From: Escherichia coli
GTDB lineage: Bacteria; Pseudomonadota; Gammaproteobacteria; Enterobacterales; Enterobacteriaceae
Length of the DNA: 64,000 nucleotides
NCBI RefSeq assembly: GCF_003019035.1
Contig: NZ_CP027447.1
Reading direction: 5' to 3' (one strand)
Both the position numbers and the translations under genes were made by a program. Below are positions 1 to 64,000 of this stretch, piece after piece; positions within the stretch are counted from its first letter, which is position 1, and each line of letters begins with the position of its first letter. The notes beneath the pieces were generated by a model, which saw nothing but the letters and a program-made list of their open reading frames with translations, did no database searches and was not told the origin of the DNA.

Positions 1-758
<758 letters not shown>

Positions 759-868
759 CTAACGAAATATCGCTACCAGCCGTTGCGTGTCGTTAACCGC
801 CCGGCTGGTAACTGAAAAGTGGGAATAAGATAAGTTTTCTTGACTGGGAAGTAAAATCCCGTATGCGT

Positions 869-1369
869 TCAGTCGGCAAAATTTCGCCAAATATCCTGGA
901 TATCTTCCATCAGATAGCCACGATAGAGCAGAAAACGCTGGATCTTAACTTTTTCTGAAAAGGCAGTTGGCAAAGGTTCGCCATATTTTCGCGTCGCCTG
1001 ATCGCGCGCCAGTTCGCACCAGTCGATGTCACATTCACGCATCGCTTTTTCTGTCGCTTCGCGGGAAATACCTTTCTGATTCAGTTCCTGACGAATACGC
1101 GCAGGTCCATAACCTTTGCGACTACGACTGGCAATAAAGCGCGCCACAAATCGGCTGTCATCGAGATAGCCATGTTCATGGCACCAGGCGATAACCCGCT
1201 CGTAATCTTCTGCCGTAGCATCAATCTCTTCCGGGCCATTTTTGCCCATAATCGGTGCCGCGAGTTTACGCCGCAGTTCTTGCTCACTGTGATCGCGCAC
1301 CGCCAGAATGCGTACCGCACGATCCAACAGGCGAGCATATGCCGGGCGACGGGATGTTGATTCTGTCAT
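869..1369 (-). CDS. recX: RecA regulator RecX
   Basis: 166 aa ORF directly downstream of recA on the same strand; length and sequence match RecX. Confidence 0.93.
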
Positions 1370-1437
1370 GGCATATCCTTACAACTTAAAAAAGCAAAAG
1401 GGCCGCAGATGCGACCCTTGTGTATCAAACAAGACGA

Positions 1438-2578
<1,141 letters not shown>

Positions 2579-3076
2579 TCAAGTGTTTTGTAGAAATTGT
2601 TGCCACAAGGTCTGCAATGCATACGCAGTAGCCTGACGACGCACCGCATCACGGTCACCGCTGAAGCATTCCCGCCGGGTAATGCCTTCACCACGGGCAG
2701 TGGCAAAAGCAAACCAGACGGTGCCGACAGGCTTCTCTTCACTGCCGCCATCCGGCCCGGCGATACCACTAATAGACACAGCATAATCAGCACGAGCCGC
2801 TTTCAGTGCGCCTATCGCCATTTCCACCACGACAGGCTCGCTCACCGCGCCATGCTGCGCCAGCGTCTCTTCACGTACGCCGATCATTTGCGCTTTGGCT
2901 TCGTTACTGTAGGTGACAAATCCGCGTTCAAACCAGGCGGAGCTACCGGCAATATCGGTAATCACTTTCGCTACCCAACCACCGGTACAAGACTCAGCAG
3001 TTGTTACGGTTGCGCCACGGACTTTCAGCGCCTGCCCAACCTGTTCGCTTAACTGCATCAGTTCACTGTCAGTCAT
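2579..3076 (-). CDS. pncC: NMN amidohydrolase PncC (CinA-like competence/damage-inducible domain)
   Basis: 165 aa MTDSELMQLSEQVGQALK...; conserved position immediately upstream of recA. Confidence 0.9.
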   Translation of the reverse strand: MTDSELMQLSEQVGQALKVRGATVTTAESCTGGWVAKVITDIAGSSAWFERGFVTYSNEAKAQMIGVREETLAQHGAVSEPVVVEMAIGALKAARADYAVSISGIAGPDGGSEEKPVGTVWFAFATARGEGITRRECFSGDRDAVRRQATAYALQTLWQQFLQNT

Positions 3077-3220
3077 CACAACCTCTGTCAGTCATAAATT
3101 TATGCCGGACAAGATAGCACTTTCGTCAGGAAGATGGTGTTGGCGTTGCAATTTTACGAGGAGGATTCAGAAAAAAGCTGATTAGCCAGAGGGAAGCTCA
3201 CGCCCCCCTCTTGCAAATAG

Positions 3221-4306
3221 TTACTGCACGCGCGCCAGCGCCACGGCTTGTCCTAACTGCCAGACCGCCATTGCGTAATGGGTGCTGTGGTTATAACGGG
3301 TAATGGTGTAGAAGTTCGGCAGACCGTACCAGTACTGGTAACCTGTTCCAACATCCAGACGCAGCAGGCTGGCTTGTTGATGGTTGCCCAGCGGCTGCTG
3401 TGGCGTTAAACCTGCCGCGGCAAGTTGTGAAATGCTGTACTTGGTTTTGAAGCCATTTGGCAAGCCTGGAGCCTGACCGTTTGCCATCACCGCAACCTGA
3501 TCACCTTTCACCCAGCCGTGCGCTTTGAAATAGTTCGCCACACTACCAATGGCATCAACCGGATCCCACAGGTTGATATGCCCGTCGCCGCTGAAATCTA
3601 CCGCATATTGTTTGTAAGACGACGGCATAAACTGTCCGTAGCCCATCGCCCCGGCAAAGGAACCTTTCAGATTGAGCGGATCGTCCTGCTCATCGCGCGC
3701 CATCAGCAGGAAAGTTTCCAGCTCGCCAGAGAAATACTCCGCGCGGCGTGGGTAGTTAAATGACAGCGTTGCCAGCGCATCGAGGATACGGGTTTTCCCC
3801 ATCACGCGCCCCCAACGGGTTTCAACGCCGATAATCCCGACGATAATTTCCGGCGGTACGCCATACACCTGCCACGCGCGATTCAACGCATCTTCATACT
3901 GATTCCAGAAAACCACACCATTCTGCACGTTGTCCGGCGTAATAAATTTTTTGCGATAACGCAGCCATGCGCCGTTCGGACCTGATGGCGGTTTCACCGA
4001 TGTGGTTGGTGCCTGGTTATCCATCAGCCGCAGTACCGAATCCAGACGTTTCGCCTGAGAGAGAATTTCCTGCAACTGCTGACGATCGAAACCGTGTTTG
4101 TTCACCATTTTGTCGATGAACTGCTGGGCATTCGGGTTATTGGCGAAGTCACCGCCCATCTGCATCACATTGTGCTGCGGCTCAAGCAGGAAGCCGCCAG
4201 ACGGCGTTCCGGTGGTCGTTTCAGTCTCAGTAGGTTTTGGCTTGCTGCTACAGGCGGCAAGCAACACAAAAAGGGGAAGCAATGTTACATAACGACGCTT
4301 GAACAT
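3221..4306 (-). CDS. mltB: Membrane-bound lytic murein transglycosylase B
   Basis: Lipoprotein N-terminus MFKRRYVTLLPLFVLLAACSS (lipobox LAAC); track ORF extends 35 codons upstream of the likely start. Confidence 0.9.
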   Translation of the reverse strand: MFKRRYVTLLPLFVLLAACSSKPKPTETETTTGTPSGGFLLEPQHNVMQMGGDFANNPNAQQFIDKMVNKHGFDRQQLQEILSQAKRLDSVLRLMDNQAPTTSVKPPSGPNGAWLRYRKKFITPDNVQNGVVFWNQYEDALNRAWQVYGVPPEIIVGIIGVETRWGRVMGKTRILDALATLSFNYPRRAEYFSGELETFLLMARDEQDDPLNLKGSFAGAMGYGQFMPSSYKQYAVDFSGDGHINLWDPVDAIGSVANYFKAHGWVKGDQVAVMANGQAPGLPNGFKTKYSISQLAAAGLTPQQPLGNHQQASLLRLDVGTGYQYWYGLPNFYTITRYNHSTHYAMAVWQLGQAVALARVQ

Positions 4307-4544
4307 GAGGGGTCCATTTAACAGATTCAACCAGGGGCAAGTATGGTAAAGCATCCCGCCCCGCACAAGGAAGCGGTAGTCACTGCCCGATACGGACTTT
4401 ACATAACTCAACTCATTCTCCTCACTACCTTCTTTATATAAACTTTCAAAATAAAATATTTATCTTTCATTTTGCGATCAAAATAACACTTTTAAATCTT
4501 TCAATCTGATTAGATTAGATTGCCGTTTGGTAATAAAACAATAA

Positions 4545-6082
<1,538 letters not shown>

Positions 6083-6092
6083 AGGCTGAAAC

Positions 6093-7247
<1,155 letters not shown>

Positions 7248-7292
7248 TTAACAGCGGAGATCCGTTAAGGATCTCCGCGAGACTAATAGAAT

Positions 7293-7321
7293 GCCTGATG
7301 CGCTACGCTTATCAGGCCTAC
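7293..7321. repeat. REP (repetitive extragenic palindrome) element, preceded by a perfect hairpin at 7254..7278
   Basis: gcctgatgcgctacgcttatcaggcctac matches the E. coli REP consensus; gcggagatccgttaaggatctccgc is a perfect stem-loop after srlD. Confidence 0.7.
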
Positions 7322-7352
7322 AGGACTTCCGCCACTACATTAAGGAGAAGTT

Positions 7353-7712
7353 ATGGTATCCGCACTCATCACCGTCGCCGTTATCGCCTGGTGTGCGCAA
7401 CTGGCCTTAGGCGGCTGGCAAATTTCTCGTTTTAACCGTGCCTTCGACACACTATGCCAGCAAGGGCGGGTTGGCGTGGGCCGTTCCAGCGGGCGCTTTA
7501 AACCGCGGGTCGTGGTCGCCATCGCCCTGGACGATCAGCAGCGCATCGTCGACACCTTGTTTATGAAAGGACTGACCGTCTTCGCCCGACCGCAAAAAAT
7601 TCCCGCAATTACCGGTATGCATGCGGGTGATTTACAGCCCGATGTGATCTTTCCCCATGATCCACTATCACAGAATGCTCTATCATTGGCGCTTAAACTG
7701 AAACGTGGATAA
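7353..7712 (+). CDS. gutM: Glucitol operon activator GutM
   Basis: 119 aa; position between srlD and srlR. Confidence 0.9.
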   Translation: MVSALITVAVIAWCAQLALGGWQISRFNRAFDTLCQQGRVGVGRSSGRFKPRVVVAIALDDQQRIVDTLFMKGLTVFARPQKIPAITGMHAGDLQPDVIFPHDPLSQNALSLALKLKRG

Positions 7713-7778
7713 TTTCGTTGTGAATGTTACTTGCTTGCGAAGTTATCATTTTGAAACCTAAATCAGGTAATCACGCCC

Positions 7779-8552
7779 ATGAAACCTCGTCAGCGTCAGG
7801 CCGCCATTCTGGAGTATCTGCAAAAGCAGGGTAAATGCTCGGTTGAAGAATTGGCGCAATACTTTGACACCACAGGCACAACCATTCGCAAAGATCTGGT
7901 CATTCTGGAACATGCCGGAACCGTCATTCGTACTTATGGCGGAGTGGTGTTGAATAAAGAGGAATCCGATCCGCCTATCGATCATAAAACACTCATCAAC
8001 ACCCACAAGAAAGAGCTGATTGCAGAAGCTGCCGTTAGTTTTATCCATGATGGCGATTCGATCATTCTTGATGCTGGCAGTACCGTTTTGCAGATGGTTC
8101 CCCTGCTCTCGCGCTTTAATAACATCACAGTGATGACCAACAGCCTGCATATCGTCAATGCGCTATCCGAACTGGATAACGAACAAACTATCCTGATGCC
8201 AGGCGGAACATTTCGTAAAAAATCGGCCTCATTTCACGGGCAACTGGCAGAGAATGCCTTCGAGCATTTCACCTTCGATAAATTGTTTATGGGCACCGAC
8301 GGCATCGATCTCAATGCGGGCGTAACCACCTTCAACGAGGTCTATACCGTCAGTAAGGCGATGTGTAATGCCGCGCGCGAAGTGATTTTGATGGCTGACT
8401 CATCGAAGTTTGGTCGTAAAAGCCCCAACGTGGTTTGTAGTCTTGAAAGCGTCGATAAGCTAATTACCGACGCAGGTATCGATCCAGCGTTTCGTCAGGC
8501 GCTGGAAGAAAAAGGGATCGACGTGATCATAACCGGAGAGAGCAATGAGTGA
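7779..8552 (+). CDS. srlR: DeoR-family glucitol operon repressor
   Basis: 257 aa, N-terminal HTH, DeoR-like sugar-binding C-terminus. Confidence 0.92.
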
Positions 8553-9510
8553 AGCACTACTGAACGCGGGACGTCAGACGTTAATGCTGGAGTTGCAGGA
8601 AGCAAGCCATTTACCGGAACGTCTGGGCGATGATTTTGTTCGCGCCGCCAATATCATCCTGCACTGCGAAGGCAAAGTGGTGGTTTCGGGAATTGGCAAA
8701 TCGGGCCACATTGGTAAGAAAATCGCCGCAACGCTTGCCAGCACTGGCACACCGGCTTTTTTTGTCCATCCGGCAGAAGCACTGCACGGCGATCTGGGGA
8801 TGATTGAAAGCCGCGATGTGATGCTGTTTATCTCTTACTCCGGTGGCGCGAAGGAACTGGATCTCATTATTCCGCGTCTGGAAGACAAATCTATCGCGCT
8901 GCTGGCAATGACCGGAAAACCGACGTCACCGCTGGGCCTGGCGGCGAAAGCGGTGCTGGATATCTCCGTAGAACGCGAAGCCTGCCCGATGCATCTTGCG
9001 CCGACCTCCAGCACCGTGAATACCCTGATGATGGGCGACGCGTTGGCGATGGCAGTCATGCAGGCGCGTGGTTTTAATGAAGAAGATTTTGCCCGCTCCC
9101 ACCCAGCCGGGGCACTGGGCGCTCGCTTGCTGAATAAAGTGCATCATCTGATGCGCCGTGATGACGCTATTCCGCAGGTAGCGTTAACCGCCAGCGTGAT
9201 GGATGCGATGCTGGAACTCAGCCGCACCGGTCTGGGGCTGGTGGCAGTATGTGACGCTCAGCAACAGGTACAAGGCGTCTTTACCGACGGTGATTTACGT
9301 CGCTGGCTGGTTGGCGGCGGCGCACTCACCACGCCAGTCAATGAAGCGATGACGGTCGGCGGCACCACGTTGCAATCGCAAAGCCGTGCCATCGACGCCA
9401 AAGAAATCCTGATGAAACGCAAAATCACCGCCGCACCGGTAGTGGATGAAAACGGCAAACTCACCGGCGCAATTAACCTGCAGGATTTCTATCAGGCCGG
9501 GATTATTTAA
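8545..9510 (+). CDS. gutQ: Arabinose-5-phosphate isomerase (SIS + CBS domains)
   Basis: 321 aa; SIS motif [14 protein letters not shown] and C-terminal CBS pair. Confidence 0.92.
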
Positions 9511-11021
9511 TCCTTCAGCCCCAGACGTTTCGCCAACCGATGCAAGTTGGCGACGTCGGTTTCCAGCATCCGTGCGCTGGCAGCCCAGTTGTGATGATTT
9601 TGTGCCAGTGCCTGACGAATGGTTTCACGCTGGAACGCTTCTGTCGCTTCACGCAGGTTTTGCTTAACGATAGGCACCGCCGCCGCTTCTGGCGGCGGCA
9701 ACGTCACCTCAGGAAAAGCAAAATGTTGCGCTTCAAGAATCACTTCATCGCCGCTGCGAGTGGCTCTCGCCAGCACTACCGCCCGATGAATAGCATGTTC
9801 CAGTTCACGAACGTTCCCCGGAAAATTGTAGTGTTGCAGTAAATTTCGCGCTCCGGCACTTAATACCACGCGGGAGAGCCCCAACCGCAGGCGGCACTGT
9901 TCGCAGAAATACCCCGCCAGCAGAATGACATCATCGCCCCGCTCACGCAGCGGCGGCACTGAAAGTGGAAACACGCTCAGGCGGTGGAACAAGTCAGCGC
10001 GAAATCGCCCTGCCAGTACCTCTTCGCGTAAGTCACGGTTAGTCGCCGCCAGCACGCGCACATCGACCCGCAAACTGCGGTCATCGCCAACGCGCTGAAT
10101 ATCGCCATACTGCAACACCCGCAGCAGCTTGGCCTGCAATGCCAACGACAACTCGCCGATCTCATCCAGAAACAGCGTGCCGTTATCCGCCATTTCAAAC
10201 TTCCCGCTGCGGTTACTGATAGCGCCAGTAAACGCCCCTTTCACGTGCCCGAACAACTCACTTTCCGCCACACTTTCCGGCAGTGCGGCACAGTTGAGAT
10301 AGACCAGCGGATTCACCGCCCTTGGCGAGGCTTCATGAATCGCTTTCGCCACCAGCTCCTTACCGGTTCCCGTCTCACCGCTGATTAAGACGTTGAGATC
10401 GGACGCCGCCACAATCTCAATCTCTTTTTTCAATTGCGTCATGCCTGGCGACAGACCGATCATCTGCGTCTGTTTCACCGCTTCAAACGGCGCGGCATCG
10501 CCCGGCAGCATATTCTGGCTTTCCAGTTGCTCAATCAGCAACGCATTGCTTAACGCTCCCGCCGCCAGCGCGGCAATCAGGCGTAACTCTTCGTCGCTGA
10601 AAACATCGAACTGATCGGGCTGCATCCCGTCGAGCGTCAATGCGCCGATCAGGTTTTGCCCGGCAAACAATGGCAGACCAACGCAGGCGTGAACCTTCAG
10701 ACTCTCCTGCCCGGGAATCAAACCGTCATAGGGATCGGGCAATTCGCTGTCTGCGGGAAAGCGCACCACGTCCCCGGCGCGGGCAATCGCTTCCAGCCGT
10801 GGATGCCCTTCCAGCGCAAAGCGTCTACCGAGTACATCCTTCGCCAGCCCGTCGATGGCAAGCGGAATAAACTGCCGCGAGTCATAACGTAGCAACGCAG
10901 AGGCATCACACTCCAGCACCTGACGCAGCGTGGTGATCAGGCGCTGAAAACGATCCTGATGACCAATCCCACGCTGCAATTCGATGGCGATATTCGCCAG
11001 CACATCAACGGAAAAACTCAT
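9507..11021 (-). CDS. norR: Sigma54-dependent anaerobic nitric oxide reductase regulator
   Basis: 504 aa; GAF-like N-terminus, AAA+ sigma54-interaction domain (GETGTGKE), C-terminal HTH. Confidence 0.95.
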
Positions 11022-11033
11022 CTTTGCCTCACT

Positions 11034-11089
11034 GTCAATTTGACTATAGATATTGTCATATCGACCATTTTATTGATAGTCATTTTGAC
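11034..11089. promoter_or_regulatory. Three NorR enhancer-binding sites
   Basis: gtcaatttgac, gtcatatcgac, gtcattttgac (GT-N7-AC inverted repeats) upstream of norV. Confidence 0.8.
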
Positions 11090-11144
11090 TACTCATTAAT
11101 GAGCACAATTTTATTTATAGAGTAAAAACAATCAGATAAAAAAC

Positions 11145-11160
11145 TGGCACGCAATCTGCA
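11145..11160 (+). promoter_or_regulatory. Sigma54 (-24/-12) promoter of norVW
   Basis: TGGCAC-N5-CTGCA about 50 bp upstream of the norV start. Confidence 0.8.
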
Positions 11161-11207
11161 ATTAGCAAGACATCTTTTTAGAACACGCTGAATAAATTGA
11201 GGTTGCT

Positions 11208-12647
11208 ATGTCTATTGTGGTGAAAAATAACATTCATTGGGTTGGTCAACGTGACTGGGAAGTGCGTGATTTTCACGGTACAGAATATAAAACGCTGCGC
11301 GGCAGCAGCTACAACAGCTACCTCATCCGTGAAGAAAAAAACGTGCTGATCGACACCGTCGACCATAAATTCAGCCGCGAATTTGTGCAGAACCTGCGTA
11401 ATGAAATCGATCTGGCGGATATCGATTACATCGTGATTAACCATGCAGAAGAGGACCACGCCGGGGCGCTGACCGAACTGATGGCGCAAATTCCCGATAC
11501 GCCGATCTACTGTACAGCCAACGCTATCGACTCGATAAATGGTCATCACCATCATCCGGAGTGGAATTTTAATGTGGTGAAAACTGGCGACACGCTGGAT
11601 ATCGGCAACGGCAAACAGCTCATTTTTGTCGAAACGCCAATGCTGCACTGGCCGGACAGCATGATGACTTACCTGACAGGCGACGTGGTGCTGTTCAGTA
11701 ACGATGCTTTCGGTCAGCACTACTGCGACGAGCATCTGTTCAACGATGAAGTGGATCAGACGGAGCTTTTCGAGCAGTGCCAGCGTTACTACGCCAATAT
11801 CCTGACGCCGTTCAGCCGCCTGGTAACGCCGAAAATTACCGAGATCCTGGGCTTTAACTTGCCAGTCGATATGATAGCGACCTCTCACGGCGTGGTATGG
11901 CGCGATAACCCGACGCAAATTGTCGAGCTGTACCTGAAATGGGCGGCGGATTATCAGGAAGACAGAATCACCATTTTCTACGACACCATGTCGAATAACA
12001 CCCGCATGATGGCTGACGCTATCGCCCAGGGGATTGCGGAAACCGACCCACGCGTGGCAGTGAAAATTTTCAACGTCGCCCGAAGCGATAAAAACGAAAT
12101 CCTGACCAATGTCTTCCGCTCAAAAGGCGTGCTGGTCGGCACCTCTACGATGAATAATGTGATGATGCCGAAAATCGCCGGGCTGGTGGAGGAGATGACC
12201 GGATTACGCTTCCGTAACAAACGCGCCAGTGCTTTCGGCTCTCACGGCTGGAGCGGCGGTGCGGTGGATCGTCTTTCCACGCGCCTGCAGGATGCGGGTT
12301 TCGAAATGTCGCTTAGCCTGAAAGCCAAATGGCGACCAGACCAGGACGCTCTGGAGTTATGTCGTGAACACGGTCGCGAAATCGCCCGTCAGTGGGCGCT
12401 CGCGCCGCTGCCACAGAGCACGGTGAATACGGTGGTTGAAGAAGAAACCTCTGCCGCCACGACGGCTGACCTCGGCCCACGGATGCAGTGCAGCGTCTGC
12501 CAGTGGATTTACGATCCGGCAAAAGGCGAGCCAATGCAGGACGTTGCGCCAGGAACGCCGTGGAGTGAAGTCCCGGATAACTTCCTGTGCCCGGAATGCT
12601 CTCTCGGCAAAGACGTCTTTGACGAACTGGCATCGGAGGCAAAATGA
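11208..12647 (+). CDS. norV: Flavorubredoxin (anaerobic NO reductase)
   Basis: 479 aa; metallo-beta-lactamase-like and flavodoxin domains plus C-terminal rubredoxin Cys motifs (CSVCQW...CPEC). Confidence 0.95.
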
Positions 12648-13777
12648 GCAACGGCATTGTGATCATTGGTTCGGGCTTCGCCGCCCGCCAACTGGTGAAA
12701 AATATTCGCAAACAGGACGCCTGTATTCCATTAACCCTGATTGCCGTCGACAGCATGGATGAGTACAACAAACCGGATCTCAGCCATGTTATCAGTCAGG
12801 GGCAACGTGCCGACGACCTTACCCGCCAGACGGCGGGTGAATTTGCCGGGCAGTTTAATCTGCACCTGTTTCCGCACACCTGGGTGACGGATATCGATGC
12901 CGAAGCCCATGTGGTGAAAAGCCAGAATAATCAGTGGCGATACGACAAGCTGGTGCTGGCAACTGGTGCCAGCGCCTTTGTCCCGCCTGTGCCCGGGCGT
13001 GAGTTAATGCTGACGTTAAATAGTCAGCAAGAGTATCGCGCCTGTGAAACGCAACTGCGGGATGCCCGACGCGTGTTGATTGTTGGCGGTGGCTTGATTG
13101 GTAGCGAGCTGGCGATGGATTTTTGTCGGGCAGGCAAAGCGGTCACGCTGATCGACAACGCTGCCAGTATTCTGGCGTCGTTAATGCCACCGGAAGTAAG
13201 CAGCCGCTTGCAGCATCGGTTGACGGAGATGGGCGTTCATCTGCTGTTAAAATCTCAGTTGCAGGGGCTGGAAAAAACGGATTCTGGCATTCTGGCAACG
13301 CTGGACCGCCAGCGTTGCATCGAAGTGGATGCGGTAATTGCCGCCACCGGGCTGCGCCCGGAAACCGCCCTGGCACGACGCGCCGGGCTGACGATTAATC
13401 GCGGCGTTTGCGTCGATAGTTATCTGCAAACCAGTAATGCCGATATTTATGCGCTGGGCGATTGCGCGGAAATTAACGGTCAGGTATTGCCGTTCCTCCA
13501 GCCGATTCAACTTAGCGCGATGGTGCTGGCAAAAAATCTTCTCGGCAATAACACGCCGCTGAAACTCCCGGCGATGCTGGTGAAAATCAAAACGCCAGAA
13601 TTACCGCTGCATCTGGCTGGCGAAACCCAGCGTCAGGATTTACGCTGGCAAATTAATACCGAACGCCAGGGAATGGTTGCGCGCGGTGTTGACGATGGTG
13701 ACCAGCTTCGCGCCTTTGTGGTCAGTGAGGATCGGATGAAAGAGGCGTTTGGATTGTTGAAAACGTTGTCGATGTAG
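12644..13777 (+). CDS. norW: NADH:flavorubredoxin reductase
   Basis: 377 aa; FAD/NAD dinucleotide-binding motifs ([22 protein letters not shown]). Confidence 0.95.
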
Positions 13778-13855
13778 GCATGGTTTTCTCCCTCGCCCAA
13801 AGGGCGAGGGGACTGTCCGCGCTACTTTTAACGCTTAGTTACGCCACATCCGCCA

Positions 13856-16096
13856 CTATGCAGCATGCAGGATGCGCGCCGCAGCAATAACCCCCTGCCC
13901 CAGAGACAAGCCGCCATCACCCGCCGGTAAACTCTGCGGAAAGAGTAATGTGAAATCAGCGAGATAATGCGCCAGGCGTGTACGCAGCAATCGGTTATGA
14001 ATAACCCCACCGCTAAATACCAGCGTAGTGATACCGCGCATCGTGGCCTGCTCACGCATCAACGCGGCAAAACCCTGCGCCAGCGCATCATGAAACGCCC
14101 ACGCGCGTTGATTAACCGGTGCCTGCCAGTTCAGCCACTGCTGCCAGAAAGTGGCGAGATCCAGTTGATTGTCCACCAGCGGTATCGTCACCGGATGCGT
14201 CACTCCGTCGCATGAGGCTGCGAGCGCCTCCAGAGCACAAGCCGCTTCACCTTCATAACTTAACGTGGCTGGCGCACAGCCCAGTGCCGCCGCCACAGCA
14301 TCGAACAAACGCCCACACGACGACGCCAGCGGCGCGTTAATTCCACGCTCAATGGCCCGCGCCAGCACGCTCCAGTTTTGCTGTTGCACACTTGCCGTTT
14401 CAGGGTAATTCTGCCACTCCGGCACAAAGCGCAGGCACTGCGCCAGCAGGTTACGCCACGGCTGCTTCGCCGCAAAATCGCCACCCGGAAGCGCCACCGC
14501 AGGCAAGCCGCCCAGATGCTGGCATTCGCGATAGTTCACCCGCAGACACTCGCCGCCCCACAAAGCGCCATTCTCCCCCATACCGATACCGTCGAGCGTC
14601 AACGCAATGACATCACCGCCATCCAGTGGCCAGTGATGTTCTGCCAGACACGCCGCCGCGTGGGCATGATGATGCAGCACCGTTTGCGTCGGCAGATTCA
14701 TTTCGCGCGCCCACTGGCTGGAGACATAGCCCGGATGCGCGTCATGCACAACGTATTGCGGAGTGAAATCGTAGATGTTTTGCATCAGGCGTAACGCTTC
14801 GCGCCACTGCATCTGGATGCCATCGTCACTTAAATCGCCCAGATGCTGACTCAACACCGCTTGTTCACCGCGCACCAGGCAGAAGGTGTTTTTCAGATCC
14901 GCGCCGAGACACAGCACAGGCGGAACATTTTTAAAGCCCGGAGGCAAAGCCAGCGCATCCGGCACATACCCCCGCGAACGGCGCAGCATTTCGCCGCTTT
15001 CGCGCACCACCGAATCATCCATCCGCTGCACGATGTCGCGGTTATGTATCAAGAATCCGTCGGCAATCCCCTGCAAATCCGCCAGCGCCTGTTCGTTGCT
15101 GATAGCTGGTGGTTTACCGCTCAGGTTGCCGGAGGTCATCACCAGCGGGCATTGCAGTTCCTGTAACAGCAAATGCTGGAGCGGGTTCGCAGGCAACATC
15201 ACCCCAACTTCGTTAAGGCCAGGGGCGATATCATCACAAAGCTCAGGTATGTATTTTTTATCCACCAGCACAATCGGCGCAGCGGGCGTGGTAAGCAACT
15301 GGCGCGCAGCGTCTGGTAAACTTTCTGCCACTGGCAACATGACTGCCAGCGGTTTCGCCGGGCGATATTTGCGCTCCCGCAGTGTTGCCACCGCGTTACT
15401 GTTACGCGCATCGCAGGCGAGATGAAATCCGCCAATCCCTTTGATGGCGACAATGTTGCCCATTTTTAACTGTGCGATAGCTGCCTGTAATGCCGCCTCT
15501 TGTTCTGCATGTTCACCATGACTTACCCATTCAAGATGTGGGCCACACTCCGGGCAGGCCACCGGCTGGGCGTGGAAGCGACGATCGAGCGGGTCGCGGT
15601 ACTCTTTATCGCAGGCCGGACATAGCGGAAACGCCTCCATCACGGTAAACGGGCGGTCGTAAGGCATCGCGCGAATAATAGTGAAACGTGGGCCGCAGTG
15701 AGTACAGTTGATAAACGGATAACGATAACGCCGCTCGCCTGGGGTATTCATTTCAGCAAGACAGGCAGGACAAGTGGCGGCATCGGGAACAATTTGCGTA
15801 TTCATGACGCCGCCTGCGCTCTGGCGGATAGTGAACTCAGTGGGCAGTTGTGACCAGATAAACGGCTCACGCTCGACGCTATCAATACGCGCCAGCGGCG
15901 GGCAGTGCTGATGCAACTGCACAAGAAACGTTTCCGGGGCTTCCAGCAGCCGGACTTCTACGCCATCGCCGTCATTACAGACATCGCCGTGAAGATTTAA
16001 TTGCTGTGCCAACTGCCAGACAAACGGACGAAAACCGACGCCCTGCACTTTGCCACGAATACGCAGTTGGACACCGCAAGATGTGTTTTTTGCCAT
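13856..16096 (-). CDS. hypF: Hydrogenase maturation carbamoyltransferase HypF
   Basis: Acylphosphatase N-terminus, two Zn-finger CxxC pairs, YrdC and Kae1-like domains; start at [11 protein letters not shown] (track ORF begins 24 codons upstream). Confidence 0.93.
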
Positions 16097-16248
16097 TGAG
16101 TTATTCCCGCCATCATGAATTGCGTAACCCGCCCTGCCGGACACGACAGCGTCGTATCCGGCAATCACAGGTCGGCGATACCGCCCGCTCCGTATTCTAC
16201 GAATATTTCCGGGAATTCCTTTGATGCCAGAACAGTTCAGTAAGATTT

Positions 16249-16776
16249 TTAGAACATCAGCGCCGTACGGCGACGTTTTTCTGCGCTCAGTTGTTCAAGT
16301 TTATTACGATCGACACAAATCAGCGCATGGGTCGGGCAAGCCGCCATACACGCCGGGCCGTCTTCACGATGGTTACAGAGGTCGCATTTATTAGCTTCGG
16401 CTTTGTCAGCGCGTACGTTAAGCCCTGCGCCGCTGTTGCGAATCACCGGACGTACCACCACTTCCATCGCGCCATACGGGCAAGCCACAACGCAGGTTTT
16501 GCAACCAATGCAACGTTCCTGCATCACATGAACAAACCCTTTATCACGGCTGATAGCACCATTCGGGCAGACGTTAGCGCACGGTGCATCTTCACACTGA
16601 CGGCAGACTGTTGCCGTGGAAATGTTCACACCTTTAATGACATGGATTCGCGGTAAAAAAGTTTCCGGGGTCAGCGATGCACAGTCCTGATTCTCCTGAT
16701 GAGAAACCACGCACGCCACTTCACAGGTACGGCAACCAATACATTTACTCGCGTCAGCAATGATGAAACGGTTCAT
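16249..16776 (-). CDS. hydN: Formate dehydrogenase-H electron-transfer ferredoxin-type subunit
   Basis: Multiple 4Fe-4S CxxCxxCxxxCP motifs; start at [11 protein letters not shown]. Confidence 0.93.
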
Positions 16777-16924
16777 CAAATTCTCCAGCAATGACAGTTA
16801 ATGCGCCGATACATTCACAAATCATGCCAGTTTTTAATTTACTGTTATTTAAAGAAATTAAATTCTGTAATGCAGGAAAAACGATGTCATCGACACTAGT
16901 GACGATGACATGTGTTGACAATGT

Positions 16925-17938
16925 TTATTGCGAAAGAGCAATGAGGGAGCCGCGGCGGATCAGTTTTCCGCTGAAGGTTTTCGGCGGTGAGAAATCCCCA
17001 CCATCGAGCATAAAAATCAGCCGTCCAATAATTTCCTGAATCATCTCAGTCACCGGAATTTTTACGCTGGAGAGCGCCGGAACGGTGTAGGGGGCAATAG
17101 CGATATCATCGAATCCGATAACTGACACCTGCTCTGGCACCGCTACGCCGCGCTCGTGCAACGCTTTCATCGCACCTATCGCCATATCGTCGTTACTGGC
17201 AACTAACGCGCTAAATTTAGCCCCACGTTCGAGCAACGTTTCTACCCCTTCGGCCCCGCTGGCGGGCGTCCATTTACCGTTAGCGATAAGTTTTTCATTG
17301 AGCGCAATACCATGCTGCGCCAGCGCGTCTTTATACCCGGCAAGACGTTCAACGCTGGTGGGGGAATCCATCGAGCCGGTAAGGAAAGCAATCTCCTGAT
17401 GTCCGGCGTTTATCAACTCTGCCACGGCGTTAAAGCTGGTCTGTTTATGATCGCACCAGACGCTATGGCTGGTGTTTTTGCGCAGGCGGCGATTAAGCAC
17501 CATTATCGGCTGACTGTGTGCGTCAATGATGTCATCAATCTCATCCACGCTTAAAAAACGCGGGTAAATCATAATGGCGTCGCAGCGCAAATCCAGCAGA
17601 TACTGAATCGCCTGGCGCTCTTCTTCGGCGCTGTGTTTACCATCTGCCAATAGCAACTGTCGCCCTTTCTCTTCCGCCATTCGCGCGGCATGAAACAGTA
17701 GTTCACTAAAATAAATGCCGTGGTAAAGCGTGTTGGTCACTACCAGCCCCAGCGTCTGAGTACTCTTCGCCGACAGATTGCGCGCCAGCAAGTTTGGGCG
17801 GTAACCGCTCTCTTCTACCGCCTGAAACACGCGATCTTTAGTCTCCTGGCTGACGTAGCCATTACCTGAAAGCACGCGGGAAACGGTCGCTTTTGAAACC
17901 CCGGCGCGCTTCGCCACTTCCAGCATCGTCGTCATCAT
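16925..17938 (-). CDS. ascG: LacI-family repressor of the asc operon
   Basis: HTH MTTMLEVAKRAGVSKATVSRVL; periplasmic-binding-like C-terminus; start chosen at internal Met. Confidence 0.9.
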   Translation of the reverse strand: MMTTMLEVAKRAGVSKATVSRVLSGNGYVSQETKDRVFQAVEESGYRPNLLARNLSAKSTQTLGLVVTNTLYHGIYFSELLFHAARMAEEKGRQLLLADGKHSAEEERQAIQYLLDLRCDAIMIYPRFLSVDEIDDIIDAHSQPIMVLNRRLRKNTSHSVWCDHKQTSFNAVAELINAGHQEIAFLTGSMDSPTSVERLAGYKDALAQHGIALNEKLIANGKWTPASGAEGVETLLERGAKFSALVASNDDMAIGAMKALHERGVAVPEQVSVIGFDDIAIAPYTVPALSSVKIPVTEMIQEIIGRLIFMLDGGDFSPPKTFSGKLIRRGSLIALSQ

Positions 17939-18193
17939 TTTCATCCCTTTACACGCAATCAACGCAGTGTACTGCACCGTTTGCCGATTGTCCTTGCGCA
18001 ATCGGCGGGAAAAATATTCAGGTGACCGGTTTCACAAATATAAAAAATGAACAATTAACTCTCTTGCTTATTTAGTGACAACTATTCATGATTTTGTGAA
18101 ACCGGTTTCCTAATTCCGTTTCAGCATCGGCATTTTCCGTCACGTCGACTGATAACAACTACATCTACCCTACTGATAACAGGATAAAATCCG

Positions 18194-21084
<2,891 letters not shown>

Positions 21085-21092
21085 GTAACCGT

Positions 21093-21155
21093 GCCGGATG
21101 CGGCGTGAACGCCTTATCCGGCCTACAAGGCCCGATAAGCGTTGCGCATCGGGCA
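21093..21155. repeat. REP elements (two palindromic units)
   Basis: gccggatgcggcgtgaacgccttatccggcctac is the classic REP consensus; second unit cccgataagcgttgcgcatcggg. Confidence 0.8.
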
Positions 21156-21170
21156 ATCTGGCGTTTGGCA

Positions 21171-21434
21171 TCAGAGCTGGTTCACCCCATCAAGAACATC
21201 CCCCTTTATCAAGCAACGCTGCGTCAGCGCCAGATCTTCCGATTGCGGGTCGCGCCCGGCGATGGGTTTGAGGACGAGTTTACGGTTGGGGGTATAAGTA
21301 AAACGCGTGAGCGCGGGATAGCTTAACTTGCCAAACCAGCCGTGAACACGCTGCCATTTGGCGTCTTTTACCTGATACAGACTGGTTATCCAGTAACCGG
21401 AATCAAACTGCATATCCAGCAATTGCGTGTGGCC
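21171..21434 (-). pseudogene. C-terminal fragment of a host ORF split by the prophage
   Basis: Frame is continuous with the N-terminal fragment at 57696..58204 once the prophage and one copy of the direct repeat are removed. Confidence 0.7.
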
Positions 21435-21440
21435 ATTCCT
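21435..21440. repeat. Left target-site duplication (ATTCCT; 5 or 6 bp)
   Basis: Identical ATTCCT immediately flanks the other prophage end at 57695..57700. Confidence 0.7.
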
Positions 21441-21483
21441 TGATCAGACATGAGATAAATGAAGGGGGATCCGTGAGATAAAT
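21441..21483. repeat. Left prophage end with putative transposase-binding repeats
   Basis: TGAGATAAAT at 21451 and 21474; inverted copy at the right end (57652..57661). Confidence 0.6.
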
Positions 21484-21801
21484 AACGAATTGGAGTGGGT
21501 TAACATGGGTTCTGGTGAACAGAACTGAAATTCTTTTTCGTTATACGATAGATAAGTCGGACATTGAAATCATCCTTTCTGGCAACTTAGAATCGAGTTT
21601 GCTGAAACATGACTCGTAACAAAAAGGATGATTCCAATGACTACTCAAAACAATAAGCATGATAGCCTGGATTACTCAGAAAAGCCCAAAAGCAAGCACA
21701 TCGTGACGTTCGAGCGCGATTCCGGTAGAAAAGGAGAATCGTCTTCCTCTGCCAATAAAAACACTATACCGGCAGCTCCTGCTCCGGGGAAAAAATAAAC
21801 A

Positions 21802-22434
21802 TCATTCATCGTTCGTTGCACGAACGCGCCTGATCTCCACTCTGGCAATCTGATCTGCTGGAATATAGGTTGCCAGAGCTCCCCAGTACTTATCAACCAC
21901 GCCTTTATACTCTTCCCATTCGTTACTGCCTGAAGGGCTGCTGTGTGTGACGTAAAGAACCATATCGCCTTTATTCCCCAGGGTAAACGGACCGTTAGGC
22001 CACTCTTCAAAGTTCCCTGGCAGTCGTGACATCATACCGGAACCATCGCGAAGAATCACTCTGACCTCGGTGACGCTGAAGTCTGTTTGATCAAACATTG
22101 CCTGCCATGCTGAGCTGGTATCGTCAGACCATGAAATATCATTATTCCACAGTAATCTGTACATCCATTTGCGACCGTACCTGCGCCACCACGCACCACA
22201 TGTAACAGCACACAGAAGTGCTGGTGGTGTTGCCAGCCAGGCATTCAGACCTGCCCACATAACAGCCTGGTAAGCCATCATTGCTGTCAGGCCAAAAATT
22301 AGCGAAGAAAAAGTCACCTCAATGGGTTTGTGCTGATCCTTCAGCCCCACATTCGCAATAAAATACCCAATATAGCCACTGGTCAGAGTCACCAGTGTTG
22401 CCCATGGCAAATTTAACAACGAAACGTCAAACAT
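21802..22434 (-). CDS. Hypothetical membrane protein (three predicted TM helices plus ~130 aa soluble domain); terminal moron
   Basis: ORF with GGAG RBS before MFDVSLLNL; lies between the mor terminator and the prophage left end; lower GC than neighbouring phage genes. Confidence 0.55.
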   Translation of the reverse strand: MFDVSLLNLPWATLVTLTSGYIGYFIANVGLKDQHKPIEVTFSSLIFGLTAMMAYQAVMWAGLNAWLATPPALLCAVTCGAWWRRYGRKWMYRLLWNNDISWSDDTSSAWQAMFDQTDFSVTEVRVILRDGSGMMSRLPGNFEEWPNGPFTLGNKGDMVLYVTHSSPSGSNEWEEYKGVVDKYWGALATYIPADQIARVEIRRVRATNDE

Positions 22435-22472
22435 ATTTTCTCCCTGCATCCTGAATACTACAGAGAGAGCAT

Positions 22473-22504
22473 AAAAAAAGCACGGTAAGGGGTCTACCGT
22501 GCTT
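22473..22504 (-). terminator. Rho-independent terminator downstream of mor
   Basis: Stem agcacggta/taccgtgct followed by a U7 run on the minus-strand transcript. Confidence 0.7.
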
Positions 22505-22548
22505 TTATACAATAAGGAGATTTTTGAAAGGACTTTAACAAGCAGGAA

Positions 22549-22947
22549 TTATCTGGATTTGTTAACGTCTCTCGTCTCTTCTGGCAGATCTTCATCAAAC
22601 AACCTGCCCTGCATCCGATCCAGTTCTTCTTTTCTGACCCGCTTAACCACGCTGTAGACCCACTGAAGCGAAACACCAAACTTGCGGGCCAGTTCATGGT
22701 GGTTGCGTCCGTTAAACTCCCGGAAGATTTCCCGGTCGCGCTGACTGACCTTCCATACCATGCCCATCGGGAAATAAACGTTTTGCCCGCCCCAGACCTG
22801 CATCATGCGGTTCGCGACGGCCTGACCAATCTGGTCGGCAATTGCGGGCTCAATATCAATAATCTCGCGAACGGTCTCAGAGGTATGCTGTGCCAGTTCC
22901 ACCAGGAGTTCCGGCCCTTTACTTCGAAACTGATTCAGGTCGCTCAT
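22549..22947 (-). CDS. mor: Mor/C-family middle/late transcription activator
   Basis: IFREFNGRNHHELARKFGVSLQWVYSVVKRVRK closely resembles the conserved Mu Mor C-terminal HTH region. Confidence 0.75.
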   Translation of the reverse strand: MSDLNQFRSKGPELLVELAQHTSETVREIIDIEPAIADQIGQAVANRMMQVWGGQNVYFPMGMVWKVSQRDREIFREFNGRNHHELARKFGVSLQWVYSVVKRVRKEELDRMQGRLFDEDLPEETRDVNKSR

Positions 22948-23371
22948 GTTTTACTCCCGCAGCTCTGCGCTGCCACTTCTTCAGTTTCTCAATAACACTG
23001 CTTGCCTGTTCTGTATTGAGCCAGCGCAGGGCGCTGATGCCCGTTTCCCGCTTGATCCACCGCGCTAATGCATTTTCTGAACGGTCACGAACAATGCCGG
23101 CAGCAGCCATTTCAAGCCATAGCGCACGGATTTTCCTGGACTGCGGATGGTTATCCAGCGGTAAACCGGAGCTGGCTTTTCCGGCAGGCTTAACGCGAAA
23201 GCCTTTCCTTTTCATGGATTCCAGCACGCAGTTTAGTTGTGTGGTATCCATTCCTTTGGTTGAGGCTTTACCGGTCAGCCCCTGTAACATCTGGCGGTAG
23301 GTGTCTTCATCCATACCCAGTTCATTACGGGCAATATGAATGAGCTGGATAAGACGTTGTTTAGTCATCAT
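22919..23371 (-). CDS. GemA-like (Mu gp16 family) protein
   Basis: Position immediately upstream of mor as in Mu; start codon uncertain (track ORF extends to 23410). Confidence 0.5.
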   Translation of the reverse strand: MMTKQRLIQLIHIARNELGMDEDTYRQMLQGLTGKASTKGMDTTQLNCVLESMKRKGFRVKPAGKASSGLPLDNHPQSRKIRALWLEMAAAGIVRDRSENALARWIKRETGISALRWLNTEQASSVIEKLKKWQRRAAGVKHERPESVSK

Positions 23372-23576
23372 CGTTGCTCCTTTTACCTGCGCCACCGATA
23401 TAATCGACATATAAAGGAAGCGCCACAGGCCAGCACAGGAACATCACCGACCAGCTAATCCAGTAGCCGGCACCACTGTAACGTGAATAAAACCCTGAAC
23501 GGCGGTGCAGTTCAGCAGTACACCAACCGACAAAACAATACCAGAACAGGGCACATACAACAGATTCAGCCGTCAT
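23361..23576 (-). CDS. Small hypothetical membrane protein (~71 aa, two hydrophobic segments)
   Basis: MTAESVVCALFWYCFVGW...; GGGGGA RBS; overlaps neighbouring genes in the early operon. Confidence 0.4.
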   Translation of the reverse strand: MTAESVVCALFWYCFVGWCTAELHRRSGFYSRYSGAGYWISWSVMFLCWPVALPLYVDYIGGAGKRSNDDD

Positions 23577-23796
23577 TCTGAATATCCCCCCAACTGATAT
23601 GAATATTACGGGCAGCAATGACAGGGTCGTTATCCCACCATGCACCTGACATGTATTTTTCAACCTGTTCGCGTCCGGCAATAACACCAATTGTGATCCC
23701 CGGCCTGACGTTCTTAAAAAAGGCGCGGGCAAAAAGGTATCTGGCAGATATTCGGCAGGCTTTTAATTTCCGGCTGTTACCTGATAGCGTAATCAT
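23566..23796 (-). CDS. Hypothetical early protein (76 aa)
   Basis: ATGA start/stop overlap with the upstream gene. Confidence 0.35.
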   Translation of the reverse strand: MITLSGNSRKLKACRISARYLFARAFFKNVRPGITIGVIAGREQVEKYMSGAWWDNDPVIAARNIHISWGDIQNDG

Positions 23797-24476
23797 CTGG
23801 CCTCCAGTTTCTGTTGTTCCTGCCCACTGACCGGGCGGTGCAGTCTGACGTTCTGCCCTTCACGAAACCCCGCATAGCGCGAGGCGTCACCATTGCGGCT
23901 TCTTCCCGGTTTACGCGCCCTGGTGGTTTGCGTTTGCGGGTATTTATGTTCCAGCCACTGCTGCATCAGTTCACGTTCGTCATCAGTCAGGGCGAAGGAC
24001 TGTATTTCACTGATAACGGCCAGCACCCAGCCTTCAGCAAACTGGTCTCCACGGCTGGTGCGGGTGGCGGTTTTTATTCTTTTGTTCTGTGTGCTGATAT
24101 ACTGCTGACGCGCCTTTTTCAGCTGGCGGGCCAGCACTTCCCAAGTGTACGCAGCCAGTGCGGCCCGTTCCCGGTTGCCGTAGAATCCCACACCCGGATA
24201 TGTGCCGGGGTGAATGATGGAGTTAACACCAAATGCCTCGCGGATGATGTTCATCAGGCCCAACATATAGCGCGGTGGACGGAGGCTGCCTGTCGGCCAG
24301 TAGTGGCTGATGGTTTCATCAATATCACTCATGGCAATGTCGGAATGTGTGATGCCGTGAACATCCATCAGTTTACGGGCACGGCGCAGTGCCAGAGCGG
24401 CCTCGTGCGGGTTGCCGGATGCAGCCAGCGCCAGCAGTTTTTTCAGTTTCTCAATGTGTTTATCCAGGTCTGTCAT
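23793..24476 (-). CDS. Hypothetical early protein (227 aa)
   Basis: Long ORF in the early operon; no recognisable catalytic motif. Confidence 0.5.
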   Translation of the reverse strand: MTDLDKHIEKLKKLLALAASGNPHEAALALRRARKLMDVHGITHSDIAMSDIDETISHYWPTGSLRPPRYMLGLMNIIREAFGVNSIIHPGTYPGVGFYGNRERAALAAYTWEVLARQLKKARQQYISTQNKRIKTATRTSRGDQFAEGWVLAVISEIQSFALTDDERELMQQWLEHKYPQTQTTRARKPGRSRNGDASRYAGFREGQNVRLHRPVSGQEQQKLEAR

Positions 24477-24778
24477 TGTTCGGTATCTCCGGTGTACATG
24501 ACGCCCAGCCGTGCGGCAAGGCGTTCCAGTTTTTTCTGTTTGTGGAAGTCAATCAGCCGGCCCATCCCCTGAAGACGCAACTGCTCTGTCATGATTTCCA
24601 CGTCTGCCAGCTCTGCCGCGAGGTCACTTTCGCTGCCCTGTCCGTTCAGGTTGCGGGCAGCACTGGCCGCCAGTTCGGCGGCCTCTTCTGTCAGTTTCAG
24701 GGCCTGTGCATCCGGCCCGAAACGCTGCAGAGCCAGACGATAGAGGGCAGTGCGTGTGAGTATGGTGTTCCGTGTCAT
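24473..24778 (-). CDS. Small all-alpha NTP pyrophosphohydrolase-like (MazG-like) protein
   Basis: LTEEAAELAASAARN...LAAELADVEIMTEQL resembles the paired E-rich helices of MazG-type domains. Confidence 0.45.
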   Translation of the reverse strand: MTRNTILTRTALYRLALQRFGPDAQALKLTEEAAELAASAARNLNGQGSESDLAAELADVEIMTEQLRLQGMGRLIDFHKQKKLERLAARLGVMYTGDTEQ

Positions 24779-24787
24779 GCCGCGCCC

Positions 24788-25060
24788 TCAGTGCTTCCGG
24801 TCGACGGTGATGTGCAGGCCGCCTTCTGCAGTGGTTTCCATCCGGTACGGCACCTCATGCTCTGCCGTGTGGGTGAGTGTGTTCACCAGTACCTGCAGGG
24901 CAGCCTCCTTTCCGTTGGTCGTCACAATGGCCTGAGCGGCCATGCTGATTAGCGCTGTCAGGACGTGCTTCACATCGGTGAGGTCGCGGCATTCACACTC
25001 GTTGACATAGTGTTCAACAAGGGTTCGGGTGCGCTGTCGTGCTTCCTGTGGGGTAATCAT
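24788..25060 (-). CDS. Hypothetical early protein (90 aa)
   Basis: ORF in the early operon. Confidence 0.4.
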   Translation of the reverse strand: MITPQEARQRTRTLVEHYVNECECRDLTDVKHVLTALISMAAQAIVTTNGKEAALQVLVNTLTHTAEHEVPYRMETTAEGGLHITVDRKH

Positions 25061-25251
25061 TGCGAGTCCTCCCTGTCAGGGCGGGAGAATTCCATGACGG
25101 GCACGTCCGCTGAAAAATGTTGGCTGCAGTACGGACAGACCAGGGTGACGCGCACTGCAGGTACGTGGTACTTACCGGACATCACGGCGATGGCGCTGTG
25201 AAAACGCAGGGCTGTTATATCCCTCTCGCACTGAATACATTTAAATATCAT
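25057..25251 (-). CDS. Small zinc-ribbon protein (64 aa)
   Basis: Two CxxC pairs (CIQC ... CPYC). Confidence 0.45.
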   Translation of the reverse strand: MIFKCIQCERDITALRFHSAIAVMSGKYHVPAVRVTLVCPYCSQHFSADVPVMEFSRPDREDSQ

Positions 25252-25348
25252 GATTTAATTCTCCTCTGTTTCCGGCGTGCAGAAGCCCACGGCGCTGACG
25301 CCGGAATAAAAAAGAAAATGTTTTTATTAAATAATTAACGTGGTGTGT

Positions 25349-25879
25349 TTACTGCACATCCTGCTCAAAAGGAATTATTGAAAAATCCTCAATATCACTT
25401 TTTATGGTAATACCGGGAATATTTTTCACGGCCTCTTTTTCATTCAGAATGGCATCTTTATTTATTTCCTCTTTTACACGAATAAAGCGCTCAAGCCCCA
25501 GACGTCTCAGTAGTTCAATAACATTATCCGCTCCACGGATACTGACTGATGGCGGACGGTTTCGCCACTGCACCTCGCCGGTGGTGAGGTTAGCGAACTT
25601 CACCTTCCCGTTGCCGGTCAGTTCATCACGGTGTGCCTCACACCATGTCTGAATACCGGACTGCAGTTCGGCCATGCGTTTTTTCAGGCTCTCGGTGAGC
25701 GGGGCATAACGTGCGGTGATATCGCCAATGGCGTCATTCATTTCTGTTTCAGCCCTGACCAGTTCACGTTGTGCGTCACCGAGCAGTCTGATTCCCTCAA
25801 TGACCTCTTCGCGTGTCCCCGGTACCCAGAGTGCCGCTGCGGACTTGATACGTTTTGCCCCTTTTGTACTTTTTGCCAT
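25349..25879 (-). CDS. gam: Gam-like host-nuclease inhibitor (DNA-end binding)
   Basis: 176 aa; AKRIKSAAA, RPPSVSIRG and GITIKSDIEDFSIIPFEQ closely match Mu Gam. Confidence 0.85.
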   Translation of the reverse strand: MAKSTKGAKRIKSAAALWVPGTREEVIEGIRLLGDAQRELVRAETEMNDAIGDITARYAPLTESLKKRMAELQSGIQTWCEAHRDELTGNGKVKFANLTTGEVQWRNRPPSVSIRGADNVIELLRRLGLERFIRVKEEINKDAILNEKEAVKNIPGITIKSDIEDFSIIPFEQDVQ

Positions 25880-25906
25880 ATCTTATGATTTCTCCGGTTG
25901 TGCTGA

Positions 25907-26176
25907 TTACCACAAAGATTCCGGCCACACGACGCGACAGCCGTGCAGTTCGAAAACGCCCTGACGGAAATATCCCCTGTGGTCATGTCCGGTATACAGA
26001 TAACAGGCCTTTCCCTGCTCAAGCATGCGCATGCAATGCGCACTTCGGGAAACGCGGATGACAGGTTTGTTACCCCTGATGGTGATGCTTTGTACATCCG
26101 TGTTCGTCGCCTTAAGCGCCATAATGGCTGACTGCACTTTGCTGATTTGCTGGTTGATACCTGTGGTGGATTTCAT
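25907..26176 (-). CDS. Hypothetical early protein (89 aa) in the position of Mu kil
   Basis: ORF immediately downstream of B. Confidence 0.4.
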   Translation of the reverse strand: MKSTTGINQQISKVQSAIMALKATNTDVQSITIRGNKPVIRVSRSAHCMRMLEQGKACYLYTGHDHRGYFRQGVFELHGCRVVWPESLW

Positions 26177-26178
26177 TA

Positions 26179-27345
26179 TTAAACCCCTTTGACAACGTCA
26201 GCGTTGACCTGTGGAACCCCGATTTCAGCGGCCAGATTCATGGCGGCTATCACCAGGTTACTGACGGCCAGCGGATACAACAGGCTGACCATATTTTTAC
26301 GATGACTTCCCGGATTGCTCAGGCGGGCACGTATGGCATCCACTGCACTGGCGTCCATAATGTCCGTCAGTTGTTTACCTGCCCGTTGCAGTTTGAACGT
26401 CAGAAACTCTTCAAGGTTATTGTCCAGAGGCAGAAGTTCGACCACCTCACAGCGCTGAACGACTTCACGGACTTCCATATTGCGTTCAGACAGTTTTGTC
26501 GCCAGTTCCGGCTGGCCAATCAGCACGATGGACAGCAGTTTTTTGAAACCGGACTCCAGCTCAAAAAAGCGTTTGAGGTGTTTCAGTGTCGGAATGGGCA
26601 GACTGTGGGCCTCCTCAATCACCAGAACGTGGCTGAACCCCGCCTGGCTGCTGTCTTTCAGGACGCGATGCAACTGGCGAAAGCGGGCGTCCTGACTGCG
26701 TCTGATGCTTTCCAGTGGTGCGATGGTACTGATAATGGCTTCGGCAATAGCTGCTGCCTTCAGGGTTTTCCCTTTCACATCGTTGTCTTCCATAGCGATG
26801 ATGTATGGCTCGATAACAATTACCGGCGCATTCTCGCGGTTGATACGTTCAGTCAGGTCGCGGCGCAGCGTGGATTTACCCGCACCGGACTCACCGATGA
26901 CGGCCATAAACCCACCATGACGGGCTGTCTGGTACAACGCCTCACGCACGTAGCGAATGTCCGGGGTGGTGAACACATCATCAGAACCCTGCATGGCTTC
27001 GTCGGCGAACGGGTCACGGAAAAGACCAAACGCTTTTTTGGTTGCTGGAAATAACACCTGTTTTTTGAGTAACATATTCTCTTCCTCACTGAGGCTCGTT
27101 TTATCTGTGGTACCCGCTGTACGGGGCGTGGCCGCGCCCTGTACAGCATCAAAACTCTTCGCTGTATCAATCCCCTGACTTTCCAGCCAGGACGCAAGAC
27201 GCCGGCGCACTTCTCCGGGGCTGGTGCGGGGCCACGCGTTATGATTCACAATCTGGGCCAGCGTGGCCTCAGAAACATCGACAGCTCTCGCCACCACCGC
27301 CTGTGGAATACGGGCCTCTTTCAGTTGCTGCTTCAGTACCAGCAT
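26179..27345 (-). CDS. Transposition ATPase (Mu B-like AAA+ protein)
   Basis: Walker A GESGAGKST; N-terminal HTH-like region; GAGGAGG RBS; immediately downstream of the transposase. Confidence 0.8.
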   Translation of the reverse strand: MLVLKQQLKEARIPQAVVARAVDVSEATLAQIVNHNAWPRTSPGEVRRRLASWLESQGIDTAKSFDAVQGAATPRTAGTTDKTSLSEEENMLLKKQVLFPATKKAFGLFRDPFADEAMQGSDDVFTTPDIRYVREALYQTARHGGFMAVIGESGAGKSTLRRDLTERINRENAPVIVIEPYIIAMEDNDVKGKTLKAAAIAEAIISTIAPLESIRRSQDARFRQLHRVLKDSSQAGFSHVLVIEEAHSLPIPTLKHLKRFFELESGFKKLLSIVLIGQPELATKLSERNMEVREVVQRCEVVELLPLDNNLEEFLTFKLQRAGKQLTDIMDASAVDAIRARLSNPGSHRKNMVSLLYPLAVSNLVIAAMNLAAEIGVPQVNADVVKGV

Positions 27346-27355
27346 GTTTCCCTCC

Positions 27356-29125
27356 TCAGTTGCCGTTAACAATGCTGATAACGCTGCTGCGGGCCGGCGT
27401 GGTCAGCGTGGCCATGACTTCATCCAGTGCGGCTTCCGGTACGCCGTCCGGGTACTGTGCCGTTAACTGGCGGTAATGTTCCGGCGTCCAGGTAAGGCCG
27501 TCGGCGCTGAACTTATCGCGCAGGGCTTTCGCGGCCTCCACATGAGTCATGGGACGTTGTTCAGTGCGCGGTCTGCGTACATCAGAGGCCTGACCGCGCT
27601 TCGGTATACAGGCCGGAAGTGTGGCGTCATCAATATGTTTATACGGGTCAAGCCGCCCGCCGAACGGCAGCGCCTTCGCCTTGCGTGCGGCAGCTGCATC
27701 TGCGGCGTTGTCTGTACCGGTGACCAGCGCTTCGGTTTCTTTTGCCGCCGTCTGTGCCGGTGTTTCCGGCAGGGCTTTGTAACTTTCGCCAAATACCGCC
27801 GCGCCTTCAGCAAAGCCAAACTCGTTCTTTCTGACCTCTTCGACCAGGAAGAACGTCTCGTGGCCGTCCTCACCGGTCAGAACCACCTGTGCCACATCGC
27901 TGCGCCATGGGTTACGGGTAATCATCAGTTTTTCACCAACCAGTACGCCCGGTACCGTTGATACGTCAAATTCAGTGCCCCGGAACGAGACACGAAGTTT
28001 TGGCGTGACTTTGCGGAGTTCTGGTGTCGTCACAGCCAGTTCACGGCATACCTCAACGGAAGGCGCTTTTTTCAGCTGCTCAGCAGTAATCTTCAGCCAG
28101 ATATCCGTGCGGGTTTTACCGTGGCGGCTGTGAACAGCTGTTGCGTTAAAGTGGCTACGCCATTTCGCGGCCAGCGCGTTGAGTTCTTCCAGACTGTGAA
28201 CCGGCCGGAACTTCAGACCCGGCTCCAGCTTGCGTTCGATAATGTCACGCGCCTTTTCCACCTGTCCGGTGGCGCGGGCGTTATGCGGCTTGTGCGCTAT
28301 CAGGTCGATGCCCAGTGAGCGGCACATGTTTTTCGTCATACCCGCGGTGTTTGCCGAGCCGGGGTCGAGATAGAGTATTTTCGGCACGCCGTGCAGCACG
28401 TCTGCGCCGCCACGCTCCTGCATGGCGTTGATAAGCACAGAACACAGGTTCTCACCGGATTCCGCACCCGTCACATACTCAACGTAAATCCAGCCGCTGG
28501 CATGGTCGGTAATCTCGTAACTCCACACGCGGTCACTGGCGATACGGGCAAGGTTAGCGGGCTTGTTCTTGTAGAACTTCGCGCTGTCCATCACCTGCAG
28601 CCCTTTGTGTCCATTGCTCAGGTAGTAAAGCGTGCAGAGAGAGGCATCAATCTGCCAGACATGATTGGGATGCAGACTGGCCACTTCGGTATGCGGCGCA
28701 GGGGCATCCAGTTGTTCCGGGTGCAGGCCATAGTTACGCAGGGCACGGCTGATAGCATCTTCGGACAACGGGAAAAACTCACCGGTGGTTTCATCTGTTC
28801 TGCCTGCGGAGATAAAGCCGTTAGCCCGCAGGGTTTCCACTGCATCTGCGATGGAATAGAGACGCTTACCGTTCTTGCGGGTGGCCTCACGTAGTGTGGC
28901 AGATATCAGCGCGGCTTCGTCGCGGGTCAGGGCGCTGCGCCCGGCATCGGCGCGTTTTTTGCGTTTATCAGTCACAGAGACCTCCTTCAGCCTGCGCAGC
29001 AGAGTGGCGCGGGACATGCCAAGTTCAGCACAGGCGGCGTCATATATTGCACCACGTTTACCATGCCCCGCGTCACGTGCCGCGCGGGCGACATAAACCA
29101 GTCGTTCAGTCAGGGCAGCATTCAT
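27356..29125 (-). CDS. DDE transposase (Mu A-like)
   Basis: 589 aa; N-terminal HTH-like region, integrase-core motifs (HVWQIDAS, YLDPGSANT). Confidence 0.8.
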   Translation of the reverse strand: MNAALTERLVYVARAARDAGHGKRGAIYDAACAELGMSRATLLRRLKEVSVTDKRKKRADAGRSALTRDEAALISATLREATRKNGKRLYSIADAVETLRANGFISAGRTDETTGEFFPLSEDAISRALRNYGLHPEQLDAPAPHTEVASLHPNHVWQIDASLCTLYYLSNGHKGLQVMDSAKFYKNKPANLARIASDRVWSYEITDHASGWIYVEYVTGAESGENLCSVLINAMQERGGADVLHGVPKILYLDPGSANTAGMTKNMCRSLGIDLIAHKPHNARATGQVEKARDIIERKLEPGLKFRPVHSLEELNALAAKWRSHFNATAVHSRHGKTRTDIWLKITAEQLKKAPSVEVCRELAVTTPELRKVTPKLRVSFRGTEFDVSTVPGVLVGEKLMITRNPWRSDVAQVVLTGEDGHETFFLVEEVRKNEFGFAEGAAVFGESYKALPETPAQTAAKETEALVTGTDNAADAAAARKAKALPFGGRLDPYKHIDDATLPACIPKRGQASDVRRPRTEQRPMTHVEAAKALRDKFSADGLTWTPEHYRQLTAQYPDGVPEAALDEVMATLTTPARSSVISIVNGN

Positions 29126-29128
29126 TGG

Positions 29129-30043
29129 TTATGCCTCCAGCCCGTTAATCTGTGGCGTCGGCTCAGTCAGCCATGAAGGCGCGACATCGCCTGTTGGCTC
29201 GTCCGGCAGGTCAAATGTGGAGCGCAGGCTACGCGCTGTGCTTTCCAGTTGACAGACCAGGCCTGCCATGAAGTCTCTGGGGGTATCAATCATGTTTTCA
29301 GCACAATATGCGCACAGCGTCTCAAAAGCGCTGGACAGTCGAACGGCGATAGCAGATTCCGCCTCAACCGCTAATGCTGTCACTTCCGCCCGCAGCTTCT
29401 TAACCTCTTCATCAGGCTCAGGCGGCTGAATACGGGATTTCTTCTCCAGTTTTGTGGAAAGCGAGTCGATTTTTTCGTTTTTGTCGGCCAGCACGCGCTG
29501 TTGTGCTGCGTTGGTTTCGCGGGCTTCGCGCAGGGCCTGACGCAATTCACGTACTGACATGCGATCAACGTCGTCAAGCGTCAGGCCGGCAACTGTGCCG
29601 CCGTCGGCCAATTCATCAAGTTCTTCATTATCCAGAACCATCAGGTCGTACAGTTTGGCTTTCCCCAAAACGCTCAACGTTGAGCGTTTTGTTGGCTCAT
29701 CACCTTCTCCCAAAAACTTCATACTGGCTTGCATCATGCGGCGAGCAACTTGTGGTGCAAGTCCGAGTTCATTTTCTAAAATGTTTGTAAAATCACCGTG
29801 TGGCTCATTTTCTTTTAAGATGATCAGCCGTTTACCCGCTTCCAGCATAGATTCAGCACTCTGCGCCATATAAAAACGTGCTTCGTGAACAATGCGATCA
29901 CGTTCATAAGGCAGTCCATCACCAAACTGCTGCATAATTTCCATGCGATGCTGTGTCATAGCGTTCAAATTGACATTGATGTTATCTGACAGCGGAACCT
30001 CAACATTCAGTTCAGTGTTAACGGGTGATTTGGTGCGTCCCAT
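29129..30043 (-). CDS. Hypothetical conserved early protein (304 aa, coiled-coil C-terminal half)
   Basis: ORF between the Ner-like genes and the transposase. Confidence 0.5.
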   Translation of the reverse strand: MGRTKSPVNTELNVEVPLSDNINVNLNAMTQHRMEIMQQFGDGLPYERDRIVHEARFYMAQSAESMLEAGKRLIILKENEPHGDFTNILENELGLAPQVARRMMQASMKFLGEGDEPTKRSTLSVLGKAKLYDLMVLDNEELDELADGGTVAGLTLDDVDRMSVRELRQALREARETNAAQQRVLADKNEKIDSLSTKLEKKSRIQPPEPDEEVKKLRAEVTALAVEAESAIAVRLSSAFETLCAYCAENMIDTPRDFMAGLVCQLESTARSLRSTFDLPDEPTGDVAPSWLTEPTPQINGLEA

Positions 30044-30053
30044 TGATTACTCC

Positions 30054-30425
30054 TTACAAACGACTACCTGAAATAACTCGTTGGTTGATTTCGTTAATAC
30101 GATCCTGTGCACGCGCCATCTCGTGACTGTGAGCCATGGCGATCTGTAGTAACTGGATTCCCGGTGCGAAACGTCCGTTCTCTAATTTCATGGCCAGTCC
30201 CTCTTCAATAAGGGTATTAAGTGCTCGATTGATATTCGCCGGGGACTCCCCCAGGGCTGATGCCAGTTCACCGTTAGAAACACCGTTCAGAGCATGACCG
30301 CGTAGAGCTTTGAGTACACGTAGGATGCGGCTCCCGGAACTGGAAATATTTACTTTACTCATGTCACATTTCCATTTTTGCAATATGTGATAACCTGTTG
30401 CATATGTGGAAAATTTATGCCGCAT
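30054..30425 (-). CDS. Putative winged-helix DNA-binding protein
   Basis: SRILRVLKALRGHALNGVSNGELASALGESPANINRALNTLIEEGL resembles MarR/IclR-type wHTH; start uncertain (alternative Met at 30362). Confidence 0.45.
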   Translation of the reverse strand: MRHKFSTYATGYHILQKWKCDMSKVNISSSGSRILRVLKALRGHALNGVSNGELASALGESPANINRALNTLIEEGLAMKLENGRFAPGIQLLQIAMAHSHEMARAQDRINEINQRVISGSRL

Positions 30426-30603
30426 TTGACGTGGGTTTTAATCCCAGTTTTACGGCAATTTCATGGGCTTTGCCGTAACGAGCTTTGGTCTGTCCATTGA
30501 GAACACGATAGACCTCATTGCGGCTGTAGCCGTGTTCTTCGGCCCAGCGGGTAAACGTGATACCACGCTGACGGAAGAGATTTTTAACTTGTTCGGAAGT
30601 CAT
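30415..30603 (-). CDS. Small HTH DNA-binding protein in the Ner position (first gene of the early operon)
   Basis: 62 aa with AGGAG RBS; divergent from the repressor gene. Confidence 0.55.
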   Translation of the reverse strand: MTSEQVKNLFRQRGITFTRWAEEHGYSRNEVYRVLNGQTKARYGKAHEIAVKLGLKPTSNAA

Positions 30604-30689
30604 TGTTGTCTCCTTTGTTGATGCAATGATGTTTGTTTTATATGTGATAGATTATGTGAACTATTGTTCTCATTGTCAATGAGGTTTAT
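30604..30689. promoter_or_regulatory. Divergent early/repressor promoter-operator region
   Basis: 86 bp AT-rich spacer between divergent starts; three direct copies of TATGTGA (30641, 30653, 30687). Confidence 0.55.
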
Positions 30690-31115
30690 GTGAATTTTGA
30701 TTCTCTTTGCGCGTCGCGGTTCAAAGCTGAGCGTTCGCGGTTATCACTCAAGCAGGCTGAAGTAGCAGCCCTTTGTGGCGTTTCAAGAGAAATGTGGGGG
30801 AAATATGAACGAGGGGTTGCTGTTCCCGGAGGTGAGTTACTTGCAGCCTTTGCAAGAATTGGGGCCAATGTACAGTTCATTCTTACCGGGGAGTCATCAG
30901 GTATAACTTTATCACGTGATGAAATGGAGTTACTGCAGCACTACCGGCAAGCACCGTTACAGGTCAAAGGTTCAGTTTTGTCGGCTTTGACTACTGGCTC
31001 CTCCAGAGAACGGGCGGAACAGGTTATTCATGGAGATGTTCTGGGGAATGTTATCAAAGGTAACGTAACCATAGGAACAGGTGGAATAATGAACAAAAAT
31101 ACCAAGAGAAGATGA
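30690..31115 (+). CDS. Prophage repressor (XRE-family HTH)
   Basis: GTG start with GAGG RBS; HTH LSLKQAEVAALCGVSREMWGKYERG; divergent from the transposition operon. Confidence 0.75.
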   Translation: MNFDSLCASRFKAERSRLSLKQAEVAALCGVSREMWGKYERGVAVPGGELLAAFARIGANVQFILTGESSGITLSRDEMELLQHYRQAPLQVKGSVLSALTTGSSRERAEQVIHGDVLGNVIKGNVTIGTGGIMNKNTKRR

Positions 31116-32098
31116 GTAAAGAGAAGCAAACAGTTAACGGGGATGTGGGTAACGTTGTCAGCGGTGATGTTACCATTCATAACTATTCTGCTGACATACT
31201 TCCTTCTGCCCAGCAACCAATTTCGTTGCTGCAAAAACGCGATTTACACAGATTGATGGATGAATTGGTTGATCTGGGGGAAAGTAAGCGCGAGCTATGG
31301 ATGACGATCCACACGAAACTTAATACCAAAACAGTTAATGAAATGACTGCGGCTGATTATCATGGTGCGGTTGAGATCCTTCAGAGATATGCACAACAGA
31401 TCCAGAATATGAAGGACTGTAATCTTCTGGTCAGCAAAATAATGGCGCTTACTGACCCTGGGTATCGTCTTGACCGTGACAGATACTGTCTGAAGCATTT
31501 CGGTACAACCCATCTTAAAGGCCTGGACAAAGAGCAGTTGCAGGCTGTGTTTGGTTATTTTGATGATCTGCTGAATATTCGTGATGAGAGTAAAACTCTA
31601 TCACCTCCATCGGAAAGCGGTGCAAAATCAGTCGCAACTGTACCAACCAGAAGCCGGAAGCCTCATGTAGTAGTGTTGGGGGGAGCGTTAGTTCTTGTAG
31701 CAATATTTTTCGTGGGAATGATTGTGTTCGCTGGTAAATGGGGAAATGCTAAAGCAGTAGCTTCTACTGAAACCAGCGTTTTTAACATTAAAACCAACGA
31801 CAAAATAATAGAAGATTCCATCCCCGCACTGCGCAGCATGTTTCCAGGATTAAATAAGTACTCAGATGATTTCCATTCGGTTTCAAGCTACAAGCAAAAA
31901 ACGGGCTGGCATACCCTTAAATTTACTGTATCAGCAAAGGCATCCGTCCCCGAAAATTATAGTGTTAAGGGCAAGGTTTGTTACATTAACATAAACCCTG
32001 ATGGTAGTTATGCTCGGGTTTTGACTGCTCCATGTCGTTCACTGCTACTTGATCAGCAAAGCACTCCTGACAGTAAGTACCGTTTTATTCTTAAATAG
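31112..32098 (+). CDS. Hypothetical single-pass membrane protein (moron), translationally coupled to the repressor
   Basis: ATGA overlap with the repressor stop; markedly AT-rich; one TM segment (VVVLGGALVLVAIFFVGMIVFAG) between N- and C-terminal domains. Confidence 0.6.
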   Translation: MSKEKQTVNGDVGNVVSGDVTIHNYSADILPSAQQPISLLQKRDLHRLMDELVDLGESKRELWMTIHTKLNTKTVNEMTAADYHGAVEILQRYAQQIQNMKDCNLLVSKIMALTDPGYRLDRDRYCLKHFGTTHLKGLDKEQLQAVFGYFDDLLNIRDESKTLSPPSESGAKSVATVPTRSRKPHVVVLGGALVLVAIFFVGMIVFAGKWGNAKAVASTETSVFNIKTNDKIIEDSIPALRSMFPGLNKYSDDFHSVSSYKQKTGWHTLKFTVSAKASVPENYSVKGKVCYININPDGSYARVLTAPCRSLLLDQQSTPDSKYRFILK

Positions 32099-32410
32099 AA
32101 AATAACAGCTGAATTACCATGGGAGCAGAAAAAAGACAAAGGCGATATCATGCTGCGTTCTAAAATTTTAATGTAAAAGGTGATGAACATGGCAGGGATT
32201 CAGGTTATCGCAGGAAGTTTTCCTAAAGGGTGGGCAAGCATGGGGTTCGGTACCATCGTGTTTGCCACCAATCCATGGAACGATGGGTAATGTCTGCATT
32301 TTCATAATCTGTAAGCCTTTTACAATTATTAAAAATATGGCAGGCTAGTCTGGTCTCGCGAGACTGACTGAACCTCGGTCGGCTCACAGTGCATTCCTGT
32401 GGGACGATGG

Positions 32411-32447
32411 CCAGCCCGGCTTTCGGGTGCCGGGCTGGTCGTTCTTT
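32411..32447 (+). terminator. Putative rho-independent terminator
   Basis: Perfect 10 bp stem ccagcccggc/gccgggctgg with 8 nt loop, followed by tcgttctttc. Confidence 0.5.
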
Positions 32448-32494
32448 CATGATGCGGCAGGGATAGTGGGATTTCTGTTAATGTGGTTTAGGGA

Positions 32495-32710
32495 TTATCC
32501 GGGGTGATTGTCTGCCTTTATCTGGTCCAGGGCATAAGTGATCCCTTCAGCAAAAACAGAAGTATCGAACTGCTTTTGTATTTCCTGAAAATGAACAGTG
32601 GCACGACAGATACTCAGTTCTCCGCGATGTAACCGGATAATATCTTCCAGAACATTGTTCACTGCTTCGGCACGGCGCTGATGTTCTGTTAACGTTAATC
32701 GGGGATTCAT
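32495..32710 (-). CDS. Hypothetical small protein (71 aa)
   Basis: Strong AGGAG RBS 7 nt before ATG. Confidence 0.5.
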   Translation of the reverse strand: MNPRLTLTEHQRRAEAVNNVLEDIIRLHRGELSICRATVHFQEIQKQFDTSVFAEGITYALDQIKADNHPG

Positions 32711-33113
32711 GATGCACTCCTTAAATGATGATTTTTATGTACTCACCGGCAAAATATTCTGCCGATTACTGAACACGCATCCGGCACCTCAGGTTTTGAT
32801 TTATTCTGGTTTTTTCGATATCCCGGACCAGGTTGATCACGACCAGAAAAAGTGCCGGTATTTTATTGATACGCTGATATGGCTTCGGGATAACAGCTAT
32901 ATTCGTTACTCTCAGTTGCTGGCTGTGGGAGCGGCTGATGTCGTCCTCACGGAAAAAACGCTCTGTCTGCTCAATGCCATGCCGACCTTTCTGCAGCCCC
33001 GGCCCGTACCATTTAAAGAGTTGCTTCTGGATGCAGTAAAAACCGGCGAAAATGCAGTCATCGCTGAATGCGTATCCCGGATTATGCGTTACGTGTTTAA
33101 TGAACGTAAGTGA
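32709..33113 (+). CDS. Hypothetical protein (134 aa), uncertain
   Basis: Only long ORF in the 380 bp gap; weak RBS; start overlaps the divergent 71 aa gene and 3' end overlaps the convergent NTPase gene. Confidence 0.3.
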   Translation: MMHSLNDDFYVLTGKIFCRLLNTHPAPQVLIYSGFFDIPDQVDHDQKKCRYFIDTLIWLRDNSYIRYSQLLAVGAADVVLTEKTLCLLNAMPTFLQPRPVPFKELLLDAVKTGENAVIAECVSRIMRYVFNERK

Positions 33114-33832
33114 GGTTTATCTGCTGTCTGCATAATCCCGATAGCCAGTGCGAGGGGAAGTAATTCCGGGGAAACTCTTTCAAACAGCGATGCCCATTCT
33201 CCTCTCGCCATCACTCTGTCCAGCCCGCCCCCCAGCTGCATTTCAGCAATCTTCCTGATTTCCCGGAACAACGCCGCTTTGATCTCTTCATGCTCAGCTT
33301 TATTTTCCGGTGTCAGAATGTATTCGTCGAAGAACCGGGGAGGCTGGTTAACGGGGATTGTGTTTACCGGGATGTGTTCCTGTTTCCCGTACTTCGGGGA
33401 CGAACAACATTCTGTTGGCTGACCGGTGAGTTTACGTAACTCCTTCATGAGCAGCTCCTGATCGTAAACTGTCATCAGTGCCGCAATGGTGGCATGCAGT
33501 GCATCGGGCAGTATCCAGGGTTGCCGGCCCGTGGGGCATATAACATCCAGTAGCTCATTCGTCCGACAGATACGCTCCTCTCCGTATGACAACAGGCCCT
33601 GTCCCGTGTATTCCTCCAGCCTGATCACTGTGCCAGCCCGTGGCTTCTGCCAGGTCGTCAGATCATCGCCACTCATACGGCGCTCATTCTCCACGTCAGC
33701 AGCATCGACAATGACGCTGTTTCCGAGTTCCTGTTTCACCACTTCCTCTATCCGCGCCAGTACGTAACTTTTACCGCTGCCCACAGGACCGGACACGGTG
33801 ACAGTGATGACCGGATTCAGTGTATGTGTCAT
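33089..33832 (-). CDS. P-loop NTPase/kinase-like protein (247 aa)
   Basis: N-terminal Walker A VSGPVGSGKSY and probable Walker B VIVDAAD; strong AGGAG RBS. Confidence 0.55.
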   Translation of the reverse strand: MTHTLNPVITVTVSGPVGSGKSYVLARIEEVVKQELGNSVIVDAADVENERRMSGDDLTTWQKPRAGTVIRLEEYTGQGLLSYGEERICRTNELLDVICPTGRQPWILPDALHATIAALMTVYDQELLMKELRKLTGQPTECCSSPKYGKQEHIPVNTIPVNQPPRFFDEYILTPENKAEHEEIKAALFREIRKIAEMQLGGGLDRVMARGEWASLFERVSPELLPLALAIGIMQTADKPHLRSLNT

Positions 33833-33962
33833 GTTGCATTCTCCTCTGTGAATAATTCATCGTTTATCCTGCACATCCCGTATCCCCGGCTCTCTTAACG
33901 CGCTTTAAAATCCTTCGCGCCCTGTATTTGTGATGCTGTCTCCACCAGACAAGGAGACACAC

Positions 33963-34313
33963 ATGAAAAACCTGAAAAAATTCATTCCCCCTGTTAAAAA
34001 ACCTCGCCTCAGCGGCTGGCTGCTGACCTCAGTGCTGTTGCTGGGCACCATCGCTCTGGTCTCGCCACAGCAGCTGCCTGTTGTGATCTACAAGCTGGCA
34101 CTCATCACGCTGGCAGCAGTGCTGGGTTACTGGCTTGACCGTTCACTCTTCCCCAAAGCCCGTCCCGGTCAGTACCTGAAACATGAAGACAGGCTGATGG
34201 CTGAAGGGCGTTTCCCTGTGCAGACCGGCCTTCACCTTGTATTTTCTGCTGCGTTAATCCGCCGTGCACTGATTGTTGCAGCGGTCTGTCTGGCTGTGGC
34301 AACAGGACTGTGA
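33963..34313 (+). CDS. Putative holin-like membrane protein
   Basis: AAGGAGA RBS; hydrophobic segments; immediately upstream of the endolysin. Confidence 0.4.
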   Translation: MKNLKKFIPPVKKPRLSGWLLTSVLLLGTIALVSPQQLPVVIYKLALITLAAVLGYWLDRSLFPKARPGQYLKHEDRLMAEGRFPVQTGLHLVFSAALIRRALIVAAVCLAVATGL

Positions 34314-35038
34314 CCATGAACTGGCCTCAAATCACCCTCATTATTCTGTTCGCCTTTGGTCTGGGCGTAACCGCCATCAGACACGGAGAACCACGTAACG
34401 ATAAATACAGCTTCTGGTGGCAGCTTGCTGGCAACCTGGTGATTGTCTGGCTGCTCTGGTGTGGCGGCTTCTTCAGTCAGGCCCGCGCAGCGCAGCCTCC
34501 GCAGGCTGCGCTGCAGTATCGCGATGATGTGATCCGTAATGCCCGGCTTGAATGGGGACTGTCTGCGCCGGTGGCCGATTTCGCTGCGCAACTGCATCAG
34601 GAAAGCGGCTGGCGACCTGATGCGGTCTCGCCGGCTGGCGCTCAGGGACTGGCGCAGTTCATGCCCGCCACTGCTGACTGGATAAGTCAGCTGATGCCGG
34701 GGCTTAACAGCCGTGAGCCGTTTAATCCGGCATGGGCCATCCGGGCGCTGGTCAGCTATGACCGCTGGCTGTGGCAGCGCGTCAGCGCCGCCAGTGACTG
34801 CGAACGTATGGCCATGACACTGTCGGGCTATAACGGTGGTCTGGGCTGGGTACAACGGGACAGGCAGCTAGCATCACAGAAAGGCCTGGACAGTACCCGC
34901 TGGTTCGGGCATGTCGCCACGGTGAATGCCGGACGCAATGCTGCCAGCTGGCGGGAGAACCGCCATTATCCGCAGCGCATCCTGCACGAACTGGCCCCCC
35001 GTTATCTGACATGGGGGGGCGGCAGCTGTGTGGACTAA
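34310..35038 (+). CDS. Endolysin, soluble lytic transglycosylase (SLT) family
   Basis: SLT motif ESGWRPDAVSPAGAQGLAQFMPATA. Confidence 0.75.
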   Translation: MTMNWPQITLIILFAFGLGVTAIRHGEPRNDKYSFWWQLAGNLVIVWLLWCGGFFSQARAAQPPQAALQYRDDVIRNARLEWGLSAPVADFAAQLHQESGWRPDAVSPAGAQGLAQFMPATADWISQLMPGLNSREPFNPAWAIRALVSYDRWLWQRVSAASDCERMAMTLSGYNGGLGWVQRDRQLASQKGLDSTRWFGHVATVNAGRNAASWRENRHYPQRILHELAPRYLTWGGGSCVD

Positions 35039-35681
35039 CCTGCTAAAAAATCTGCCGTGGCGCAGTCTGCTGCTGGCTGTGCTCATAAATGCTTTTCTGA
35101 TTGGACTTTATTACCTGGGCTACAAAAGCGGGCATGAAAACGCCACGCGCGACGGCGATAAGGCGATCAGTGAGTTGCAGTCAGCATTCGACACATACAA
35201 AACGGAGCAGGCAATGCTTGAGAACGCTGCGTTGCGAGCATGGGCAAAACGGTATCAGGAGCAGGTGGCCGCCGGGCAGCGGGCTGAAGCCGGTTATCTT
35301 GAGCAGATTGCTCAACTGGAGAGCCGGAACAAACAACTACAGGGGCAAATTAACGATGTCACACAGCGCTGGATTGATGAAAAAGGTAAGAGCCATCCCA
35401 TTGAGTGCGTGTTTACTCGCGGTTTCGTGCGCCAGTACAACGCCGCACTCGGGTATGACAACGCATCCGTCGACACCGGTCATTCAGACGCAACTGCCGC
35501 CGCTGGCACCGGCACTGGCGCAGCGACCGGGCAACCTGAAACCGCTGACGCCCGGTTACGCAATTCGGGTGTCTCCCAGCGTGACGTCCTCGCCAACATC
35601 ATCGACAACGCAGGGCAATGTCGTCGCTGGCGAAACCAGATAAACGCGCTGCTGGATGAACGGGAAGGATTACAGAAATGA
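35028..35681 (+). CDS. Putative i-spanin (Rz-like)
   Basis: GTG start; N-terminal TM anchor then coiled-coil; follows the endolysin. Confidence 0.5.
   Translation: MWTNLLKNLPWRSLLLAVLINAFLIGLYYLGYKSGHENATRDGDKAISELQSAFDTYKTEQAMLENAALRAWAKRYQEQVAAGQRAEAGYLEQIAQLESRNKQLQGQINDVTQRWIDEKGKSHPIECVFTRGFVRQYNAALGYDNASVDTGHSDATAAAGTGTGAATGQPETADARLRNSGVSQRDVLANIIDNAGQCRRWRNQINALLDEREGLQK
35377..35643 (+). CDS. Putative o-spanin (Rz1-like lipoprotein) embedded in the i-spanin gene
   Basis: Alternate frame inside 35028..35681; lipoprotein signal MKKVRAIPLSACLLAVSC and proline-rich mature part. Confidence 0.5.
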   Translation: MKKVRAIPLSACLLAVSCASTTPHSGMTTHPSTPVIQTQLPPLAPALAQRPGNLKPLTPGYAIRVSPSVTSSPTSSTTQGNVVAGETR

Positions 35682-36004
35682 CACTGCAGGTTGAATTCTG
35701 GACGGTGGTGAGTTTTCTGCTCACCTTCATGGGGTTTGTTGGAGGGCTCGCCAAATGGTTGTTCAGTAAAACAGAAGAACGCCAGGCGGCACGATTCGCC
35801 TCCCTTGAACAGGCCCTGCAACAGTCCGCCTCCAACTGGGGCGAGCTGGAAAAGGAATTTATGCGATTTAAAGCGGATTTACCGCTGAATTATGTCCGTC
35901 GCGAGGATTATATCCGTGGCCAGACAGTCATCGAGGCCAAACTGGACGCACTTTACAACAAACTGGAAGTGGTACAGCAGTACCGCAATACCGGAGGTCA
36001 ATAA
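35678..36004 (+). CDS. Hypothetical membrane protein (N-terminal TM, coiled-coil)
   Basis: ORF overlapping the spanin stop. Confidence 0.45.
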   Translation: MTLQVEFWTVVSFLLTFMGFVGGLAKWLFSKTEERQAARFASLEQALQQSASNWGELEKEFMRFKADLPLNYVRREDYIRGQTVIEAKLDALYNKLEVVQQYRNTGGQ

Positions 36005-36315
36005 TGGTCGATATTACCCGGGTACGCCGCGAATCCCTGCGCTGGAGTCTGCTGGTTGCCCTGAACAAAACCCGCCCTTACACCGCCAGCGAAACGTTGC
36101 TGCTGGACGTGTCCCGTGCCATCTACCCGGACACCACGCAACTGGAGCTGCGCCGGGAGCTTGATTATCTGGCAGATCGCAAAATGGTGGAGCTGGAGAA
36201 GAGACCGTCCGGTGACTGGTTTGCCGATCTGAGTCGCCTTGGTGTGGATATTGTGGAATACACCGTGGAATGCGGCCCGGGTATTGCCCGCCCGGAAAAA
36301 TACTGGAGTGAGTGA
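36004..36315 (+). CDS. Hypothetical protein (103 aa)
   Basis: ORF in operon context upstream of the packaging genes. Confidence 0.45.
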   Translation: MVDITRVRRESLRWSLLVALNKTRPYTASETLLLDVSRAIYPDTTQLELRRELDYLADRKMVELEKRPSGDWFADLSRLGVDIVEYTVECGPGIARPEKYWSE

Positions 36316-36866
36316 TTATGGGACGTCGCAGCAGCATTGATTCTCTGCCGACGGAGGTCCGCCGCTGGCTGGAGCGGGCACTGACGGAGAATAACTTCAG
36401 TGGATATGCCCGGCTGGAAGCCCTGCTGAAGGAGAAGGGATACGTCATCACCCGCTCTTCCCTGCAGCGGTTTGGCTACAAAATGGAGCGACAACTGGCC
36501 CGCATCCGCGCCGCCACCGAGGCCGCGCGTCTGATGGCGCAGGAAGCCGGTGACGAGGCGGACGATCGTTCTGCCGGGATGATGGCACTGATTCAGACCG
36601 AGATGCTGGATGTTCTGATGCGTCTGCAGGAAATCGGGGAAAGTGATGATCCTGCAAAACGCGCAAAACTGCTGGCCACTGCTTCGGAAAGTATAGCCAC
36701 ACTGGTACGGGCTTCGGTGACCCACAAGCGATTCCGGGCCGAGGTGCTGGCAAAAATTGAGGCGCGGATGAATGCTCTGGAAAAACAGGCGAAGTCCGGC
36801 GACACCCGCCTGAGTCTGGAAACCCTGAAGATGGTGCGGGAACAGATTTACGGGGTGATCTCATGA
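36312..36866 (+). CDS. Mu gp27-like protein (possible terminase small subunit)
   Basis: 184 aa immediately upstream of and overlapping the terminase large subunit. Confidence 0.5.
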   Translation: MIMGRRSSIDSLPTEVRRWLERALTENNFSGYARLEALLKEKGYVITRSSLQRFGYKMERQLARIRAATEAARLMAQEAGDEADDRSAGMMALIQTEMLDVLMRLQEIGESDDPAKRAKLLATASESIATLVRASVTHKRFRAEVLAKIEARMNALEKQAKSGDTRLSLETLKMVREQIYGVIS

Positions 36867-38179
36867 CAGCGGCCATTCAGCTGTATCCCTATCAGCAGTC
36901 GTGGTTTCTGGATCGTGCCCGTTTCAAGATTGGTATGTTTGCCCGTCAGACGGGCAAGACGTTCACCACCACGCTGGAACTGGTTGATGACTGTTTTGAA
37001 ACGGAGGCCTCAGGGGGACGTACACGCTGGGTGATCCTCTCGCGCGGGGAGCGTCAGGCAAAAGAAGCCATGGTGGAGGGGGTGAAAAAACACTGCAGCG
37101 CCTACCGGATGGCGGCCCGTGAGGTGGAAAGTTATTACCGTGCTGAAAGCGGCGAACGCTACACCATGCTTGAGGTGGAGTTACCCGGCGGCTCCCGTAT
37201 CACGGCCCTGCCGGCGAATCCCGACACGGCTCGTGGGTTTGCGGCTAACGTCTTTCTGGATGAGTTCGCCTTCCATGCCGACAGTCGCAAAATCTGGACC
37301 GCTCTGTTTCCGGTCATTTCCAACGGCTACAGACTGCGTGTGACATCGACACCGAACGGCAAGGGAAACAAGTTTTATGAACTGATGACCAGCAACGCCC
37401 TTGAAAATGTCTGGTCACGTCACATCGTGGATATTTACCGTGCCGTGCGTGATGGTCTGCCGCGGGATATTGCACAGATGCGACAGGCGCTCAACGATGA
37501 TGACGCCTGGGCACAGGAGTTTGAACTGAAGTGGCTGGATGAGGCATCGGCCTGGCTGACGTTTGAACTGATTGACGGCGTGGAGCACGATGCTGCCGGG
37601 CTGCCGGTGCACTATACGGGTGGCCCCTGCTTTGTGGGGGTGGATATTGCTGTTCGTAATGACCTGTTTGTCATCTGGGTGCTTGAACAGGTGGGGGATG
37701 TCTACTGGACCCGGGAAATCATCACCCGTAAACGGGCCACCTTTGCTGAGCAGGATGCTTTGCTGGATGACGTATTTTTCCGTTACCGCGTGCTGCGCTG
37801 CTGTATGGATCAGACCGGGATGGGAGAAAAGCCGGTGGAGGATGCACAGGGTCGCCATGGCAGAAGCCGTGTGGAGGGGGTGATATTTAACAGCCCGAAC
37901 AAGCTCACCCTCGCGACCCGTGGCAGGGAGATGTTTGAGGACCGCCGCCTGCGTATTCCGGCGGGAGATGTGGTCCTGCGCAGTGATCTGCATAAACTTC
38001 GCAAGGTTACCGGGCCTACCGGAACTCCCCGCTTTGTGGCCGAAAGTGATGCAGCAGGTCACGCCGACCGCACATGGGCCTGTTTTCTGGCAATAAACGC
38101 CACTGACGGACCGTCAGGGCCGGTGATGGCCCGTTCGCGTCACCGCCGTGAGGCTGGTCATATACTGGAGGGATTCTGA
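36863..38179 (+). CDS. Terminase large subunit (Mu gp28-like)
   Basis: 438 aa; Walker A-like FARQTGKTF; nuclease-like C-terminus. Confidence 0.8.
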   Translation: MTAAIQLYPYQQSWFLDRARFKIGMFARQTGKTFTTTLELVDDCFETEASGGRTRWVILSRGERQAKEAMVEGVKKHCSAYRMAAREVESYYRAESGERYTMLEVELPGGSRITALPANPDTARGFAANVFLDEFAFHADSRKIWTALFPVISNGYRLRVTSTPNGKGNKFYELMTSNALENVWSRHIVDIYRAVRDGLPRDIAQMRQALNDDDAWAQEFELKWLDEASAWLTFELIDGVEHDAAGLPVHYTGGPCFVGVDIAVRNDLFVIWVLEQVGDVYWTREIITRKRATFAEQDALLDDVFFRYRVLRCCMDQTGMGEKPVEDAQGRHGRSRVEGVIFNSPNKLTLATRGREMFEDRRLRIPAGDVVLRSDLHKLRKVTGPTGTPRFVAESDAAGHADRTWACFLAINATDGPSGPVMARSRHRREAGHILEGF

Positions 38180-39675
38180 TGGCGAGGGGTATCTGGGTTT
38201 CACCCGATGAATTTGTTGCTTTTTCTGAGCCTCAGAAATCACTGACCGCGCAGATTGCCTCCCGCAGCCGCGCGATCGACTTTTACGGACTGGGCATGTA
38301 TCTGCCCAATCCTGATCCCATTCTCAAGGCTCAGGGACGGGATATCCGTATCTACCGCGAACTGCGCACCGACCCGCTGGTCGGGGGCTGTATCCGCAGA
38401 CGTAAAGCAGCGCTCAAATCGCTGGAGCGTGGACTGGAGCGCGGTCACGCTTCTGCCCGGGTCTTCCGTTTCATCCGCGACATGCTCGACGATCTGGATC
38501 TGTCCCGCATCATCGGTGAGATGAGCGATGCCGTGCTCTACGGGTATCAGCCCTGTGAAATCATGTGGGGCCGTTCGGTCAGGGCGTGGGCGGTGACGGA
38601 TATTGTCGGCAAACCGCCTGAGTGGTTTCAGTTTGATACGGACAACTGCCTGCGCTTCCGGGCGCGTGATGCGGGTGTGGAGGGTGAGCTGCTGTCACCG
38701 TCAAAATTCGTGGTGCCGGCACAGGATGCCTCGTATGACAATCCTTACGGTTTCCCTGACCTGTCCATGTGCTTCTGGCCGGTCGCCTTCAAGAAAGGCG
38801 GGATGAAATTCTGGCTCCGCTTTGCCGAAAAGTTTGGCTCCCCATGGGTGATCGGTAAGCACCCGAGGGGTGCAAATGATGCAGAGATTGAAAAACTGCT
38901 GGACTCCATGGAGCAGATGGTGGAGGACGCGGTGGCCGCCATCCCTGATGACAGCAGCATCGAACTCAAAGCAGCGGATGGCAAGGCGGACAGCAGCGAG
39001 GTATTCCGCGAGCTGATCACACTGTCACGCAGTGAGATCTCCATTGCATTACTCGGTCAGAATCAGACCACGGAAGCGAACAGTAACAAGGCCTCTGCAC
39101 AGGCCGGGCTGGAGGTGACGGCTGATATCCGCGATGCGGATGCGGACATCATTCAGGCGGCAGTGAATCAGGTCATAAGAACGGTGGTCACCCTGAACTT
39201 CGGCGATGTGCCGTGTCCGGTCTGGGCCATGTGGGAACAGGAGGCCATTGATGACACCCGTGCCACCCGCGACGAAAAACTCACCCGGGCGGGTCTGCGT
39301 CTGACCCCGCAATACTTCAAGCGTGAGTACCAGCTGCAGGACGGCGATATTGACGAGACACCACCGTCAGAACGCGAGAAGAACATGCTGCCGCTGTCAT
39401 TTGCCGAGGCGATTGATGCCGATATTCAGGCTCAACAGCAGCTTGACGACGCGCTGGACATTCTGATGAACGGAGGTGTGTTAAATGGCACGCTGGAACC
39501 CGTCCTGGCACCTCTGTTTAAGCGGGTCGAAAACGGGGTTAACCCGTCTGAGCTGCTGGGCGAACTGGCGGAGCTCTACCCTCAGATGAACACGGACGAT
39601 CTGCAGGAACGGCTGGCCCGCATTCTCTTTGTGGCAAATATCCGGGGGCGTCTGCATGAGCGTGACAACGGCTGA
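38179..39675 (+). CDS. Portal protein (Mu gp29-like)
   Basis: 498 aa directly after the terminase; Mu-like head gene order. Confidence 0.75.
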   Translation: MARGIWVSPDEFVAFSEPQKSLTAQIASRSRAIDFYGLGMYLPNPDPILKAQGRDIRIYRELRTDPLVGGCIRRRKAALKSLERGLERGHASARVFRFIRDMLDDLDLSRIIGEMSDAVLYGYQPCEIMWGRSVRAWAVTDIVGKPPEWFQFDTDNCLRFRARDAGVEGELLSPSKFVVPAQDASYDNPYGFPDLSMCFWPVAFKKGGMKFWLRFAEKFGSPWVIGKHPRGANDAEIEKLLDSMEQMVEDAVAAIPDDSSIELKAADGKADSSEVFRELITLSRSEISIALLGQNQTTEANSNKASAQAGLEVTADIRDADADIIQAAVNQVIRTVVTLNFGDVPCPVWAMWEQEAIDDTRATRDEKLTRAGLRLTPQYFKREYQLQDGDIDETPPSEREKNMLPLSFAEAIDADIQAQQQLDDALDILMNGGVLNGTLEPVLAPLFKRVENGVNPSELLGELAELYPQMNTDDLQERLARILFVANIRGRLHERDNG

Positions 39676-40477
39676 ACTGGCGTACTGCATGACGCTTCCC
39701 CCGAAGCGGGCAGTCAGTTACCTGAAGTCCAAAGGGTATCAGATTACCTGGGACTGGGAAGAAATGTGGCAGGAAGCCCATGCCCGCGCCTTTACCGTCG
39801 CTAAAGTGACCCGCCTGGATATTCTGGAAGATATTCGCGGGGCACTGCAGCAGGCTGTCGATGAAGGAAAAACCGATCGCTGGTTCCGGCAGGAGCTGGA
39901 GCCGGTGCTGAAGCGTAAGGGATGGTGGGGACCACGTGACACGACTGACCCGGTAACGGGTGAGCCGGTCACCATTCAGCAGGGCAGCCCGTGGCGGCTC
40001 GACACCATCTTTCGCACCAATATGTCCGTACTCTACAGCGCCGGTCGTTGGGCGGAGCAGATGGAAAACGTCGACGACAGGCCGTACTGGATGTATACCG
40101 GCATCAACGACAGCCATACCCGCAGGAGCCATCTGGCGCTGCATGGTCTGGTGCTGCGCTGGGATGACCCGTTCTGGCAGGCATTTTACCCGCCGAACGG
40201 CTGGCGCTGCCGCTGTAGTGTGATTGCCCTGAGTGCGGCGGATGTACGTGCCCGGGGCCTGAAGGTTATCAGCTCCGGCTCTGCCATGGGCCAGGAACTG
40301 AAACTGGTCTCAGAGAAAACCGGCGAAATGCGGAACGTGGCCACCTTTAATACCGGCACCACGAAGGTGACCACCGACGTCGGCTGGTCTTATGCACCGG
40401 GGGCAGCATACCGTCCCGACCTGGCCCGCTATCAGGGTACGCTTCAGCCACTGGCACAACAGGAACTGAGAGGATAA
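39656..40477 (+). CDS. Head morphogenesis protein (Mu F-like)
   Basis: Follows the portal as in Mu; start at ATG for MSVTTAEL. Confidence 0.7.
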   Translation: MSVTTAELAYCMTLPPKRAVSYLKSKGYQITWDWEEMWQEAHARAFTVAKVTRLDILEDIRGALQQAVDEGKTDRWFRQELEPVLKRKGWWGPRDTTDPVTGEPVTIQQGSPWRLDTIFRTNMSVLYSAGRWAEQMENVDDRPYWMYTGINDSHTRRSHLALHGLVLRWDDPFWQAFYPPNGWRCRCSVIALSAADVRARGLKVISSGSAMGQELKLVSEKTGEMRNVATFNTGTTKVTTDVGWSYAPGAAYRPDLARYQGTLQPLAQQELRG

Positions 40478-40479
40478 CA

Positions 40480-40938
40480 ATGGCTTCCGATAACCTGGTC
40501 AGTATCACCATTAACGATAAATCCCTGCGCCGGAGCCTCCGTGCGCTGGATCTTGCTGCCACAGACCTGGAGCCCGCGATGCGCAAAATCGCCGGAACCC
40601 TGCTGGCGGAAACACAGTTTAACTTTCTTGATGAGGGGCGTCCGGGGTGGATGCCCTCGCTGGCAGCGGAAGAACGTGACGGGCAGACACTGCAGGATAC
40701 CGGGCGTCTGATGGGGTCAGTATCAACCGACCATGACGCCCGGCAGGCTGTTGTGGGGACCAACGTTGTTTACGGTGCCATTCACCAGTTCGGGGGTAAA
40801 ACGGGGCGTAATGAGTCTGTTGAACTTCCGGCCCGCCCGTTCCTGCCGGTGACGGGGGATGGAGAACTACAGCCTGAAGTGGTAATCCCCATCCTCGATA
40901 CCATTGTCCGCCATCTTGAATCAGCGGCCCGTCGCTGA
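40480..40938 (+). CDS. Virion morphogenesis protein (Mu G-like)
   Basis: 152 aa, position after F. Confidence 0.65.
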   Translation: MASDNLVSITINDKSLRRSLRALDLAATDLEPAMRKIAGTLLAETQFNFLDEGRPGWMPSLAAEERDGQTLQDTGRLMGSVSTDHDARQAVVGTNVVYGAIHQFGGKTGRNESVELPARPFLPVTGDGELQPEVVIPILDTIVRHLESAARR

Positions 40939-40980
40939 GTTTTCTCTCTTCAGGCGGGTGATTTATCATTGCCAGCGAAT

Positions 40981-41026
40981 GAGGGGCTGTATTACCTTTA
41001 TAAAGGCTTTACAGCCTCTGTTTTAT
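40981..41026 (+). terminator. Putative terminator between head-assembly and capsid operons
   Basis: Stem ggggctgta/tacagcctc followed by gttttat. Confidence 0.45.
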
Positions 41027-41152
41027 AACCGCTTCCGGTTCACCGCATTGCTTTCCCTGTCCTTCTCCCCTGATGTTTTCTAAAGCAGATTAAAATCGCC
41101 GGGCCTGCATTTCTCACAAACTGTCTCCGACAACATAACGCGGGACAGCAAA

Positions 41153-42268
41153 ATGTCAGCCATTCACATTTTTAAAGCCGGTACTCATACCGATATGCAC
41201 GGCAAAAAACTGCCGTTCACGCCAGACGATCTTGCCGCCTGCGTGAAAGCCTATGACCCGTCCGTCCATGAAGCACCACTCGTGATTGGTCATCCCAGAA
41301 CGGAAGACCCGGCGTGGGGCTGGGTGAAAGCCCTGTCGCTCAGCGGCGTCGATCTGATGGCAGAGCCTGCCCAGCTGGACCCGCAGTTTGCTGAGATGGT
41401 CACCGACGGACGATTCAAAAAAGTGTCCGCCTCTTTCTACCTCCCGGATTCACCGTCCAATCCGAAGCCCGGCGTGCTCTACCTGCGCCATGTGGGCTTT
41501 CTCGGGGCACAGCCACCTTCCGTCAAGGGGCTGAAACAGGTGTCCTTCAGTGAGCAGGAAGAAGGTGTGGTGGAGTTCGCCGACTGGCAGGCCATCACGA
41601 ATGCCTCCCTGTGGGGAAAGCTGCGCGATTTTCTGATCGCCCGCTTCAGTCTGGACGAGGCAGAAAAAGTCCTGCCGGAATGGCAGCTCAACAGTCTGCG
41701 CGAAGAGGCGTACCGCGACACACTGTCGCAGGATGCAGCAGGTGCCCAATTCAGTGAGACAGGCCCGGGGCCGTCTTCCGCAAGTAACGAGGAATCATCG
41801 ATGACAAAAGAAGAGATTGAAGCCCTTCAGGAGGAGAACCGCCGCCTGAAGCAGCAGGCTGCTGATCGCGATGCGCGTGATGCACAGGTCAGACAGGAGC
41901 AACTGCATAAGGACAATGTGGCCTTTGCAGAAAAACTGGTCGCAGAGGGCCGTCTGGCTCCCCGCGCCTCCTCCGTGGTGGTTGCCCTGCTGGATGCCGT
42001 CGCCGGTGGCGACAAGCCGGTGGAGTTTGCTGAGGGGGAAAGCCGCACACCGCTGGCCACCGCCTTTCGTTCATTGCTCTCCGACGGGGAGCCGGTGATG
42101 AATTTCGCCGAACAGGCCACAAAAGAGCGTGTCGGCGACACGGTGAAGGTGGATGTGGCGGAGTTTGCGGAAGCCGATCCTGAGCGTCTGGCCCTGCATC
42201 AGAAAGCAGTGGCCCTGTCCAAAAAAGAAGGCATCAGCTATGAGGCTGCTGTCGCACGCTGCCTGTAA
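41153..42268 (+). CDS. Putative head protease/scaffold (Mu I-like)
   Basis: 371 aa with coiled-coil C-terminal half, immediately before the major capsid gene. Confidence 0.55.
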   Translation: MSAIHIFKAGTHTDMHGKKLPFTPDDLAACVKAYDPSVHEAPLVIGHPRTEDPAWGWVKALSLSGVDLMAEPAQLDPQFAEMVTDGRFKKVSASFYLPDSPSNPKPGVLYLRHVGFLGAQPPSVKGLKQVSFSEQEEGVVEFADWQAITNASLWGKLRDFLIARFSLDEAEKVLPEWQLNSLREEAYRDTLSQDAAGAQFSETGPGPSSASNEESSMTKEEIEALQEENRRLKQQAADRDARDAQVRQEQLHKDNVAFAEKLVAEGRLAPRASSVVVALLDAVAGGDKPVEFAEGESRTPLATAFRSLLSDGEPVMNFAEQATKERVGDTVKVDVAEFAEADPERLALHQKAVALSKKEGISYEAAVARCL

Positions 42269-42282
42269 TTTAAGGAGAAATC

Positions 42283-43236
42283 ATGTCTGATTACTTAAAA
42301 GGTAAACGTGTCGTTGATCCGGTACTGACCAGTATCGCCCGTGGCTATAAAAATGCCGCATTCATCGGCGAACGTATTTTCCCCGTCGTGCTGACGGACA
42401 AGGAAGGCGTGCGTGTACCGACCTTCGGGAAAACCGCCTTTGTGGAATATGACACCGAGCGCGCCGTCGGGGCGGACAGCAATGTTCTGGTCCGTGAGAA
42501 AACCGGCACGCTTGATCTGGTGCTGGGTGAACACGATCTGGCAGCGCCGGTGGATTACCGCGAACAGGCGGAGTCCATGTTTAACGAGGAGAGCAAGGCC
42601 ATCCGTCGCGCCACGAATGGCGTGAACCTGCGCCGTGAACTTATCGCTGCCCGTCTGGCTCAGGATGAAAAGGTCTACCGTACCGGACACGTCAAAAAAC
42701 TGACGTCCGGCGACCGCTGGGCCGGTGGTAAGGGTGACCCCATCGGGGTGATTGAAGCCGGTATGGAAGCGGTCCGTACGGCCACAGGGCTGCGTCCTAA
42801 CCTGATGACCATGGGTGCCGGCGTGATGGCGCTGCTGAAGTTCCATCCAGCACTTCAGGCAGCCATCGGAGCCAACGAGCGTAAGCGCATCACCACGGAG
42901 ATCCTGCAGGACCTCTTTCAGATCGAAGAGATCGTCATCGGTGCTCCTGTTTCCCTGCCATCCATGAAAGCGGCAATGGATAAAAACAGCGTGCCGGCGG
43001 ATATCTGGGGAGACAACCTGATGCTGCACTATGTCGGCAAACCGCAGCCCGGGGCGGACAGCGCGGACGAGAACGAGCCGTCCTTCGGCTACACTCTGCG
43101 TCGTAAGGGGATGCCTGTTGCTGACAAATACGACGGAGCCGGTGGCAAGGTGAAGTACTGCCGTTATACCGATATCTACAAAGTCGCCGTGGTTGGTGGC
43201 GATGCCGGGTATCTCATCACCGGTATCAGTAAATAA
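42283..43236 (+). CDS. Major capsid protein (Mu T-like)
   Basis: 317 aa; strong AAGGAGA RBS; position after protease/scaffold. Confidence 0.7.
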   Translation: MSDYLKGKRVVDPVLTSIARGYKNAAFIGERIFPVVLTDKEGVRVPTFGKTAFVEYDTERAVGADSNVLVREKTGTLDLVLGEHDLAAPVDYREQAESMFNEESKAIRRATNGVNLRRELIAARLAQDEKVYRTGHVKKLTSGDRWAGGKGDPIGVIEAGMEAVRTATGLRPNLMTMGAGVMALLKFHPALQAAIGANERKRITTEILQDLFQIEEIVIGAPVSLPSMKAAMDKNSVPADIWGDNLMLHYVGKPQPGADSADENEPSFGYTLRRKGMPVADKYDGAGGKVKYCRYTDIYKVAVVGGDAGYLITGISK

Positions 43237-43245
43237 GGAGGCGTT

Positions 43246-43584
43246 ATGGGAACCACTCAGCAGGTCATTCTGATTACAACCGTAACGGCAGGGGCAGAAC
43301 TGGCACAGCAGCGTTTTGTCGGGGCAGATAATACCCCCTGTAAAGCCGGTGCCGCAGCGCTCGGGGTTGCCGATGTGGATGCTGTTACCGGCGACAGCAC
43401 GCCGGTGAGCGTTCTGGGCATTATTGCTGTTGAGGCCGGTGCTGCGGTCAGCCGTGGTGTGGCTGTTCAGTCAGATGCTCAGGCCAGAGCCGTGCCGCAG
43501 TCCGGCGACGGTAAATCCTGTGGTATTGCACTTGATGAAGCCGGGGGTGAAGGCGACGTCATTCGTATCCTGCGCGGGGTGTGA
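43246..43584 (+). CDS. Small Ala/Gly-rich head protein (possible decoration protein)
   Basis: 112 aa following the capsid gene. Confidence 0.45.
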   Translation: MGTTQQVILITTVTAGAELAQQRFVGADNTPCKAGAAALGVADVDAVTGDSTPVSVLGIIAVEAGAAVSRGVAVQSDAQARAVPQSGDGKSCGIALDEAGGEGDVIRILRGV

Positions 43585-43585
43585 C

Positions 43586-44032
43586 ATGTACTGCACCCTG
43601 GAGGATTTGCTTGCGCAGGTGCCGGAACGAACGCTGATCGAGCTCACCAGTGAAGAGATGGACTTCGACTCGCCTGCAACAGTGAATACCCGTGTGGTGG
43701 ACAGCTGTATCCGCTATGCCGACGAGCTGATTGATGCCCATCTGCGCGGACGCTATATCCTGCCACTGGCAGAGATACCGACTGTTCTGCGGGACATTGC
43801 CATCACGCTGGTCCGTTACCGGCTCTACGCCCGCCGCCCGGAAGGTGACCTCCCGGATACGGTGAAGGATGACCACAAAGAAGCGCTGCGGCAACTCAGG
43901 GAGTTACGTGATAACAGGCTCACGCTGGGGCTGCCGTCCACTCAGAAAGATGTGCCTGAGCCTGGCGAGTTTCGTGTACGCAGCCGCCTGGCCACTTTCG
44001 GCGGTCGTGACGGTTTACTGGAGAAATACTGA
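43586..44032 (+). CDS. Head-tail joining protein (Mu gp36-like)
   Basis: Start at MYCTLEDLL; position. Confidence 0.5.
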   Translation: MYCTLEDLLAQVPERTLIELTSEEMDFDSPATVNTRVVDSCIRYADELIDAHLRGRYILPLAEIPTVLRDIAITLVRYRLYARRPEGDLPDTVKDDHKEALRQLRELRDNRLTLGLPSTQKDVPEPGEFRVRSRLATFGGRDGLLEKY

Positions 44033-44496
44033 TGAACGTTCTGCCCGTCCTTGATGCGGTACTGGCCCGGTTACGCGAGAAGCTGCCGCAACTGCAGGTG
44101 GAGTACTTCCCGGAGAAACCGGCTGAATATCGCCTGAACCATCCGGTTGGCGCGTTGCTGCTGAGCTATGCCGGTTCGCGCTTTGACAGGCCGGATGATA
44201 CCGGTGCGGTGATCCAGTCTCAGACTATCCAGCTCTACGTCACGGTGGTCTTCCGCCAGCTCAACGGTAAAAAAGGGGCGATTAATGTCCTGGATGCTGT
44301 CCGCCGCATTCTCGGCGGCCACACCCCGCCCGGCTGCCGCCGCCGTATCTGGCTGACCCGCGAGGTGTTCATCGGTGAAGTCAGGGGGCTGTGGCAATAC
44401 GCCCTCGACTTCGCGACTGAAAGCGTCTTTATCGAAGACAGCGATTTACCGTCCGGCCCGCTGTTAACCGAAGTGAACTATGAGGAAAGCGAGTGA
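44032..44496 (+). CDS. Head-tail completion protein (Mu gp37-like)
   Basis: 154 aa; position. Confidence 0.45.
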   Translation: MNVLPVLDAVLARLREKLPQLQVEYFPEKPAEYRLNHPVGALLLSYAGSRFDRPDDTGAVIQSQTIQLYVTVVFRQLNGKKGAINVLDAVRRILGGHTPPGCRRRIWLTREVFIGEVRGLWQYALDFATESVFIEDSDLPSGPLLTEVNYEESE

Positions 44497-44747
44497 TGAA
44501 AGAATACCGCTATTCCGGCCCGGCCAGCGGCGTCACGCTGTGGGACGGAACCGAAATCCTGCTCTGGCCGGGGAAGACGGTTTCCCTGCCGGAGGAGCAT
44601 GACTACGTGAAGGTACTGGTGGCGCTGAAGCATCTGACGCCGGTACCAGAAGATACTAAACCCGCCGTCACACCGGCAGTGCAGTCACCAAAGCGCAGAA
44701 GCAGCAGTGACAGCGAAGTGAAAACGGAGGACTCCCATGGCAGCTAA
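44493..44747 (+). CDS. Hypothetical small protein (84 aa)
   Basis: ORF overlapping both neighbours. Confidence 0.45.
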   Translation: MMKEYRYSGPASGVTLWDGTEILLWPGKTVSLPEEHDYVKVLVALKHLTPVPEDTKPAVTPAVQSPKRRSSSDSEVKTEDSHGS

Positions 44748-46164
44748 CTATCTGCATGGCGTCGAAACCATTGAGGTGGAAAACGGAGCCCGCCCGGTTA
44801 AAACGGTGAAATCTGCCGTTATTGGCCTGATTGGTACCGCCCCGATGGGGGATGTCAATACGCTGGTACAGTGCCTGTCTGAGAAAGACGCTGCGGCATT
44901 TGGCAGCCAGTTCACCGGCTTTACCATTCCGCAGGCGCTGGATGCGATTTATGACCATGGTGCAGGCACCGTTCTGGTCATTAACGTACTCGATCCGTCT
45001 GTGCATAAAACCGCTGTGGTCAGTGAGAATGTGTCGTTCGACAAGGCGACAGGCAGAGCCCGGCTGGCTAATCCGGTGGTCGCGCAGCTGGTACTGAAAC
45101 CGGACAGCGACGGTCAGCCTTATGTTGAAGGTCAGGACTACTCGCTTGATGCACAGACCGGGGTGATTACTAACCTGGGTAAAAGCATTGCTGCAGATGC
45201 AACGGTGAAGGCCAGCTATAACTATGCTGATCCGACCAAAGTCACCCCGGCTGATATCATCGGTACCGTTAACGCTGCAGGCAACCGTACCGGCATGAAG
45301 CTGCTTAACGACAGTTTTAACCTGTTTGGCTACTTCGCCAAAATCCTGATTGCTCCGGTATTCTGCACCCAGAATAGCGTCTCGGTTGAGCTTATCGCCA
45401 TGGCTGAGAAACTGGGAGCAGTAACCTATATTGATGCGCCGGTTGGTACCACTTTTGCGCAGGCTCTGGCGGGACGTGGCCCGGAAGGCACCATTAACTT
45501 TAATACCAGCTCTGACCGTGTCCGCCTGTGCTACCCGCATGTGAAGGTATATGACCCGGTGACGAACACGGAGCGTCTGGAGCCACTGAGCCAGCGTGCG
45601 GCGGGCCTGCGTGCCAAAGTCGACCTGGACAAAGGGTACTGGTGGTCATCCTCCAATCAGGAAATTCTGGGGATCACCGGCGTGGAGCGCCAGCTGTCGG
45701 CAATGATTGACGATCCGCAGAGCGAGGTGAACCTGCTTAACGAACAGGGGATCACCACGGTATTCAGCAGTTACGGCAGCGGCCTTCGTCTGTGGGGTAA
45801 CCGGACGGCAGCATGGCCAACGGTCACCCATATGCGTAACTTTGAGAACGTTCGCCGCACCGGTGATGTGATCAACGAGTCCATTCGTTACTTCAGCCAG
45901 CAGTACATCGACATGCCGATTACTCAGGCGCTGATTGATGCACTGACGGAGTCGGTCAACGCCTACGGTCGCAAAATGACTGGTGATGGTGCGGTACTGG
46001 GCTTCCGTTGCTGGTTTGATCCGGCCCGCAATCCGGAGACGGAGCTGGCCGCCGGGCACCTGTTGCTGAGCTACAAATATACGCCACCACCGCCGCTGGA
46101 GCGACTGACGTTTGAGACTGAAATCACCTCGGAATACCTGTTAACCCTGAAAGGGGGCAACTGA
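44737..46164 (+). CDS. Contractile tail sheath protein
   Basis: 475 aa directly upstream of the tube gene. Confidence 0.8.
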   Translation: MAANYLHGVETIEVENGARPVKTVKSAVIGLIGTAPMGDVNTLVQCLSEKDAAAFGSQFTGFTIPQALDAIYDHGAGTVLVINVLDPSVHKTAVVSENVSFDKATGRARLANPVVAQLVLKPDSDGQPYVEGQDYSLDAQTGVITNLGKSIAADATVKASYNYADPTKVTPADIIGTVNAAGNRTGMKLLNDSFNLFGYFAKILIAPVFCTQNSVSVELIAMAEKLGAVTYIDAPVGTTFAQALAGRGPEGTINFNTSSDRVRLCYPHVKVYDPVTNTERLEPLSQRAAGLRAKVDLDKGYWWSSSNQEILGITGVERQLSAMIDDPQSEVNLLNEQGITTVFSSYGSGLRLWGNRTAAWPTVTHMRNFENVRRTGDVINESIRYFSQQYIDMPITQALIDALTESVNAYGRKMTGDGAVLGFRCWFDPARNPETELAAGHLLLSYKYTPPPPLERLTFETEITSEYLLTLKGGN

Positions 46165-46685
46165 TGTCAAAGATTGAGATAAACCGAATCACGAATGCCA
46201 ACATCTATCTGGATGGTACTAACCTGCTGGGACGGGCTGAGGAAGTTAAACTCCCCGATGTCTCCATGATTATGCAGGAGCACAAGGCACTGGGGATGGT
46301 GGGTAAGGTGGAACTCCCGGCTGGTTTTGACAAACTGGAAGGCGAAATCAAATGGAACAGCTTTTACCGCGATGCGATGTTGTCTGCCGCGAACCCGTAC
46401 AGGTCGCTGGCGCTGCAGTGTCGCTCCAGCGTCCAGCGCTACAGCTCGCAGGGGCTGATCGACGAAATCCCGCTGGTCACCTTCCTGACAATTATGTTCA
46501 AGAAGAACCCGCTGGGGACGTTCAAACAGCACGAGAACGCCGAGTTCTCCAGTAGCTTCACCTGCACGTATATCAGACAGGTACTGGATGGTGAAGAGTT
46601 GCTGCAACTGGACTATCTGGCCAACATCTTCCGCGTCGGTGGCGTTGATCAACTGACTGACTATCGAATCAATATCGGGGGCTGA
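46164..46685 (+). CDS. Tail tube protein
   Basis: 173 aa following the sheath. Confidence 0.8.
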   Translation: MSKIEINRITNANIYLDGTNLLGRAEEVKLPDVSMIMQEHKALGMVGKVELPAGFDKLEGEIKWNSFYRDAMLSAANPYRSLALQCRSSVQRYSSQGLIDEIPLVTFLTIMFKKNPLGTFKQHENAEFSSSFTCTYIRQVLDGEELLQLDYLANIFRVGGVDQLTDYRINIGG

Positions 46686-46687
46686 CG

Positions 46688-46969
46688 GTGAGTGTTGAAC
46701 TGACTGACAAAGGAGGGCGATGTGCGTCACTGGGCATGTCAAATGGTACGTGGTTTACCCTCCTTGATATTCCGGGGGTGGAGACCCTCTTTAATACCCG
46801 TAAAACCAATGACCCGATTGACTGCACACGTTCAAAGGCCCGCAAACTGGCCGATTTGATTGAAGCATGGGAGCCGCCCGACCAGTGGTTCTCCGGCACC
46901 GGCAACTCTGAGGGAAAGGCGCTTCTCATCGCTTTCCTGCGTAACTGCAAGGGTTTTCGCACTTGCTGA
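46688..46969 (+). CDS. Hypothetical small protein (93 aa) followed by a terminator
   Basis: GTG-start ORF between tube and chaperone genes. Confidence 0.4.
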   Translation: MSVELTDKGGRCASLGMSNGTWFTLLDIPGVETLFNTRKTNDPIDCTRSKARKLADLIEAWEPPDQWFSGTGNSEGKALLIAFLRNCKGFRTC

Positions 46970-46976
46970 CATCACA

Positions 46977-47001
46977 GGGGCTCCGGCCCCTTCTTTTTAA
47001 T
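46977..47001 (+). terminator. Rho-independent terminator inside the tail operon
   Basis: GGGGC-TCCG-GCCCC hairpin followed by TTCTTTTTAAT. Confidence 0.65.
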
Positions 47002-47066
47002 CCCCTTTAATATCCGTCACGTCCACCGCCAGACATACTGCTCTGAATTTACAAAGGAGTATGATC

Positions 47067-47402
47067 ATGTCACAGACCCAGTCCGATACTTTTACGCTGT
47101 CTTATCCTTTCACCACTGCTGCAGGTACCAGAATTGAACAGATTGAACTGAAACGCCTGACAGTAAAAGACCTGAAGCAGGTGCGCAAAATCAACAAAGA
47201 CCCGACAGACTGGGACGAACCACTGATTGCCCGTAGCACCGGTATCCTCCCGGAAGACCTCGATAACATGGATCTTGCCGACTATATGGAGCTGCAGAAA
47301 CGATTTCAGAAAATCACTGGGCTGGGCAAGAGCGACAAAAACACTGATGCAGGCGCAGGGCCTGCTGGCGAGATGGTTCAGGTTTCAACCGGGGGAGATT
47401 GA
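47067..47402 (+). CDS. Tail assembly chaperone (frame-0 product)
   Basis: AGGAG RBS 7 nt upstream; position between tube and tape measure. Confidence 0.65.
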   Translation: MSQTQSDTFTLSYPFTTAAGTRIEQIELKRLTVKDLKQVRKINKDPTDWDEPLIARSTGILPEDLDNMDLADYMELQKRFQKITGLGKSDKNTDAGAGPAGEMVQVSTGGD

Positions 47403-47484
47403 TGCCCTCGATACTGACGATCTGGAGATGTGGCTGGAGCAGGCTGAAGAGCAAATCAAAAGCGAGTTCGGCGACAATCAGTAA
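47227..47484 (+). CDS. Overlapping ORF, probable frameshift extension of the tail chaperone
   Basis: ORF in the other frame overlapping the chaperone 3' half and extending 82 nt beyond its stop. Confidence 0.5.
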   Translation: MPVAPVSSRKTSITWILPTIWSCRNDFRKSLGWARATKTLMQAQGLLARWFRFQPGEIDALDTDDLEMWLEQAEEQIKSEFGDNQ

Positions 47485-47577
47485 CAACGTATCACTTAAC
47501 AGCCGCCAGTCGCGGCTGTTCTGCATGGGTTTCAGACACTTCCCTTCCGTTTTTTTTGCTTTCAGAGGATAGCCACC

Positions 47578-50043
47578 GTGGCCAGTGAATTTTCAGTCGG
47601 CGTCATTATTGGCGGCATTGTCGGGAGCAGCTTCCGCTCAGCCGTCAGTGGCACCCGACGCGCCCTTGATTCCCTTGGTGATACCTCCCGCCGTCTGCAG
47701 GAACGCCAGAATGCCTTAACCCGGGCAACAGAACGTTATGGTCAACTGGGTTCTTCCCGGATGCAGCATCTCAACAGCGAGTTGCTGCGGGTAAGCCGCA
47801 CCATGGAGCAAATTGAACGTCAGCAGCGCCGTCTGTCAGCAGTATCAGCCACCGGTGATGCGTTGAAGGCTAACCGCCTGGCGCTCTATGGTCAGGGTGC
47901 AGAAACCTATGCTATTGGCAGAACGCTGGGCGCACCGGTCATGGCCTCGGTTAAACAATATGCCTCGTTTGAATCACAGTTGCGGGATATCAGTGTCACA
48001 GGAGACCTGGATGCAAAACAGGAACGTGCAATTGGCCAGGCTATCAGACAGGCCTCGCTGAAGGTTAACCAACTGCAGGAGTCTCTGTTAGGGGGAGTCG
48101 GACAATTAGTTGCTGATGGTATGGCCCCCGAACGGGCAGCAACGTTTGCAGAGATGCTTGGAAAGACCGCTACAGCAACCAAAGCCGATATGACCGACCT
48201 TGCCAAAATGACTTATGCCTTCAGCGATGCACTCAGAATCACTGATGCGAAAGAACTTGAACAGGCGTTTGGTATTGCGGCAACAGGAGCCAAACTTGGG
48301 TCATTTGAGCTGAAGGATATGGCAAAAGCATTACCCGGTATGGCTAAAGCCTTCGCTGCTCGTGGTATTTATGGAAAAGATGCGATTACCCAGATTGTTG
48401 CCAGTCTGGAGGTCGGTAAAGGTAGTGGCTCTGCAGAGGAAGCGGTCACCAATATGTCCAACTGGCTGGCAGCAATGGGCCGCGGAGATACCATCCAGAA
48501 ATATGCTAAAGCCGGGGTGGATTACCAGGGGTCAATGCAGAATTACGTCGCTCAGGGTTTTTCGCAGTACGAAGCTTCACTGATGATTGCCAACCGTTTT
48601 ATCGACAGTAAAGGCAAAGCGTTCTTGCAGCAATGGAAAGCTGCAGGAGCAAGAGGCGATCAGGAAGGTCAGCAGAAACTCATGGAGTCATTTGGTCTGG
48701 CTGAGGTCTTTACCGATATTCAGACTGTCAACCATTTACTGTCAATGCGACAGGGCTGGGATAAATACCTTTCCAGTAAGCAGGAAATGAATGCTCCGGC
48801 TGCAATGTCTACCCTGGATAAGGATGCTGCAAAGCAGAATGATACGCTTGAAGGTCGCTGGCGCAGAATGCAGATCGGCTTTAATGATTCTGCTATCAGC
48901 ATCGGGCAATCCTTGCGTCCGGCTTTGCTCCAGTTGGGTGAAACATTTATTCCTTTAATGGACAGCGTCGGCAAATGGATAGCGGCAAATCCGCAGCTCG
49001 TCAGCAGCACCATAAAGGTTGTGGGCGCATTACTCGCTTTCAGGATGGCCACTATCGGTCTCAAGTTTGGGCTGAATCTCCTTATTTCCCCCTTTGTAAG
49101 CGTCTGGAAAAATGCTGTTTTACTTCGGGCCAACTGGCTTCGTCTGATGCTCGCACTGGGGGAAGGCGGTAAACTCCGCTGGCTGGTGACAGGCTTTGGT
49201 GCCGTCGCCAGAGGAGCCAGAACACTGGGGGGTGTGCTCTCAGGGGGGCTGGTTCGCGGAATTATGAGCGCCGGGCGTGCCGTTCTCTGGATTGGCCGGG
49301 CGCTGATGATGAATCCCATCGGTCTCGCTATCACCGCCGTCGCGGCAGCAGCTTACCTTATCTACCGCAACTGGGGCGCGGTCAGTAGCTGGTTTAAACA
49401 GCGCTGGGCTGACATTCAGGAAGCCTTTAACGGCGGTATCGCGGGAATTGGTAAACTGCTGGTTAACTGGTCTCCGGCAGGTCTGCTTTATAAAGCCTTT
49501 GCGGCTGCGCTGAAATATCTCGGCGTTGATTTGCCGGCGAAATTCACCGACTTCGGTGGTCATCTTATTGACGGGCTGATAAATGGCATCAGAAACAAAT
49601 GGGAGTCACTGAAAACCAGCATAACCGGAATGGGTGACAGCATCAGTGACTGGTTCAGCGAAAAGCTGGGCATCCATTCACCGAGTCGCGTGTTTATAGG
49701 CTTTGGTGACAATATCGCGCAGGGTGCCGCCATTGGCCTGCAACGGACCACTCCGCTTGCTGCACTGGCCGGGCAGCGCCTGGCCGCTGAAATGACACCG
49801 GATGTTCCCCGTATCCCGTCGCCGGAAATCATGGCTGCCGGATATTCAGGCCGTGGCGCAACGGCAACCGGCGGTGGAGCGTCTGGCGGTATCCAGGTCA
49901 GCTTTAATCCTCAGTTTTTCCTCAATGGTAAGGAAACCGCAGCGCCTGCCGGGCTGACTGGTGCCCTGAATATGAGCCTGCATGAGCTGGAAAAAATGCT
50001 GGAGCGTCTGCTGGCTCAGAAACAACGTAAGGAGTACAGCTGA
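47578..50043 (+). CDS. Tail tape measure protein
   Basis: 821 aa, helical, Ala/Gly-rich with hydrophobic central segments; GTG start with AGAGGA RBS. Confidence 0.85.
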   Translation: MASEFSVGVIIGGIVGSSFRSAVSGTRRALDSLGDTSRRLQERQNALTRATERYGQLGSSRMQHLNSELLRVSRTMEQIERQQRRLSAVSATGDALKANRLALYGQGAETYAIGRTLGAPVMASVKQYASFESQLRDISVTGDLDAKQERAIGQAIRQASLKVNQLQESLLGGVGQLVADGMAPERAATFAEMLGKTATATKADMTDLAKMTYAFSDALRITDAKELEQAFGIAATGAKLGSFELKDMAKALPGMAKAFAARGIYGKDAITQIVASLEVGKGSGSAEEAVTNMSNWLAAMGRGDTIQKYAKAGVDYQGSMQNYVAQGFSQYEASLMIANRFIDSKGKAFLQQWKAAGARGDQEGQQKLMESFGLAEVFTDIQTVNHLLSMRQGWDKYLSSKQEMNAPAAMSTLDKDAAKQNDTLEGRWRRMQIGFNDSAISIGQSLRPALLQLGETFIPLMDSVGKWIAANPQLVSSTIKVVGALLAFRMATIGLKFGLNLLISPFVSVWKNAVLLRANWLRLMLALGEGGKLRWLVTGFGAVARGARTLGGVLSGGLVRGIMSAGRAVLWIGRALMMNPIGLAITAVAAAAYLIYRNWGAVSSWFKQRWADIQEAFNGGIAGIGKLLVNWSPAGLLYKAFAAALKYLGVDLPAKFTDFGGHLIDGLINGIRNKWESLKTSITGMGDSISDWFSEKLGIHSPSRVFIGFGDNIAQGAAIGLQRTTPLAALAGQRLAAEMTPDVPRIPSPEIMAAGYSGRGATATGGGASGGIQVSFNPQFFLNGKETAAPAGLTGALNMSLHELEKMLERLLAQKQRKEYS

Positions 50044-50927
50044 TGTTTGCCGTACTGGGTGATATTGAGTTTGAACTGATTACCTACTGGGACGGCTTCG
50101 AGGCCACGTTTGGCGTCGATTATGCGGAGCATGCCCGCATCGAGGGTAAACCCGGCCTGCAGTTCGTCGGCGACAGGCTGGACGAAATCCAGATAAGCCT
50201 GGTCTTCCATCAGCATTATTGTGTGCCCGACGTGGAGCTGGCGAGAGTGCGAACAGCCATGAAGGCCCATCAGGCACTGGCGCTGGTCTTCGGCAACGGT
50301 GACTATCGCGGCTGGTTCGTGATTACCGATGTGACCGCAACCAGCGAGCAGACAGACAGCACCGGTAACGTGCTGGCTGTCAGTGCCACCGTGTCTCTCC
50401 GGGAATACACCGGTGACCCGAAAAATCCTCTGCAACCGCCGGCAATACGCAGGCAGGTTCCCGGTGCCGGGGCCGTATCTGGTGCTGTTCCATCGCCTTC
50501 CGGGGTGGCGCAGTTCGTCCGTAACGGCGTCAACTATGCGAAACAGGCGCAGTCTGTACTCCAGACCACCATCAGTGCCGTTCGGGTGGCACAGAAAATG
50601 AAGGGTAACCCTGTTGTCGCGCTGACCCGTGTACCGGGACTGATGAGCGGACTGGGTAATATATCCGTGGCTCTGGGGAAAAGTGTTCCGGCGTTTAATG
50701 CACTCTCTGAATCCATGCCCGATGCCATCAGTCTGGCCAGAACAGCCAGTGAGGCAGCCACGTATGTACAGCAGGCGCAGTCGGCGCTGAGTGGTGTGGA
50801 CAAAAGAAATATTGCAGGTGCTCTGGATACCGTTTCCGGGCAGCTTAACGCCGCCGGCACAGCATTCAACCGCATGTCTCCGGGATTAAGTGCAATGGCC
50901 GCCAGAATACTGACGAGGAGTGTGTGA
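50043..50927 (+). CDS. Tail protein (P2 gpU / Mu gpN-like, by position)
   Basis: 294 aa immediately after the tape measure. Confidence 0.5.
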   Translation: MFAVLGDIEFELITYWDGFEATFGVDYAEHARIEGKPGLQFVGDRLDEIQISLVFHQHYCVPDVELARVRTAMKAHQALALVFGNGDYRGWFVITDVTATSEQTDSTGNVLAVSATVSLREYTGDPKNPLQPPAIRRQVPGAGAVSGAVPSPSGVAQFVRNGVNYAKQAQSVLQTTISAVRVAQKMKGNPVVALTRVPGLMSGLGNISVALGKSVPAFNALSESMPDAISLARTASEAATYVQQAQSALSGVDKRNIAGALDTVSGQLNAAGTAFNRMSPGLSAMAARILTRSV

Positions 50928-51139
50928 TGTTTCTTGAACATATTACCCGTGACGGAGAGCGCTGGGATTCGCTGGCATGGCAGTACTACGGTGACCCGCT
51001 GGGCTATCCCCGGATTATTGCAGCCAATCCGCACGTGGCCATTACGCCGGTGCTGCCCTCCGGGTTGTTGTTACTGATCCCGGTTATTGAGGCTGAAGAT
51101 GCCCGTACAGAAGAGGATATTGCCCCATGGCTGAGATAA
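50924..51139 (+). CDS. Tail protein X (LysM-like)
   Basis: 71 aa resembling P2 gpX. Confidence 0.6.
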   Translation: MMFLEHITRDGERWDSLAWQYYGDPLGYPRIIAANPHVAITPVLPSGLLLLIPVIEAEDARTEEDIAPWLR

Positions 51140-52281
51140 ACAGTACTGCGCAAGCCACATCAGCGTTAACCGGCGTCAGCGATGTGCTGACGCCGGTATT
51201 CACTCTGTGGTATCTGCAGAAAAACATCACCTCTGATATCGCGCCTTATGTCACCCGTGTGGTCTGGAGCGATAACATCAAAAATGAGTCCGATACCATT
51301 GAGGTGGAGCTGGACGACACCGATGGCCGCTGGCTGGATAAGTGGTATCCGGGCAAGGGTGACACGCTGACGCTGAAAATGGGTTATCAGGGCGAGAAAC
51401 TGCTGTCCTGCGGTACATTCTCAATAGACGAGATCGAAGTGAGTTCGCCCGCGTCCGTTGTCGCTATCCGTGGGGTGGCCACCTCGGTTAACAGTGCTCT
51501 GCGGACTAAATCCAGCCGTGGTTTTGAGAACACCACGCTGGCAGCTGTTGCGGGGCGGATTGCCAGAAAGCACCGGCTGAAACTGGTGGGCAGCATTGAG
51601 TCCATCAGAATCGACCGGGTGACCCAGTATGCTGAAACCGACGTGGGTTTTCTGCGCCGGCTGGCCAGCGAGTATGGTTATGCAGTGAAAGTGGTCAGTG
51701 ACCAGTTGATTTTTTCTCATCTGGCCACACTGCGCAGTCAGGAGCCGGTCAGGCAGTTAAAACCGCAGGATGTGGCCTGCTTTTCCCTGCGTGACACCAT
51801 CAACCGGGTCTATAAATCTGCAAAGGTAAAACACCAGAAAAGCAGCAGTAAAAAACTGATCGTCTACGAAGCTGATGGTGGTACCCGTGAAAGCGACAAA
51901 AAGCTCAAAGGCGGTAAGGTTACCAGCGCTGACTCACTTAAAGTTAACAGCCGCGTCAGCGACCCGGACAGTGCCCGGATTAAAGCGGATTCAGCACTGG
52001 CCAGACATAACGAATACCAGCAGAACGGCTCCCTGACGCTGACGGGAACGCCTCAACTGACAGCAGGCAACAAAATTGAACTGGTGGGCTTTGGACAGTT
52101 ATCCGGTCCATGGCTGATAATCACTGCCCGCCATGCGTTTGAGCGTAACAGCGGCTACACCACAGAGCTGGAAGTGGCACGGGGGCCAGTCACAAGAGGG
52201 AAAAAACAAAAAACTCAGAAACTCACGGTTTATCACCCGGATGGCAGTACATCGACGGTGATTAAGGAGAAGAAAAAATGA
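51127..52281 (+). CDS. Baseplate hub (P2 gpD / Mu gpP-like)
   Basis: 384 aa; position between X-like and spike genes. Confidence 0.7.
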   Translation: MAEINSTAQATSALTGVSDVLTPVFTLWYLQKNITSDIAPYVTRVVWSDNIKNESDTIEVELDDTDGRWLDKWYPGKGDTLTLKMGYQGEKLLSCGTFSIDEIEVSSPASVVAIRGVATSVNSALRTKSSRGFENTTLAAVAGRIARKHRLKLVGSIESIRIDRVTQYAETDVGFLRRLASEYGYAVKVVSDQLIFSHLATLRSQEPVRQLKPQDVACFSLRDTINRVYKSAKVKHQKSSSKKLIVYEADGGTRESDKKLKGGKVTSADSLKVNSRVSDPDSARIKADSALARHNEYQQNGSLTLTGTPQLTAGNKIELVGFGQLSGPWLIITARHAFERNSGYTTELEVARGPVTRGKKQKTQKLTVYHPDGSTSTVIKEKKK

Positions 52282-52805
52282 CTGGTGTCACCCGTCAGAT
52301 CGGTACGGTCAGTGCCGTTGATGCCGACAGGGTTCAGGCCCGCGTTCGTCTGCCTGAATGCGATAATCTGCGCACAAACTGGCTTAACGTGCTACAGCGC
52401 AATACCCAGGATAACAAGGATTACTGGCTCCCTGACGTGGGGGAGCAGGTTGAGGTGCTGCTCGATGCCAACGGCGAGGATGGTGTTATTCTGGGCGCGG
52501 TGTACTCAGACGTCGATAAACCGCCGTTCAGTGATAAAAACGTCCGGGGTACGAAATACGCTGATGGCGCGGAGTTCAGTTATAACCGCGCGACCCATAC
52601 GCTGACGGTCAGAGGAGGTATTGAGCGTATCGTGGTGGAGGTTGCCGCTGATATCTCTCTCAAAGGGAAAAAACTCGACCTCACGGGAGTTACCACGATC
52701 AACGGCCCCGCGACACTCAATGGTGATCTGGAAATCAACGGAAGCGCCCATGCAACGGGTAACATATTTGCTGATGGTCAGAACTCTAATCACCATTCCC
52801 ATTGA
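52278..52805 (+). CDS. Baseplate spike (P2 gpV-like)
   Basis: 175 aa; position. Confidence 0.7.
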   Translation: MTGVTRQIGTVSAVDADRVQARVRLPECDNLRTNWLNVLQRNTQDNKDYWLPDVGEQVEVLLDANGEDGVILGAVYSDVDKPPFSDKNVRGTKYADGAEFSYNRATHTLTVRGGIERIVVEVAADISLKGKKLDLTGVTTINGPATLNGDLEINGSAHATGNIFADGQNSNHHSH

Positions 52806-52861
52806 ACCTTCTTAAACGCCTTTAATATCGGCGCTTACTTCCCGGGGGCAATACTGCCTCC

Positions 52862-53209
52862 ATGAAAACGACCTCAGTATTCTGGCAACCAGCTCTGCAG
52901 GCTCCCGGCGAAATCGTCCGGGGGCTGGATGATATCCGGCAGTCCATCCAGATCATCCTGCGGACTCCCCGCGGCAGCGACCCGCATCGCCCGGAGTTCG
53001 GCAGCAATCTGCACCTTTATATCGACTGGCCTGTCGACCGGGCCATTCCGCATGTGGTTCGCGAATCCGTCGATGCCATCAGGCGCTGGGAACCCCGCTG
53101 CCAGCTTATGTCGGTTAAACCCGCCGTCGACGGCGAACATCTTACGCTCCGGGTGAGCTGGAAAGGCTCAGACGGACAACCCCGTACTCAGGAACTGCTA
53201 TGGCGCTGA
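52862..53209 (+). CDS. Baseplate wedge (GPW/gp25-like)
   Basis: 115 aa; position. Confidence 0.7.
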   Translation: MKTTSVFWQPALQAPGEIVRGLDDIRQSIQIILRTPRGSDPHRPEFGSNLHLYIDWPVDRAIPHVVRESVDAIRRWEPRCQLMSVKPAVDGEHLTLRVSWKGSDGQPRTQELLWR

Positions 53210-54303
53210 CAGAACCCGATTTTATTGAACGCGATGCCGATAAAATCACGGCAGAAATGATTGCGAAGTATGAAGAGGATACCGGAAAAACGCTGTACCC
53301 GGCACAGGCTGAACGTCTGCTGATTGACCTGTGGGCCTATCGCGAAATGCTGGTCAGGGTGGCAGTACAGGAGGCGGCGAAGCAGAATCTGGTCGCTTTT
53401 TCCCGTGAGCCGATGATTGATTACCTCGGTGAACTGGTCGGTGTATACCGCCTTGCCGCGCAGCCTGCCACCACCACACTTCAGTTCTCTGTGGATGAGG
53501 CACTGGCCATTGATGTGCTGATCCCGGCAGGCACCCGCGTCAGCGCTTCCGACAGTATTATTTTTGCCACCGATACAGACGTGGTGCTGAAGGCCGGATT
53601 GCTGCTGGTCAATGTCACGGCCACCTGTACCGAGCCGGGTACCGCTGGCAACGGCTGGCAACCGGCGCAGGTCAGTCAGTTACTCGATGAGATTGATAAC
53701 ATTGACCTGCTGGTGACCAATCTGACGGCCAGCTCTGGCGGTTCAGAGCAGGAAGACGATGACCGGCTCCGGGAGCGTATCAGGCTGGCCCCGGAGTCAT
53801 TCACCAATGCCGGAAGCCGTGGTGCATACCGTTTTCATGCTATGGGGGCGCATCCCGGCATTGTCGACGTTGCTGTTCTTTCTCCCGCTCCCGGCACTGT
53901 CGAGCTGTATCCGCTGCTCAGCACTGGTCTGCCGGACAGCAGTATCCTCACTCTGGTAGAGAGTTTCTGTTCTGACGAAAAAGTCAGACCACTCACTGAT
54001 ACCGTGCGGGCTAAAACACCTGTTCAGGTGGATTACACCATTGAAGCCAGGATTACGATCTATCGTGATCAGGATGCAAGGTTGGTAAAGGACAACGCTA
54101 ACAGCGCCATACAGAACTGGGTGGCATCCCGTACCGCCACGCTGGGGCGCGATATTGTTCCCAGCCAGATTATCAGCGTGTTGTCCGTTTCCGGGGTGTA
54201 CCAGGTCGAACTGGTGACACCGGCACTGAGGGTGGTGGCAGAAAACGAATGGGCAAACTGTACGGCGATCACTCTTAACATGACCGGGGTGTCCGATGGC
54301 TAA
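53200..54303 (+). CDS. Baseplate J-like protein
   Basis: 367 aa; position. Confidence 0.75.
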   Translation: MALTEPDFIERDADKITAEMIAKYEEDTGKTLYPAQAERLLIDLWAYREMLVRVAVQEAAKQNLVAFSREPMIDYLGELVGVYRLAAQPATTTLQFSVDEALAIDVLIPAGTRVSASDSIIFATDTDVVLKAGLLLVNVTATCTEPGTAGNGWQPAQVSQLLDEIDNIDLLVTNLTASSGGSEQEDDDRLRERIRLAPESFTNAGSRGAYRFHAMGAHPGIVDVAVLSPAPGTVELYPLLSTGLPDSSILTLVESFCSDEKVRPLTDTVRAKTPVQVDYTIEARITIYRDQDARLVKDNANSAIQNWVASRTATLGRDIVPSQIISVLSVSGVYQVELVTPALRVVAENEWANCTAITLNMTGVSDG

Positions 54304-54874
54304 GGTGCTACAACTCCCGCCACCGCTTGAGGGTGATATCAGTCTCAGAACGCTGGGAAGACTGGCCGGACGGCTGGATAACATCGACCTGAGCGTACTG
54401 ATGGTCGGTCTCGTCGATATTGTCGACAGTTCCGCGCTGCCATGGCTTGGCGAGCAGTTCTCGCTGTTCGGCGATGGCTGGGAACTGGCGGAATCGGACG
54501 ATGTACGCCGCATGCTTATCAAATCCGCTATCGAGCTACACCGCTATAAAGGAACACCGTGGTCAATCCGGGAAATTATCCGCCGTTTTGGCTTCGGCGA
54601 AGTGGATCTGATTGAAGGTACGGGGCAGATTGGCTATGACGGCAGACACACGTACAACGGGCTTTTCGTCCATGGTGATGCACAAGCCTGGGCAGTCTAT
54701 CGCGTCATCTTTCAACAACCCATCACTAACGATCAGGCGGCGCTGTTACGTCAGACGCTTGCTGCCTTTGCTCCGGCTCGCTGTCATCTGGCAAGTCTGG
54801 AATATCAGTCTGTCGCCATTCGATACAACAGTACTACCTGTTATGACGGTAGTTACAACCACGGGAGCAGTTAA
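54296..54874 (+). CDS. Tail protein I (P2 gpI / Mu gp48-like)
   Basis: 192 aa; position before the fibre gene. Confidence 0.65.
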   Translation: MAKVLQLPPPLEGDISLRTLGRLAGRLDNIDLSVLMVGLVDIVDSSALPWLGEQFSLFGDGWELAESDDVRRMLIKSAIELHRYKGTPWSIREIIRRFGFGEVDLIEGTGQIGYDGRHTYNGLFVHGDAQAWAVYRVIFQQPITNDQAALLRQTLAAFAPARCHLASLEYQSVAIRYNSTTCYDGSYNHGSS

Positions 54875-54876
54875 TT

Positions 54877-55845
54877 ATGGCAAATCTACCCGAAACCCCG
54901 CAGTGGGAAAGCGGCATCTACCAGATTGAGGTCTCTGACCCCGTTCTGGGCGGACCTGACGGAATTTCTAACCGCCAGGCTAAACAACTGGCCAGCCGAA
55001 CGTCATACCTCAAACAGAAGGTCGAAAAAAGCGGAACAGACCTGGCTGCACATATCGCGGCAGTTGACCCGCATACCCAGTACGCGACGAAAGCCAGTCC
55101 GACATTCACCGGCACACCAACAGCACCTACACCTGCAAATGGTGATAACAGCAAAAAGCTGGCGACGACGGAGTTTGTGGCCAAAGCACTTGCGGCACTT
55201 GCAGGCAGCGCCCCTGAGACACTGGATACGCTTAAAGAGCTGGCTGACGCTCTCGGTAATGATCCAAACTTTGCGACTACGGTACTGAACAAGCTGGCGG
55301 AAAAGCTGGCTAAAGACCAGAACGGCGCAGATATTCCTGAGCCTGCGCTGTTTGTCAAAAACCTTGGTTTGGGGGAAGGCTCTGCACTGCCCGTTGGTGT
55401 GCCCGTTCCGTGGCCCTTAGCAACACCACCAACGGGCTGGCTGAAATGTAACGGTGCAGCATTTTCTTCTGAAATGTACCCCAAACTGGCAAAAGCCTAC
55501 CCCGCGAATAAATTACCGGATTTACGCGGAGAATTTATCCGTGGCTGGGATGATGGGCGAGGAATTGATGCGGCACGCGCTTTATTGAGCATTCAAAACG
55601 GGATGTTGGAAAAACACCGCCATATTGTTGTAGCTAACGATGGATATGACACAAAAGATGAATGGGAGTTGGCTACGATTTTCAAAAAAACATATACACA
55701 AGGCAGGGGGCTTGATGCCACAAATACAGGAGGGAGTTTGACTCCATCACCAACGCTTCATTCACGAGGAAGTATTGGTAACACAGGTGGTAGTGAAACC
55801 CGCCCCCGCAATATTGCATTTAACTATATCGTGAGGGCGGCTTAG
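54877..55845 (+). CDS. Tail fibre protein (constant N-terminus plus invertible C-terminal variant 1)
   Basis: 322 aa; tail-collar-like domain (GWLKCNGAAFSSEMYPKLAKAY...LPDLRGEFIRGWDDGRGID); C-terminal part lies inside the invertible segment. Confidence 0.8.
   Translation: MANLPETPQWESGIYQIEVSDPVLGGPDGISNRQAKQLASRTSYLKQKVEKSGTDLAAHIAAVDPHTQYATKASPTFTGTPTAPTPANGDNSKKLATTEFVAKALAALAGSAPETLDTLKELADALGNDPNFATTVLNKLAEKLAKDQNGADIPEPALFVKNLGLGEGSALPVGVPVPWPLATPPTGWLKCNGAAFSSEMYPKLAKAYPANKLPDLRGEFIRGWDDGRGIDAARALLSIQNGMLEKHRHIVVANDGYDTKDEWELATIFKKTYTQGRGLDATNTGGSLTPSPTLHSRGSIGNTGGSETRPRNIAFNYIVRAA
55352..55377. other. Left invertase crossover site (gix/hix-like)
   Basis: TTGTCAAAAACC-TT-GGTTTGGGGGAA; outer half-site matches the Hin/Gin half-site TTATCAAAAACC. 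Confidence 0.7.
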
Positions 55846-55851
55846 TTATAT

Positions 55852-56469
55852 TCAACTGGCTGCTGCCAGAGGCATTTCCGGCCAGTTGATATCCGGTGCA
55901 GTGCTGATGTCAGTCGCATTAAGCACATCTATGAAATCAAGCACGGCGTTTAGTTTTTCCGTCTCCTGGGGCGTCAATCGGCGTCCGGCTCGTAGTTTGA
56001 GATTTATAAGCTCAACAGATGCCATTGCCTGTTCCTCAAGTTGCTGACGATGCACTCCGGCAGCTTCCAGTTCTGCTGCGTGCTGTCGTCCCGCATCTGT
56101 CACCCAGGTCTCACCATCCCAGACATCATAGATAGTAGCTGGCTGTTTCACCGTCGTATCAGGAGGGTAATCTCCCGGTTGTGTGATTTGCACAGCGTTA
56201 CCATTCTCTGTGCTGTAAACCGTTTCGCCTCTGTGGTCTGGAACATATTTCCAGATGTTCTGGTCGGTATCACGACAGACAGCGAAGCCGGGGCGTTTTT
56301 CTGGTGGCGCGTCAATGCATGAGTGAGCCGGAATTCCAACACCATAAGCGAGATACTCAACAGTGGCAGAGAGATATTCACGGTTTTCAGCATCGTAGTT
56401 ATAAACGGTAATATCGCCTGCAGTTATAGCGATACCATTCTGATCAAGTACTGCAGCAGCATTATTCAT
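55852..56469 (-). CDS. Tail fibre assembly protein (Tfa)
   Basis: 205 aa; C-terminal TDISTAPDINWPEMP resembles the Tfa motif DTSTAPDIEWP. Confidence 0.8.
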   Translation of the reverse strand: MNNAAAVLDQNGIAITAGDITVYNYDAENREYLSATVEYLAYGVGIPAHSCIDAPPEKRPGFAVCRDTDQNIWKYVPDHRGETVYSTENGNAVQITQPGDYPPDTTVKQPATIYDVWDGETWVTDAGRQHAAELEAAGVHRQQLEEQAMASVELINLKLRAGRRLTPQETEKLNAVLDFIDVLNATDISTAPDINWPEMPLAAAS

Positions 56470-56966
56470 TAAGTAGCCCTTACAATATAGTTAAACGCAA
56501 TATTACGGGGGCGGTTTTCCGTTCCTGTATTCCCTCCGTTGGCACCTAATCTATAAACACCACGAGTGCCAATAGCACGTAGTGAAGATGGAACTTTTAC
56601 ACCTGACTCATCTGTTTTAACAATCCCGCCATCACCGTATGTAGCCAGTATACCAGGGTTTGTTCCTGCACGGGTGCTATTTGCGGCAAGCCCTTCACCA
56701 GTCCATAACTCCATATAGTGAATATGATCTATAACCGAATGTGATTGTGCATTAAGCAAGGAACGCCCTGAATCAATTCCCCGCCCGTCATCCCAGCCGC
56801 GAATAAACTCACCCCGTAAATCCGGTAATTTATTCGCGGGGTAGGCTTTTGCCAGTTTGGGGTACATTTCAGAAGAAAATGCTGCACCGTTACATTTCAG
56901 CCACCCTGCTGGCGGTGTGGCTGAGGGCCACGGAACGGGCACACCAACGGGCAGTGCAGAGCCTTC
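56469..56966 (-). CDS. Alternative tail-fibre C-terminal cassette (expressed after inversion)
   Basis: Encodes the same tail-collar region (GEGSALPVGVPVPWP...RGWDDGRGID) followed by a different C-terminus. Confidence 0.7.
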   Translation of the reverse strand, partial: EGSALPVGVPVPWPSATPPAGWLKCNGAAFSSEMYPKLAKAYPANKLPDLRGEFIRGWDDGRGIDSGRSLLNAQSHSVIDHIHYMELWTGEGLAANSTRAGTNPGILATYGDGGIVKTDESGVKVPSSLRAIGTRGVYRLGANGGNTGTENRPRNIAFNYIVRAT

Positions 56967-56978
56967 CCCCAAACCAAC
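56953..56978. other. Right invertase crossover site (gix/hix-like)
   Basis: TTCCCCCAAACC-AA-CGTTTTCGTCTT; inner half-site is the inverted copy of the left inner half-site. Confidence 0.7.
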
Positions 56979-57043
56979 GTTTTCGTCTTAACTCCCACCT
57001 ATACCAGCTATGTATTTTTAACAAAACAAAGAGGATATTTTTC

Positions 57044-57616
57044 ATGCAAATTGGCTACATTCGTGTGTCAACAAATGACCAGAATACAGATTTACAACGA
57101 AACGCACTGAACTGCGCAGGATGTGAACTGATTTTTGAGGATAAAATCAGCGGAACAAAGTCAGCCCGACCGGGATTGAAAAAGCTGCTCAGAACGTTAT
57201 CAGAAGGAGATACGCTCGTTGTCTGGAAGCTGGACAGGCTGGGCAGAAGCATGAAACACCTCATCACTCTTATTGAGGAACTGCGGGAAAAAGGGGTTAA
57301 CTTCCGTAGTCTTACAGACAGCATTGATACGTCAACACCCATGGGACGTTTCTTTTTTCACGTCATGGGGGCTTTAGCGGAAATGGAGCGTGAATTAATA
57401 GTTGAACGAACACTGGCCGGACTTGAAGCAGCACGTGCACAGGGGCGTATTGGTGGACGTCGTCCGAAACTGACAAAAGAGCAACATGAACAAATAGCAA
57501 GGCTGATCAAAAATGGCTATAGCAGGAAACAGTTGGCAATTATTTACGATATCGGTATATCGACGATTTATCGTTATCACCCTGTAGAGGAACTTCAAAC
57601 TCAAGCTGAGTTGTAA
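57044..57616 (+). CDS. gin: Serine DNA invertase (Gin/Hin/Pin family)
   Basis: MQIGYIRVSTNDQNTDLQRNAL... with catalytic Ser in the YIRVST motif and C-terminal HTH; AAGAGGA RBS. Confidence 0.9.
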   Translation: MQIGYIRVSTNDQNTDLQRNALNCAGCELIFEDKISGTKSARPGLKKLLRTLSEGDTLVVWKLDRLGRSMKHLITLIEELREKGVNFRSLTDSIDTSTPMGRFFFHVMGALAEMERELIVERTLAGLEAARAQGRIGGRRPKLTKEQHEQIARLIKNGYSRKQLAIIYDIGISTIYRYHPVEELQTQAEL

Positions 57617-57651
57617 TTCTTTTTCTGATATTGAAATGCCGCGGCGATGTA

Positions 57652-57694
57652 ATTTATCTCACGGAAATAGGTACGTTTATCGCGCGGCGCATCA
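57652..57694. repeat. Right prophage end with putative transposase-binding repeat
   Basis: ATTTATCTCA (inverse of TGAGATAAAT) 33 bp inside the terminus, symmetric with the left end; terminus ...GCGCATCA. Confidence 0.6.
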
Positions 57695-57700
57695 ATTCCT
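57695..57700. repeat. Right target-site duplication (ATTCCT; 5 or 6 bp)
   Basis: Identical to 21435..21440. Confidence 0.7.
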
Positions 57701-58204
57701 TTGTAAATCCAGCAAATCATCAATGCCAGTTTCACTTGCGGTATAAAAACTATCGGACTGAAAAACACACGGGCGACCTTGCTGATTAAAGGTCATCAGA
57801 ATCAAAAACGCGTTAGGTGCCAGACCATTTCCTGAAATACCCCGCCAGATAACCAGATCCTGAATGCCGTTACGATCAAGATCGGCACGGTAAAGTTGCG
57901 CATTACCCGCCATATTTTGCAGCACCCCCACAGGCACAGACCAGGATTTACCGGCGCGATCTTTACCGTTCAATTGCCATTCACTATCATCATTTGGCAT
58001 CTTTTCAAGCGTCACGCCAGCAACGCCGACTTTTCTAAAATGCCAGGTTTGCTCGGCATCATAAGGCATGGTCAGGAGAGGTTTCAGCGCCCGCTTTTGC
58101 GCGTATTCGCTGTCACTCATCGGCAGATATTCGGTAAAGCTGGTGGCCTGTGCAGGCAGCACTAAGCTCAATAAAAAAGCGCACATCCCTGTTCTGATGT
58201 TCAA
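57696..58204 (-). pseudogene. N-terminal fragment of the host ORF split by the prophage (signal-peptide protein)
   Basis: Signal-peptide-like N-terminus (MCAFLLSLVLPAQA); terminated by a TGA formed by the prophage's last 3 bp; in frame with 21171..21434. Confidence 0.7.
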
Positions 58205-58228
58205 TTCCCTGAATTCCTTACTGAAAAA

Positions 58229-58699
58229 CTACTCTTCTTCCACCGCTAACTGCGCGAAGCCGCCGTTCCCTTCCCAGCCTTCCAGACGTTGATAAACGGT
58301 TTCCACCGCATCTTTAATCGGCTGGGTCATCGGGTAGTAAAAGCCGACGATATCCGGCTGGATGCCGAGGAAAATCACTTCGCCAATGTCTTCTTTCAAC
58401 TGGTCGATAAGGTAGTTCAGCGGCATGTTATGGGTAGTCATCATAAACATCTCGGCGATGTCATCCGGGTCGATGATGCGGATCTCGCCGGGGTTTAGCC
58501 CCATATCCGTGGCGTCGACAATCAGCAGTCGTGTCGGGCGCAGTTCACGGATGGCGACGATATCGTTTTCCGGTGCGCTACCGCCGTCAATCACCACCCA
58601 GTTACCTTTCGGCGCGGCGGCGCACTTTTCCGCCAGCAGCGGGCCTGCGCCATCATCGCCCATCATGCTATTGCCAACACAGAGTAAAACGTCAGTCAC
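58229..58699 (-). CDS. hycI: Hydrogenase 3 maturation endopeptidase
   Basis: 156 aa; hyc operon context. Confidence 0.93.
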   Translation of the reverse strand: MTDVLLCVGNSMMGDDGAGPLLAEKCAAAPKGNWVVIDGGSAPENDIVAIRELRPTRLLIVDATDMGLNPGEIRIIDPDDIAEMFMMTTHNMPLNYLIDQLKEDIGEVIFLGIQPDIVGFYYPMTQPIKDAVETVYQRLEGWEGNGGFAQLAVEEE

Positions 58700-59102
58700 G
58701 CAATCTCCTCACCATCAAATAGATGGCATTTTCCTGATAAATATCATGCAGCATACTTAACAGCATGGTACTCCATTCTTTCTGCTGCGAAGTTTGCGCT
58801 GCCCGGGCTTTATCGAATGCGTTAGCCAGCATCGGCACATGGTTAATGTCGATGACGATCTCACCGTACTTCGGCACGCCTTCCATTTTACGGCGGGCTT
58901 CACTGCCCGCCTCCAGAGTGGCAATCCATGCCAGATATTCATCCCACGGGCAGGTGAGCGCGGCTTCCAGGCAATCGATAACCCCAAGGTGGTGACCAAT
59001 CGCCAGGCTGTAATAGACCACCTGCTGCGCCTCGGCGGGCGTGGCATCGTTCTCATCAATAAATTTACGGCTCAGTTGACTGAACACCACCTTTTCACTC
59101 AT
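58692..59102 (-). CDS. hycH: Formate hydrogenlyase maturation protein
   Basis: 136 aa; operon order. Confidence 0.92.
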
Positions 59103-59866
59103 CGGATACGCGCCTCTTCAACAACATGATTCAGATGGCTGACAATCTCGTTCAGACGCGGATCGTTTTCCGCTTCCAGCCAGCGTGCAACCTGTTCTTC
59201 ACCCTGCCCTAACTGTGTCAGGAAGTCATCGGCAATCTGACGACCGTAACGATAACCCGCCAGGCGGCGTGCTTCGCGATCCACTTTCACACGCAGCGGC
59301 TGCACCATATCGCCATGAAGGATTTCCGCCGGTTGTTCATCCTGCTCACCCGGGCCACGGGCGTGAATTTTCTGCTCCAGCAGGCCGAGCGCCATTGCAA
59401 AGCCGTACAGCGTGGCGGCTGGCGTTGGCGGGCACCCCGGAATGTAGACATCCACCGGGACGATTTTATCCGTACCGCCCCACACGCAGTAGAGATCGTG
59501 GAAAATGCCGCCGCTGTTACCGCAGGCACCGTAGGAGATACAGATTTTCGGGTCCGGCGCGGACTGCCACGCACGCAGCGCAGGGGATCGCATTGCACGG
59601 GTGACCGCGCCGGTAAACAGTAAAATATCCGCATGACGCGGTGACGGGACGACTTTAATGCCGAAGCGTTCTGCATCGAACAGCGGCGAAAGCGTGGCGA
59701 AAATTTCGATTTCACAGCCGTTGCAGCCGCCGCAGTCCACGCGGTAAACGTAGGCAGAACGTTTGATTTTTTTCAGTAACGACGCCTTCATGCTGGCGAT
59801 GGATTCATCCACCGTCATCGGGACCGGAATGCCGTTGGCGTCACGGGGGCCTAATAAATTGCTCAT
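59099..59866 (-). CDS. hycG: Hydrogenase 3 small subunit (NuoB-like)
   Basis: 255 aa with NuoB-like Cys motifs ([12 protein letters not shown]). Confidence 0.95.
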
Positions 59867-60408
59867 CAGATGGCCTCTTTCATATGGCGAGTCAGTTCAA
59901 TACGGTCGGACGGCACCAGGCATTTCTGGCGCTTACATTCCGGGCAAGTCTCAAAGCTTTCGCGGTGGTTTTCCGCGCGGCTGTCACCATTGTGCTTAAG
60001 CAGCGCAATGGCGTAGTCGATCTCTTTCTGGACGGCGAAAGGACGATTGCAGACGCGGCAGTTGCACAGCGCGAAGCGGGACTGTTGCAGGAAGTCTTCT
60101 TTCTTCCACACCGCCAGTTCGTACTCTTGCGACAGTTTGATCGCCGCCGTCGGGCAAACTTCTTCGCAGCGTCCACAGAAGATGCAGCGCCCGAGATTAA
60201 ACTCCCAGGCAAGCTCTCCTGTGGCGAGGTCGGTTTCAACCGTTAAGGCGTTTGACGGGCAGGCATTGACGCAGGCCGCGCAGCCGATGCACTGCTGCGG
60301 GTTCTGCTCTGGCTTACCACGGAAGTTTTTATCAACCGCAATCGGCTCCAGCGGATAAGACGAGGTCGCCGTGCCGGTTTTGATGACTTTTTTGATAAAG
60401 GTAAACAT
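59866..60408 (-). CDS. hycF: Formate hydrogenlyase 4Fe-4S subunit
   Basis: 180 aa with two CxxCxxCxxxCP ferredoxin motifs. Confidence 0.95.
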
Positions 60409-60417
60409 GGCGATTCC

Positions 60418-62127
60418 TTATTTCAGCGGCGAGTTTTTACGCTCAATGCTGTAGCGCTCGAGTTCTTTGTACGGCACCACTTTGCTCTTCTTCTTACGTA
60501 CATCGACCACGGTCATGCGGTCGGTACAGGAGTAGCAAGGGTCCAGGCTACCGATAATCAGCGGCGCATCGGAAACGGTGTTGCCGCGCAGCATGTAGCG
60601 CAGGGTCGGCCAGTTCGCGTAGGTCGCCGCACGGCAGCGCCAGCGGTACAGCTTCTGGTTGTCGCCGGTCATGCTCCAGTGGATATCGTCGCCGCGCGGC
60701 GCTTCGGCAAAGCCCAGCGCGAAACGGTGCGGAATATAGGTAAAGCCTTCCACCATCAGCGGACCGCCCGGCAGGTTATCCAGACCGTAGTCGATCATGT
60801 TCAGCGCGGTATAGACCTCGTTGATTCGCACTTTCAGACGGGAAATAACGTCGCAGCCCTGCTCGCTGTGGACTTCCATTGGCAGCAGGCCATAACCGAC
60901 AAACGGGTGATCGGCGCGAGTATCGCGGGCGTGACCGCTGGCGCGAACCATCGGGCCAACGTTACTGAAGTCGCGAGCGATTTCCGGGTCCAGACGACCA
61001 ATACCGACGGTGCGTTGTTCCATGTTCGGTGTGCTCAGCAGCACATCCACCAGCTCCTGCACTTCACGACGCATCTGTTGTGCCAGCTGGCGGGTCTGGA
61101 TCATGTCGTCTTTCAGCAGATCGCGACGAATCCCGCCGATCAGGTTCAGGCCGTAGGTTTTACGTGCACCGGTAAGGATCTCTGCCATTTTCATGGAGGT
61201 TTCACGCACGCGGAAGAACTGCATAAAGCCGGAGTCGAAGCCGGTAAAGTGACAGGCCAGGCCGAGATTGAGCAGATGCGAGTGCAGGCGTTCTACCTCC
61301 AGCAGAATGGCGCGGATCATCTGCGCGCGTTCTGGCACCTGAATACCCATCGCGTTTTCCACCGACGTGGTATAGGCGGTGCTGTGAGCAAAGCCGCAGA
61401 TCCCGCACACACGGTCAGAGAGGAAGGTCACTTCGTTGTAACCCATACGGGTTTCCGCCAGTTTTTCCATGCCGCGATGGACGTAGAACAGGCGGTAGTC
61501 GGCGTCGATAATGTTTTCACCATCGACGAACAGACGGAAGTGACCCGGTTCGTCAGAAGTGACGTGCAGTGGACCAATCGGCACGACATTGTTTTTCTTG
61601 TCGCCCAGTTCGTTGATGAACTCGTAGGTTTCAGCATCAGTAGTCGGTGCCGGACGCTGACGATAATCCATGCTGTCTTTACGCAGCGGATAAAGTTCAT
61701 CCGGCCAGTCATCCGGCAGCACCAGACGACGTTCATCCGGCAGACCAACCGGAATCAAACCGTACATATCGCGCACTTCGCGCTCGCCCCACACCGCCGC
61801 CGGAACGCGCGGCGTTACGGACGGATATTCCGGTTTGTTGGCGTCAACTTCGACGCGCACCGTTACCCAGCACTTAGTCCCCTTCTCCATCGACAGCACG
61901 TAGTAAACGGCGTAATGACCATTAAGTTTGCGTTCGTCGTTACCAAACAGCACCGACAGCCAGCCCCCCTGCTTGTAATAGAGAAACTCCACCACTTCCG
62001 GCAGGTAGTTCACCTTCACGGTCACGGTCAGCTGATCTTTGGTCTGCCAGGCGTGGTCCAGCACGACGCCCGGAAATGCCTCATTCAGCGCGGCGAGATA
62101 ATGTTGACCTAATTTTTCTTCAGACAT
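60418..62127 (-). CDS. hycE: Hydrogenase 3 large subunit
   Basis: NiFe large-subunit motifs (RVCGICGFAH N-terminal, DPCYSC C-terminal); start at MSEEKLGQHYL. Confidence 0.95.
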   Translation of the reverse strand: MSEEKLGQHYLAALNEAFPGVVLDHAWQTKDQLTVTVKVNYLPEVVEFLYYKQGGWLSVLFGNDERKLNGHYAVYYVLSMEKGTKCWVTVRVEVDANKPEYPSVTPRVPAAVWGEREVRDMYGLIPVGLPDERRLVLPDDWPDELYPLRKDSMDYRQRPAPTTDAETYEFINELGDKKNNVVPIGPLHVTSDEPGHFRLFVDGENIIDADYRLFYVHRGMEKLAETRMGYNEVTFLSDRVCGICGFAHSTAYTTSVENAMGIQVPERAQMIRAILLEVERLHSHLLNLGLACHFTGFDSGFMQFFRVRETSMKMAEILTGARKTYGLNLIGGIRRDLLKDDMIQTRQLAQQMRREVQELVDVLLSTPNMEQRTVGIGRLDPEIARDFSNVGPMVRASGHARDTRADHPFVGYGLLPMEVHSEQGCDVISRLKVRINEVYTALNMIDYGLDNLPGGPLMVEGFTYIPHRFALGFAEAPRGDDIHWSMTGDNQKLYRWRCRAATYANWPTLRYMLRGNTVSDAPLIIGSLDPCYSCTDRMTVVDVRKKKSKVVPYKELERYSIERKNSPLK

Positions 62128-62144
62128 GCTCAAACTCTCTTTAA

Positions 62145-63068
62145 TCACGCCGCCAGCAAGGAGACGAACGCTAAAAATGCAAAGCCAAACCCGGCCCAGG
62201 TAATGCGTGGTGTAATATCAAGACGCAGACGGGCCATGCTGTTTTCGAACAGCGCGATAACCAGGACGCCAACCACCAGTTTGACGATGGCAATCACCAG
62301 CGCCAGCAGCAGCCCACCGACGGTGAAGGTTTCCATTTGTCCCCACGGAATAAACACCCCGACGAACATCTGCAACACCACCAACTGTTTCAGGCTGATG
62401 CCCCATTTCATGACGCCAAAACCGCTGCCGCTATACTCAGAGAGCGGACCTTCCTGCAACTCCTGCTCGGCTTCCGCCAGGTCGAACGGCAGTTTGCCCA
62501 TTTCGATAAAAGTGGCGAACGCACAGGCACAAAGCGCCAGCACCAGCGGGATGCTCTGGCTCAGTGGCCAGTGATAAACGGTGTCGGTGATGTTGCTGAT
62601 GTTGGTGGAACCGGCAACCTGTGCGGCAACCCACAGACCAAGCAGCAGCATCGGTTCAACCAACACGCCAAGCATCGCTTCACGGCTCGCGCCGATAGCG
62701 GTAAACGGGCTACCGGTATCCAGACCAGAAATGGCAAAGAAGAAACGCGCGATGGCGAAGAGATACAGTAAGGTGATCAAATCGCCCAGTTGCGGCAGCG
62801 GAGAACCGACGGTCACCACCGGCAGCGCAGTGGCGATAGTCAGCATGACGCCCACCATCACATACGGCGTCAGGCGGAACACCCAGCCGGAGGCATCCGG
62901 GCCAACGCTCTGACGCCCCAGCAGTTTGATAATGTCGCGATACTCCTGCAACACACCCGGCCCACGACGGTTATGCAGACGGGCGCGCGCTACGCGGGTA
63001 ATACCGGAGAGCAGCGGCGCAACGGCAAATAGCACCAGCGCCTGAATTAACGGATATAAAACACTCAT
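62145..63068 (-). CDS. hycD: Formate hydrogenlyase membrane subunit (NuoH-like)
   Basis: 307 aa polytopic membrane protein; operon position. Confidence 0.93.
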   Translation of the reverse strand: MSVLYPLIQALVLFAVAPLLSGITRVARARLHNRRGPGVLQEYRDIIKLLGRQSVGPDASGWVFRLTPYVMVGVMLTIATALPVVTVGSPLPQLGDLITLLYLFAIARFFFAISGLDTGSPFTAIGASREAMLGVLVEPMLLLGLWVAAQVAGSTNISNITDTVYHWPLSQSIPLVLALCACAFATFIEMGKLPFDLAEAEQELQEGPLSEYSGSGFGVMKWGISLKQLVVLQMFVGVFIPWGQMETFTVGGLLLALVIAIVKLVVGVLVIALFENSMARLRLDITPRITWAGFGFAFLAFVSLLAA

Positions 63069-63070
63069 TC

Positions 63071-64000
63071 TCAGGCTCCTCGTGAAACAATAATCACCAC
63101 CAGCACCGCCAGTTCAACCAGCGCCATCCGGCGGAACAGCAACGCACTCCCCTCGCACTGCCAGCCCGGTACCAGCGACACCGGATTCAGCCATTTGCGC
63201 AGTTTCAGCACCGGCGCAAACGCCTGTTTCACCGGCATGGCAAAACCGTGAGCGGTAATCACCATTGATTTTTCATGGTCGTAGCCGCACACCCAGGCCG
63301 CGCCGCGGGAACGCGACGGCAAACGATCGCCTTTGCAAATCGCCATAATGATGAATGGCAGCAGCGGGCAGGCAATCAGCAGCAACGTGATCATTGGTTG
63401 AGAAACGGTGGTGTTAGCAGGCTCCAGCGGCAGAGGTACAGCAGCAGAGAGCATCGGCAGTAGCCACGGCGCAGCAACACCGCCAATTACGCAGCAAATC
63501 GCCAGTGCCACTACGCTTACGCTCATCAGGAGCGGCGCACAGGTGGCGTTTTCGGCTTCTTTGGTACGCGGCGCGCCGAGGAAAGTAACACCATAGACTT
63601 TCGCCATACACATCACCGCCAGCGCACCGGTAATTGCCAGCCCCACGGCGAGCAGCGGCCCGAGAAGACGGGCAACAAACGCGCCACTATTGCTCAGTTT
63701 GAAGAAGGATTGATAGATAACCCATTCCCCGGCAAACCCGTTCAGTGGCGGCAGCGCAGCCATTGCCATCAGCCCGACTAACATGGCGATGGAGATAACC
63801 GGCATTTTCTTGCCAATACCACCGAGTTTTTCGATATCGCGATGACCGGTACGGAACCAGACGCTCCCCGCCCCGAGGAAAAGCACGCTTTTGAACAGGC
63901 TATGGTTAAGCAGATGGTACAGACCACCGACCAGGCCAAGGGCAATCAGCGCCGGTTGTTCGAGCGCGATACCCGTTACGCCAGCGCCCAGCCCCAGCAG
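63071..64000 (-). CDS. hycC: Formate hydrogenlyase membrane subunit (NuoL-like), C-terminal part; gene continues beyond window end
   Basis: Open minus-strand frame to the window edge; polytopic membrane sequence; operon position upstream of hycD. Confidence 0.9.
   Translation of the reverse strand: MLGLGAGVTGIALEQPALIALGLVGGLYHLLNHSLFKSVLFLGAGSVWFRTGHRDIEKLGGIGKKMPVISIAMLVGLMAMAALPPLNGFAGEWVIYQSFFKLSNSGAFVARLLGPLLAVGLAITGALAVMCMAKVYGVTFLGAPRTKEAENATCAPLLMSVSVVALAICCVIGGVAAPWLLPMLSAAVPLPLEPANTTVSQPMITLLLIACPLLPFIIMAICKGDRLPSRSRGAAWVCGYDHEKSMVITAHGFAMPVKQAFAPVLKLRKWLNPVSLVPGWQCEGSALLFRRMALVELAVLVVIIVSRGA

Follow-up and report, generated by a model that had tools for sequence, protein, structure and literature searches.

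Three overlapping accessory genes between repressor and holin of a BcepMu-like Escherichia coli prophage, tentatively read as two opposing units

We analyzed a 64,000-nucleotide stretch of an Escherichia coli genome (assembly GCF_003019035.1, contig NZ_CP027447.1; hereafter the window), in which a BcepMu-like (Bcepmuvirus) Mu-like prophage carries three overlapping genes, for proteins of 247, 134 and 71 amino acids (aa), between its repressor and its holin. As summarized in Table 1, the two minus-strand genes of this trio are co-oriented with dam, and the 134 aa gene lies antisense between them. The 3′ ends of the 134 aa and 247 aa genes share 25 nt (33089-33113), and the start codons of the 71 aa and 134 aa genes share 2 nt (CATGATG). 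A Shine-Dalgarno sequence, GAGGAG (complement of 33841-33846), precedes the ATG of the 247 aa gene by 8 nt, and another, AAGGAG (complement of 32717-32722), is found 6 nt 5′ of the 71 aa start. An earlier annotation made from the DNA alone (the sequence-only reading) had given the span of the cluster (32495-33832), the strands, overlaps and ribosome-binding sites, with strong sites on both minus-strand genes, and had placed the trio between the immunity and lysis modules; all of this was reproduced exactly.

Table 1. Features of the repressor-to-holin interval and its flanks (positions in the window)
Feature	Position	Strand	Remarks
Immunity repressor	30690-31115	+	Flank of the trio interval
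dam remnant	32260..32305	-	First ~15 codons, MKMQTLPIVPWIGGK; ORF 32168-32305 compared with intact dam in L003/L024
Terminator-like hairpin	32411..32448	+	CCAGCCCGGC-N8-GCCGGGCTGG, then a T-rich tract; between dam start and 71 aa stop
71 aa helical protein gene	32495-32710	-	PHROG 4490; head-to-head with the 134 aa gene
134 aa gene	32709-33113	+	PHROG 2266; antisense between two minus-strand genes; repressor strand
247 aa mosaic protein gene	33089-33832	-	PHROG 3787; heads the leftward unit, divergent from the holin/late operon
C-terminal helical X module	33092..33340	-	Residues ~165-247; last 8 codons overlap the 134 aa gene
Middle helical module	33428..33595	-	Residues ~80-135, WILPDALHATIAALMTVYDQELLMKELRK
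N-terminal mini P-loop module	33605..33832	-	Residues 1-76; conserved in about 50 representative proteins
Dyad	33895..33908		TTAACGCGCTTTAA; halfway between the start codons of the divergent 247 aa and holin genes
Holin/SLT lysis cassette	from 33963		Flank of the trio interval, opposite side from the repressor

The three proteins matched PHROG 3787 (247 aa, E = 1e-166), PHROG 2266 (134 aa, E = 1e-43) and PHROG 4490 (71 aa, E = 1e-49), none of which carries a functional annotation in PHROG. RefSeq calls each gene as a CDS in hundreds of genomes, all three still labelled 'hypothetical', and no functional study of them was found in the literature. Among E. coli alleles, pN/pS in the annotated frames was 0.24 for the 247 aa gene, 0.34 for the 134 aa gene and 0.49 for the 71 aa gene, ratios that indicate purifying selection on all three. 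Together with the PHROG matches, the RefSeq calls and diverged homologues of the same architecture, these values indicate that the ORFs are genuine conserved genes and more than chance ORFs. An Rfam scan of 31900-34400 gave no match, and neither did a single-protein scan of viral contigs.

The 247 aa protein was found to be a mosaic, whose modules are common piecemeal to proteins of other architecture. The only part kept across about 50 representatives is the mini P-loop module, which consists of a β-strand, the Walker A motif GPVGSGKS (residues 15-22), a long helix and a short strand. G15, G20 and K21 were retained in at least 90% of 48 aligned relatives, and S22 is changed to N in three representatives (GKN). 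In a 21-sequence alignment, E50, W61 and P64 were the only conserved residues beyond Walker A, and no Walker B was conserved, position 43 (VIVD) being occupied by D, E, I, V, G, T or L. The AF2 model was confident only at residues 1-76 (pLDDT >90), the remainder having no usable fold, and fold comparison yielded no structural match to NTPases; the complete α/β core of that fold, taken as an about five-stranded sheet of at least 120-150 residues, was not recognised in it. No match past Walker A was obtained for any of the three proteins against Pfam, NCBIfam, PADLOC or PDB sequences. A profile of the module aligned only to the β1-Walker A-α1 segment (and the next strand) of ABC-B transporters with an E value of about 1e-5, and to a designed 'phosphate-loop protein' with an E value of 1.4e-4. 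In other phages, the module exists as a stand-alone protein of 68-106 aa, encoded in early/middle gene strings beside late activator, methylase or replication genes. Of the 'P-loop NTPase, small-kinase-like' assignment made by the sequence-only reading, the Walker A part is supported and the NTPase part is not, given the absence of a conserved Walker B and of any NTPase fold or family match. The mini P-loop is an optional, exchangeable N-terminal module, most likely a nucleotide or phosphate binder and not a complete NTPase.

The other modules are likewise exchanged. The middle helical module is missing from 182-aa E. coli variants (P0012 and P0015) and forms the C-terminus of P0036 and P0038. 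It is present in variants of 141 and 158 aa that lack the C-terminal module, which RefSeq names 'ABC transporter ATPase'; we rejected this name as misleading, since there was no ABC_tran Pfam match and NCBIfam GlnQ scored 13 bits versus a cut-off of 379. In Serratia prophage L008 the X module stands alone as an 89-aa protein that has no P-loop; it also ends P0051 and P0043, each of which is followed by a convergent PHROG-2266 gene. As for the 71 aa protein, a 73-aa homologue occupies the same position in Serratia, and diverged counterparts in L071 and L073 belong to phrog_25421, a family with matches both to the small proteins and, inside the P-loop fusion P0044, to one of its modules. Profile comparison of the X module with the 71-aa family gave a weak match (hhalign probability 49.5%, E 1.7e-4), and the two may be paralogues.

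Homologues of the 134 aa protein with 139, 147, 168, 126 and 145 aa all match PHROG 2266, and their genes always share the strand of the repressor. In L077-L082 the repressor is followed by an orf328-like gene, a PHROG-2266 gene (17-nt spacing) and then a convergent dam; only for this paralogue was a member seen inside the repressor operon. Word-index searches for the 134 aa family retrieved members only in E. coli and Serratia, and tblastn retrieved PhiKM only from GenBank phages and nothing relevant from plasmids. The UniRef cluster of the Serratia homologue is labelled 'DUF2513', a helix-turn-helix-clan family. This label was not reproduced by Pfam search, in which neither seven PHROG-2266 members nor the diverged paralogue had a match at E ≤ 0.1, DUF2513 (PF10711) included. 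The AF2 model of the 134 aa protein, built on a 7-sequence alignment, was unusable (pLDDT 46). The gene is deleted in 9 of 5426 complete genomes, in diverse strains, and in these variants the 247 aa gene lies directly next to the 71 aa gene on the same strand, with dam following.

The phage dam gene normally closes the leftward unit; here only 15 codons of it are left, and similarity to other prophages begins at 32260. The stem of the hairpin beyond the dam start shows compensatory changes in an alignment of E. coli variants and Serratia; in Serratia L008 (5737-5770) it was scored as a 14-bp terminator, and L073 has an equivalent hairpin with a different stem sequence. The dyad is kept in five diverged loci, Serratia included, and its pattern occurs at 3 sites in the window versus about 0.1 expected; since two of the three lie inside genes, little weight was given to the idea that it is a late-activator site. 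Sigma-70 scans returned no more sites than shuffled controls, none of them conserved, and no convincing promoter for either strand's genes, and no LexA box was seen by eye in the control region at 33833-33962. With no terminator found 3′ of the 134 aa gene, its transcription would continue in the direction of the lysis genes, and the conserved plus-strand terminator upstream of it suggests that in E. coli its expression is not simply read-through from the repressor operon.

Of the complete E. coli genomes, about 9% have the trio, and roughly one in ten carry the prophage itself, Phi2 of strain EC958, among them the pandemic ST131 clone and the therapeutic strain ABU 83972. Among relatives, the flanking repressor and holin/SLT genes are conserved and the interval between them differs (KP12, L004, L012, L024, L026, L027, L071, L073 and L077), with at least six architectures among close relatives, which bears out the view that this is a variable cargo region. 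Presence of the trio thus varies among syntenic relatives and at a module boundary, as in moron-type cargo. The genes had been described as unlike core Mu functions; they match no characterised family of any other kind either, and the proposed Pfam check returned nothing significant and no phage structural or replication family. They are accessory genes, as yet uncharacterised, of a Mu-like prophage common in E. coli, and the interval between repressor and holin in BcepMu-like phages is a rich source of new cargo. Several different repressor alleles accompany one and the same trio allele, and we rejected an immunity-specific antirepressor on this ground.

An X-module gene, a convergent overlapping PHROG-2266 gene and a head-to-head small gene recur in four diverged versions: 247/134/71 aa in the window, 89/139/73 aa in Serratia L008, 258/147/69 aa in L071, and 224/168/~65 aa in L073. 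This unit, a PHROG-2266 gene set antisense between a C-terminal helical module and the gene for a small helical protein, was found in E. coli, Salmonella-type loci and Serratia; homologues in other genera, at 27-53% identity, keep the three-part architecture, and both gene overlaps survive extensive sequence turnover. The components are separable all the same. The P-loop is absent from the Serratia trio, and 10 of the 22 P-loop loci have neither the 134 nor the 71 aa partner. In L004, L048 and L051 the P-loop fusion is directly followed by dam. PHROG-2266 paralogues without X or a small partner were seen in L028 (second copy) and L077-L082, and the deletion variant retains X and the 71 aa gene without PHROG 2266. 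The three-gene unit proposed earlier therefore holds as an arrangement kept across genera, with the correction that the P-loop is no part of the conserved trio.

Our preferred explanation, which we put forward tentatively, is that BcepMu-like prophages carry here an accessory cassette in which two oppositely transcribed units are interleaved, and not one co-transcribed three-gene system. The minus-strand unit would begin about 130 bp from the holin/late operon, divergently from it, and run through the 247 aa gene, the 71 aa gene and a structured leader into the Dam methylase of intact relatives; we infer that it is an accessory operon of the lytic cycle (induction phase). The prophage dam gene (M.EcoMIV, EC958_1101) is transcribed significantly below host dam in EC958 lysogens (PMC4659465). 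We counted this low transcription, and the early/middle setting of stand-alone mini-P-loop genes, for lytic timing; the plus-strand terminator just beyond dam, where an immunity-strand transcript would end, was also counted for the model, as was the gene order in the deletion variants and in L004, L048 and L051, with dam following. The plus-strand unit, the 134 aa PHROG-2266 gene, would be prophage-expressed cargo with a role in exclusion, defence or regulation. As this gene is contained entirely within the first unit, runs antisense to it and overlaps the genes on either side, transcription of the two units would collide, and they are probably expressed reciprocally. After phage induction, the X and 71 aa proteins may act on or counteract the 134 aa protein, as is suggested by the recurrence of X-type modules flanking PHROG-2266 genes; PHROG 2266 and X/71 aa each also occur alone, so this coupling may amount to no more than genes tied together by their overlaps. 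Also counted against the model were the failure of the sigma-70 scans to reveal a convincing promoter for either unit, the plus-strand terminator upstream of the 134 aa gene, the negative result for a terminator 3′ of that gene, the weakness of the profile match between X and the 71-aa family, and AF2 models with a usable fold at residues 1-76 of the 247 aa protein only. If the model of reciprocal expression and antagonism is true, it would describe a new means by which temperate phages link a lysogeny-phase function to its lytic-phase neutraliser.

A regulatory module, to which we assign a minor share of the probability, would make the 134 aa protein a winged-helix-like DNA-binding regulator of the dam unit and/or the late/lysis genes, with the small helical proteins as anti-regulators and Dam or lysis timing tuned by them. 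The embedded, divergent position of the gene is typical of autoregulated regulators, and the conserved dyad between the 247 aa gene and holin, the conserved structured leader before dam, the DUF2513 label and the PHROG-2266 member in the L077 repressor operon all fit this reading. However, no Pfam HTH or DUF2513 match was obtained for the seven members and the paralogue, the AF2 model gave no usable fold, the sharing of one trio allele among several repressor alleles shows that the trio is not immunity-specific, prophages without the 134 aa gene persist in diverse strains, and dam and the late genes occur in many relatives that have none of the trio. Slightly less probable still is that there is no functional unit at all and that three unrelated accessory genes are held together by coding overlap: every component occurs without the others, the whole interval is extremely mosaic, and overlap enforces co-inheritance. 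Against this, the geometry is kept in at least four lineages at 27-53% protein identity and with different P-loop fusion partners, X-type modules lie on both sides of PHROG-2266 genes, and the two overlaps outlast the turnover of the sequence around them.

The defence cargo suggested by the sequence-only reading would amount to one three-protein anti-phage or abortive-infection system, with the 247 aa protein as NTPase sensor or motor and two small partners, all expressed from the prophage. We regard this as improbable, even though the region beside the immunity genes is hypervariable, Walker A is conserved, weak local P-loop similarity to SngB, HerA, BrxC/D and KAP was detected, the architecture is kept across genera, and the genes are non-essential in the lysogen, as expected of defence genes. 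When the PADLOC check was run, no known or candidate system model matched: the best hit (E 0.011, 12.8 bits) covered the Walker A stretch only, and PADLOC-DB v2.0.0 gave zero matches for the 134 and 71 aa proteins. Moreover, the Serratia trio does without the P-loop, and the P-loop does without the partners at 10 of 22 loci; the domain is only some 75 residues long, with neither a conserved Walker B nor an NTPase fold match; opposite strands and full antisense overlap preclude co-expression from one transcript; and the minus-strand genes are co-oriented with a dam gene poorly transcribed in lysogens. Only the 134 aa gene might still be defence cargo. A toxin-antitoxin or addiction module, with a Zeta-like P-loop kinase or the 134 aa protein as toxin and a small partner neutralising it, was also raised by the earlier reading, since small, tightly packed, overlapping genes in a mobile element and a faint Walker A similarity to Zeta_toxin (i-E 0.22) would fit; it is largely refuted and has very little probability left. 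In EC958 TraDIS data, EC958_1098, 1099 and 1100 took 30, 39 and 27 insertions and were all called non-essential, and the repressor EC958_1102 took 1 insertion and was called essential (PMC3789825 Table S1). The insertion index of the trio, 0.09-0.135, equals the density in neighbouring non-essential genes, and with the genes on opposite strands polarity cannot rescue loss of an antitoxin, with the caveat that insertions in the 71 aa gene could hit the promoter of the 134 aa gene. This tolerance and the deletions of the 134 aa gene contradict the proposal, as do natural variants without the P-loop or without both partners, the absence of a significant toxin or antitoxin family match in Pfam, NCBIfam and PADLOC, and the placement of neighbours on opposite strands, where a type II system has an adjacent co-transcribed pair.

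Returning to the cassette of two opposing units, a bolder joint version appears improbable as a whole. It would make the locus a new phage conflict module, with a PHROG 2266 effector and two paralogous antisense helical antagonists, whose reciprocal expression convergent transcription would enforce, combined with a natural autonomous minimal P-loop domain. The latter, a Walker-A unit of ~75 residues, would be far smaller than any known P-loop NTPase and widespread in phages, and by analogy with engineered 'ancestral' phosphate-loop prototypes it might bind nucleotide or nucleic acid via oligomerisation. If a 75-residue Walker-A domain does bind nucleotides alone, it would be a natural counterpart of minimal P-loop proteins that are so far known only from engineering.

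The module resembles the N-terminal segment of ABC ATPase nucleotide-binding domains and engineered phosphate-loop proteins (PDB 6c2u and 9jix) in its β-strand, GxxGxGKS and long helix. Unlike ABC ATPases, it stops after about 75 residues and is without Q-loop, signature motif, Walker B and H-loop. With the ATPase systems in PADLOC (Sng, HerA-containing, BREX BrxC/D and KAP) the 247 aa protein shares Walker A and a prophage-borne location, but the matches span 30-45 residues around Walker A at E 0.01-0.24, and the 134 and 71 aa partners have no matches.

The com-mom operon of phage Mu is a late DNA-modification operon with a small gene and an RNA hairpin in front. In intact relatives of the prophage studied here, a small gene and a structured leader likewise precede a DNA-modifying enzyme (Dam), and the trio unit likewise lies beside an activator-type dyad shared with the lysis operon. 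In contrast to com-mom, the 71 aa protein is without zinc-finger cysteines, the enzyme is Dam and not Mom, dam is truncated in the window, and the hairpin lies >100 nt from the dam start and is terminator-like on the opposite strand.

Prophage morons and lysogenic-conversion cargo set against a phage operon are exemplified by lambda bor/lom, rexAB and P2 old/tin/fun. Like them, the trio sits at a module boundary, is variably present among close relatives and is dispensable for the lysogen; the 134 aa gene likewise opposes the operon around it and has relatives that belong to the repressor operon. The trio differs in having no sequence or fold similarity to any of them, and the 134 aa gene, which overlaps the genes on either side and repeatedly has related helical modules next to it, does not appear to be a self-contained promoter-gene-terminator insert. 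In P22 and lambda, the exclusion gene sieB is accompanied by a linked self-immunity determinant, esc. The parallel is pure analogy, with no homology; esc lies in frame within sieB, and the genes considered here are on opposite strands. The logic that the two may have in common is that of a prophage-expressed effector and a phage antagonist encoded at one locus.

The three overlapping ORFs of the trio are genuine genes, since each matches a PHROG family (the 247 aa protein 3787, E = 1e-166; the 134 aa protein 2266, 1e-43; the 71 aa protein 4490, 1e-49), hundreds of genomes in RefSeq list all three as hypothetical proteins, and the distinct E. coli alleles gave pN/pS values of 0.24, 0.34 and 0.49, respectively, in the annotated frames. 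An ORF check bore out the coordinates, orientations and overlaps read from the sequence alone, and flagging the trio as uncharacterised was reasonable, the cluster being real and its PHROG families each being listed with unknown function. The host, a BcepMu-like (Bcepmuvirus) transposable prophage, carries the trio in the stretch that separates its repressor from its holin/SLT lysis cassette. Similar DNA was found in 583 of 5426 complete E. coli genomes, and 474 of the 5426 cover the 1.55-kb interval to 80% or more; carriers of the interval include the ST131 strains EC958 and JJ1886, as well as strain ABU 83972. Because other cargo genes fill the same repressor-to-holin interval in relatives, this interval is a cargo hotspot.

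Features of the window and of related loci (L-numbers)
Sequence	Feature	Coordinates	Strand	Remarks
Window	repressor	30690-31115	+	
Window	328 aa ORF	31112-32098	+	PHROG 10002 (unknown function); ATGA overlap with repressor stop
Window	palindrome	32353-32364		perfect, GTCTCGCGAGAC; within conserved 190-nt leader upstream of dam
Window	hairpin	32411-32448	+	conserved, with compensatory stem changes, T-tract on + strand; between dam start and 71 aa stop
Window	71 aa ORF	32495-32710	-	head-to-head with 134 aa ORF (CATGATG, 2-nt overlap); AAGGAG 6 nt upstream
Window	134 aa ORF	32709-33113	+	convergent with 247 aa gene; 25-nt overlap at 247 aa 3' end
Window	247 aa ORF	33089-33832	-	starts MTHTLNPVITVTVSGPVGSGKSY; GAGGAG 8 nt upstream
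Window	dyad TTAAMG-N2-CTTTAA	33895-33908		halfway between the 247 aa and holin genes, which diverge; conservation extends from E. coli to Serratia
Window	further dyad sites	22525-22538; 52812-52825		
Window	holin/SLT cassette	from 33963		
L008 (Serratia prophage)	counterpart hairpin	5737-5770		14-bp terminator
L028	diverged PHROG-2266 paralogue	6588-7052	-	second copy beside duplicated dam fragment, no partners
L077-L082	diverged PHROG-2266 paralogue	3001-3438	+	last gene of repressor operon
L026	'ABC transporter ATPase'	3494-3970		
L053	stand-alone Walker-A protein	4992-5240		
L055	stand-alone Walker-A protein	4992-5210		
L002 (Klebsiella phage KP12)	cargo in same interval	4290-4856		PHROG 5663, 188 aa
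L012	cargo in same interval	6034-6507		157 aa, rich in Cys and His
L026	cargo in same interval	2875-3456		PHROG 12025, 193 aa

The sequence-only reading had taken the cluster for a three-gene system centred on a P-loop NTPase, and the comparative data did not bear this out. When 1.8 billion representative proteins were searched exhaustively, 54 relatives of the 247 aa protein came to light; those other than close E. coli copies have only residues 1-76 in common (40-60% identity) and carry unrelated, shuffled C-terminal modules beyond residue 76. E. coli itself holds 182-aa variants without residues about 51-115 and 141/158-aa variants without the C-terminal third, while in IMG/VR contigs the mini P-loop module is a stand-alone protein of 68-106 aa in diverse phages, often high-GC. 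The module alignment revealed conservation of G15, G18, G20, K21 and S22 (GKN in three representatives), along with E50, W61 and P64, and no conservation at the Walker B position. Given its size of ~75 residues, the retained Walker A and the unconserved Walker B position, the domain is P-loop-derived but far too small for a canonical NTPase; it plausibly binds nucleotide and may or may not hydrolyse it. Matches of the 247 aa protein in Pfam, NCBIfam and PADLOC span only 30-45 residues around Walker A, with non-significant E values. RefSeq calls the truncated 141/158-aa variants, which occur in L026 and in about 100 genomes of E. coli, 'ABC transporter ATPase'; this name over-annotates them, as nothing but the Walker A region stands behind it.

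Stand-alone Walker-A proteins of 68-106 aa are widespread in environmental phages (L052-L064, from IMG/VR), with the consensus ITVTVSGPVGCGKSAIAGEIEIALRAVG...EKNMTGADW...YxPSV, and PHROGs places them in four families (3787, 33234, 11761 and 11809). Their genes sit within strings of small early/middle genes, next to a late transcriptional activator and an endolysin in L052, a DNA methylase in L057, and RNase H and primase-like genes in L053.

The same three-part geometry was observed in four diverged loci, all with the PHROG-2266 gene convergent and overlapping with the gene for a C-terminal helical module (module X) and head-to-head with a small gene. In the window, the X protein of 247 aa comprises the mini P-loop, a middle module and X, whereas its 89 aa equivalent in the Serratia prophage L008 is module X only, without the P-loop, accompanied by a PHROG-2266 gene of 139 aa, whose product shares 53% identity with the 134 aa protein, and a small protein of 73 aa. 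P-loop fusions with an X-type module at the end occur in L071 (P0051, 258 aa; PHROG-2266 gene of 147 aa, 34% identical; small protein of 69 aa) and in L073/L074 (P0043, 224 aa; 168 aa, 27% identical; ~65 aa, ORF not called). These comparisons show a recurrent unit of an X module, an antisense PHROG-2266 gene and a small X-like protein, to which the P-loop is an optional N-terminal fusion. The X modules can be aligned with the small proteins (profile-profile E 1.7e-4, probability just 49.5%), and phrog_25421 matches the small proteins as well as a module inside another P-loop fusion; on these grounds their paralogy is suggestive, not established.

The mini-P-loop gene adjoins the holin in 22 IMG/VR loci that are sufficiently complete: 10 hold the full trio, 2 have lost the 134 aa gene by deletion, and the other 10 lack both the 134 aa and the 71 aa gene. 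In the deletion variant, the 134 aa gene is missing from codon 19 to its end, and the 247 aa and 71 aa genes are whole and side by side on one strand upstream of dam, the phage Dam methylase gene; the deletion junction was found in 9 of the 5426 complete genomes, whose isolates came from humans, cattle, buffalo, chickens and dogs.

Toxin-antitoxin or defence cargo had also been suggested. In published TraDIS data for EC958, we matched locus tags to the trio by their order, strand and length, with SLT, holin and dam as reference points: EC958_1098 covers the P-loop gene's C-terminal part, EC958_1099 is the 134 aa gene and EC958_1100 the 71 aa gene. These carried 30, 39 and 27 insertion sites, respectively, all being scored non-essential (PMC3789825 Table S1), and their indices of 0.092, 0.102 and 0.135 were similar to those of holin (0.127) and dam (0.105), while the adjacent repressor, EC958_1102, had one insertion (index 0.003) and was scored essential (PMC3789825). 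Serum survival was unchanged for all three genes (PMC3789825 Tables S1 and S4). Insertions in every trio gene, together with the natural deletions, argue strongly against an addiction module, which is essentially excluded. As for defence, the trio had no match among the known systems in PADLOC, and a novel defence role may exist, mainly in the case of the 134 aa gene. For a DUF2513 or winged-helix identity of the 134 aa family, the UniRef label was not reproduced by Pfam, and the AF2 model was unusable. The trio is prophage accessory cargo, and it is improbable that it forms a new conflict module built around the minimal P-loop domain.

The PHROG-2266 gene lies on the repressor strand at every locus, and the minus-strand trio genes are co-directional with dam. 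In L077-L082, the repressor is followed by an orf328-like gene, a PHROG-2266 paralogue and then convergent dam, with spacings of 17-40 nt and no P-loop, X or small genes; this order and spacing place the family in the immunity operon of these phages. Their copies are 53-58% identical to the L028 paralogue, and the diverged paralogue is 25-32% identical to the 134 aa protein. The hairpin, which has no Rfam match, probably ends immunity-strand transcription after antisense crossing of dam, in which case dam would be silenced in lysogens. From the strand of PHROG-2266, the co-direction with dam, the hairpin site and the mini-P-loop neighbourhoods elsewhere, we infer that the minus-strand unit may be an induction- or lytic-phase accessory operon and the 134 aa gene a lysogeny-side cargo gene, with reciprocal expression of the two units imposed by their full antisense overlap. 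Both the expression timing and the interaction of the trio products are deduced here from sequence.

The 328 aa ORF, whose N-terminal part resembles 'membrane protein/moron' families, has displaced all but 15 codons of dam in the window prophage and is likely a lysogeny-expressed cargo gene; L026 and L034-L039 share the repressor-orf328 module, and L077-L082 have a diverged form of it ahead of the PHROG-2266 paralogue. The palindrome, which has a Serratia counterpart, GTCGTCGATGAC, that is near-palindromic too with differing bases, might form an RNA stem or serve as a binding site for a protein. The dyad pattern occurs at three window sites versus about 0.1 expected, two of them apparently intragenic, and is a possible late-activator (Mor/C-type) site.

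What is unusual at this locus is a natural, autonomous Walker-A domain family of roughly 75 residues, an antisense gene that is overlapped at both ends by perhaps paralogous modules and conserved across genera, and extreme modular shuffling.

Follow-up and report, generated by a model that had tools for sequence, protein, structure and literature searches.

The gene at 35028..35681 of an Escherichia coli prophage holds, in its distal half and in another reading frame, a second open frame that looks like a small lipoprotein, and the question raised by this arrangement is whether the inner frame is a gene in its own right and whether the two products would work together as a spanin. We examined the locus within the 64,000 nucleotides of chromosome available to us (hereafter, the window). 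An earlier note on this DNA had placed an i-spanin-like gene at 35028..35681, with a lipoprotein encoded in an alternate frame from 35377 to 35643, and these coordinates and the peptide given with them proved exact. Our analysis indicates that the locus is very probably an embedded (Rz/Rz1) two-component spanin, the function that closes the lysis cassette of a BcepMu-like prophage.

The outer gene (35028..35681, + strand) encodes a protein of 217 aa from a GTG start. Its first 11 nt also belong to the end of the endolysin gene, and GTG is the start codon in nearly all i-spanin homologues. PHROG 1403 (‘Rz-like spanin’) matched the whole length of the protein (E = 2.7e-88), which bears out its description as i-spanin-like, and three further Rz-like spanin PHROGs matched it more weakly. 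No Pfam family was assigned to it; OmpH and YlqD matches were sub-threshold and represent coiled-coil noise, the OmpH match (E = 0.0065, 17 bits vs. a cut-off of 32) lying within the coiled-coil region. The layout is an N-terminal transmembrane helix (residues ~12–32), a long helix, a variable linker (~145–178), and a C-terminal helix, and the hydropathy profile (19-residue window) has its sole strong peak, of 2.03, at residue 22. An AF2 model built on a 19-sequence alignment (mean pLDDT 61, pTM 0.29) served for secondary structure only; its helices (residues 11–119, 131–140, 171–179, and 184–216) are compatible, at that confidence, with the same order of transmembrane domain, helix, linker, and helix. 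The low-confidence segment of this model (145–178) is also the most variable part of alignment A1 (19 relatives, 69–90% identity), in which residues 111–143 form the most conserved block and Cys127 and Cys198 are invariant, leaving two periplasmic cysteines on hand for intermolecular disulfides. From these features the outer gene product is predicted to be of type II, anchored in the inner membrane by an N-terminal transmembrane domain and carrying a mostly helical domain in the periplasm.

The +1 frame of this gene is open from 35101. Within it, the ATG at 35377 opens a protein of 88 aa (MKKVRAIPLSACLLAVSC...) with Cys18 as lipidation candidate, and the open reading frame begun there (MKKVRAIPLSACLLAVSCASTTPHSG...) closes with the TAA at 35641–35643. 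A second in-frame ATG at 35356 gives a 95-aa prolipoprotein (MSHSAGLMKKVRAIPLSACLLAVSC...) with predicted lipidation at Cys25, and the mature lipoprotein is identical from either ATG. Taken from 35356, the putative o-spanin (Rz1-like) gene (35356..35643, + strand) extends from 0.50 (0.53 from 35377) to 0.94 of the length (L) of the i-spanin gene; embedded o-spanin genes usually span 0.4–0.5 L to 0.9–1 L (PMC6139136), so the geometry of the window is typical of embedded spanins. The lipoprotein signal reported earlier is borne out by a PROSITE PS51257-type core pattern, which matches PLSACLLAVSC and ends on the second Cys, giving a lipobox A-V-S-C with Ala at +2. We also considered the Cys of LSAC (Cys19 of the 95-aa form) as the lipidation site and rejected it: its h-region would be ~6 residues long, and the PS51257 core fails there, with K/R among the 10 preceding residues. 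The mature o-spanin would comprise 71 aa including the lipidated Cys (70 after it), with 11 Pro and 21 Ser plus Thr. Neither Pfam, NCBIfam, nor PHROG yielded a match to the nested protein, and NCBIfam models likewise gave none for the outer one.

An open +1 frame of this length is no rarity for this sequence. When we resampled synonymous codons from the window’s own usage with the outer protein held fixed (20,000 trials), the +1 frame was stop-free across 35356..35640 in 16% of resamplings (P ≈ 0.16), and a stop-free +1 run of at least 180 codons arose in 7.5% (P = 0.075). We therefore discarded the length of the alternate frame as evidence for a gene; since 16% of resamplings are equally stop-free, the open frame as such proves nothing. 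The lipoprotein signal is rarer. A loose signal rule was applied to every ATG-started ORF variant of 50 aa or more in the six frames of the window (755 variants) and fired on 8, so that a lipobox is about a 1% event there; two of these eight variants are the nested ORF itself and one is a genuine host lipoprotein.

Protein databases offered little further help. Searching the nested peptide against a database of 5.8 billion proteins returned seven matches, most of them visibly frameshift or fusion chimeras and none a clean full-length nested protein. Since such matches are useless as independent evidence, the comparison was moved to DNA loci. This comparison provided the decisive support for the nested gene. 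Annotated records of E. coli and of phages, genomes sampled one per species, and IMG/VR together supplied 97 related loci; 93 were usable, and these reduced to 67 distinct i-spanin nucleotide sequences whose proteins share 39–98% identity with that of the window. The lipobox Cys and the PS51257 core are present in all 67, as AVSC, LVSC, VASC, AASC, LASC, or VVSC, and the residue at +2 is only ever A or S; as this residue is not Asp, the o-spanin would carry no inner-membrane retention signal. The lipidated Cys is followed in these sequences by 59–70 residues that include 8–17 prolines. In 66 of the 67 the nested frame is open to the usual stop, the sole exception being an Erwinia dacicola copy (L072/L007) with a frame disruption, in which the i-spanin is also shortened (200 aa). 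The motif is missing from two loci, both with a truncated or degraded i-spanin (L011, 197 aa; L016, 136 aa). The mature o-spanin has no periplasmic Cys in 62 of 67 sequences, so any intermolecular disulfide must usually come from the i-spanin alone.

Variability by codon position indicates which frame is under selection. Measured in the outer frame for a close group (n = 47 sequences), variability at positions 1, 2, and 3 was 0.186, 0.136, and 0.335 upstream of the overlap, 0.117, 0.051, and 0.111 within it, and 0.077, 0.054, and 0.153 after the nested stop, such that the ratio of position 3 to position 1 moved from 1.8 upstream to 0.95 in the overlap and 2.0 in the tail. Codon differences that keep the same amino acid were similarly reduced (from 0.28 upstream to 0.11 in the overlap). 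In a sliding window over outer codons 157–180 the pattern was inverted (position 1, 0.23–0.27; position 3, 0.05–0.09), which is the periodicity expected of a coding +1 frame, and normal periodicity resumed after approximately codon 193. The neighbouring downstream gene, taken from the same loci, had a normal pattern (0.041/0.017/0.193).

Conservation of the two proteins changes over in the same region. Outer codons 147–180 serve the outer protein as its linker and the nested protein as its Pro-rich core. Over this stretch conservation was higher in the +1-frame protein than in the outer-frame one, both overall (0.72 vs. 0.55) and among eight divergent representatives (0.55 vs. 0.39); outside it the outer frame was the better conserved. 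By sequence criteria, constraint on the outer protein alone cannot yield these codon-position and conservation patterns, and the nested +1 frame is predicted to be a prolipoprotein gene whose product, with its conserved lipobox and Pro-rich mature part, is maintained by purifying selection at the protein level. In lambda, the Rz linker is permissive and the proline-rich region of Rz1 is mutationally sensitive (PMC6139136), and the selection pattern in the window fits these genetics.

The start of the nested gene is the one part of the earlier description that we would amend. Its frame, stop, and mature product stand, but the ATG at 35356 is better conserved than the proposed one at 35377, being retained in 67/67 distinct homologues vs. 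62/67. At 35356 the outer-frame codon varies among GAT, CAT, and AAT and is never xAC; in the five homologues that have lost the ATG at 35377 the outer codon is in every case GAC, synonymous with the usual GAT. Because of this difference in retention we regard 35356 as the conserved start, and o-spanin translation most likely begins there. A purine-rich element (AGGGG/GAGGA) is conserved 9–10 nt upstream of 35356, with the ATG itself 10 nt downstream of AGGGG, though the Shine-Dalgarno-like elements before both 35356 and 35377 lack either strength or optimal spacing. The ATG at 35377 may serve as an additional or alternative start, or it may survive only since the outer frame needs Asp117, usually encoded by GAT. 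The two ATGs, 21 nt apart, occur together in 62 of the 67 relatives, and the use of both to give two prolipoproteins with differing n-regions (MSHSAGLMKKVR... and MKKVR...) seems to us improbable. If it did occur, such a dual start, loosely reminiscent of lambda S105/S107, could tune spanin supply via differing kinetics of export or lipidation.

The closest known counterparts of this gene pair include those of Burkholderia phage BcepMu and Pseudomonas phage B3. Two-component spanins of the embedded type include one family formed by BcepMu and phiE255 and another formed by B3, JBD25, JBD18, and JBD67 (Kongari et al. 2018, PMC6139136), and the BcepMu lysis cassette consists of holin, endolysin, Rz, and Rz1 (PMC2771037). 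Gene order in the window is identical to BcepMu gp21–gp28. BcepMu gp23 is annotated ‘Rz’ and gp24 ‘Rz1, out of frame, embedded proline-rich protein’, the latter gene likewise lying out of frame within the distal half of the Rz gene. Pairwise BLASTP aligned gp23 with the C-terminal 118 aa of the window’s i-spanin (31% identity, E = 6e-10) and gp24 with its o-spanin (35% over 71 aa, E = 8e-6), and this homology, with the coding signature of the nested frame among relatives, upholds the embedded Rz/Rz1 architecture that had been proposed for the locus. The relationship is a distant one: BcepMu was absent from tblastn matches of the i-spanin to phage records at E ≤ 1e-3, and the window’s spanin would not cluster with that of BcepMu under a BLASTCLUST-type grouping. 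The two also differ in lipobox (AVSC in the window, LSAC in BcepMu) and in the endolysin, which has an N-terminal extension with two transmembrane domains in the window and a plain signal peptide in BcepMu gp22.

Beyond near-identical enterobacterial records, the only other phage-record tblastn matches to the i-spanin were of the B3 type, namely ORF27 of Pseudomonas phage B3 and its equivalents in B3-like phages (~29–33% identity over ~95% of the protein). B3 shares the synteny of the window and the fused two-TMD form of the endolysin, and a lipoprotein ORF in the +1 frame of its Rz gene has the window’s core motif. This ORF (L098 2799..3107) ends 7 nt beyond the annotated Rz stop and, going by the coordinates of the B3 record, is therefore overlapped rather than fully nested; it also differs from the window’s o-spanin in its lipobox (AAGC) and in an extra periplasmic Cys. 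Alignment A3, in which nine divergent nested proteins are set beside BcepMu gp24 and the lipoprotein of the B3 +1 frame, had the common core PP.L..RP.....L.P.Y...TSSPT, with R57-P58, L64, Y68, P80, and T84 (window numbering) invariant, BcepMu and B3 included. These alignments place the window’s spanin in the BcepMu/B3-type embedded spanin group, as a distant member.

Comparison with lambda Rz/Rz1, the prototype that has been characterized by experiment, reveals a likeness of design. Both pairs stand at the end of the cassette and combine a type II i-spanin, whose periplasmic domains are helical with a linker, with a Pro-rich lipoprotein of the outer membrane (predicted, in the window’s case) whose gene lies entirely within the i-spanin gene, in the +1 frame at ~0.5–0.9 L. 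However, neither protein of the window’s pair matched the lambda Phage_lysis (Rz) or Rz1 Pfam models at E ≤ 0.1, which places the pair outside the lambda sequence families. The window’s i-spanin (217 aa) is longer than lambda Rz (153 aa), and its mature o-spanin is also longer (~70 aa vs. 40 in lambda). Lambda Rz1 makes an intermolecular disulfide through Cys29, unlike the window’s o-spanin, which has no periplasmic Cys. We infer that the window’s spanin is a functional analogue of lambda Rz/Rz1 and not a member of the lambda sequence families.

The genes around the spanin make up a recognizable lysis cassette, as the earlier note had also held. Immediately upstream stand a holin gene (33963..34313, + strand; 116 aa), which matched Pfam PF13272 Holin_2-3 (E = 1.1e-40) and PHROG 1528 (E = 7.5e-54), and an SLT lytic transglycosylase endolysin gene (34316..35038, + strand), which matched Pfam SLT PF01464 (E = 1.4e-14) and PHROG 669 (E = 5.7e-70), with stop and start codons that overlap or abut. 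The holin ATG at 33963 is preceded by AAGGAG; by gene order this gene corresponds to BcepMu gp21, and RefSeq relatives have a 351-nt ‘putative holin’ at the corresponding place. The endolysin, whose ORF is open from a GTG at 34310, aligns with BcepMu gp22 and B3 ORF25 and has an N-terminal extension of ~60 aa with two hydrophobic segments, of which residues 3–56 match PHROG 5479. Downstream of the spanin pair lies a gene for a small membrane protein (35678..36004; PHROG 462, ‘lipoprotein’); we considered it as a separated o-spanin and rejected it, as it is without any cysteine. The full order is holin, SLT endolysin, i/o-spanin, membrane protein, Mu gp26-like protein, Mu gp27-type TerS, and TerL.

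The surrounding element is, by its gene content, a BcepMu-like transposable prophage. It covers ~33 kb (window ~22.5–55.6 kb), comparable with phage records of 34.7–34.9 kb, and carries genes for an rve transposase, a MuB-like ATPase, an HTH repressor, terminase, and tail proteins. The asc/hypF and hyc regions flank its insertion site in the E. coli chromosome. PADLOC gave no match for the three upstream cargo ORFs, and for the HTH repressor it returned weak RmrA/HTH matches only. Literature searches on phage PhiKM and on Bcepmuvirus in E. coli yielded nothing relevant. Four intact lysis ORFs and a full-length element make it plausible that the prophage is lysis-competent.

Three other readings of the locus deserve consideration. 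The nested frame could be no gene at all, only the stop-free frame of a GC-rich coiled-coil gene with a chance lipoprotein signal and a conservation borrowed from the outer protein. In its favour are the frequency of open +1 frames among synonymous resamplings and the lack of a curated family match to the nested protein, and the part encoding the signal peptide does overlap the most conserved block of the outer protein (111–143). Such a reading does not account for the suppression of synonymous change in the outer frame, for a codon periodicity that turns over to that of the +1 frame, or for a +1 protein that is more conserved than the outer one in codons 147–180. Moreover, the ATG at 35356 persists through D/H/N changes in the outer protein, the codon always ending in T, and the nested protein is homologous to an annotated BcepMu Rz1. 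We consider it scarcely credible that the frame is not a gene. Both proteins might instead be made and serve some purpose other than lysis, for example as a superinfection-exclusion or surface-modifying lipoprotein alongside an OmpH-like, chaperone-like periplasmic protein. A weak OmpH match and a RefSeq relative named ‘OmpH family outer membrane protein’ hint in this direction, yet the OmpH score falls far under the gathering cut-off and comes from a coiled-coil region, and the full-length spanin match to PHROG 1403 tells against such an explanation. The pair also sits between the endolysin and packaging genes, as do the Rz/Rz1 pairs of BcepMu and B3, and its nesting, N-terminal transmembrane domain, two conserved periplasmic Cys, and Pro-rich lipoprotein fit the definition of a spanin (PMC6139136), so that a role outside lysis is very unlikely.

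A different doubt concerns the prophage rather than the genes: the spanin genes could be real and the prophage defective, its cassette a relic that does not bring about lysis. The closest phage records, PhiKM and KP12, were deposited as partial sequences, and a literature search on these two phages found no paper. Against this, all four lysis ORFs are full-length relative to their homologues, and the ~33-kb element retains its transposase, MuB-like ATPase, repressor, terminase, and tail genes. Overall, we think a defective prophage rather unlikely, and we return to an embedded spanin at the end of a lysis cassette as the preferred interpretation.

If this interpretation is correct, the lambda model (PMC6139136) suggests how the two proteins might act. 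The o-spanin would be lipidated at its Cys and cut by signal peptidase II, and it would then be sorted to the outer membrane by the Lol pathway, a destination suggested by the presence of Ala, not Asp, at +2. There it would pair C-terminally with the i-spanin, such that the complex bridges the periplasm. Once holin and endolysin had destroyed the murein, the spanin complex would complete lysis by fusing the inner membrane with the outer or by disrupting them.

Of 5,426 complete E. coli genomes, 637 gave a match to a cassette of similar kind. Although the embedded arrangement is well known, the nested gene is usually overlooked when members of this clade are annotated. None of four annotated relatives (two RefSeq E. 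coli genomes and phages KP12 and PhiKM) lists the o-spanin gene, and the labels given to the outer gene are ‘hypothetical protein’, ‘putative lipoprotein’, ‘OmpH family’, and, once, ‘lysis system spanin subunit’. The practical value of our analysis accordingly lies in annotation, and its biological significance is small. The locus does provide a clean teaching example of dual coding, in which the selected frame visibly switches along the overlap. For the prophage itself, the predicted genes confirm that a BcepMu-like element of E. coli carries all four canonical lysis functions.

Geometry sets the window's spanin pair (i-spanin-like gene at 35028..35681, plus strand, with the lipoprotein frame nested inside it) apart from that of Pseudomonas phage B3. 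The B3 record (L098) carries an annotated Rz at 2489..3100 and, in the +1 frame, a lipoprotein ORF at 2799..3107 that is unannotated in RefSeq. Because this ORF stops 7 nt past the annotated Rz stop, the B3 pair is overlapped rather than embedded by the coordinates of the RefSeq record, whereas a previous study placed B3 among the embedded spanins (PMC6139136). Public databases also hold homologues of window 35028..35681 (P0003-P0007, proteins matched by the nested peptide), which presumably arose through frameshifts in the assemblies or as artefacts of gene calling within the dual-coding stretch.

Lipoprotein labels occur both on the outer spanin gene and on the gene after it. The next gene, a PHROG 462 member and homologue of BcepMu gp25 (35678..36004, plus strand), is labelled 'lipoprotein' in both PHROGs and RefSeq. 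Its 108-aa product has a single N-terminal hydrophobic helix, but there is no cysteine anywhere in the protein; it therefore cannot be a lipoprotein. In the related phage records KP12 and PhiKM, by contrast, it is the outer spanin gene that is named 'putative lipoprotein'. The lipoprotein-signal rule was checked against a host ORF with a classical lipobox (4306..3221, minus strand) as positive control; this ORF starts MFKRRYVTLLPLFVLLAACSSKP, and its product probably resembles MltB.

Upstream of the spanin pair, the SLT endolysin (34316..35038) bears an N-terminal extension of ~60 aa (34316..34500, plus strand) whose two hydrophobic segments precede ARA|AQ. Endolysin residues 3-56 match PHROG 5479. 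The corresponding part in Pseudomonas phage D14K is a separate 52-aa gene annotated 'phage lysis protein', whereas it is fused to the endolysin in the window, as the N-terminal extension is in phage B3. The D14K endolysin has a lipobox-like signal of its own (LLSAC), and BcepMu gp22 carries a plain signal peptide, in contrast to the two-segment extension found here.

A variable cargo region (31112..33832) separates the HTH repressor (30690..31115) from the holin and contains ORFs at 31112..32098 and 32709..33113 and a P-loop protein of unknown function (33089..33832, minus strand; PHROG 3787). For these three ORFs, a Pfam search gave no match above the gathering cut-off and a PADLOC scan gave no match. 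Near this position, a related prophage in E. coli N61 and the related phages KP12 and PhiKM encode a DNA adenine methylase.

The element as a whole (~22500..55600, ~33 kb) is a BcepMu-like transposable prophage, with an rve transposase (27356..29125) and a MuB-like AAA ATPase (26179..27372), both on the minus strand. Its insertion site in the E. coli chromosome is bordered by nor/hypF/asc at one end and by hyc (formate hydrogenlyase) genes at the other, the host flanks occupying 1..20000 and ~58000..64000. Strain SCU-301 matches the left flank at 100% identity; for the lysis cassette, the top match among complete E. coli genomes reached only 96.3%.

Follow-up and report, generated by a model that had tools for sequence, protein, structure and literature searches.

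Late transcription in phage Mu starts from four documented C-dependent promoters (PMC4461284, PMC12867686). Dimers of Mor and C bind a 16-bp imperfect dyad of 5-bp repeats around a G/C-rich 6-bp spacer, which is centred at -43.5, and the promoters they serve have a -10 element and lack a -35 element (PMC4390567, PMC2582627). For MuC, the consensus over four sites is TTAT-N5-6-ATAA (PMC12867686). In the AF083977 annotation, the 196-bp gap between Mu genes G and I contains a gyrase cut site at 17879/17880, followed by a predicted terminator at 17908-17953 and then by the C-dependent promoter P_I at 17977-18043, ahead of gene I. When measured on the sequence, the distance from dyad centre to hexamer start is 31.5 nt at each of the Mu late promoters (4/4). 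Gyrase sites between gpG and gpI have been reported for both Mu and FluMu (PMC2628397), and the strong gyrase site (SGS) has also been reported in Mu-like prophages (PMC3820752).

The DNA analysed here is a stretch of 64,000 nucleotides from Escherichia coli (the window), in which a Mu-like transposable prophage of the BcepMu type carries a non-coding gap between its Mu G-like gene and its protease/scaffold gene. Over 1.8 kb around the gap, the sequence matches Escherichia phage PhiKM (genus Bcepmuvirus) at 99.7% identity and Klebsiella phage KP12 at about 81%. Judged by sequence, the gap appears to be the BcepMu-group counterpart of the textbook Mu control region and an element of the expected kind. 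We put at roughly three in four the probability that it forms a Mu-like boundary of two late units, made of a hairpin terminator or attenuator and a Mor-dependent promoter. According to this model, the stem-loop at 40982-41019 and its short U-tract would end or attenuate transcripts arriving from the holin promoter; a dimer of the Mor/C-family product of 22549-22947 would bind CTAA-N6-TTAA at 41086/41087, replacing a -35 element; the bound activator would recruit sigma-70 RNA polymerase to the weak -10 hexamer CAAACT (41117-41122); and transcription of the protease/scaffold and capsid genes would start near 41129. The binding of the Mor homologue, the start site and termination are what we infer; the elements are listed here with their flanking genes and the presumed activator gene.

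22549 to 22947, minus strand: Mor/C-family activator gene, the only one found (PF08765, 1.1e-43)
40480 to 40938, plus strand: Mu G-like virion morphogenesis gene (PF05069, 4.9e-23)
40982 to 41019, plus strand: two-tier hairpin, candidate intrinsic terminator or RNA 3'-end element (from folding and conservation)
40997 to 41012, no strand assigned: invariant core TTTATAAAGGCTTTAC (= TTTATAAAGG(C)TTTAC), from conservation among relatives
41020 to 41028, plus strand: T-tract GTTTTATAA directly 3' of the hairpin (GUUUUAUAA), from the sequence
41029 to 41070, no strand assigned: variable spacer without a conserved element (57% identity to KP12 over 41018-41070, with indels)
41079 to 41098, plus strand: predicted Mor-family activator site, dyad plus AATCG, member of a four-site family
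41117 to 41122, plus strand: -10-like hexamer CAAACT without a -35 hexamer, 30.5 nt from the dyad centre
41121 to 41148, plus strand: inverted repeat CTGTCTCCG...CGGGACAG (-10.7 kcal/mol, z -2.2)
41129 to 41130, plus strand: predicted transcription start, 7-8 nt past the hexamer
41153 to 42268, plus strand: protease/scaffold gene, 371 aa (48.8% identical to BcepMu gp32)

The preliminary description of this DNA had given the gap as 214 bp (40939-41152), and this is exact, the stop codon of the G-like ORF ending at 40938 and the 371-aa ORF starting at 41153. Its statement that this is the only sizeable gap of the head module also holds, as the other junctions between the small terminase and tail sheath genes overlap or span no more than 14 nt. 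The tail of the gap, which had been called AT-rich, deserves this name in relative terms only: its last 126 nt have 50% G+C compared with 59% in both flanking genes, and its first 88 nt have 42%. On the upstream side, 40480-40938, whose counterpart is annotated Mup31/G in phage PhiKM, is the last gene of the upstream late transcription unit. On the downstream side, 41153-42268 is the first gene of the capsid unit and was correctly named as a protease/scaffold gene: BcepMu gp32, to which its product is related, contains the nested gp33, and the two are annotated as equivalents of Mu I and Z. Pfam returned no match for the 371-aa ORF.

The gap had further been proposed to contain an operon boundary and a Mor/C-dependent late promoter, a proposal that is supported in silico by a motif family, by the geometry of the sites and by the presence of a Mor-family gene. 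Four sites in the window share the 20-mer yTTAAn-SSSS-TTTAAwATCs, which comprises a TTAA-N6-TTAA dyad and is followed, after 18-19 nt, by the hexamer nAnACT and then by a G; the hexamer of the holin site, GATGCT, departs from nAnACT. All four sites lie on the plus (late) strand in the four sizeable late gaps.

33894 to 33937, plus strand: holin late promoter, CTTAACGCGCTTTAAAATCC ... GATGCT (20-mer from 33894, hexamer 33932-33937)
41079 to 41122, plus strand: protease/scaffold late promoter of this gap (20-mer from 41079, hexamer 41117-41122)
46996 to 47039, plus strand: tail-chaperone late promoter, TTTAATCCCCTTTAATATCC ... CATACT (hexamer 47034-47039)
52811 to 52855, plus strand: gpW-like baseplate late promoter, CTTAAACGCCTTTAATATCG ... 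AATACT (hexamer 52850-52855)

The sister dyads read TTAA-CGCGCT-TTAA, TTAA-TCCCCT-TTAA and TTAA-ACGCCT-TTAA. The dyad of the gap, CTAA-AGCAGA-TTAA at 41080-41093, is more degenerate than any of these (10.2 bits vs 29-31), its left half-site CTAA and its spacer being the least typical. Searches of the window returned exactly 4 matches to the full dyad pattern, with 0.07 expected, and 5 matches to TTAAWATCS-N20-23-RCTG, with 0.04 expected. Because these patterns were written after the sites had been seen, we made two independent tests, one by leaving out the head site and one on relatives. For the former, a matrix built from the other three sites was combined with the hexamer at fixed spacing and run over both strands of the 64-kb window; the head site was the only additional match in 128,000 positions, and block shuffles gave 0.085. 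When the dyad is scored without the hexamer, the head site comes about 7th among the 128,000 positions. For the latter, the window-derived matrix was applied to KP12, where its top four matches were the four syntenic sites with the hexamer at equal distance, and to BcepMu (Burkholderia, 63% G+C), where it picked the syntenic sites of the G|I and V|W gaps and the one ahead of the holin gene; the tube|gp41 gap of BcepMu holds a fourth. Ralstonia, Pasteurella and Pseudomonas phages also have sites homologous to the one in the head gap, as does a third enterobacterial lineage, in which the dyad reads CTTAATGGGGGTTAAC and the 21-nt spacer is unrelated in sequence and identical in length. Across the phages compared, 15 of 16 sites have a distance of 30.5 or 31.5 nt between dyad centre and hexamer start; in the BcepMu-type group it is 30.5 nt, with 31.5 nt at two sites. 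The elements themselves, their recurrence at four late operon starts, their conservation and their Mu-like geometry are matters of observation.

Two further partial matches to the pattern were seen in the window, one outside the prophage (5385-5419) and one antisense in the early region (26178-26197, ATTAAACCCCTTTGACAACG). Both are weak, and the full dyad-plus-hexamer test gave them no support.

Conservation within the gap follows the same elements. Compared with KP12, the dyad block is 89% identical and the stretch from the -10 hexamer to the ATG 92%, against 56-57% for the stretches between these blocks, which is about the third-codon identity in the capsid gene. The homologous site of BcepMu reads CGTAAAGCCGATTAAAAGAC, and the hexamer of the relatives is CAnACT, with the third position alone varying. 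It could be argued that the gap holds an ordinary constitutive sigma-70 promoter or none at all, and that it is a mosaic junction crossed by read-through from the holin promoter. The hexamer is indeed weak, CAAACT agreeing with TATAAT at only 3 of 6 positions, and phage gaps can be recombination joints. A generic sigma-70 scan found no match, and hence no -35/-10 pair, on the plus strand of the gap, which speaks against a constitutive promoter; the same blank is expected for the predicted activator-dependent promoter because it lacks a -35 element, and gives it no positive support. A 9/12 match on the minus strand, from 41159 to 41132, is at chance level (4 found vs 3.5 expected). A mosaic junction sits poorly with conserved blocks against a diverged background, and with a motif that recurs with fixed spacing at four late operon starts and in distant relatives. 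We consider this explanation highly improbable, and predict that 41079-41122 is a Mor-dependent late promoter and the counterpart of Mu P_I.

The comparison with Mu P_I is close in layout. Both promoters lie between a G-like and a protease/scaffold gene and are one of four late promoters, both have a dyad of 4-5-bp half-sites around a 6-bp spacer in place of a -35 element, both are preceded by a two-tier hairpin, and both use the identical hexamer CAAACT, at 31.5 nt in Mu and 30.5 nt here. With a start at 41129-41130, the dyad centre would lie at about -43. The two differ in their half-sites, which are TTAA/TTAA here and TTAT/ATAA in Mu, and beyond the hexamer there is no sequence similarity between them. 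Moreover, the fourth promoter serves a baseplate gene here and mom in Mu.

Differences also extend to the activators, since the prophage has one Mor/C gene and Mu has two. The product of 22549-22947 is 31% identical to Mu Mor and 35% identical to Mu C, and 94% identical to its KP12 homologue, a degree of conservation that fits the conserved binding site. Among the regulatory genes of the leftward early operon, its gene comes last, and in this respect resembles mor, which likewise ends the early operon. The single gene, compared with the two of Mu, suggests that the cascade probably has two steps rather than three. Similarity to the Mu middle promoter Pm would include the Mor dimer, the 16-bp dyad with its G/C-rich spacer, the position at -43.5 and a -10 without a -35 element (PMC4390567); the difference is that Pm drives the single middle operon (gene C), whereas the site described here would drive structural genes directly. 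The Ogr/B-dependent promoters of P2 and 186 offer another parallel, namely four late promoters without a -35 element that depend on a phage activator, and the tail genes of the prophage are P2-like. However, neither the gap nor the other late gaps contain the P2-type dyad TGT-N12-ACA, its count in the window is at chance level (13 vs 15 expected), and no Ogr-type gene was seen. An Ogr-type late promoter was rejected on the absence of this dyad from the late gaps.

If the assignment is right, the four promoters and the recognition sequence of their activator (TTAA-N6-TTAA, about 30 nt before nAnACT) would provide a handle on the timing of lysis and virion gene expression and a compact definition of late promoters for the entire Bcepmuvirus group. 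The Mu paradigm, in which four late promoters depend on an activator and the G|I gap holds one of them, would be extended to a distant branch with a single Mor/C gene. This group consensus is one of two modest additions that we see in the data, the other being a deeply conserved central palindrome described below.

Downstream of the dyad, the inverted repeat at 41121-41148 links the promoter to the translation start region: its 5' arm (41121-41129) shares bases with the -10/+1 region, and the weak Shine-Dalgarno sequence GGGA (41143-41146) falls within its 3' arm (41140-41148). Relatives with the third type of gap flanks (type 3, see below) retain the stem with an unrelated loop. As transcripts are predicted to start at about 41129, the hairpin would be possible only in read-through RNA, and we speculate that it would favour translation from promoter-initiated transcripts. 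Inverted repeats running from promoter to Shine-Dalgarno sequence were also noted at the holin promoter, GTCTCC..GGAGAC (33938-33960), and at the tail promoter, CATACT..AGTATG (47034-47059), and an analogue at Mu P_I is CTGCTCA..TGAGCAG (Mu 18026-18049). Such repeats could mask the ribosome site only in read-through RNA. At the baseplate promoter, AATACT ends 6 nt before the ATG (52862) of the gpW-like gene (52850-52864), and a transcript starting 7 nt downstream of the hexamer would be leaderless. The same proximity of hexamer and ATG is seen at the V|W and G|I promoters of BcepMu and in Pseudomonas phage Komp_PAO1_1, which has an in-frame upstream ATG just past the hexamer.

The first half of the gap contains the hairpin and U-tract that had been reported for it, and both are real. 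The hairpin starts 44 nt past the G stop codon on the transcribed strand. Its outer stem of 10 bp pairs AGGGGCUGUA (40982-40991) with UACAGCCUCU (41010-41019) and encloses a 3x3 internal loop and an inner CCUU/AAGG stem; the structure folds with -20 kcal/mol (z -3.7, none of 200 shuffles folding as well) and is followed by GTTTTAT. It is 97% identical in KP12, against 57% for the neighbouring spacer. The terminator predicted by TransTermHP in the Mu G|I gap (17908-17953) is built alike: its hairpin, of about -20 kcal/mol, contains an inner sub-stem and has UUUUAU behind it. The hairpin of the window probably ends or attenuates transcripts from the holin promoter.

The lack of a conserved U-tract among relatives makes this role less certain. 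An alignment of the gap across 64 viral contigs, with 42 distinct versions among them, separates three types of flanks. Behind the hairpin, the window reads G-UUUU-A-U (5 U in 8), and in contrast to the Mu terminator, close relatives of the prophage lack a U-tract: the KP12 type reads CGCTTTGCA and type 2 reads CCCTCGTTTAC, the same post-stem position being occupied by CGCUUUGC in the KP12 type and by GCACUAUU in type 3. A generic terminator scan flagged only an inner version of the hairpin (41004-41017) and, at 40921-40938, a weak one that spans the stop codon, and its total of 12 is not above shuffles (8.4 +/- 3.3). A terminator is therefore plausible in the lineage of the window and is not a conserved property; it may be weak or lineage-specific. 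In the tail gap, a canonical intrinsic terminator is present at 46976-46999 (GGGGCU-CCGG-CCCCUU plus CUUUUUA), the T-tract of which extends into the left half of the dyad of the tail late promoter, and the tube|gp41 gap of BcepMu has the same arrangement. The abutting terminator and promoter of the tail gap support the existence of terminator-promoter modules in this phage.

Alternatively, the hairpin with its A/U-rich top may be, instead of a terminator, an RNA processing or stability element, such as a target for RNase III/E or a structure that protects the 3' end of the upstream message, or the palindrome within it may bind a second regulator as DNA. The types differ in how they frame the palindrome CCTTTATAAAGG (40995-41006): in the window/KP12 type, the arms GGGGCTGTA/TACAGCCyC enclose it; type 2 has a different G/C hairpin just upstream of it; and type 3 has a hairpin after the stop codon and a second stem, GGCTTAAA/TTTACAGCC, which encloses it. 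BcepMu and phiE255 read CCCGTAAAG-TTTTATAAAGG-CTTTACGGG with two differences. A hairpin is found in every lineage and the U-tract is not, the palindrome tops a hairpin in the window, type 3, BcepMu and phiE255, and the 5' arm differs by lineage (GGGGCTGTA, GGCTTAAA, CCCGTAAAG) around a 3' arm that keeps CTTTAC. Both changes from BcepMu to phiE255 preserve pairing as G.U, which is relevant only in RNA. The distance between palindrome and dyad varies (86, 85, 76 and 68 bp), showing that the palindrome is not phase-locked to the promoter. On the other hand, no stem encloses the palindrome in type 2 relatives, no true compensatory double changes were seen, and an Rfam scan of 40400-41700 (E up to 1) matched no family. 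As for a second regulator, the palindrome does not score as a Mor-type site. An RNA element or second-regulator site seems possible, if rather doubtful, and we prefer the terminator or attenuator reading for the hairpin.

A small protein encoded in the gap was considered as well, since a 59-aa ORF with a TTG start is listed at 40904-41083 and the KP12 gap is annotated with a 41-aa hypothetical protein (KP12_270). We rejected this idea because of indels between relatives: single-base indels distinguish the window from KP12 inside the ORF (alignment columns 129 and 169). In addition, type 2 and type 3 relatives have unrelated sequence there, and the ORF of the window lacks a Shine-Dalgarno sequence and overlaps the end of the G gene. 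That the gap encodes a protein is extremely improbable.

The palindrome belongs to the invariant core of the gap. All 42 distinct gap versions share CCTTTATAAAGG(C)TTTACAGCC, and the G|I gaps of BcepMu, phiE255, Ralstonia YO107_2 and Pseudomonas Komp_PAO1_1 likewise contain TTTATAAAG(G/C). The core is unique in the KP12 and BcepMu genomes, and the single TTTATAAA in the entire BcepMu genome is that of the core. It lies at 54% of the prophage length and at 51% in BcepMu. A scan of viral contigs with the 15-nt core gave mostly chance matches in A/T-rich phages; among the matching contigs, G/I homologues were present only in BcepMu itself. No exact or near copy of the palindrome was found at the other late gaps. 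A second exact 10-bp copy, CTTTATAAAG, is located at 49486-49495 inside the tape-measure gene and is probably due to chance, because it is absent from KP12 and BcepMu.

The core may be a gyrase site, part of a terminator or a protein site. Two other candidates were rejected by inspection. An IHF site has one mismatch in the core of the window and is broken by a 1-nt indel in type 2 as well as by the core variants of Pseudomonas and Ralstonia, and a sigma-70 promoter whose -10 element would be the TATAAA within the palindrome lacks a conserved -35 element on either strand.

Having the Mu G|I gap as a precedent, we asked how well the hairpin half agrees with a strong gyrase site. The order proposed in the preliminary description, a hairpin followed by a promoter, has stood; no element had been placed precisely, though, and the gyrase site that Mu carries in this gap had not been taken into account. 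The hairpin or palindrome may be, or overlap, a site like the Mu SGS, which would be compatible with a promoter in the second half of the gap; gyrase acting at the centre would supercoil the prophage and help to synapse its ends for replicative transposition. The Mu cut site is positioned 20 nt past the G stop codon in the same gap, and the central location of the core here and in BcepMu compares with 48.7% for the Mu SGS; in each case the site is unique in its genome. The Mu cut is at AAAATC^AGCCGCAC; the corresponding sequence is CTTTACAGCCGCAC in type 3 relatives, which share 9/9 nt (CAGCCGCAC), and CTTTACAGCCTCTG in the window. The window has CAGCC in common with Mu at and after the cut position, and in both, A/T palindromes stand beside a G/C stem. 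Overall or extended similarity to the SGS is lacking, however, as the window shares only CAGCC and type 3 only CAGCCGCAC. Gyrase sites are degenerate, and a 16-mer that is exactly conserved across distant hosts is not predicted for them; conservation of the core is far stricter than that of known gyrase sites. BcepMu has its AGCC-like string on the opposite side of the palindrome. In 2004, Oram and Pato reportedly found that the central site of the Mu-like prophage of S. Typhi CT18 is cleaved by gyrase without supporting Mu replication. Crude gyrase templates based on the published consensus (strong/weak or exact-match) did not recover the SGS in Mu and were discarded. PMC13284261 yielded no simple rule for gyrase sites, and a frequency matrix for them has been published as Table DS10 of PMC6379681. 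On the basis of these comparisons, we treat a strong gyrase site as a serious rival for the hairpin half or as an additional function of it, one that may apply and that we nevertheless think unlikely.

More broadly, and tentatively, the core might be the heart of an organising site at the centre of the genome of BcepMu-type phages, with a role in gyrase action, topology or synapsis. If so, recognition of this site would be far more sequence-specific than that of the Mu SGS, and the hairpin surrounding it would have been rebuilt with different arms in each lineage. The central palindrome is a concrete candidate for the gyrase or organising site that is expected in transposable phages other than Mu.

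With respect to its wider setting, the 1.8-kb stretch around the gap is present in 638 of 5,426 complete E. coli genomes (about 12%), and the carriers include the ST131 strains JJ1886 and EC958. Comparison with an empty site places the limits of the prophage at 21441/21442-57694 (36.25 kb), with termini TGAT...ATCA and a 6-7-bp target duplication, ATTCCT(T); the insertion interrupts a hypothetical gene. Early genes run leftward and end with the Mor-family gene; from about 33963 the genes for lysis, head and tail follow in rightward orientation. The left end (21441-21485) reads TGATCAGACATGAGATAAATGAAGGGGGATCCGTGAGATAAATAACG and the right end (57640-57694) ...TAATTTATCTCACGG...GCGCATCA; the repeated (CCG)TGAGATAAAT units at the two ends are likely transposase binding sites.

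Several further features were recorded. The terminase region (36312-38179) is unlike that of PhiKM, which is elsewhere near-identical, and that of the JJ1886 prophage, and blastn finds nothing in the window to match bases 1-2076 of PhiKM. The large terminase has 438 aa here, with complete Terminase_6N and Terminase_6C domains, compared with 513-531 aa in PhiKM and JJ1886, and the region looks like a swapped module. In the JJ1886 copy of the prophage (L058 10317-12733), the IS66-family element ISEc23 is inserted just upstream of the holin gene, in the part where the window has its holin late promoter. Finally, the divergent early-control region at 30640-30700, between a leftward HTH gene and a rightward HTH_3 repressor-like gene, contains repeated TTATGTGAA-like units, which are possible operators.

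Follow-up and report, generated by a model that had tools for sequence, protein, structure and literature searches.

A DUF7739 passenger gene, a terminator-like hairpin of older standing and a candidate Mor-dependent late promoter at the tube-chaperone junction of a BcepMu-like prophage of Escherichia coli

Extra genes lodged in the structural operons of phages are known as morons (the Juhala/Hendrix concept), of which gene 15 in the tail cluster of HK97 and lom and bor of lambda are examples. In Mu-like phages of Pseudomonas (the JBD30 and D3112 group), anti-CRISPR and other accessory loci are found where the Mu G-like gene adjoins the protease/scaffold gene. A third system that bears on the locus described here is late transcription in phage Mu, whose late promoters have no -35 hexamers and are activated by C, a Mor-family protein whose binding site, an imperfect dyad, has its centre at -43.5 (PMC2582627).

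The locus under study lies in a stretch of 64,000 nucleotides of Escherichia coli DNA (contig NZ_CP027447.1; hereafter the window) that carries a BcepMu-like transposable myovirus prophage. Its small gene, ORF93, resembles a moron in being an extra gene between conserved tail genes that is dispensable for assembly and patchy in occurrence, and in belonging to a family that moves between phages. It differs in that we found no promoter of its own, and in that the putative terminator 3' of it is part of the operon and predates the insertion. Judged from the sequence, ORF93 is probably a passenger cistron that is expressed late, and not a self-contained unit transcribed from the prophage. The resemblance to the Pseudomonas anti-CRISPR loci is that of a hotspot in the late region of a Mu-like transposable phage in which unrelated small genes are interchangeable; here, however, the junction is tube to chaperone and not G to I, and there is neither an aca-type regulator gene nor a separate promoter.

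The likeness to Mu late transcription is one of layout. As with the Mu promoters P_lys, P_I, P_P and P_mom, there are four sites at late operon starts, each with a -10-like element without a -35 and with a dyad centred at about -43; a Mor-family activator is encoded as well, and one of the sites (at 41081) occupies the same gene junction as Mu P_I, before the protease/scaffold gene. Unlike in Mu, the recognition sequence is TTAA-N6-TTAAWATC, two of the junctions are those before the chaperone and before a gpW-like gene, one site follows and overlaps a terminator-like hairpin, and the reading of the sites as promoters is drawn from sequence. If that reading is correct, the late-promoter recognition sequence of this BcepMu-like prophage is new, in a layout that is that of Mu.

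Prophage setting and the tube-chaperone junction

The Escherichia phage PhiKM, which is classified in Bcepmuvirus, is 92.6% identical to the tail region of the window, and 640 of the 5426 complete E. coli genomes, ST131 strains among them, contain DNA similar to this region. Strain A31 is 99.7% identical over the tail region and has a prophage of ~38 kb that splits rlmI. The annotation of that prophage includes an integrase-catalytic-domain protein, an ExeA-family protein, a Gam-family host-nuclease inhibitor, a Mor-family activator, Mu-like head genes and P2-like tail genes. Beyond the prophage (window about 22.5-57.7 kb, compared with the A31 locus L091) the flanks of the window had no match to A31, a pattern to be expected of a transposable phage, which can insert at various places in the chromosome.

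The contractile-tail gene cluster occupies 44.7-54 kb of the window. The features that matter for the junction, together with the activator gene, are as follows (positions are those of the window):

22573-22947, minus strand: Mor-family transcription activator (PF08765, 148 bits), located by tblastn
44737-46164: sheath gene
46164-46685, plus strand: tail tube gene, 173 aa (PF04985 Phage_tube, E 2.9e-53)
46677-46690, plus strand: coupling junction read from the sequence, with a GGGGG run (46677-46681), TGA, 2 nt and GTG
46688-46969, plus strand: ORF93, accessory cargo gene of the DUF7739 / phrog_1239 family, 93 aa, GTG start
46976-46998, plus strand: hairpin and T-run, with arms at 46976-46981 and 46986-46991 and TCTTTTT at 46992-46998
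46997-47014, plus strand: dyad TTAA-N6-TTAATATC, candidate site for a Mor-family activator
47034-47039, plus strand: -10-like hexamer CATACT, 19 nt past the box, with no -35
47067-47402, plus strand: tail assembly chaperone gene, gpE/gp41 type (PF10109, E 4.6e-22)
47227-47484: frameshift extension ORF of the chaperone
47578-50043: tape measure gene

The tube protein is 100% identical to that of PhiKM, and the tube stop codon (TGA, 46683-46685) forms the left edge of what we term the cargo slot. The chaperone gene is the first gene of the next late unit; its ATG at 47067 is favoured by AAGGAG at 47054-47059, and in A31 the PGAP annotation has a gene of 336 nt in the same place. The Mor gene of the window is the same one that is annotated as a Mor-family activator in A31.

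Two other parts of the tail region are of note. In Burkholderia and Pseudomonas relatives a small reverse-strand ORF lies between the chaperone and tape measure genes (L006 3597-3839 and L007 3463-3753, both on the minus strand; L numbers denote the loci compared), and this gap is a second, different cargo position of the tail operon. Further downstream, inverted repeats of ~212 bp flank tail-fibre gene segments (window about 55358-56984; L091 38213-41236) and, in the A31 copy, are adjoined by a recombinase-family gene; by analogy, the segment looks like an invertible host-range region of the Mu G-segment type.

ORF93 and the cargo slot

A preliminary description of this DNA, made from the sequence without database searches, had noted a GTG-started ORF of 93 aa between the tube and chaperone genes, proposed that it was an inserted accessory gene and suggested a search with profile models. 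The ORF is present as described, at 46688-46969, with both neighbours matched by Pfam, and the profile search matched it to phrog_1239 from end to end (residues 1-93 to profile positions 1-96 of 96, E 2.8e-47). The score of ORF93 against PF24881 (DUF7739), 25.8 bits, is just below the cut-off of 27. Sf6 gp22 (the product of gene 22), which is 45% identical to ORF93 over the full length, scores 69.4 bits against the same model, and proteins 95% identical to ORF93 carry a precomputed PF24881 hit, so that by transitive homology ORF93 is assigned to DUF7739. Across 12 homologues, down to 41% identity, an N-terminal MxVExxDK and 16 other positions are invariant, and it is the conservation of this N-terminus that identifies the GTG at 46688 as the true start. 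Invariant residues common to ORF93 and the product of Sf6 gene 22 are G16, N19, T21, W22, D42, W61, P63, P64, W67, C87, G89 and F90. The dN/dS of ORF93 against seven relatives is 0.07-0.18; ORF93 is a real gene under purifying selection, and its GC content is like that of the flanking genes. An ORF on the minus strand (46669-46962, 97 aa) was dismissed because conservation, dN/dS and family matches all single out the plus strand.

To describe the slot, the distance from the tube stop to the chaperone start was taken at 86 loci in which homologues of tube and chaperone were both present, with tube identities of 68-100%. The states found were:

~375 nt: ORF93 alone; the majority class, to which virtually every E. 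coli copy belongs
~658 nt: a Phage_gp49_66 gene (PF13876) and ORF93 (L004, L039, L043, L047, L054, L075)
81-146 nt: empty slot (including L005, L006, L051, L052, L055, L058, L062, L067); the slot of L007, a Pseudomonas relative, is empty too
~325-334 nt: a phrog_9518 protein of 66 aa; L070 instead has a phrog_3975 ORF on the reverse strand
400-494 nt: a ~100-aa Fer2-like protein (L082, L087), or other DNA
~250 nt: decayed ORF93, with an internal deletion (L050) or an N-terminal truncation (L077, L078)

Relatives with tube proteins 74-95% identical to that of the window either lack ORF93 or have other cargo in the same place, and at six of the empty loci (L051, L052, L055, L058, L062 and L067) the tube is 91-95% identical. 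The empty class also holds Salmonella SARB27 and Burkholderia vB_CB2b, and the Salmonella, Burkholderia and Pseudomonas relatives are all without ORF93; in the Pseudomonas phage Bise there is no ORF93 and no hairpin, and the chaperone gene begins 5 nt past the tube stop. At least four unrelated small genes fill the slot among relatives, and the position of the cargo is constant, between the tube stop and the hairpin. Since close relatives have the slot empty or occupied by unrelated genes, ORF93 is not a core tail gene. The proposal of an inserted accessory gene was therefore borne out: ORF93 is absent or replaced in close relatives and its family occurs in unrelated phage types, and the 86 loci do not show a tail gene conserved in all relatives.

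The ferredoxin-like cargo (L082 3073-3375 and L087 3037-3369; PF00111, 27.6 bits; phrog_844) is of the 2Fe-2S type, with serine or aspartate in place of the usual cluster-binding cysteines. As these ligands are replaced, the protein is probably unable to hold an iron-sulfur cluster.

At single loci among L001-L090 the tube is 96-100% identical to that of the window and the identities of ORF93 and the chaperone fall to 71-94% (at L038, the values for tube, ORF93 and chaperone are 96.5, 77 and 77%). This drop past the tube points to a recombination boundary at the tube stop codon, and the ORF93 arrangement is ordinary phage mosaicism.

At the left edge of the slot, the Shine-Dalgarno-like GGGGG run falls inside the last tube codons and there is no room for a promoter. 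A consensus scan, which could miss a weak promoter in the tube gene, found no sigma-70-like site on the plus strand near ORF93, and in the two-gene variant the gp49_66 and ORF93 cistrons overlap. We take ORF93 to lack both a promoter and a terminator that are specific to it, and to be translationally coupled to the tube gene.

A profile search of the full library yielded 87 representatives of the ORF93 family at 50% identity, nearly all of which stand alone at a length of about 93-100 aa; none of the 87 showed an informative fusion to another domain. Homologues at 40-54% identity to ORF93 occupy quite different places in their genomes. Sf6 and CUS-3, which are P22-like, short-tailed phages, have theirs in the early-left operon, and so does HK75. 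Sf6 gene 22 and the DUF7739 proteins of P22-like phages are homologous to ORF93 over the full length (45% identity), and whereas genes of this type, in the early-left operon of short-tailed temperate phages, are presumably expressed early, ORF93 would be part of a late tail transcript. Elsewhere, the homologue is situated between rdgC and int, again in an early-left region (Edwardsiella phage EPP-1), among Ea-type genes in the early-left region (an Enterobacter phage) or downstream of pmgS and pap (a P1-like phage). Phage-plasmids of about 95-107 kb, which we take to be sizes typical of P1-like and pHCM2-like elements, also carry homologues, and in metagenomic contigs they adjoin integrase, terminase or Mu-F-like genes. 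The genomic neighbours of the homologues in these other contexts include no constant partner gene. On this distribution, DUF7739 / phrog_1239 is a small promiscuous phage family.

Gene 123 of the Yersinia phage fHe-Yen8-01 (L008 3501-3809), whose product is 41% identical to ORF93, is annotated as a 'particle associated protein', and it clusters with genes for other particle-associated proteins and with a gene for a 2147-aa ADP-ribosyltransferase toxin. A search of the literature found no paper giving the basis of this annotation, and nothing usable on DUF7739, fHe-Yen8-01 or hkaH.

The AlphaFold (AF2) model of ORF93 has a small alpha/beta fold (pLDDT 87, pTM 0.79), from which ORF93 is predicted to be a small soluble alpha/beta protein; inspection of the sequence by eye found no signal peptide or membrane segment. 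The charge is near-neutral by manual count (about 11 acidic and 12 basic residues), unlike that of the DNA mimic DMP12, and on these grounds ORF93 is not a DNA mimic. Foldseek searches with the model gave no match with E below 0.001 in the PDB and only unnamed or uncharacterised proteins in BFVD. NCBIfam and PADLOC had no match for ORF93, the near-threshold DUF7739 hit was the sole match in Pfam, and no tail-related family was matched in Pfam or PHROGs.

The hairpin and the late-promoter-like motif

The preliminary description also placed a GC hairpin and T-run directly after the ORF, and this feature was confirmed at 46976-46998. The hairpin, AGGGGC-UCCG-GCCCCU, begins seven bases past the ORF93 stop and has a 6-bp stem with 5 GC pairs and a 4-nt loop; it ranked best among the terminator-like sites in 40-55 kb. 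Its free energy is -12.8 kcal/mol (z = -3.1), with 2 of 200 shuffles folding equally well, and Rfam identified no known RNA family in 46000-47700. As a single-sequence fold the hairpin is only moderately unlikely, and that it is more than chance follows from its conservation, with compensatory stem changes, in relatives.

A hairpin with a T-run is present in the empty slots of L005, L006, L051, L052, L055, L067, L081 and L085. The stems of empty enterobacterial slots are GGGGGCC/GGYUCCC, GGGAGC/GCUCCC and CGGAGC/GCUCCG, with a T-run in each. Right after the tube stop, the Salmonella relative has CUUCGGGGC-UGCG-GCCCCGAA-UUU and the Burkholderia phage has GGCCCGC-UUCG-GCGGGCC-UUUUUU, and the stem behind the phrog_9518 cargo is GGAGGGA/UCCCUCC. 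Seventeen distinct hairpins were aligned by hand, centred on their 4-nt loops, because MAFFT put 4 of the 17 out of register. In this alignment 92% of the pair cells are Watson-Crick or G-U, compared with 73 +/- 2.3% (maximum 83%) when the 3' arms were swapped between sequences and 40-69% in shifted registers, and compensatory double changes (GC to CG or GC to AT) are found at all six inner pairs. Because the hairpin is in the same position in cargo-free relatives and behind unrelated cargo, it did not arrive with ORF93. The comparison indicates that the hairpin is ancestral operon punctuation, upstream of which ORF93 (or gp49_66 and ORF93) was inserted, and we infer that it serves as an intrinsic terminator and 3'-end stabiliser closing the sheath-tube unit.

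The sequence that follows the hairpin reads TTAA-tcccct-TTAATATC, nineteen nucleotides and then CATACTG (46997-47040), and the upstream half-site of the dyad overlaps the T-run of the hairpin. A transcription start near 47046, as suggested by the hexamer, would place the dyad centre (47003.5) at about -42.5. The pattern TAA-N6-TTAAWATC occurs exactly 4 times in the 64 kb, compared with 0.01 expected, and 0 of 100 shuffles reach four. All four copies are on the plus strand and intergenic, and each is at the start of a late operon:

33896-33938, plus strand: motif copy before the holin/lysis genes
41081-41123, plus strand: motif copy before the protease/scaffold gene (41153)
46998-47040, plus strand: motif copy before the chaperone gene
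52813-52856, plus strand: motif copy before the gpW/gp25-like baseplate gene (52862)

The composite motif is (T/C)TAA-N6-TTAAWATC-N19/20-(G/C/A)A(T/A)(A/G)CT, followed by a CTGYCTCC-like stretch. The hexamers are weak (GATGCT, CAAACT, CATACT and AATACT), and no TTGACA-like element was found at the proper spacing at any of the four sites. Upstream of the chaperone gene, the arrangement half-site-N6-TTAAWATC-N19-NATACT is kept in 53 of 59 distinct sequences, and in those 53 the N6 and N19 spacings are exact and the sequence of the 19-nt spacer is free to vary. Fixed spacing with a variable spacer points to two elements contacted by protein, and not to a coding or RNA constraint. Two empty-slot loci, L058 and L062, have lost the hairpin and kept the promoter-like motif. 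In the Salmonella relative the hairpin lies only 20 nt before the chaperone ATG, which leaves no space for the motif, and there is no -10-like element; the downstream genes of that lineage must be read through the hairpin, as there is no room for the promoter motif. From the layout, the statistics and the presence of an activator gene, we infer that the four sites are late promoters dependent on an activator of the Mor/C type, for which the Mor-family protein encoded at 22573-22947 is the candidate factor.

At the gpW-like gene only 5 nt, CCTCC, separate the end of the hexamer from the ATG, and they do not form a Shine-Dalgarno sequence (window 52856-52864); if the motif is a promoter, the mRNA of this gene would have little or no leader. 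The 215-bp junction from the Mu G-like gene to the protease/scaffold gene (window 40921-41153) contains two terminator-like hairpins, at 40921-40938 and 41004-41017, and then the promoter-like motif, and it appears to hold no gene here.

Expression of the junction and its alternatives

The explanation that we favour as a whole, with a probability of about 0.7, is that ORF93 is cargo upstream of an ancestral hairpin-terminator, which is followed by a restart promoter of the Mor/C type. Late transcription from a head-proximal promoter would cross the head-completion, sheath and tube genes and any cargo. ORF93, as the last cistron of the sheath-tube transcript and coupled to the tube gene, would be made late and in quantity, carried as a passenger by the late tail transcript that is most abundant. 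All or much of this transcription would stop at the hairpin, a structure that would also protect the 3' end of the transcript, and the promoter at 46997-47039 would start a second, weaker unit with the chaperone, tape measure and baseplate-hub genes; the chaperone and tape-measure products are needed in far fewer copies than sheath and tube. That a promoter-like element directly follows the hairpin makes it probable that the chaperone unit is expressed by re-initiation, and not by read-through alone.

It is on this last point that an attenuator pure and simple parts from the favoured explanation, as the hairpin would then be a leaky terminator or RNA-stabilising stem in one continuous operon, the downstream motif would not be a promoter, and the chaperone and tape measure genes would be expressed solely from read-through. 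An attenuator that lowers tape-measure expression had been put forward as the alternative in the preliminary description, and it was closer than the leading proposal made there: the hairpin is punctuation between sheath/tube and chaperone/tape measure, and read-through is probably not the only route, given the promoter-like element that follows. The expected high ratio of sheath and tube to tape measure would arise from an attenuator as well, and the interrupted T-run (TCTTTTT), the stem of only 6 bp and the need for read-through in the Salmonella relative are all consistent with one. We nevertheless consider this reading unlikely, as it sits poorly with the fixed spacings about a variable spacer in 53 of 59 distinct relatives, with the presence of the same composite motif at the starts of three further late operons and at no other place in the 64 kb, with the Mor-family activator encoded by the prophage, and with the retention of the motif at the hairpin-less L058 and L062.

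The leading proposal had been that gene and terminator together formed the classic signature of a moron. The accessory gene held up; the remainder did not, as the terminator-like hairpin is older than the cargo and no promoter was found before ORF93. If ORF93 were an autonomous cassette that had brought its terminator along and was served by a cryptic promoter within the 3' end of the tube gene, it would be expressed from the repressed prophage and act in lysogenic conversion or superinfection exclusion. Such a cassette would suit the presence or absence of ORF93 among close relatives, the promiscuity of the family and the hairpin directly 3' of the gene, and PHROGs places the alternative cargo phrog_844 (ferredoxin-like) in its moron/host-takeover category. 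The hairpin, however, stands at the same position without cargo and behind unrelated cargo, no upstream sigma-70-like promoter was found on the plus strand, the GTG lies 2 nt past the tube stop with the Shine-Dalgarno-like run overlapping the tube gene, the genes of the two-gene variant overlap, and ORF93 is without the signal peptide or membrane segment of typical exclusion morons, which together make an autonomous cassette very improbable. Least credible of all is a lineage-specific tail assembly or accessory protein belonging to the structural module, for although ORF93 lies inside the tail cluster where it would be co-expressed with the tube, nearly all of the 640 E. coli genomes have it, with 631 covering >=80% of a 1501-nt query containing ORF93, and the distant fHe-Yen8-01 homologue is labelled as particle associated, the gene is absent from L051, L052, L055 and L058 beside tubes 91-95% identical and decayed in L050 and L077, its homologues include those in early-left operons of short-tailed P22-like phages (Sf6, CUS-3), and it matches no tail-related family.

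What the ORF93 protein does can be suggested only weakly. Its distribution, which is that of an accessory gene, and a fold that resembles those of small inhibitor and immunity proteins prompt the guess that it may be a soluble protein of one small domain that binds or inhibits a target in conflicts of phage with host or of phage with phage; we know of no anti-defence activity for DUF7739. By analogy with the anti-CRISPR locus of the Pseudomonas Mu-like phages, the slot from tube to hairpin in BcepMu-like enterobacterial prophages might be an island for counter-defence or competition, with ORF93 as a small inhibitor protein, an idea we regard as doubtful. If it is true, ORF93, made late alongside the tube protein, could neutralise a host system that is triggered by late structural proteins or, alternatively, could be packaged in virions and so reach the next host, an option hinted at by the annotation of the Yersinia phage homologue.

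Under the favoured explanation, what appears as one unit in the raw sequence is made up of a passenger gene that is mobile and a terminator-promoter junction that belongs to the operon, which is a caution for the calling of morons from sequence. The slot is a hotspot for cargo and has at least six states; the prophage region in which it lies has matches in 640 of the 5426 complete E. coli genomes, and the genes found in the slot (those for DUF7739, gp49_66, phrog_9518, phrog_3975 and the cysteine-less ferredoxin-like protein) are candidates for anti-defence or exclusion functions. For the BcepMu-like prophage group as a whole, the analysis predicts a late-promoter motif and a map of late transcription in four units.

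Follow-up and report, generated by a model that had tools for sequence, protein, structure and literature searches.

Results

Organization of the prophage tail module

The window, that is, the whole 64,000-nucleotide stretch of Escherichia coli contig NZ_CP027447.1 analysed here, contains a P2-type contractile-tail module that spans 44.7 to 52.3 kb and has the gene order FI-FII-E-T-U-(X)-D. The sheath gene (44737-46164) is followed by the tail tube gene (46164-46685, plus strand; PF04985, E=2.9e-53), a 93-aa ORF (46688-46969), the chaperone ORF and the tape-measure gene (47578-50043, plus strand; PF10145, E=8e-16; phrog_28, E=2.3e-119), and homologues of gpU, gpX and gpD are part of the same module. 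The chaperone ORF, a gpE analogue of 111 aa whose frame is taken as frame 0 (47067..47402, plus strand), lies between the tube and tape-measure genes, where the initial annotation had placed it; the Pfam matches of its neighbours confirmed this position, with the 93-aa ORF as one extra reading frame between tube and chaperone. Although the chaperone ORF was listed as 47061..47402 on the plus strand, its second ATG, at 47067, is the start in identical RefSeq homologues, which are labelled 'phage tail assembly protein'. A Shine-Dalgarno sequence, AAGGAG, can be read 7 nt 5' of this ATG (47054..47059, plus strand) and is kept as ACAGGAG or AAAGGAG across the aligned relatives. The ORF matches PF10109 Phage_TAC_7 ('E, or 41 or 14') with E=4.6e-22 and 78 bits against a cutoff of 25.

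The second ORF (47227..47484) overlaps the chaperone ORF by 176 nt in a different frame, as had been noted initially, and matches phrog_8286 (E=1e-31); its last 45 codons are sometimes a separate RefSeq 'GpE family phage tail protein'. A search of NCBIfam matched neither of the overlapping ORFs. Because the first ORF matches Phage_TAC_7 and the second phrog_8286, the overlap is not a product of chance. The 1.6 kb around the locus is 88-90% identical to Escherichia phage PhiKM and Klebsiella phage KP12; PhiKM, at 90% identity, is classified in Bcepmuvirus. A survey of 5,426 complete E. coli genomes found related sequence in 638 (~12%), and the hosts of the BcepMu-like family include E. coli, Salmonella, Klebsiella, Ralstonia, Burkholderia and Pseudomonas. 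The locus is the tail-assembly-chaperone pair of a BcepMu-like, P2-tailed prophage.

Several further features of the module were observed. The 93-aa ORF matches DUF7739 weakly (E=1.7e-5) and phrog_1239, a family without assigned function (E=2.8e-47); as no gene is annotated at its position in BcepMu, the Salmonella prophage, Bise or P2, it may be a moron or accessory gene. A strong terminator-like hairpin (46976-47000; AGGGGC TCCG GCCCCT, then TCTTTTTAAT) separates it from the chaperone gene and could make transcription of the chaperone and tape-measure genes weaker than that of the sheath and tube genes. Another hairpin, CAGCCGC-(5 nt)-GCGGCTG at 47500-47518, lies 16 nt 3' of the stop codon of the second ORF and has no T-run after it; its stem is identical in PhiKM, KP12 and E. 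coli prophages, with CAGTC, CCCTC or CAGTA as the loop. Further downstream, the gpU homologue (50043-50927) is 294 aa long, and the Pfam GpU domain covers residues 6-123 only; the C-terminal ~170 residues are rich in Ala, Ser and Gly and match no family.

Frame relation of the overlapping ORFs

Related loci were collected from IMG/VR (54 + 80 + 17 + 15), together with phage and E. coli records. They gave 82 unique haplotypes with the chaperone motif and 14 more Ralstonia-type loci, ~96 in all, from enterics, Ralstonia, Burkholderia and Pseudomonas. The 62 enteric haplotypes formed the set for the codon table and for the counts of synonymous variation, and these sequences are not phylogenetically independent.

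A programmed -1 frameshift at an A-run or a G-run in the overlap had initially been proposed, and two considerations speak for it: the analogy with lambda G/GT and P2 E/E+E', the latter annotated as -1, and the presence of homopolymer runs in the overlap. However, frame arithmetic refutes it, because 47067 mod 3 = 0 and 47227 mod 3 = 1, which puts the second ORF in the +1 frame (equivalent to -2); therefore, ribosomes could enter it only by shifting +1 or -2, and a -1 shift cannot lead there. The conserved extension stands in +1 in every relative examined (the Salmonella prophage, Ralstonia phage YO107_2, Pseudomonas phage Bise and BcepMu), as well as in 37 further enteric loci and in BcepMu-like, Bise-like and Ralstonia-type loci, whereas the relation is -1 in P2 and in one Pasteurella P2-like phage. 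The true -1 frame in the window (ORF 47399-47572) showed no coding signature and no selection, and 3' of 47484 it crosses divergent intergenic sequence with indels; no X_XXY_YYZ heptamer was found in the overlap. A -1 shift at either run can thus be virtually dismissed. Of the proposed likeness to the P2 E/E+E' pair, the homology stands, with a TAC_7 domain plus a GpE-type extension, but the direction of the shift does not.

Protein-level selection on the downstream frame

The putative E' extension comprises 58 codons and a TAA stop (47482-84) in the +1 frame (47308..47484, plus strand), of which the part from 47308 to ~47327 is dual-coding and shared with frame 0. The pattern of variation within the overlap indicates where each frame is constrained. 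All 62 enteric haplotypes keep a +1-frame Trp at 47323-25, and the frame-0 codon at this position encodes Leu, Met or Val, always as NTG, followed by Gly, Ala, Val or Asp, always as GNN. To the 5' side of ~47320, variation is synonymous in frame 0; at 47316-18, for example, the Thr codon alternates between ACT, ACG and ACA, which would read as Leu, Arg or Gln in +1. To the 3' side, from 47343, +1-synonymous variation is abundant (four codons each for Leu, Ala and Pro, and six for Arg), and the same changes alter or terminate the frame-0 amino acid sequence. The synonymous/non-synonymous pattern therefore changes frame around 47323-47343, well 5' of the frame-0 stop. Across the 62 enteric haplotypes, the overlapping downstream ORF is under protein-level selection and has no conserved start of its own.

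The frame-0 chaperone is conserved as a protein for its first ~80-87 codons only, and its stop codons fall, among relatives, at codons 27/28, 34, 42, 47, 49 and 53 after the EDLD motif. Because the place of the stop varies in this way, the C-terminal tail of the chaperone after ~47328 appears to be dispensable. Very variable stops were recorded in loci L085 and L087 (of the L037 type), L155, L156 and L131 and in Bise-like loci, the earliest lying 10 codons past the invariant Phe described below.

The core of the extension, LARWFRFQPGEIDALDTDDLEMWLEQAEEQIKS (47365..47463, plus strand), resembles the GpE (P2 E')-type domain. PF06528 matched the extension of the window alone with E=0.003-0.011, which is below the Pfam cutoff, and a conceptual fusion with E=0.0029; it matched 13 of 19 diverse extensions of the family individually (best 8e-8). 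When a profile of these 19 +1-frame extensions was aligned with P2 E' by hhalign, the probability was 93.8% (E=1.7e-7). Judged by these profile comparisons, the extension is homologous to P2 E'.

If no frameshift took place, E' would be a separate small protein made from an internal start, namely ATG 47347 here and GTG, ATG or TTG elsewhere. RefSeq/PGAP does give a separate 45-aa 'GpE family phage tail protein' beginning at this ATG (47347..47349, plus strand), BcepMu gp42 is likewise annotated from an internal ATG, and some start-like codon exists in the +1 frame of most lineages. However, the codon at 47347 is ATG in 20/62, TGG in 20/62 and ACG in 16/62 haplotypes, with ACG in the commonest E. 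coli type (ST131/PhiKM), and no Shine-Dalgarno sequence precedes this or any other candidate start. Moreover, conservation in the +1 frame reaches 5' of every candidate start (Trp 47323-25 and Leu 47344-46), and the homologous P2 product is a fusion. We therefore regard internal initiation as unlikely. With no start codon conserved in the downstream frame, programmed frameshifting is the best explanation of the locus, and the comparative pattern makes it very probable that a +1 or -2 recoding event joins the two frames.

A conserved UUU_C within the shift zone

The stop codons of the two frames leave 47296-47336 as the zone in which the shift can take place. The last +1-frame stop lies at least 4 codons 5' of an invariant Phe codon and the earliest frame-0 stop 10-11 codons 3' of it in all haplotypes; in all 96 haplotypes the open +1 frame begins 4 or more codons 5' of TTT_C. 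At this Phe, TTT followed by C (47304..47307, plus strand) is the sole conserved slippery motif inside the zone, and we propose it as a candidate +1 shift site. It is present in 82/82 unique haplotypes and in the 14 Ralstonia-type loci, sequences that are not phylogenetically independent, in several codon contexts: CGA TTT CAG/CAA in enterics, CGA TTT CTG in the Ralstonia type, TCC/GCC/TCT TTT CGC/CGT in the GC-rich BcepMu group and GCA/GCG/AAA TTT CAA/CAG in the Bise group.

TTT_C is conserved more strictly than the protein sequence demands. In the GC-rich groups (Burkholderia and Pseudomonas relatives), TTT is the less used Phe codon, accounting for no more than ~20%, and in the tail genes of the window itself TTT is followed by C at 1 of 42 TTT codons. 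Among 62 enteric haplotypes, the nucleotide block CAG AAA CGA TTT CA (47295..47308, plus strand) is unique within the chaperone gene in showing no synonymous variation. Among 32 conserved degenerate codons of the chaperone, heterozygosity is 0-0.03 only at Q14, K15, R16 and F17 (47295-47306), and at the others it is at least 0.12, with a median of 0.43. The Arg codon 5' of the Phe is CGA in 62/62 enteric haplotypes, whereas in the tail genes nearby only 6 of 119 Arg codons are CGA. Because the Phe residue itself never varies, common descent could account for some of the TTT conservation. Taken together, these comparisons suggest that the shift probably occurs at UUU_C 47304-07, the most likely position in the zone.

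Stimulatory elements were sought around the site. RNAalifold gave an energy of ~0 on 62 haplotypes, with no conserved RNA structure, the locus had no match in Rfam, and no Shine-Dalgarno-like element was found at prfB-type spacing. GGAG at 47288-91, 12 nt upstream, was considered as a Shine-Dalgarno-like stimulator and rejected; relatives do not conserve it. A minus-strand promoter-like match overlapping TTTCAG was also set aside, its score of 9/12 being within chance expectation. The distance from the site to the frame-0 stop is 95 nt, which is longer than usual for tail-chaperone frameshift systems.

Conservation of the +1 frame is weak from 47308 to 47322, and at 47316-18 selection acts clearly on frame 0; the data would therefore fit a shift a few codons downstream as well. 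One such site within 47308-47325 would be GGG_C at 47319-22 (GGG_A in the ST131/PhiKM type). Frame 0 remains better conserved than +1 up to ~47327, GGG_A would allow good re-pairing of tRNA-Gly(UCC), and the site aligns with a P2-like slip position. However, the GGG codon is found in only 43/62 enteric haplotypes, the rest having AGC, AGT, ACC or others, and is absent from Salmonella-type, Ralstonia-type, BcepMu-type and Bise-type relatives; nor is it under synonymous constraint, as the preceding Thr codon varies freely. A shift at this position is distinctly unlikely.

Homopolymer runs as alternative slip sites

Both runs that had been named as candidate slip sites exist, slightly displaced from the positions first given: the A-run GACAAAAACA occupies 47334-47343 rather than 47331-40, with its five A at 47337-41, and the G-run CCGGGGGAG occupies 47389-47397 rather than 47390-98, with its five G at 47391-95 (both on the plus strand). 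Neither was conserved in comparisons with related phages that covered successively 40, 62 and 82 haplotypes.

A lineage-specific slip on the A5 run, either +1 (AAA to AAA) or -2 (AAC to AAA), with other lineages using other sites, would yield ...GKSDK/TLMQAQGLLARWF... at the junction. Such a slip would re-pair perfectly, directly 5' of the strongly conserved part of E'; the slip sites of the tail-chaperone pair often differ between phages, and one database protein, P0001, has exactly this junction. However, the frame-0 codon at 47337-39 is AAA in only 9/62 enteric haplotypes, with GAA, CAG, ACA or GCA in others and TAG in 2, and the commonest E. coli type reads AAC CAG GGC. A slip here would also leave unexplained the invariant +1 Trp at 47323-25, which lies upstream, and the constrained block 47295-47308. 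We therefore consider it improbable that the run is the primary site; from these sequence comparisons, 47337..47341 could be at most a lineage-specific secondary slip site. As 47308-47322 is dominated by frame-0 constraint, slips at the A5 run and at GGG_C nevertheless keep some probability.

The G5 run lies directly 5' of GAT TGA (stop 47400-02) and, read in +1, specifies Pro-Gly-Glu of the E' core. A Mu-like -2 (or +1) shift on GGG GGA (47391-96) would be in keeping with phage Mu, whose extension is also in the +1 frame with a G5 run just 5' of the end of gp41, and to whose decoding -2 frameshifting is attributed in PMC5009743. Re-pairing from GGA to GGG after a -2 slip is possible, and database 'fusion' proteins with the junction ...VSAG/EIDALD exist. 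However, a frame-0 stop precedes the run in 21/62 enteric haplotypes (TAG at 47379-81 in 19/62 and at 47337-39 in 2/62). Four haplotypes carry CCT-GGGG or CCA-GGGG in place of the intact run, its CCG also changes to CCC, and it is absent in the Salmonella type (CCC AGT GAA); these changes keep Pro in +1 but turn the frame-0 Gly into Trp or Arg. A fusion made at this point would moreover be without the best-conserved segment of the GpE domain, LLARWFRFQP, which lies upstream of the run. The database fusions cited in its favour are probably indel errors, as they are located at homopolymers and come mostly from raw-read assemblies, and we consider a shift at the G5 run very improbable.

Public protein sets hold 138-aa 'fused' chaperones (P0001-P0012) with junctions at A5, G3, G4 and G5, some of them with a second frame error. 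Because there are four different homopolymer junctions in mostly read-level assemblies, these proteins are probably the result of indel errors, and such in-frame fusions were rejected as a 'Rosetta stone' for the natural site, for which they are uninformative.

Discussion

Our preferred reading of the locus is a +1 shift at the invariant UUU_C. Normal decoding of 47067-47402 would give the 111-aa chaperone, the gpE analogue, and a minority of ribosomes would slip +1 and read the overlapping frame to 47484, giving a predicted 138-aa fusion, the analogue of gpE+E'. The slip point would be the invariant Phe codon (47304-47307) at the end of the TAC_7 domain. The anticodon of tRNA-Phe, GAA, recognizes UUU through wobble but forms Watson-Crick pairs with UUC; a slip from UUU to UUC would therefore be favourable, with peptidyl-tRNA-Phe moving from a G:U wobble on UUU to perfect re-pairing on the overlapping UUC, and decoding would resume in the +1 frame at AGA (47308). 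The 0-frame A-site codon is CAG, CAA, CTG or CGC among relatives, none of them rare, and the efficiency of the shift may therefore be very low. The invariant rare CGA just upstream, which would occupy the E site during the shift, may help, although its position is only suggestive of a stimulatory role. By analogy with lambda G/GT, for which this role has been demonstrated, the C-terminal GpE-type domain would be expected to link the tape-measure/chaperone complex to tube polymerization. If +1 reading starts 5' of 47314, a tryptic peptide, SLGWAR, and a Glu-C peptide, LQKRFRKSLGWARATKTLMQAQGLLARWFRFQPGE, are predicted.

The closest comparison is with P2, in which an experimentally established -1 shift at GGT TTT TTG gives the 91- and 142-aa products of E and E+E' (Lynch et al. 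2010, PMC3091744). Both systems combine a TAC_7 N-terminus with a GpE-type extension, lie between tube and tape measure in an FI-FII-E-T-U-(X)-D module and have products of comparable size, predicted at 111 and 138 aa here versus 91 and 142 aa in P2. The two sites lie at the end of TAC_7, 3-4 codons apart (Pfam TAC_7 profile positions ~77-78 for the P2 site and ~74 for the Phe of the window), and both include a Phe UUU codon; the junction is separated from the aligned E' core by 15 aa here and by 17 aa in P2, and downstream RNA structure was seen in neither locus. In contrast, the shift would be +1 on the tetranucleotide UUU_C rather than -1 on the heptamer T_TTT_TTG, the frame-0 ORF continues for ~32 codons past the site rather than 6, and sequence identity is low, with BLASTP marginal. 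A search for diverse relatives of P2 gpE, for -1-type codon usage, returned only P2 copies with 99-100% identity.

Other recoding systems share particular features with the locus. Tailed phages use -1, -2 or +1 shifts for the tail-chaperone pair, the shift of Mu being -2, according to Atkins et al. (2016, PMC5009743). Mu gp41 resembles the present chaperone in having its extension in the +1/-2 frame, a transposable-phage context and a G5 run near the end of the first ORF; however, it matches PF23746 (Gp41_Mu) and its extension is not GpE-like, whereas the chaperone of the window matches PF10109 only and the G-run of its family is not conserved and lies 3' of frame-0 stops in many relatives. 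Lambda G/GT is alike in position, in the logic of an abundant short chaperone and a rare fusion and in presumed function, but shows no sequence similarity, and it shifts -1 at G_GGA_AAG in a siphovirus tail. At the level of the site itself, UUU_Y in E. coli is described in Atkins et al. (2016, PMC5009743) as prone to +1 shifting, and the same source describes influenza A PA-X as a +1 shift in UCC_UUU_CGU without evident stimulators, to which the 5' codon contributes. The candidate site shares with these a 0-frame UUU followed by a pyrimidine, perfect re-pairing of tRNA-Phe in +1, a lack of obvious stimulators and a conserved identity of the 5' (E-site) codon, and TCC TTT CGC of BcepMu is almost the influenza cassette. 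It differs in that the known cases lie in unrelated genes, that the 5' codon is CGA in enterics and the Ralstonia type, and that shifting at it is predicted from sequence. The locus is thus a variant of the well-known tail-chaperone recoding system and not a new kind.

The annotation of relatives was also compared. In the BcepMu record (AY539836, 3712-4473), GenBank names gp42/gp43 as a lambda G/GT-like slippage pair. Homology instead identifies gp41, a TAC_7 protein, as the BcepMu chaperone and gp42 as the E' extension in its +1 frame, so that the reference annotation is probably wrong; gp43 seems to be a spurious ORF in GC-rich sequence. Across near-identical E. coli prophages (L004-L007), PGAP is inconsistent, giving either a separate 45-aa gene or nothing, and no ribosomal-slippage join. 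If the proposed shift is true, both the RefSeq two-gene annotation and the BcepMu gp42/gp43 G/GT pair are wrong, and the annotation of hundreds of E. coli prophages, in which E' is missing or a separate 45-aa gene, would be corrected. Frameshift finders limited to -1 heptamers or homopolymer runs will misplace a site of the UUU_C type, and a naive search for natural fusions would be misled by the homopolymer-junction fusions in databases.

To our knowledge, characterized tail-chaperone frameshifts are nearly all -1 shifts at heptamers and constitute a textbook case of recoding. Our comparisons raise the evenly balanced prospect that a large family of transposable prophages with P2-type tails would produce its counterpart of gpE+E' through a +1 shift, absent from annotations, at a minimal, conserved (CGA_)UUU_C that has no stimulatory structure; the position of recoding would then have been kept at the Phe codon and its direction switched, from -1 in P2 to +1 here. 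If true, this would provide a clean natural bacterial case of stimulator-free +1 frameshifting, with tail assembly as a genetic read-out and the homologous -1 site of P2 as a built-in comparison.
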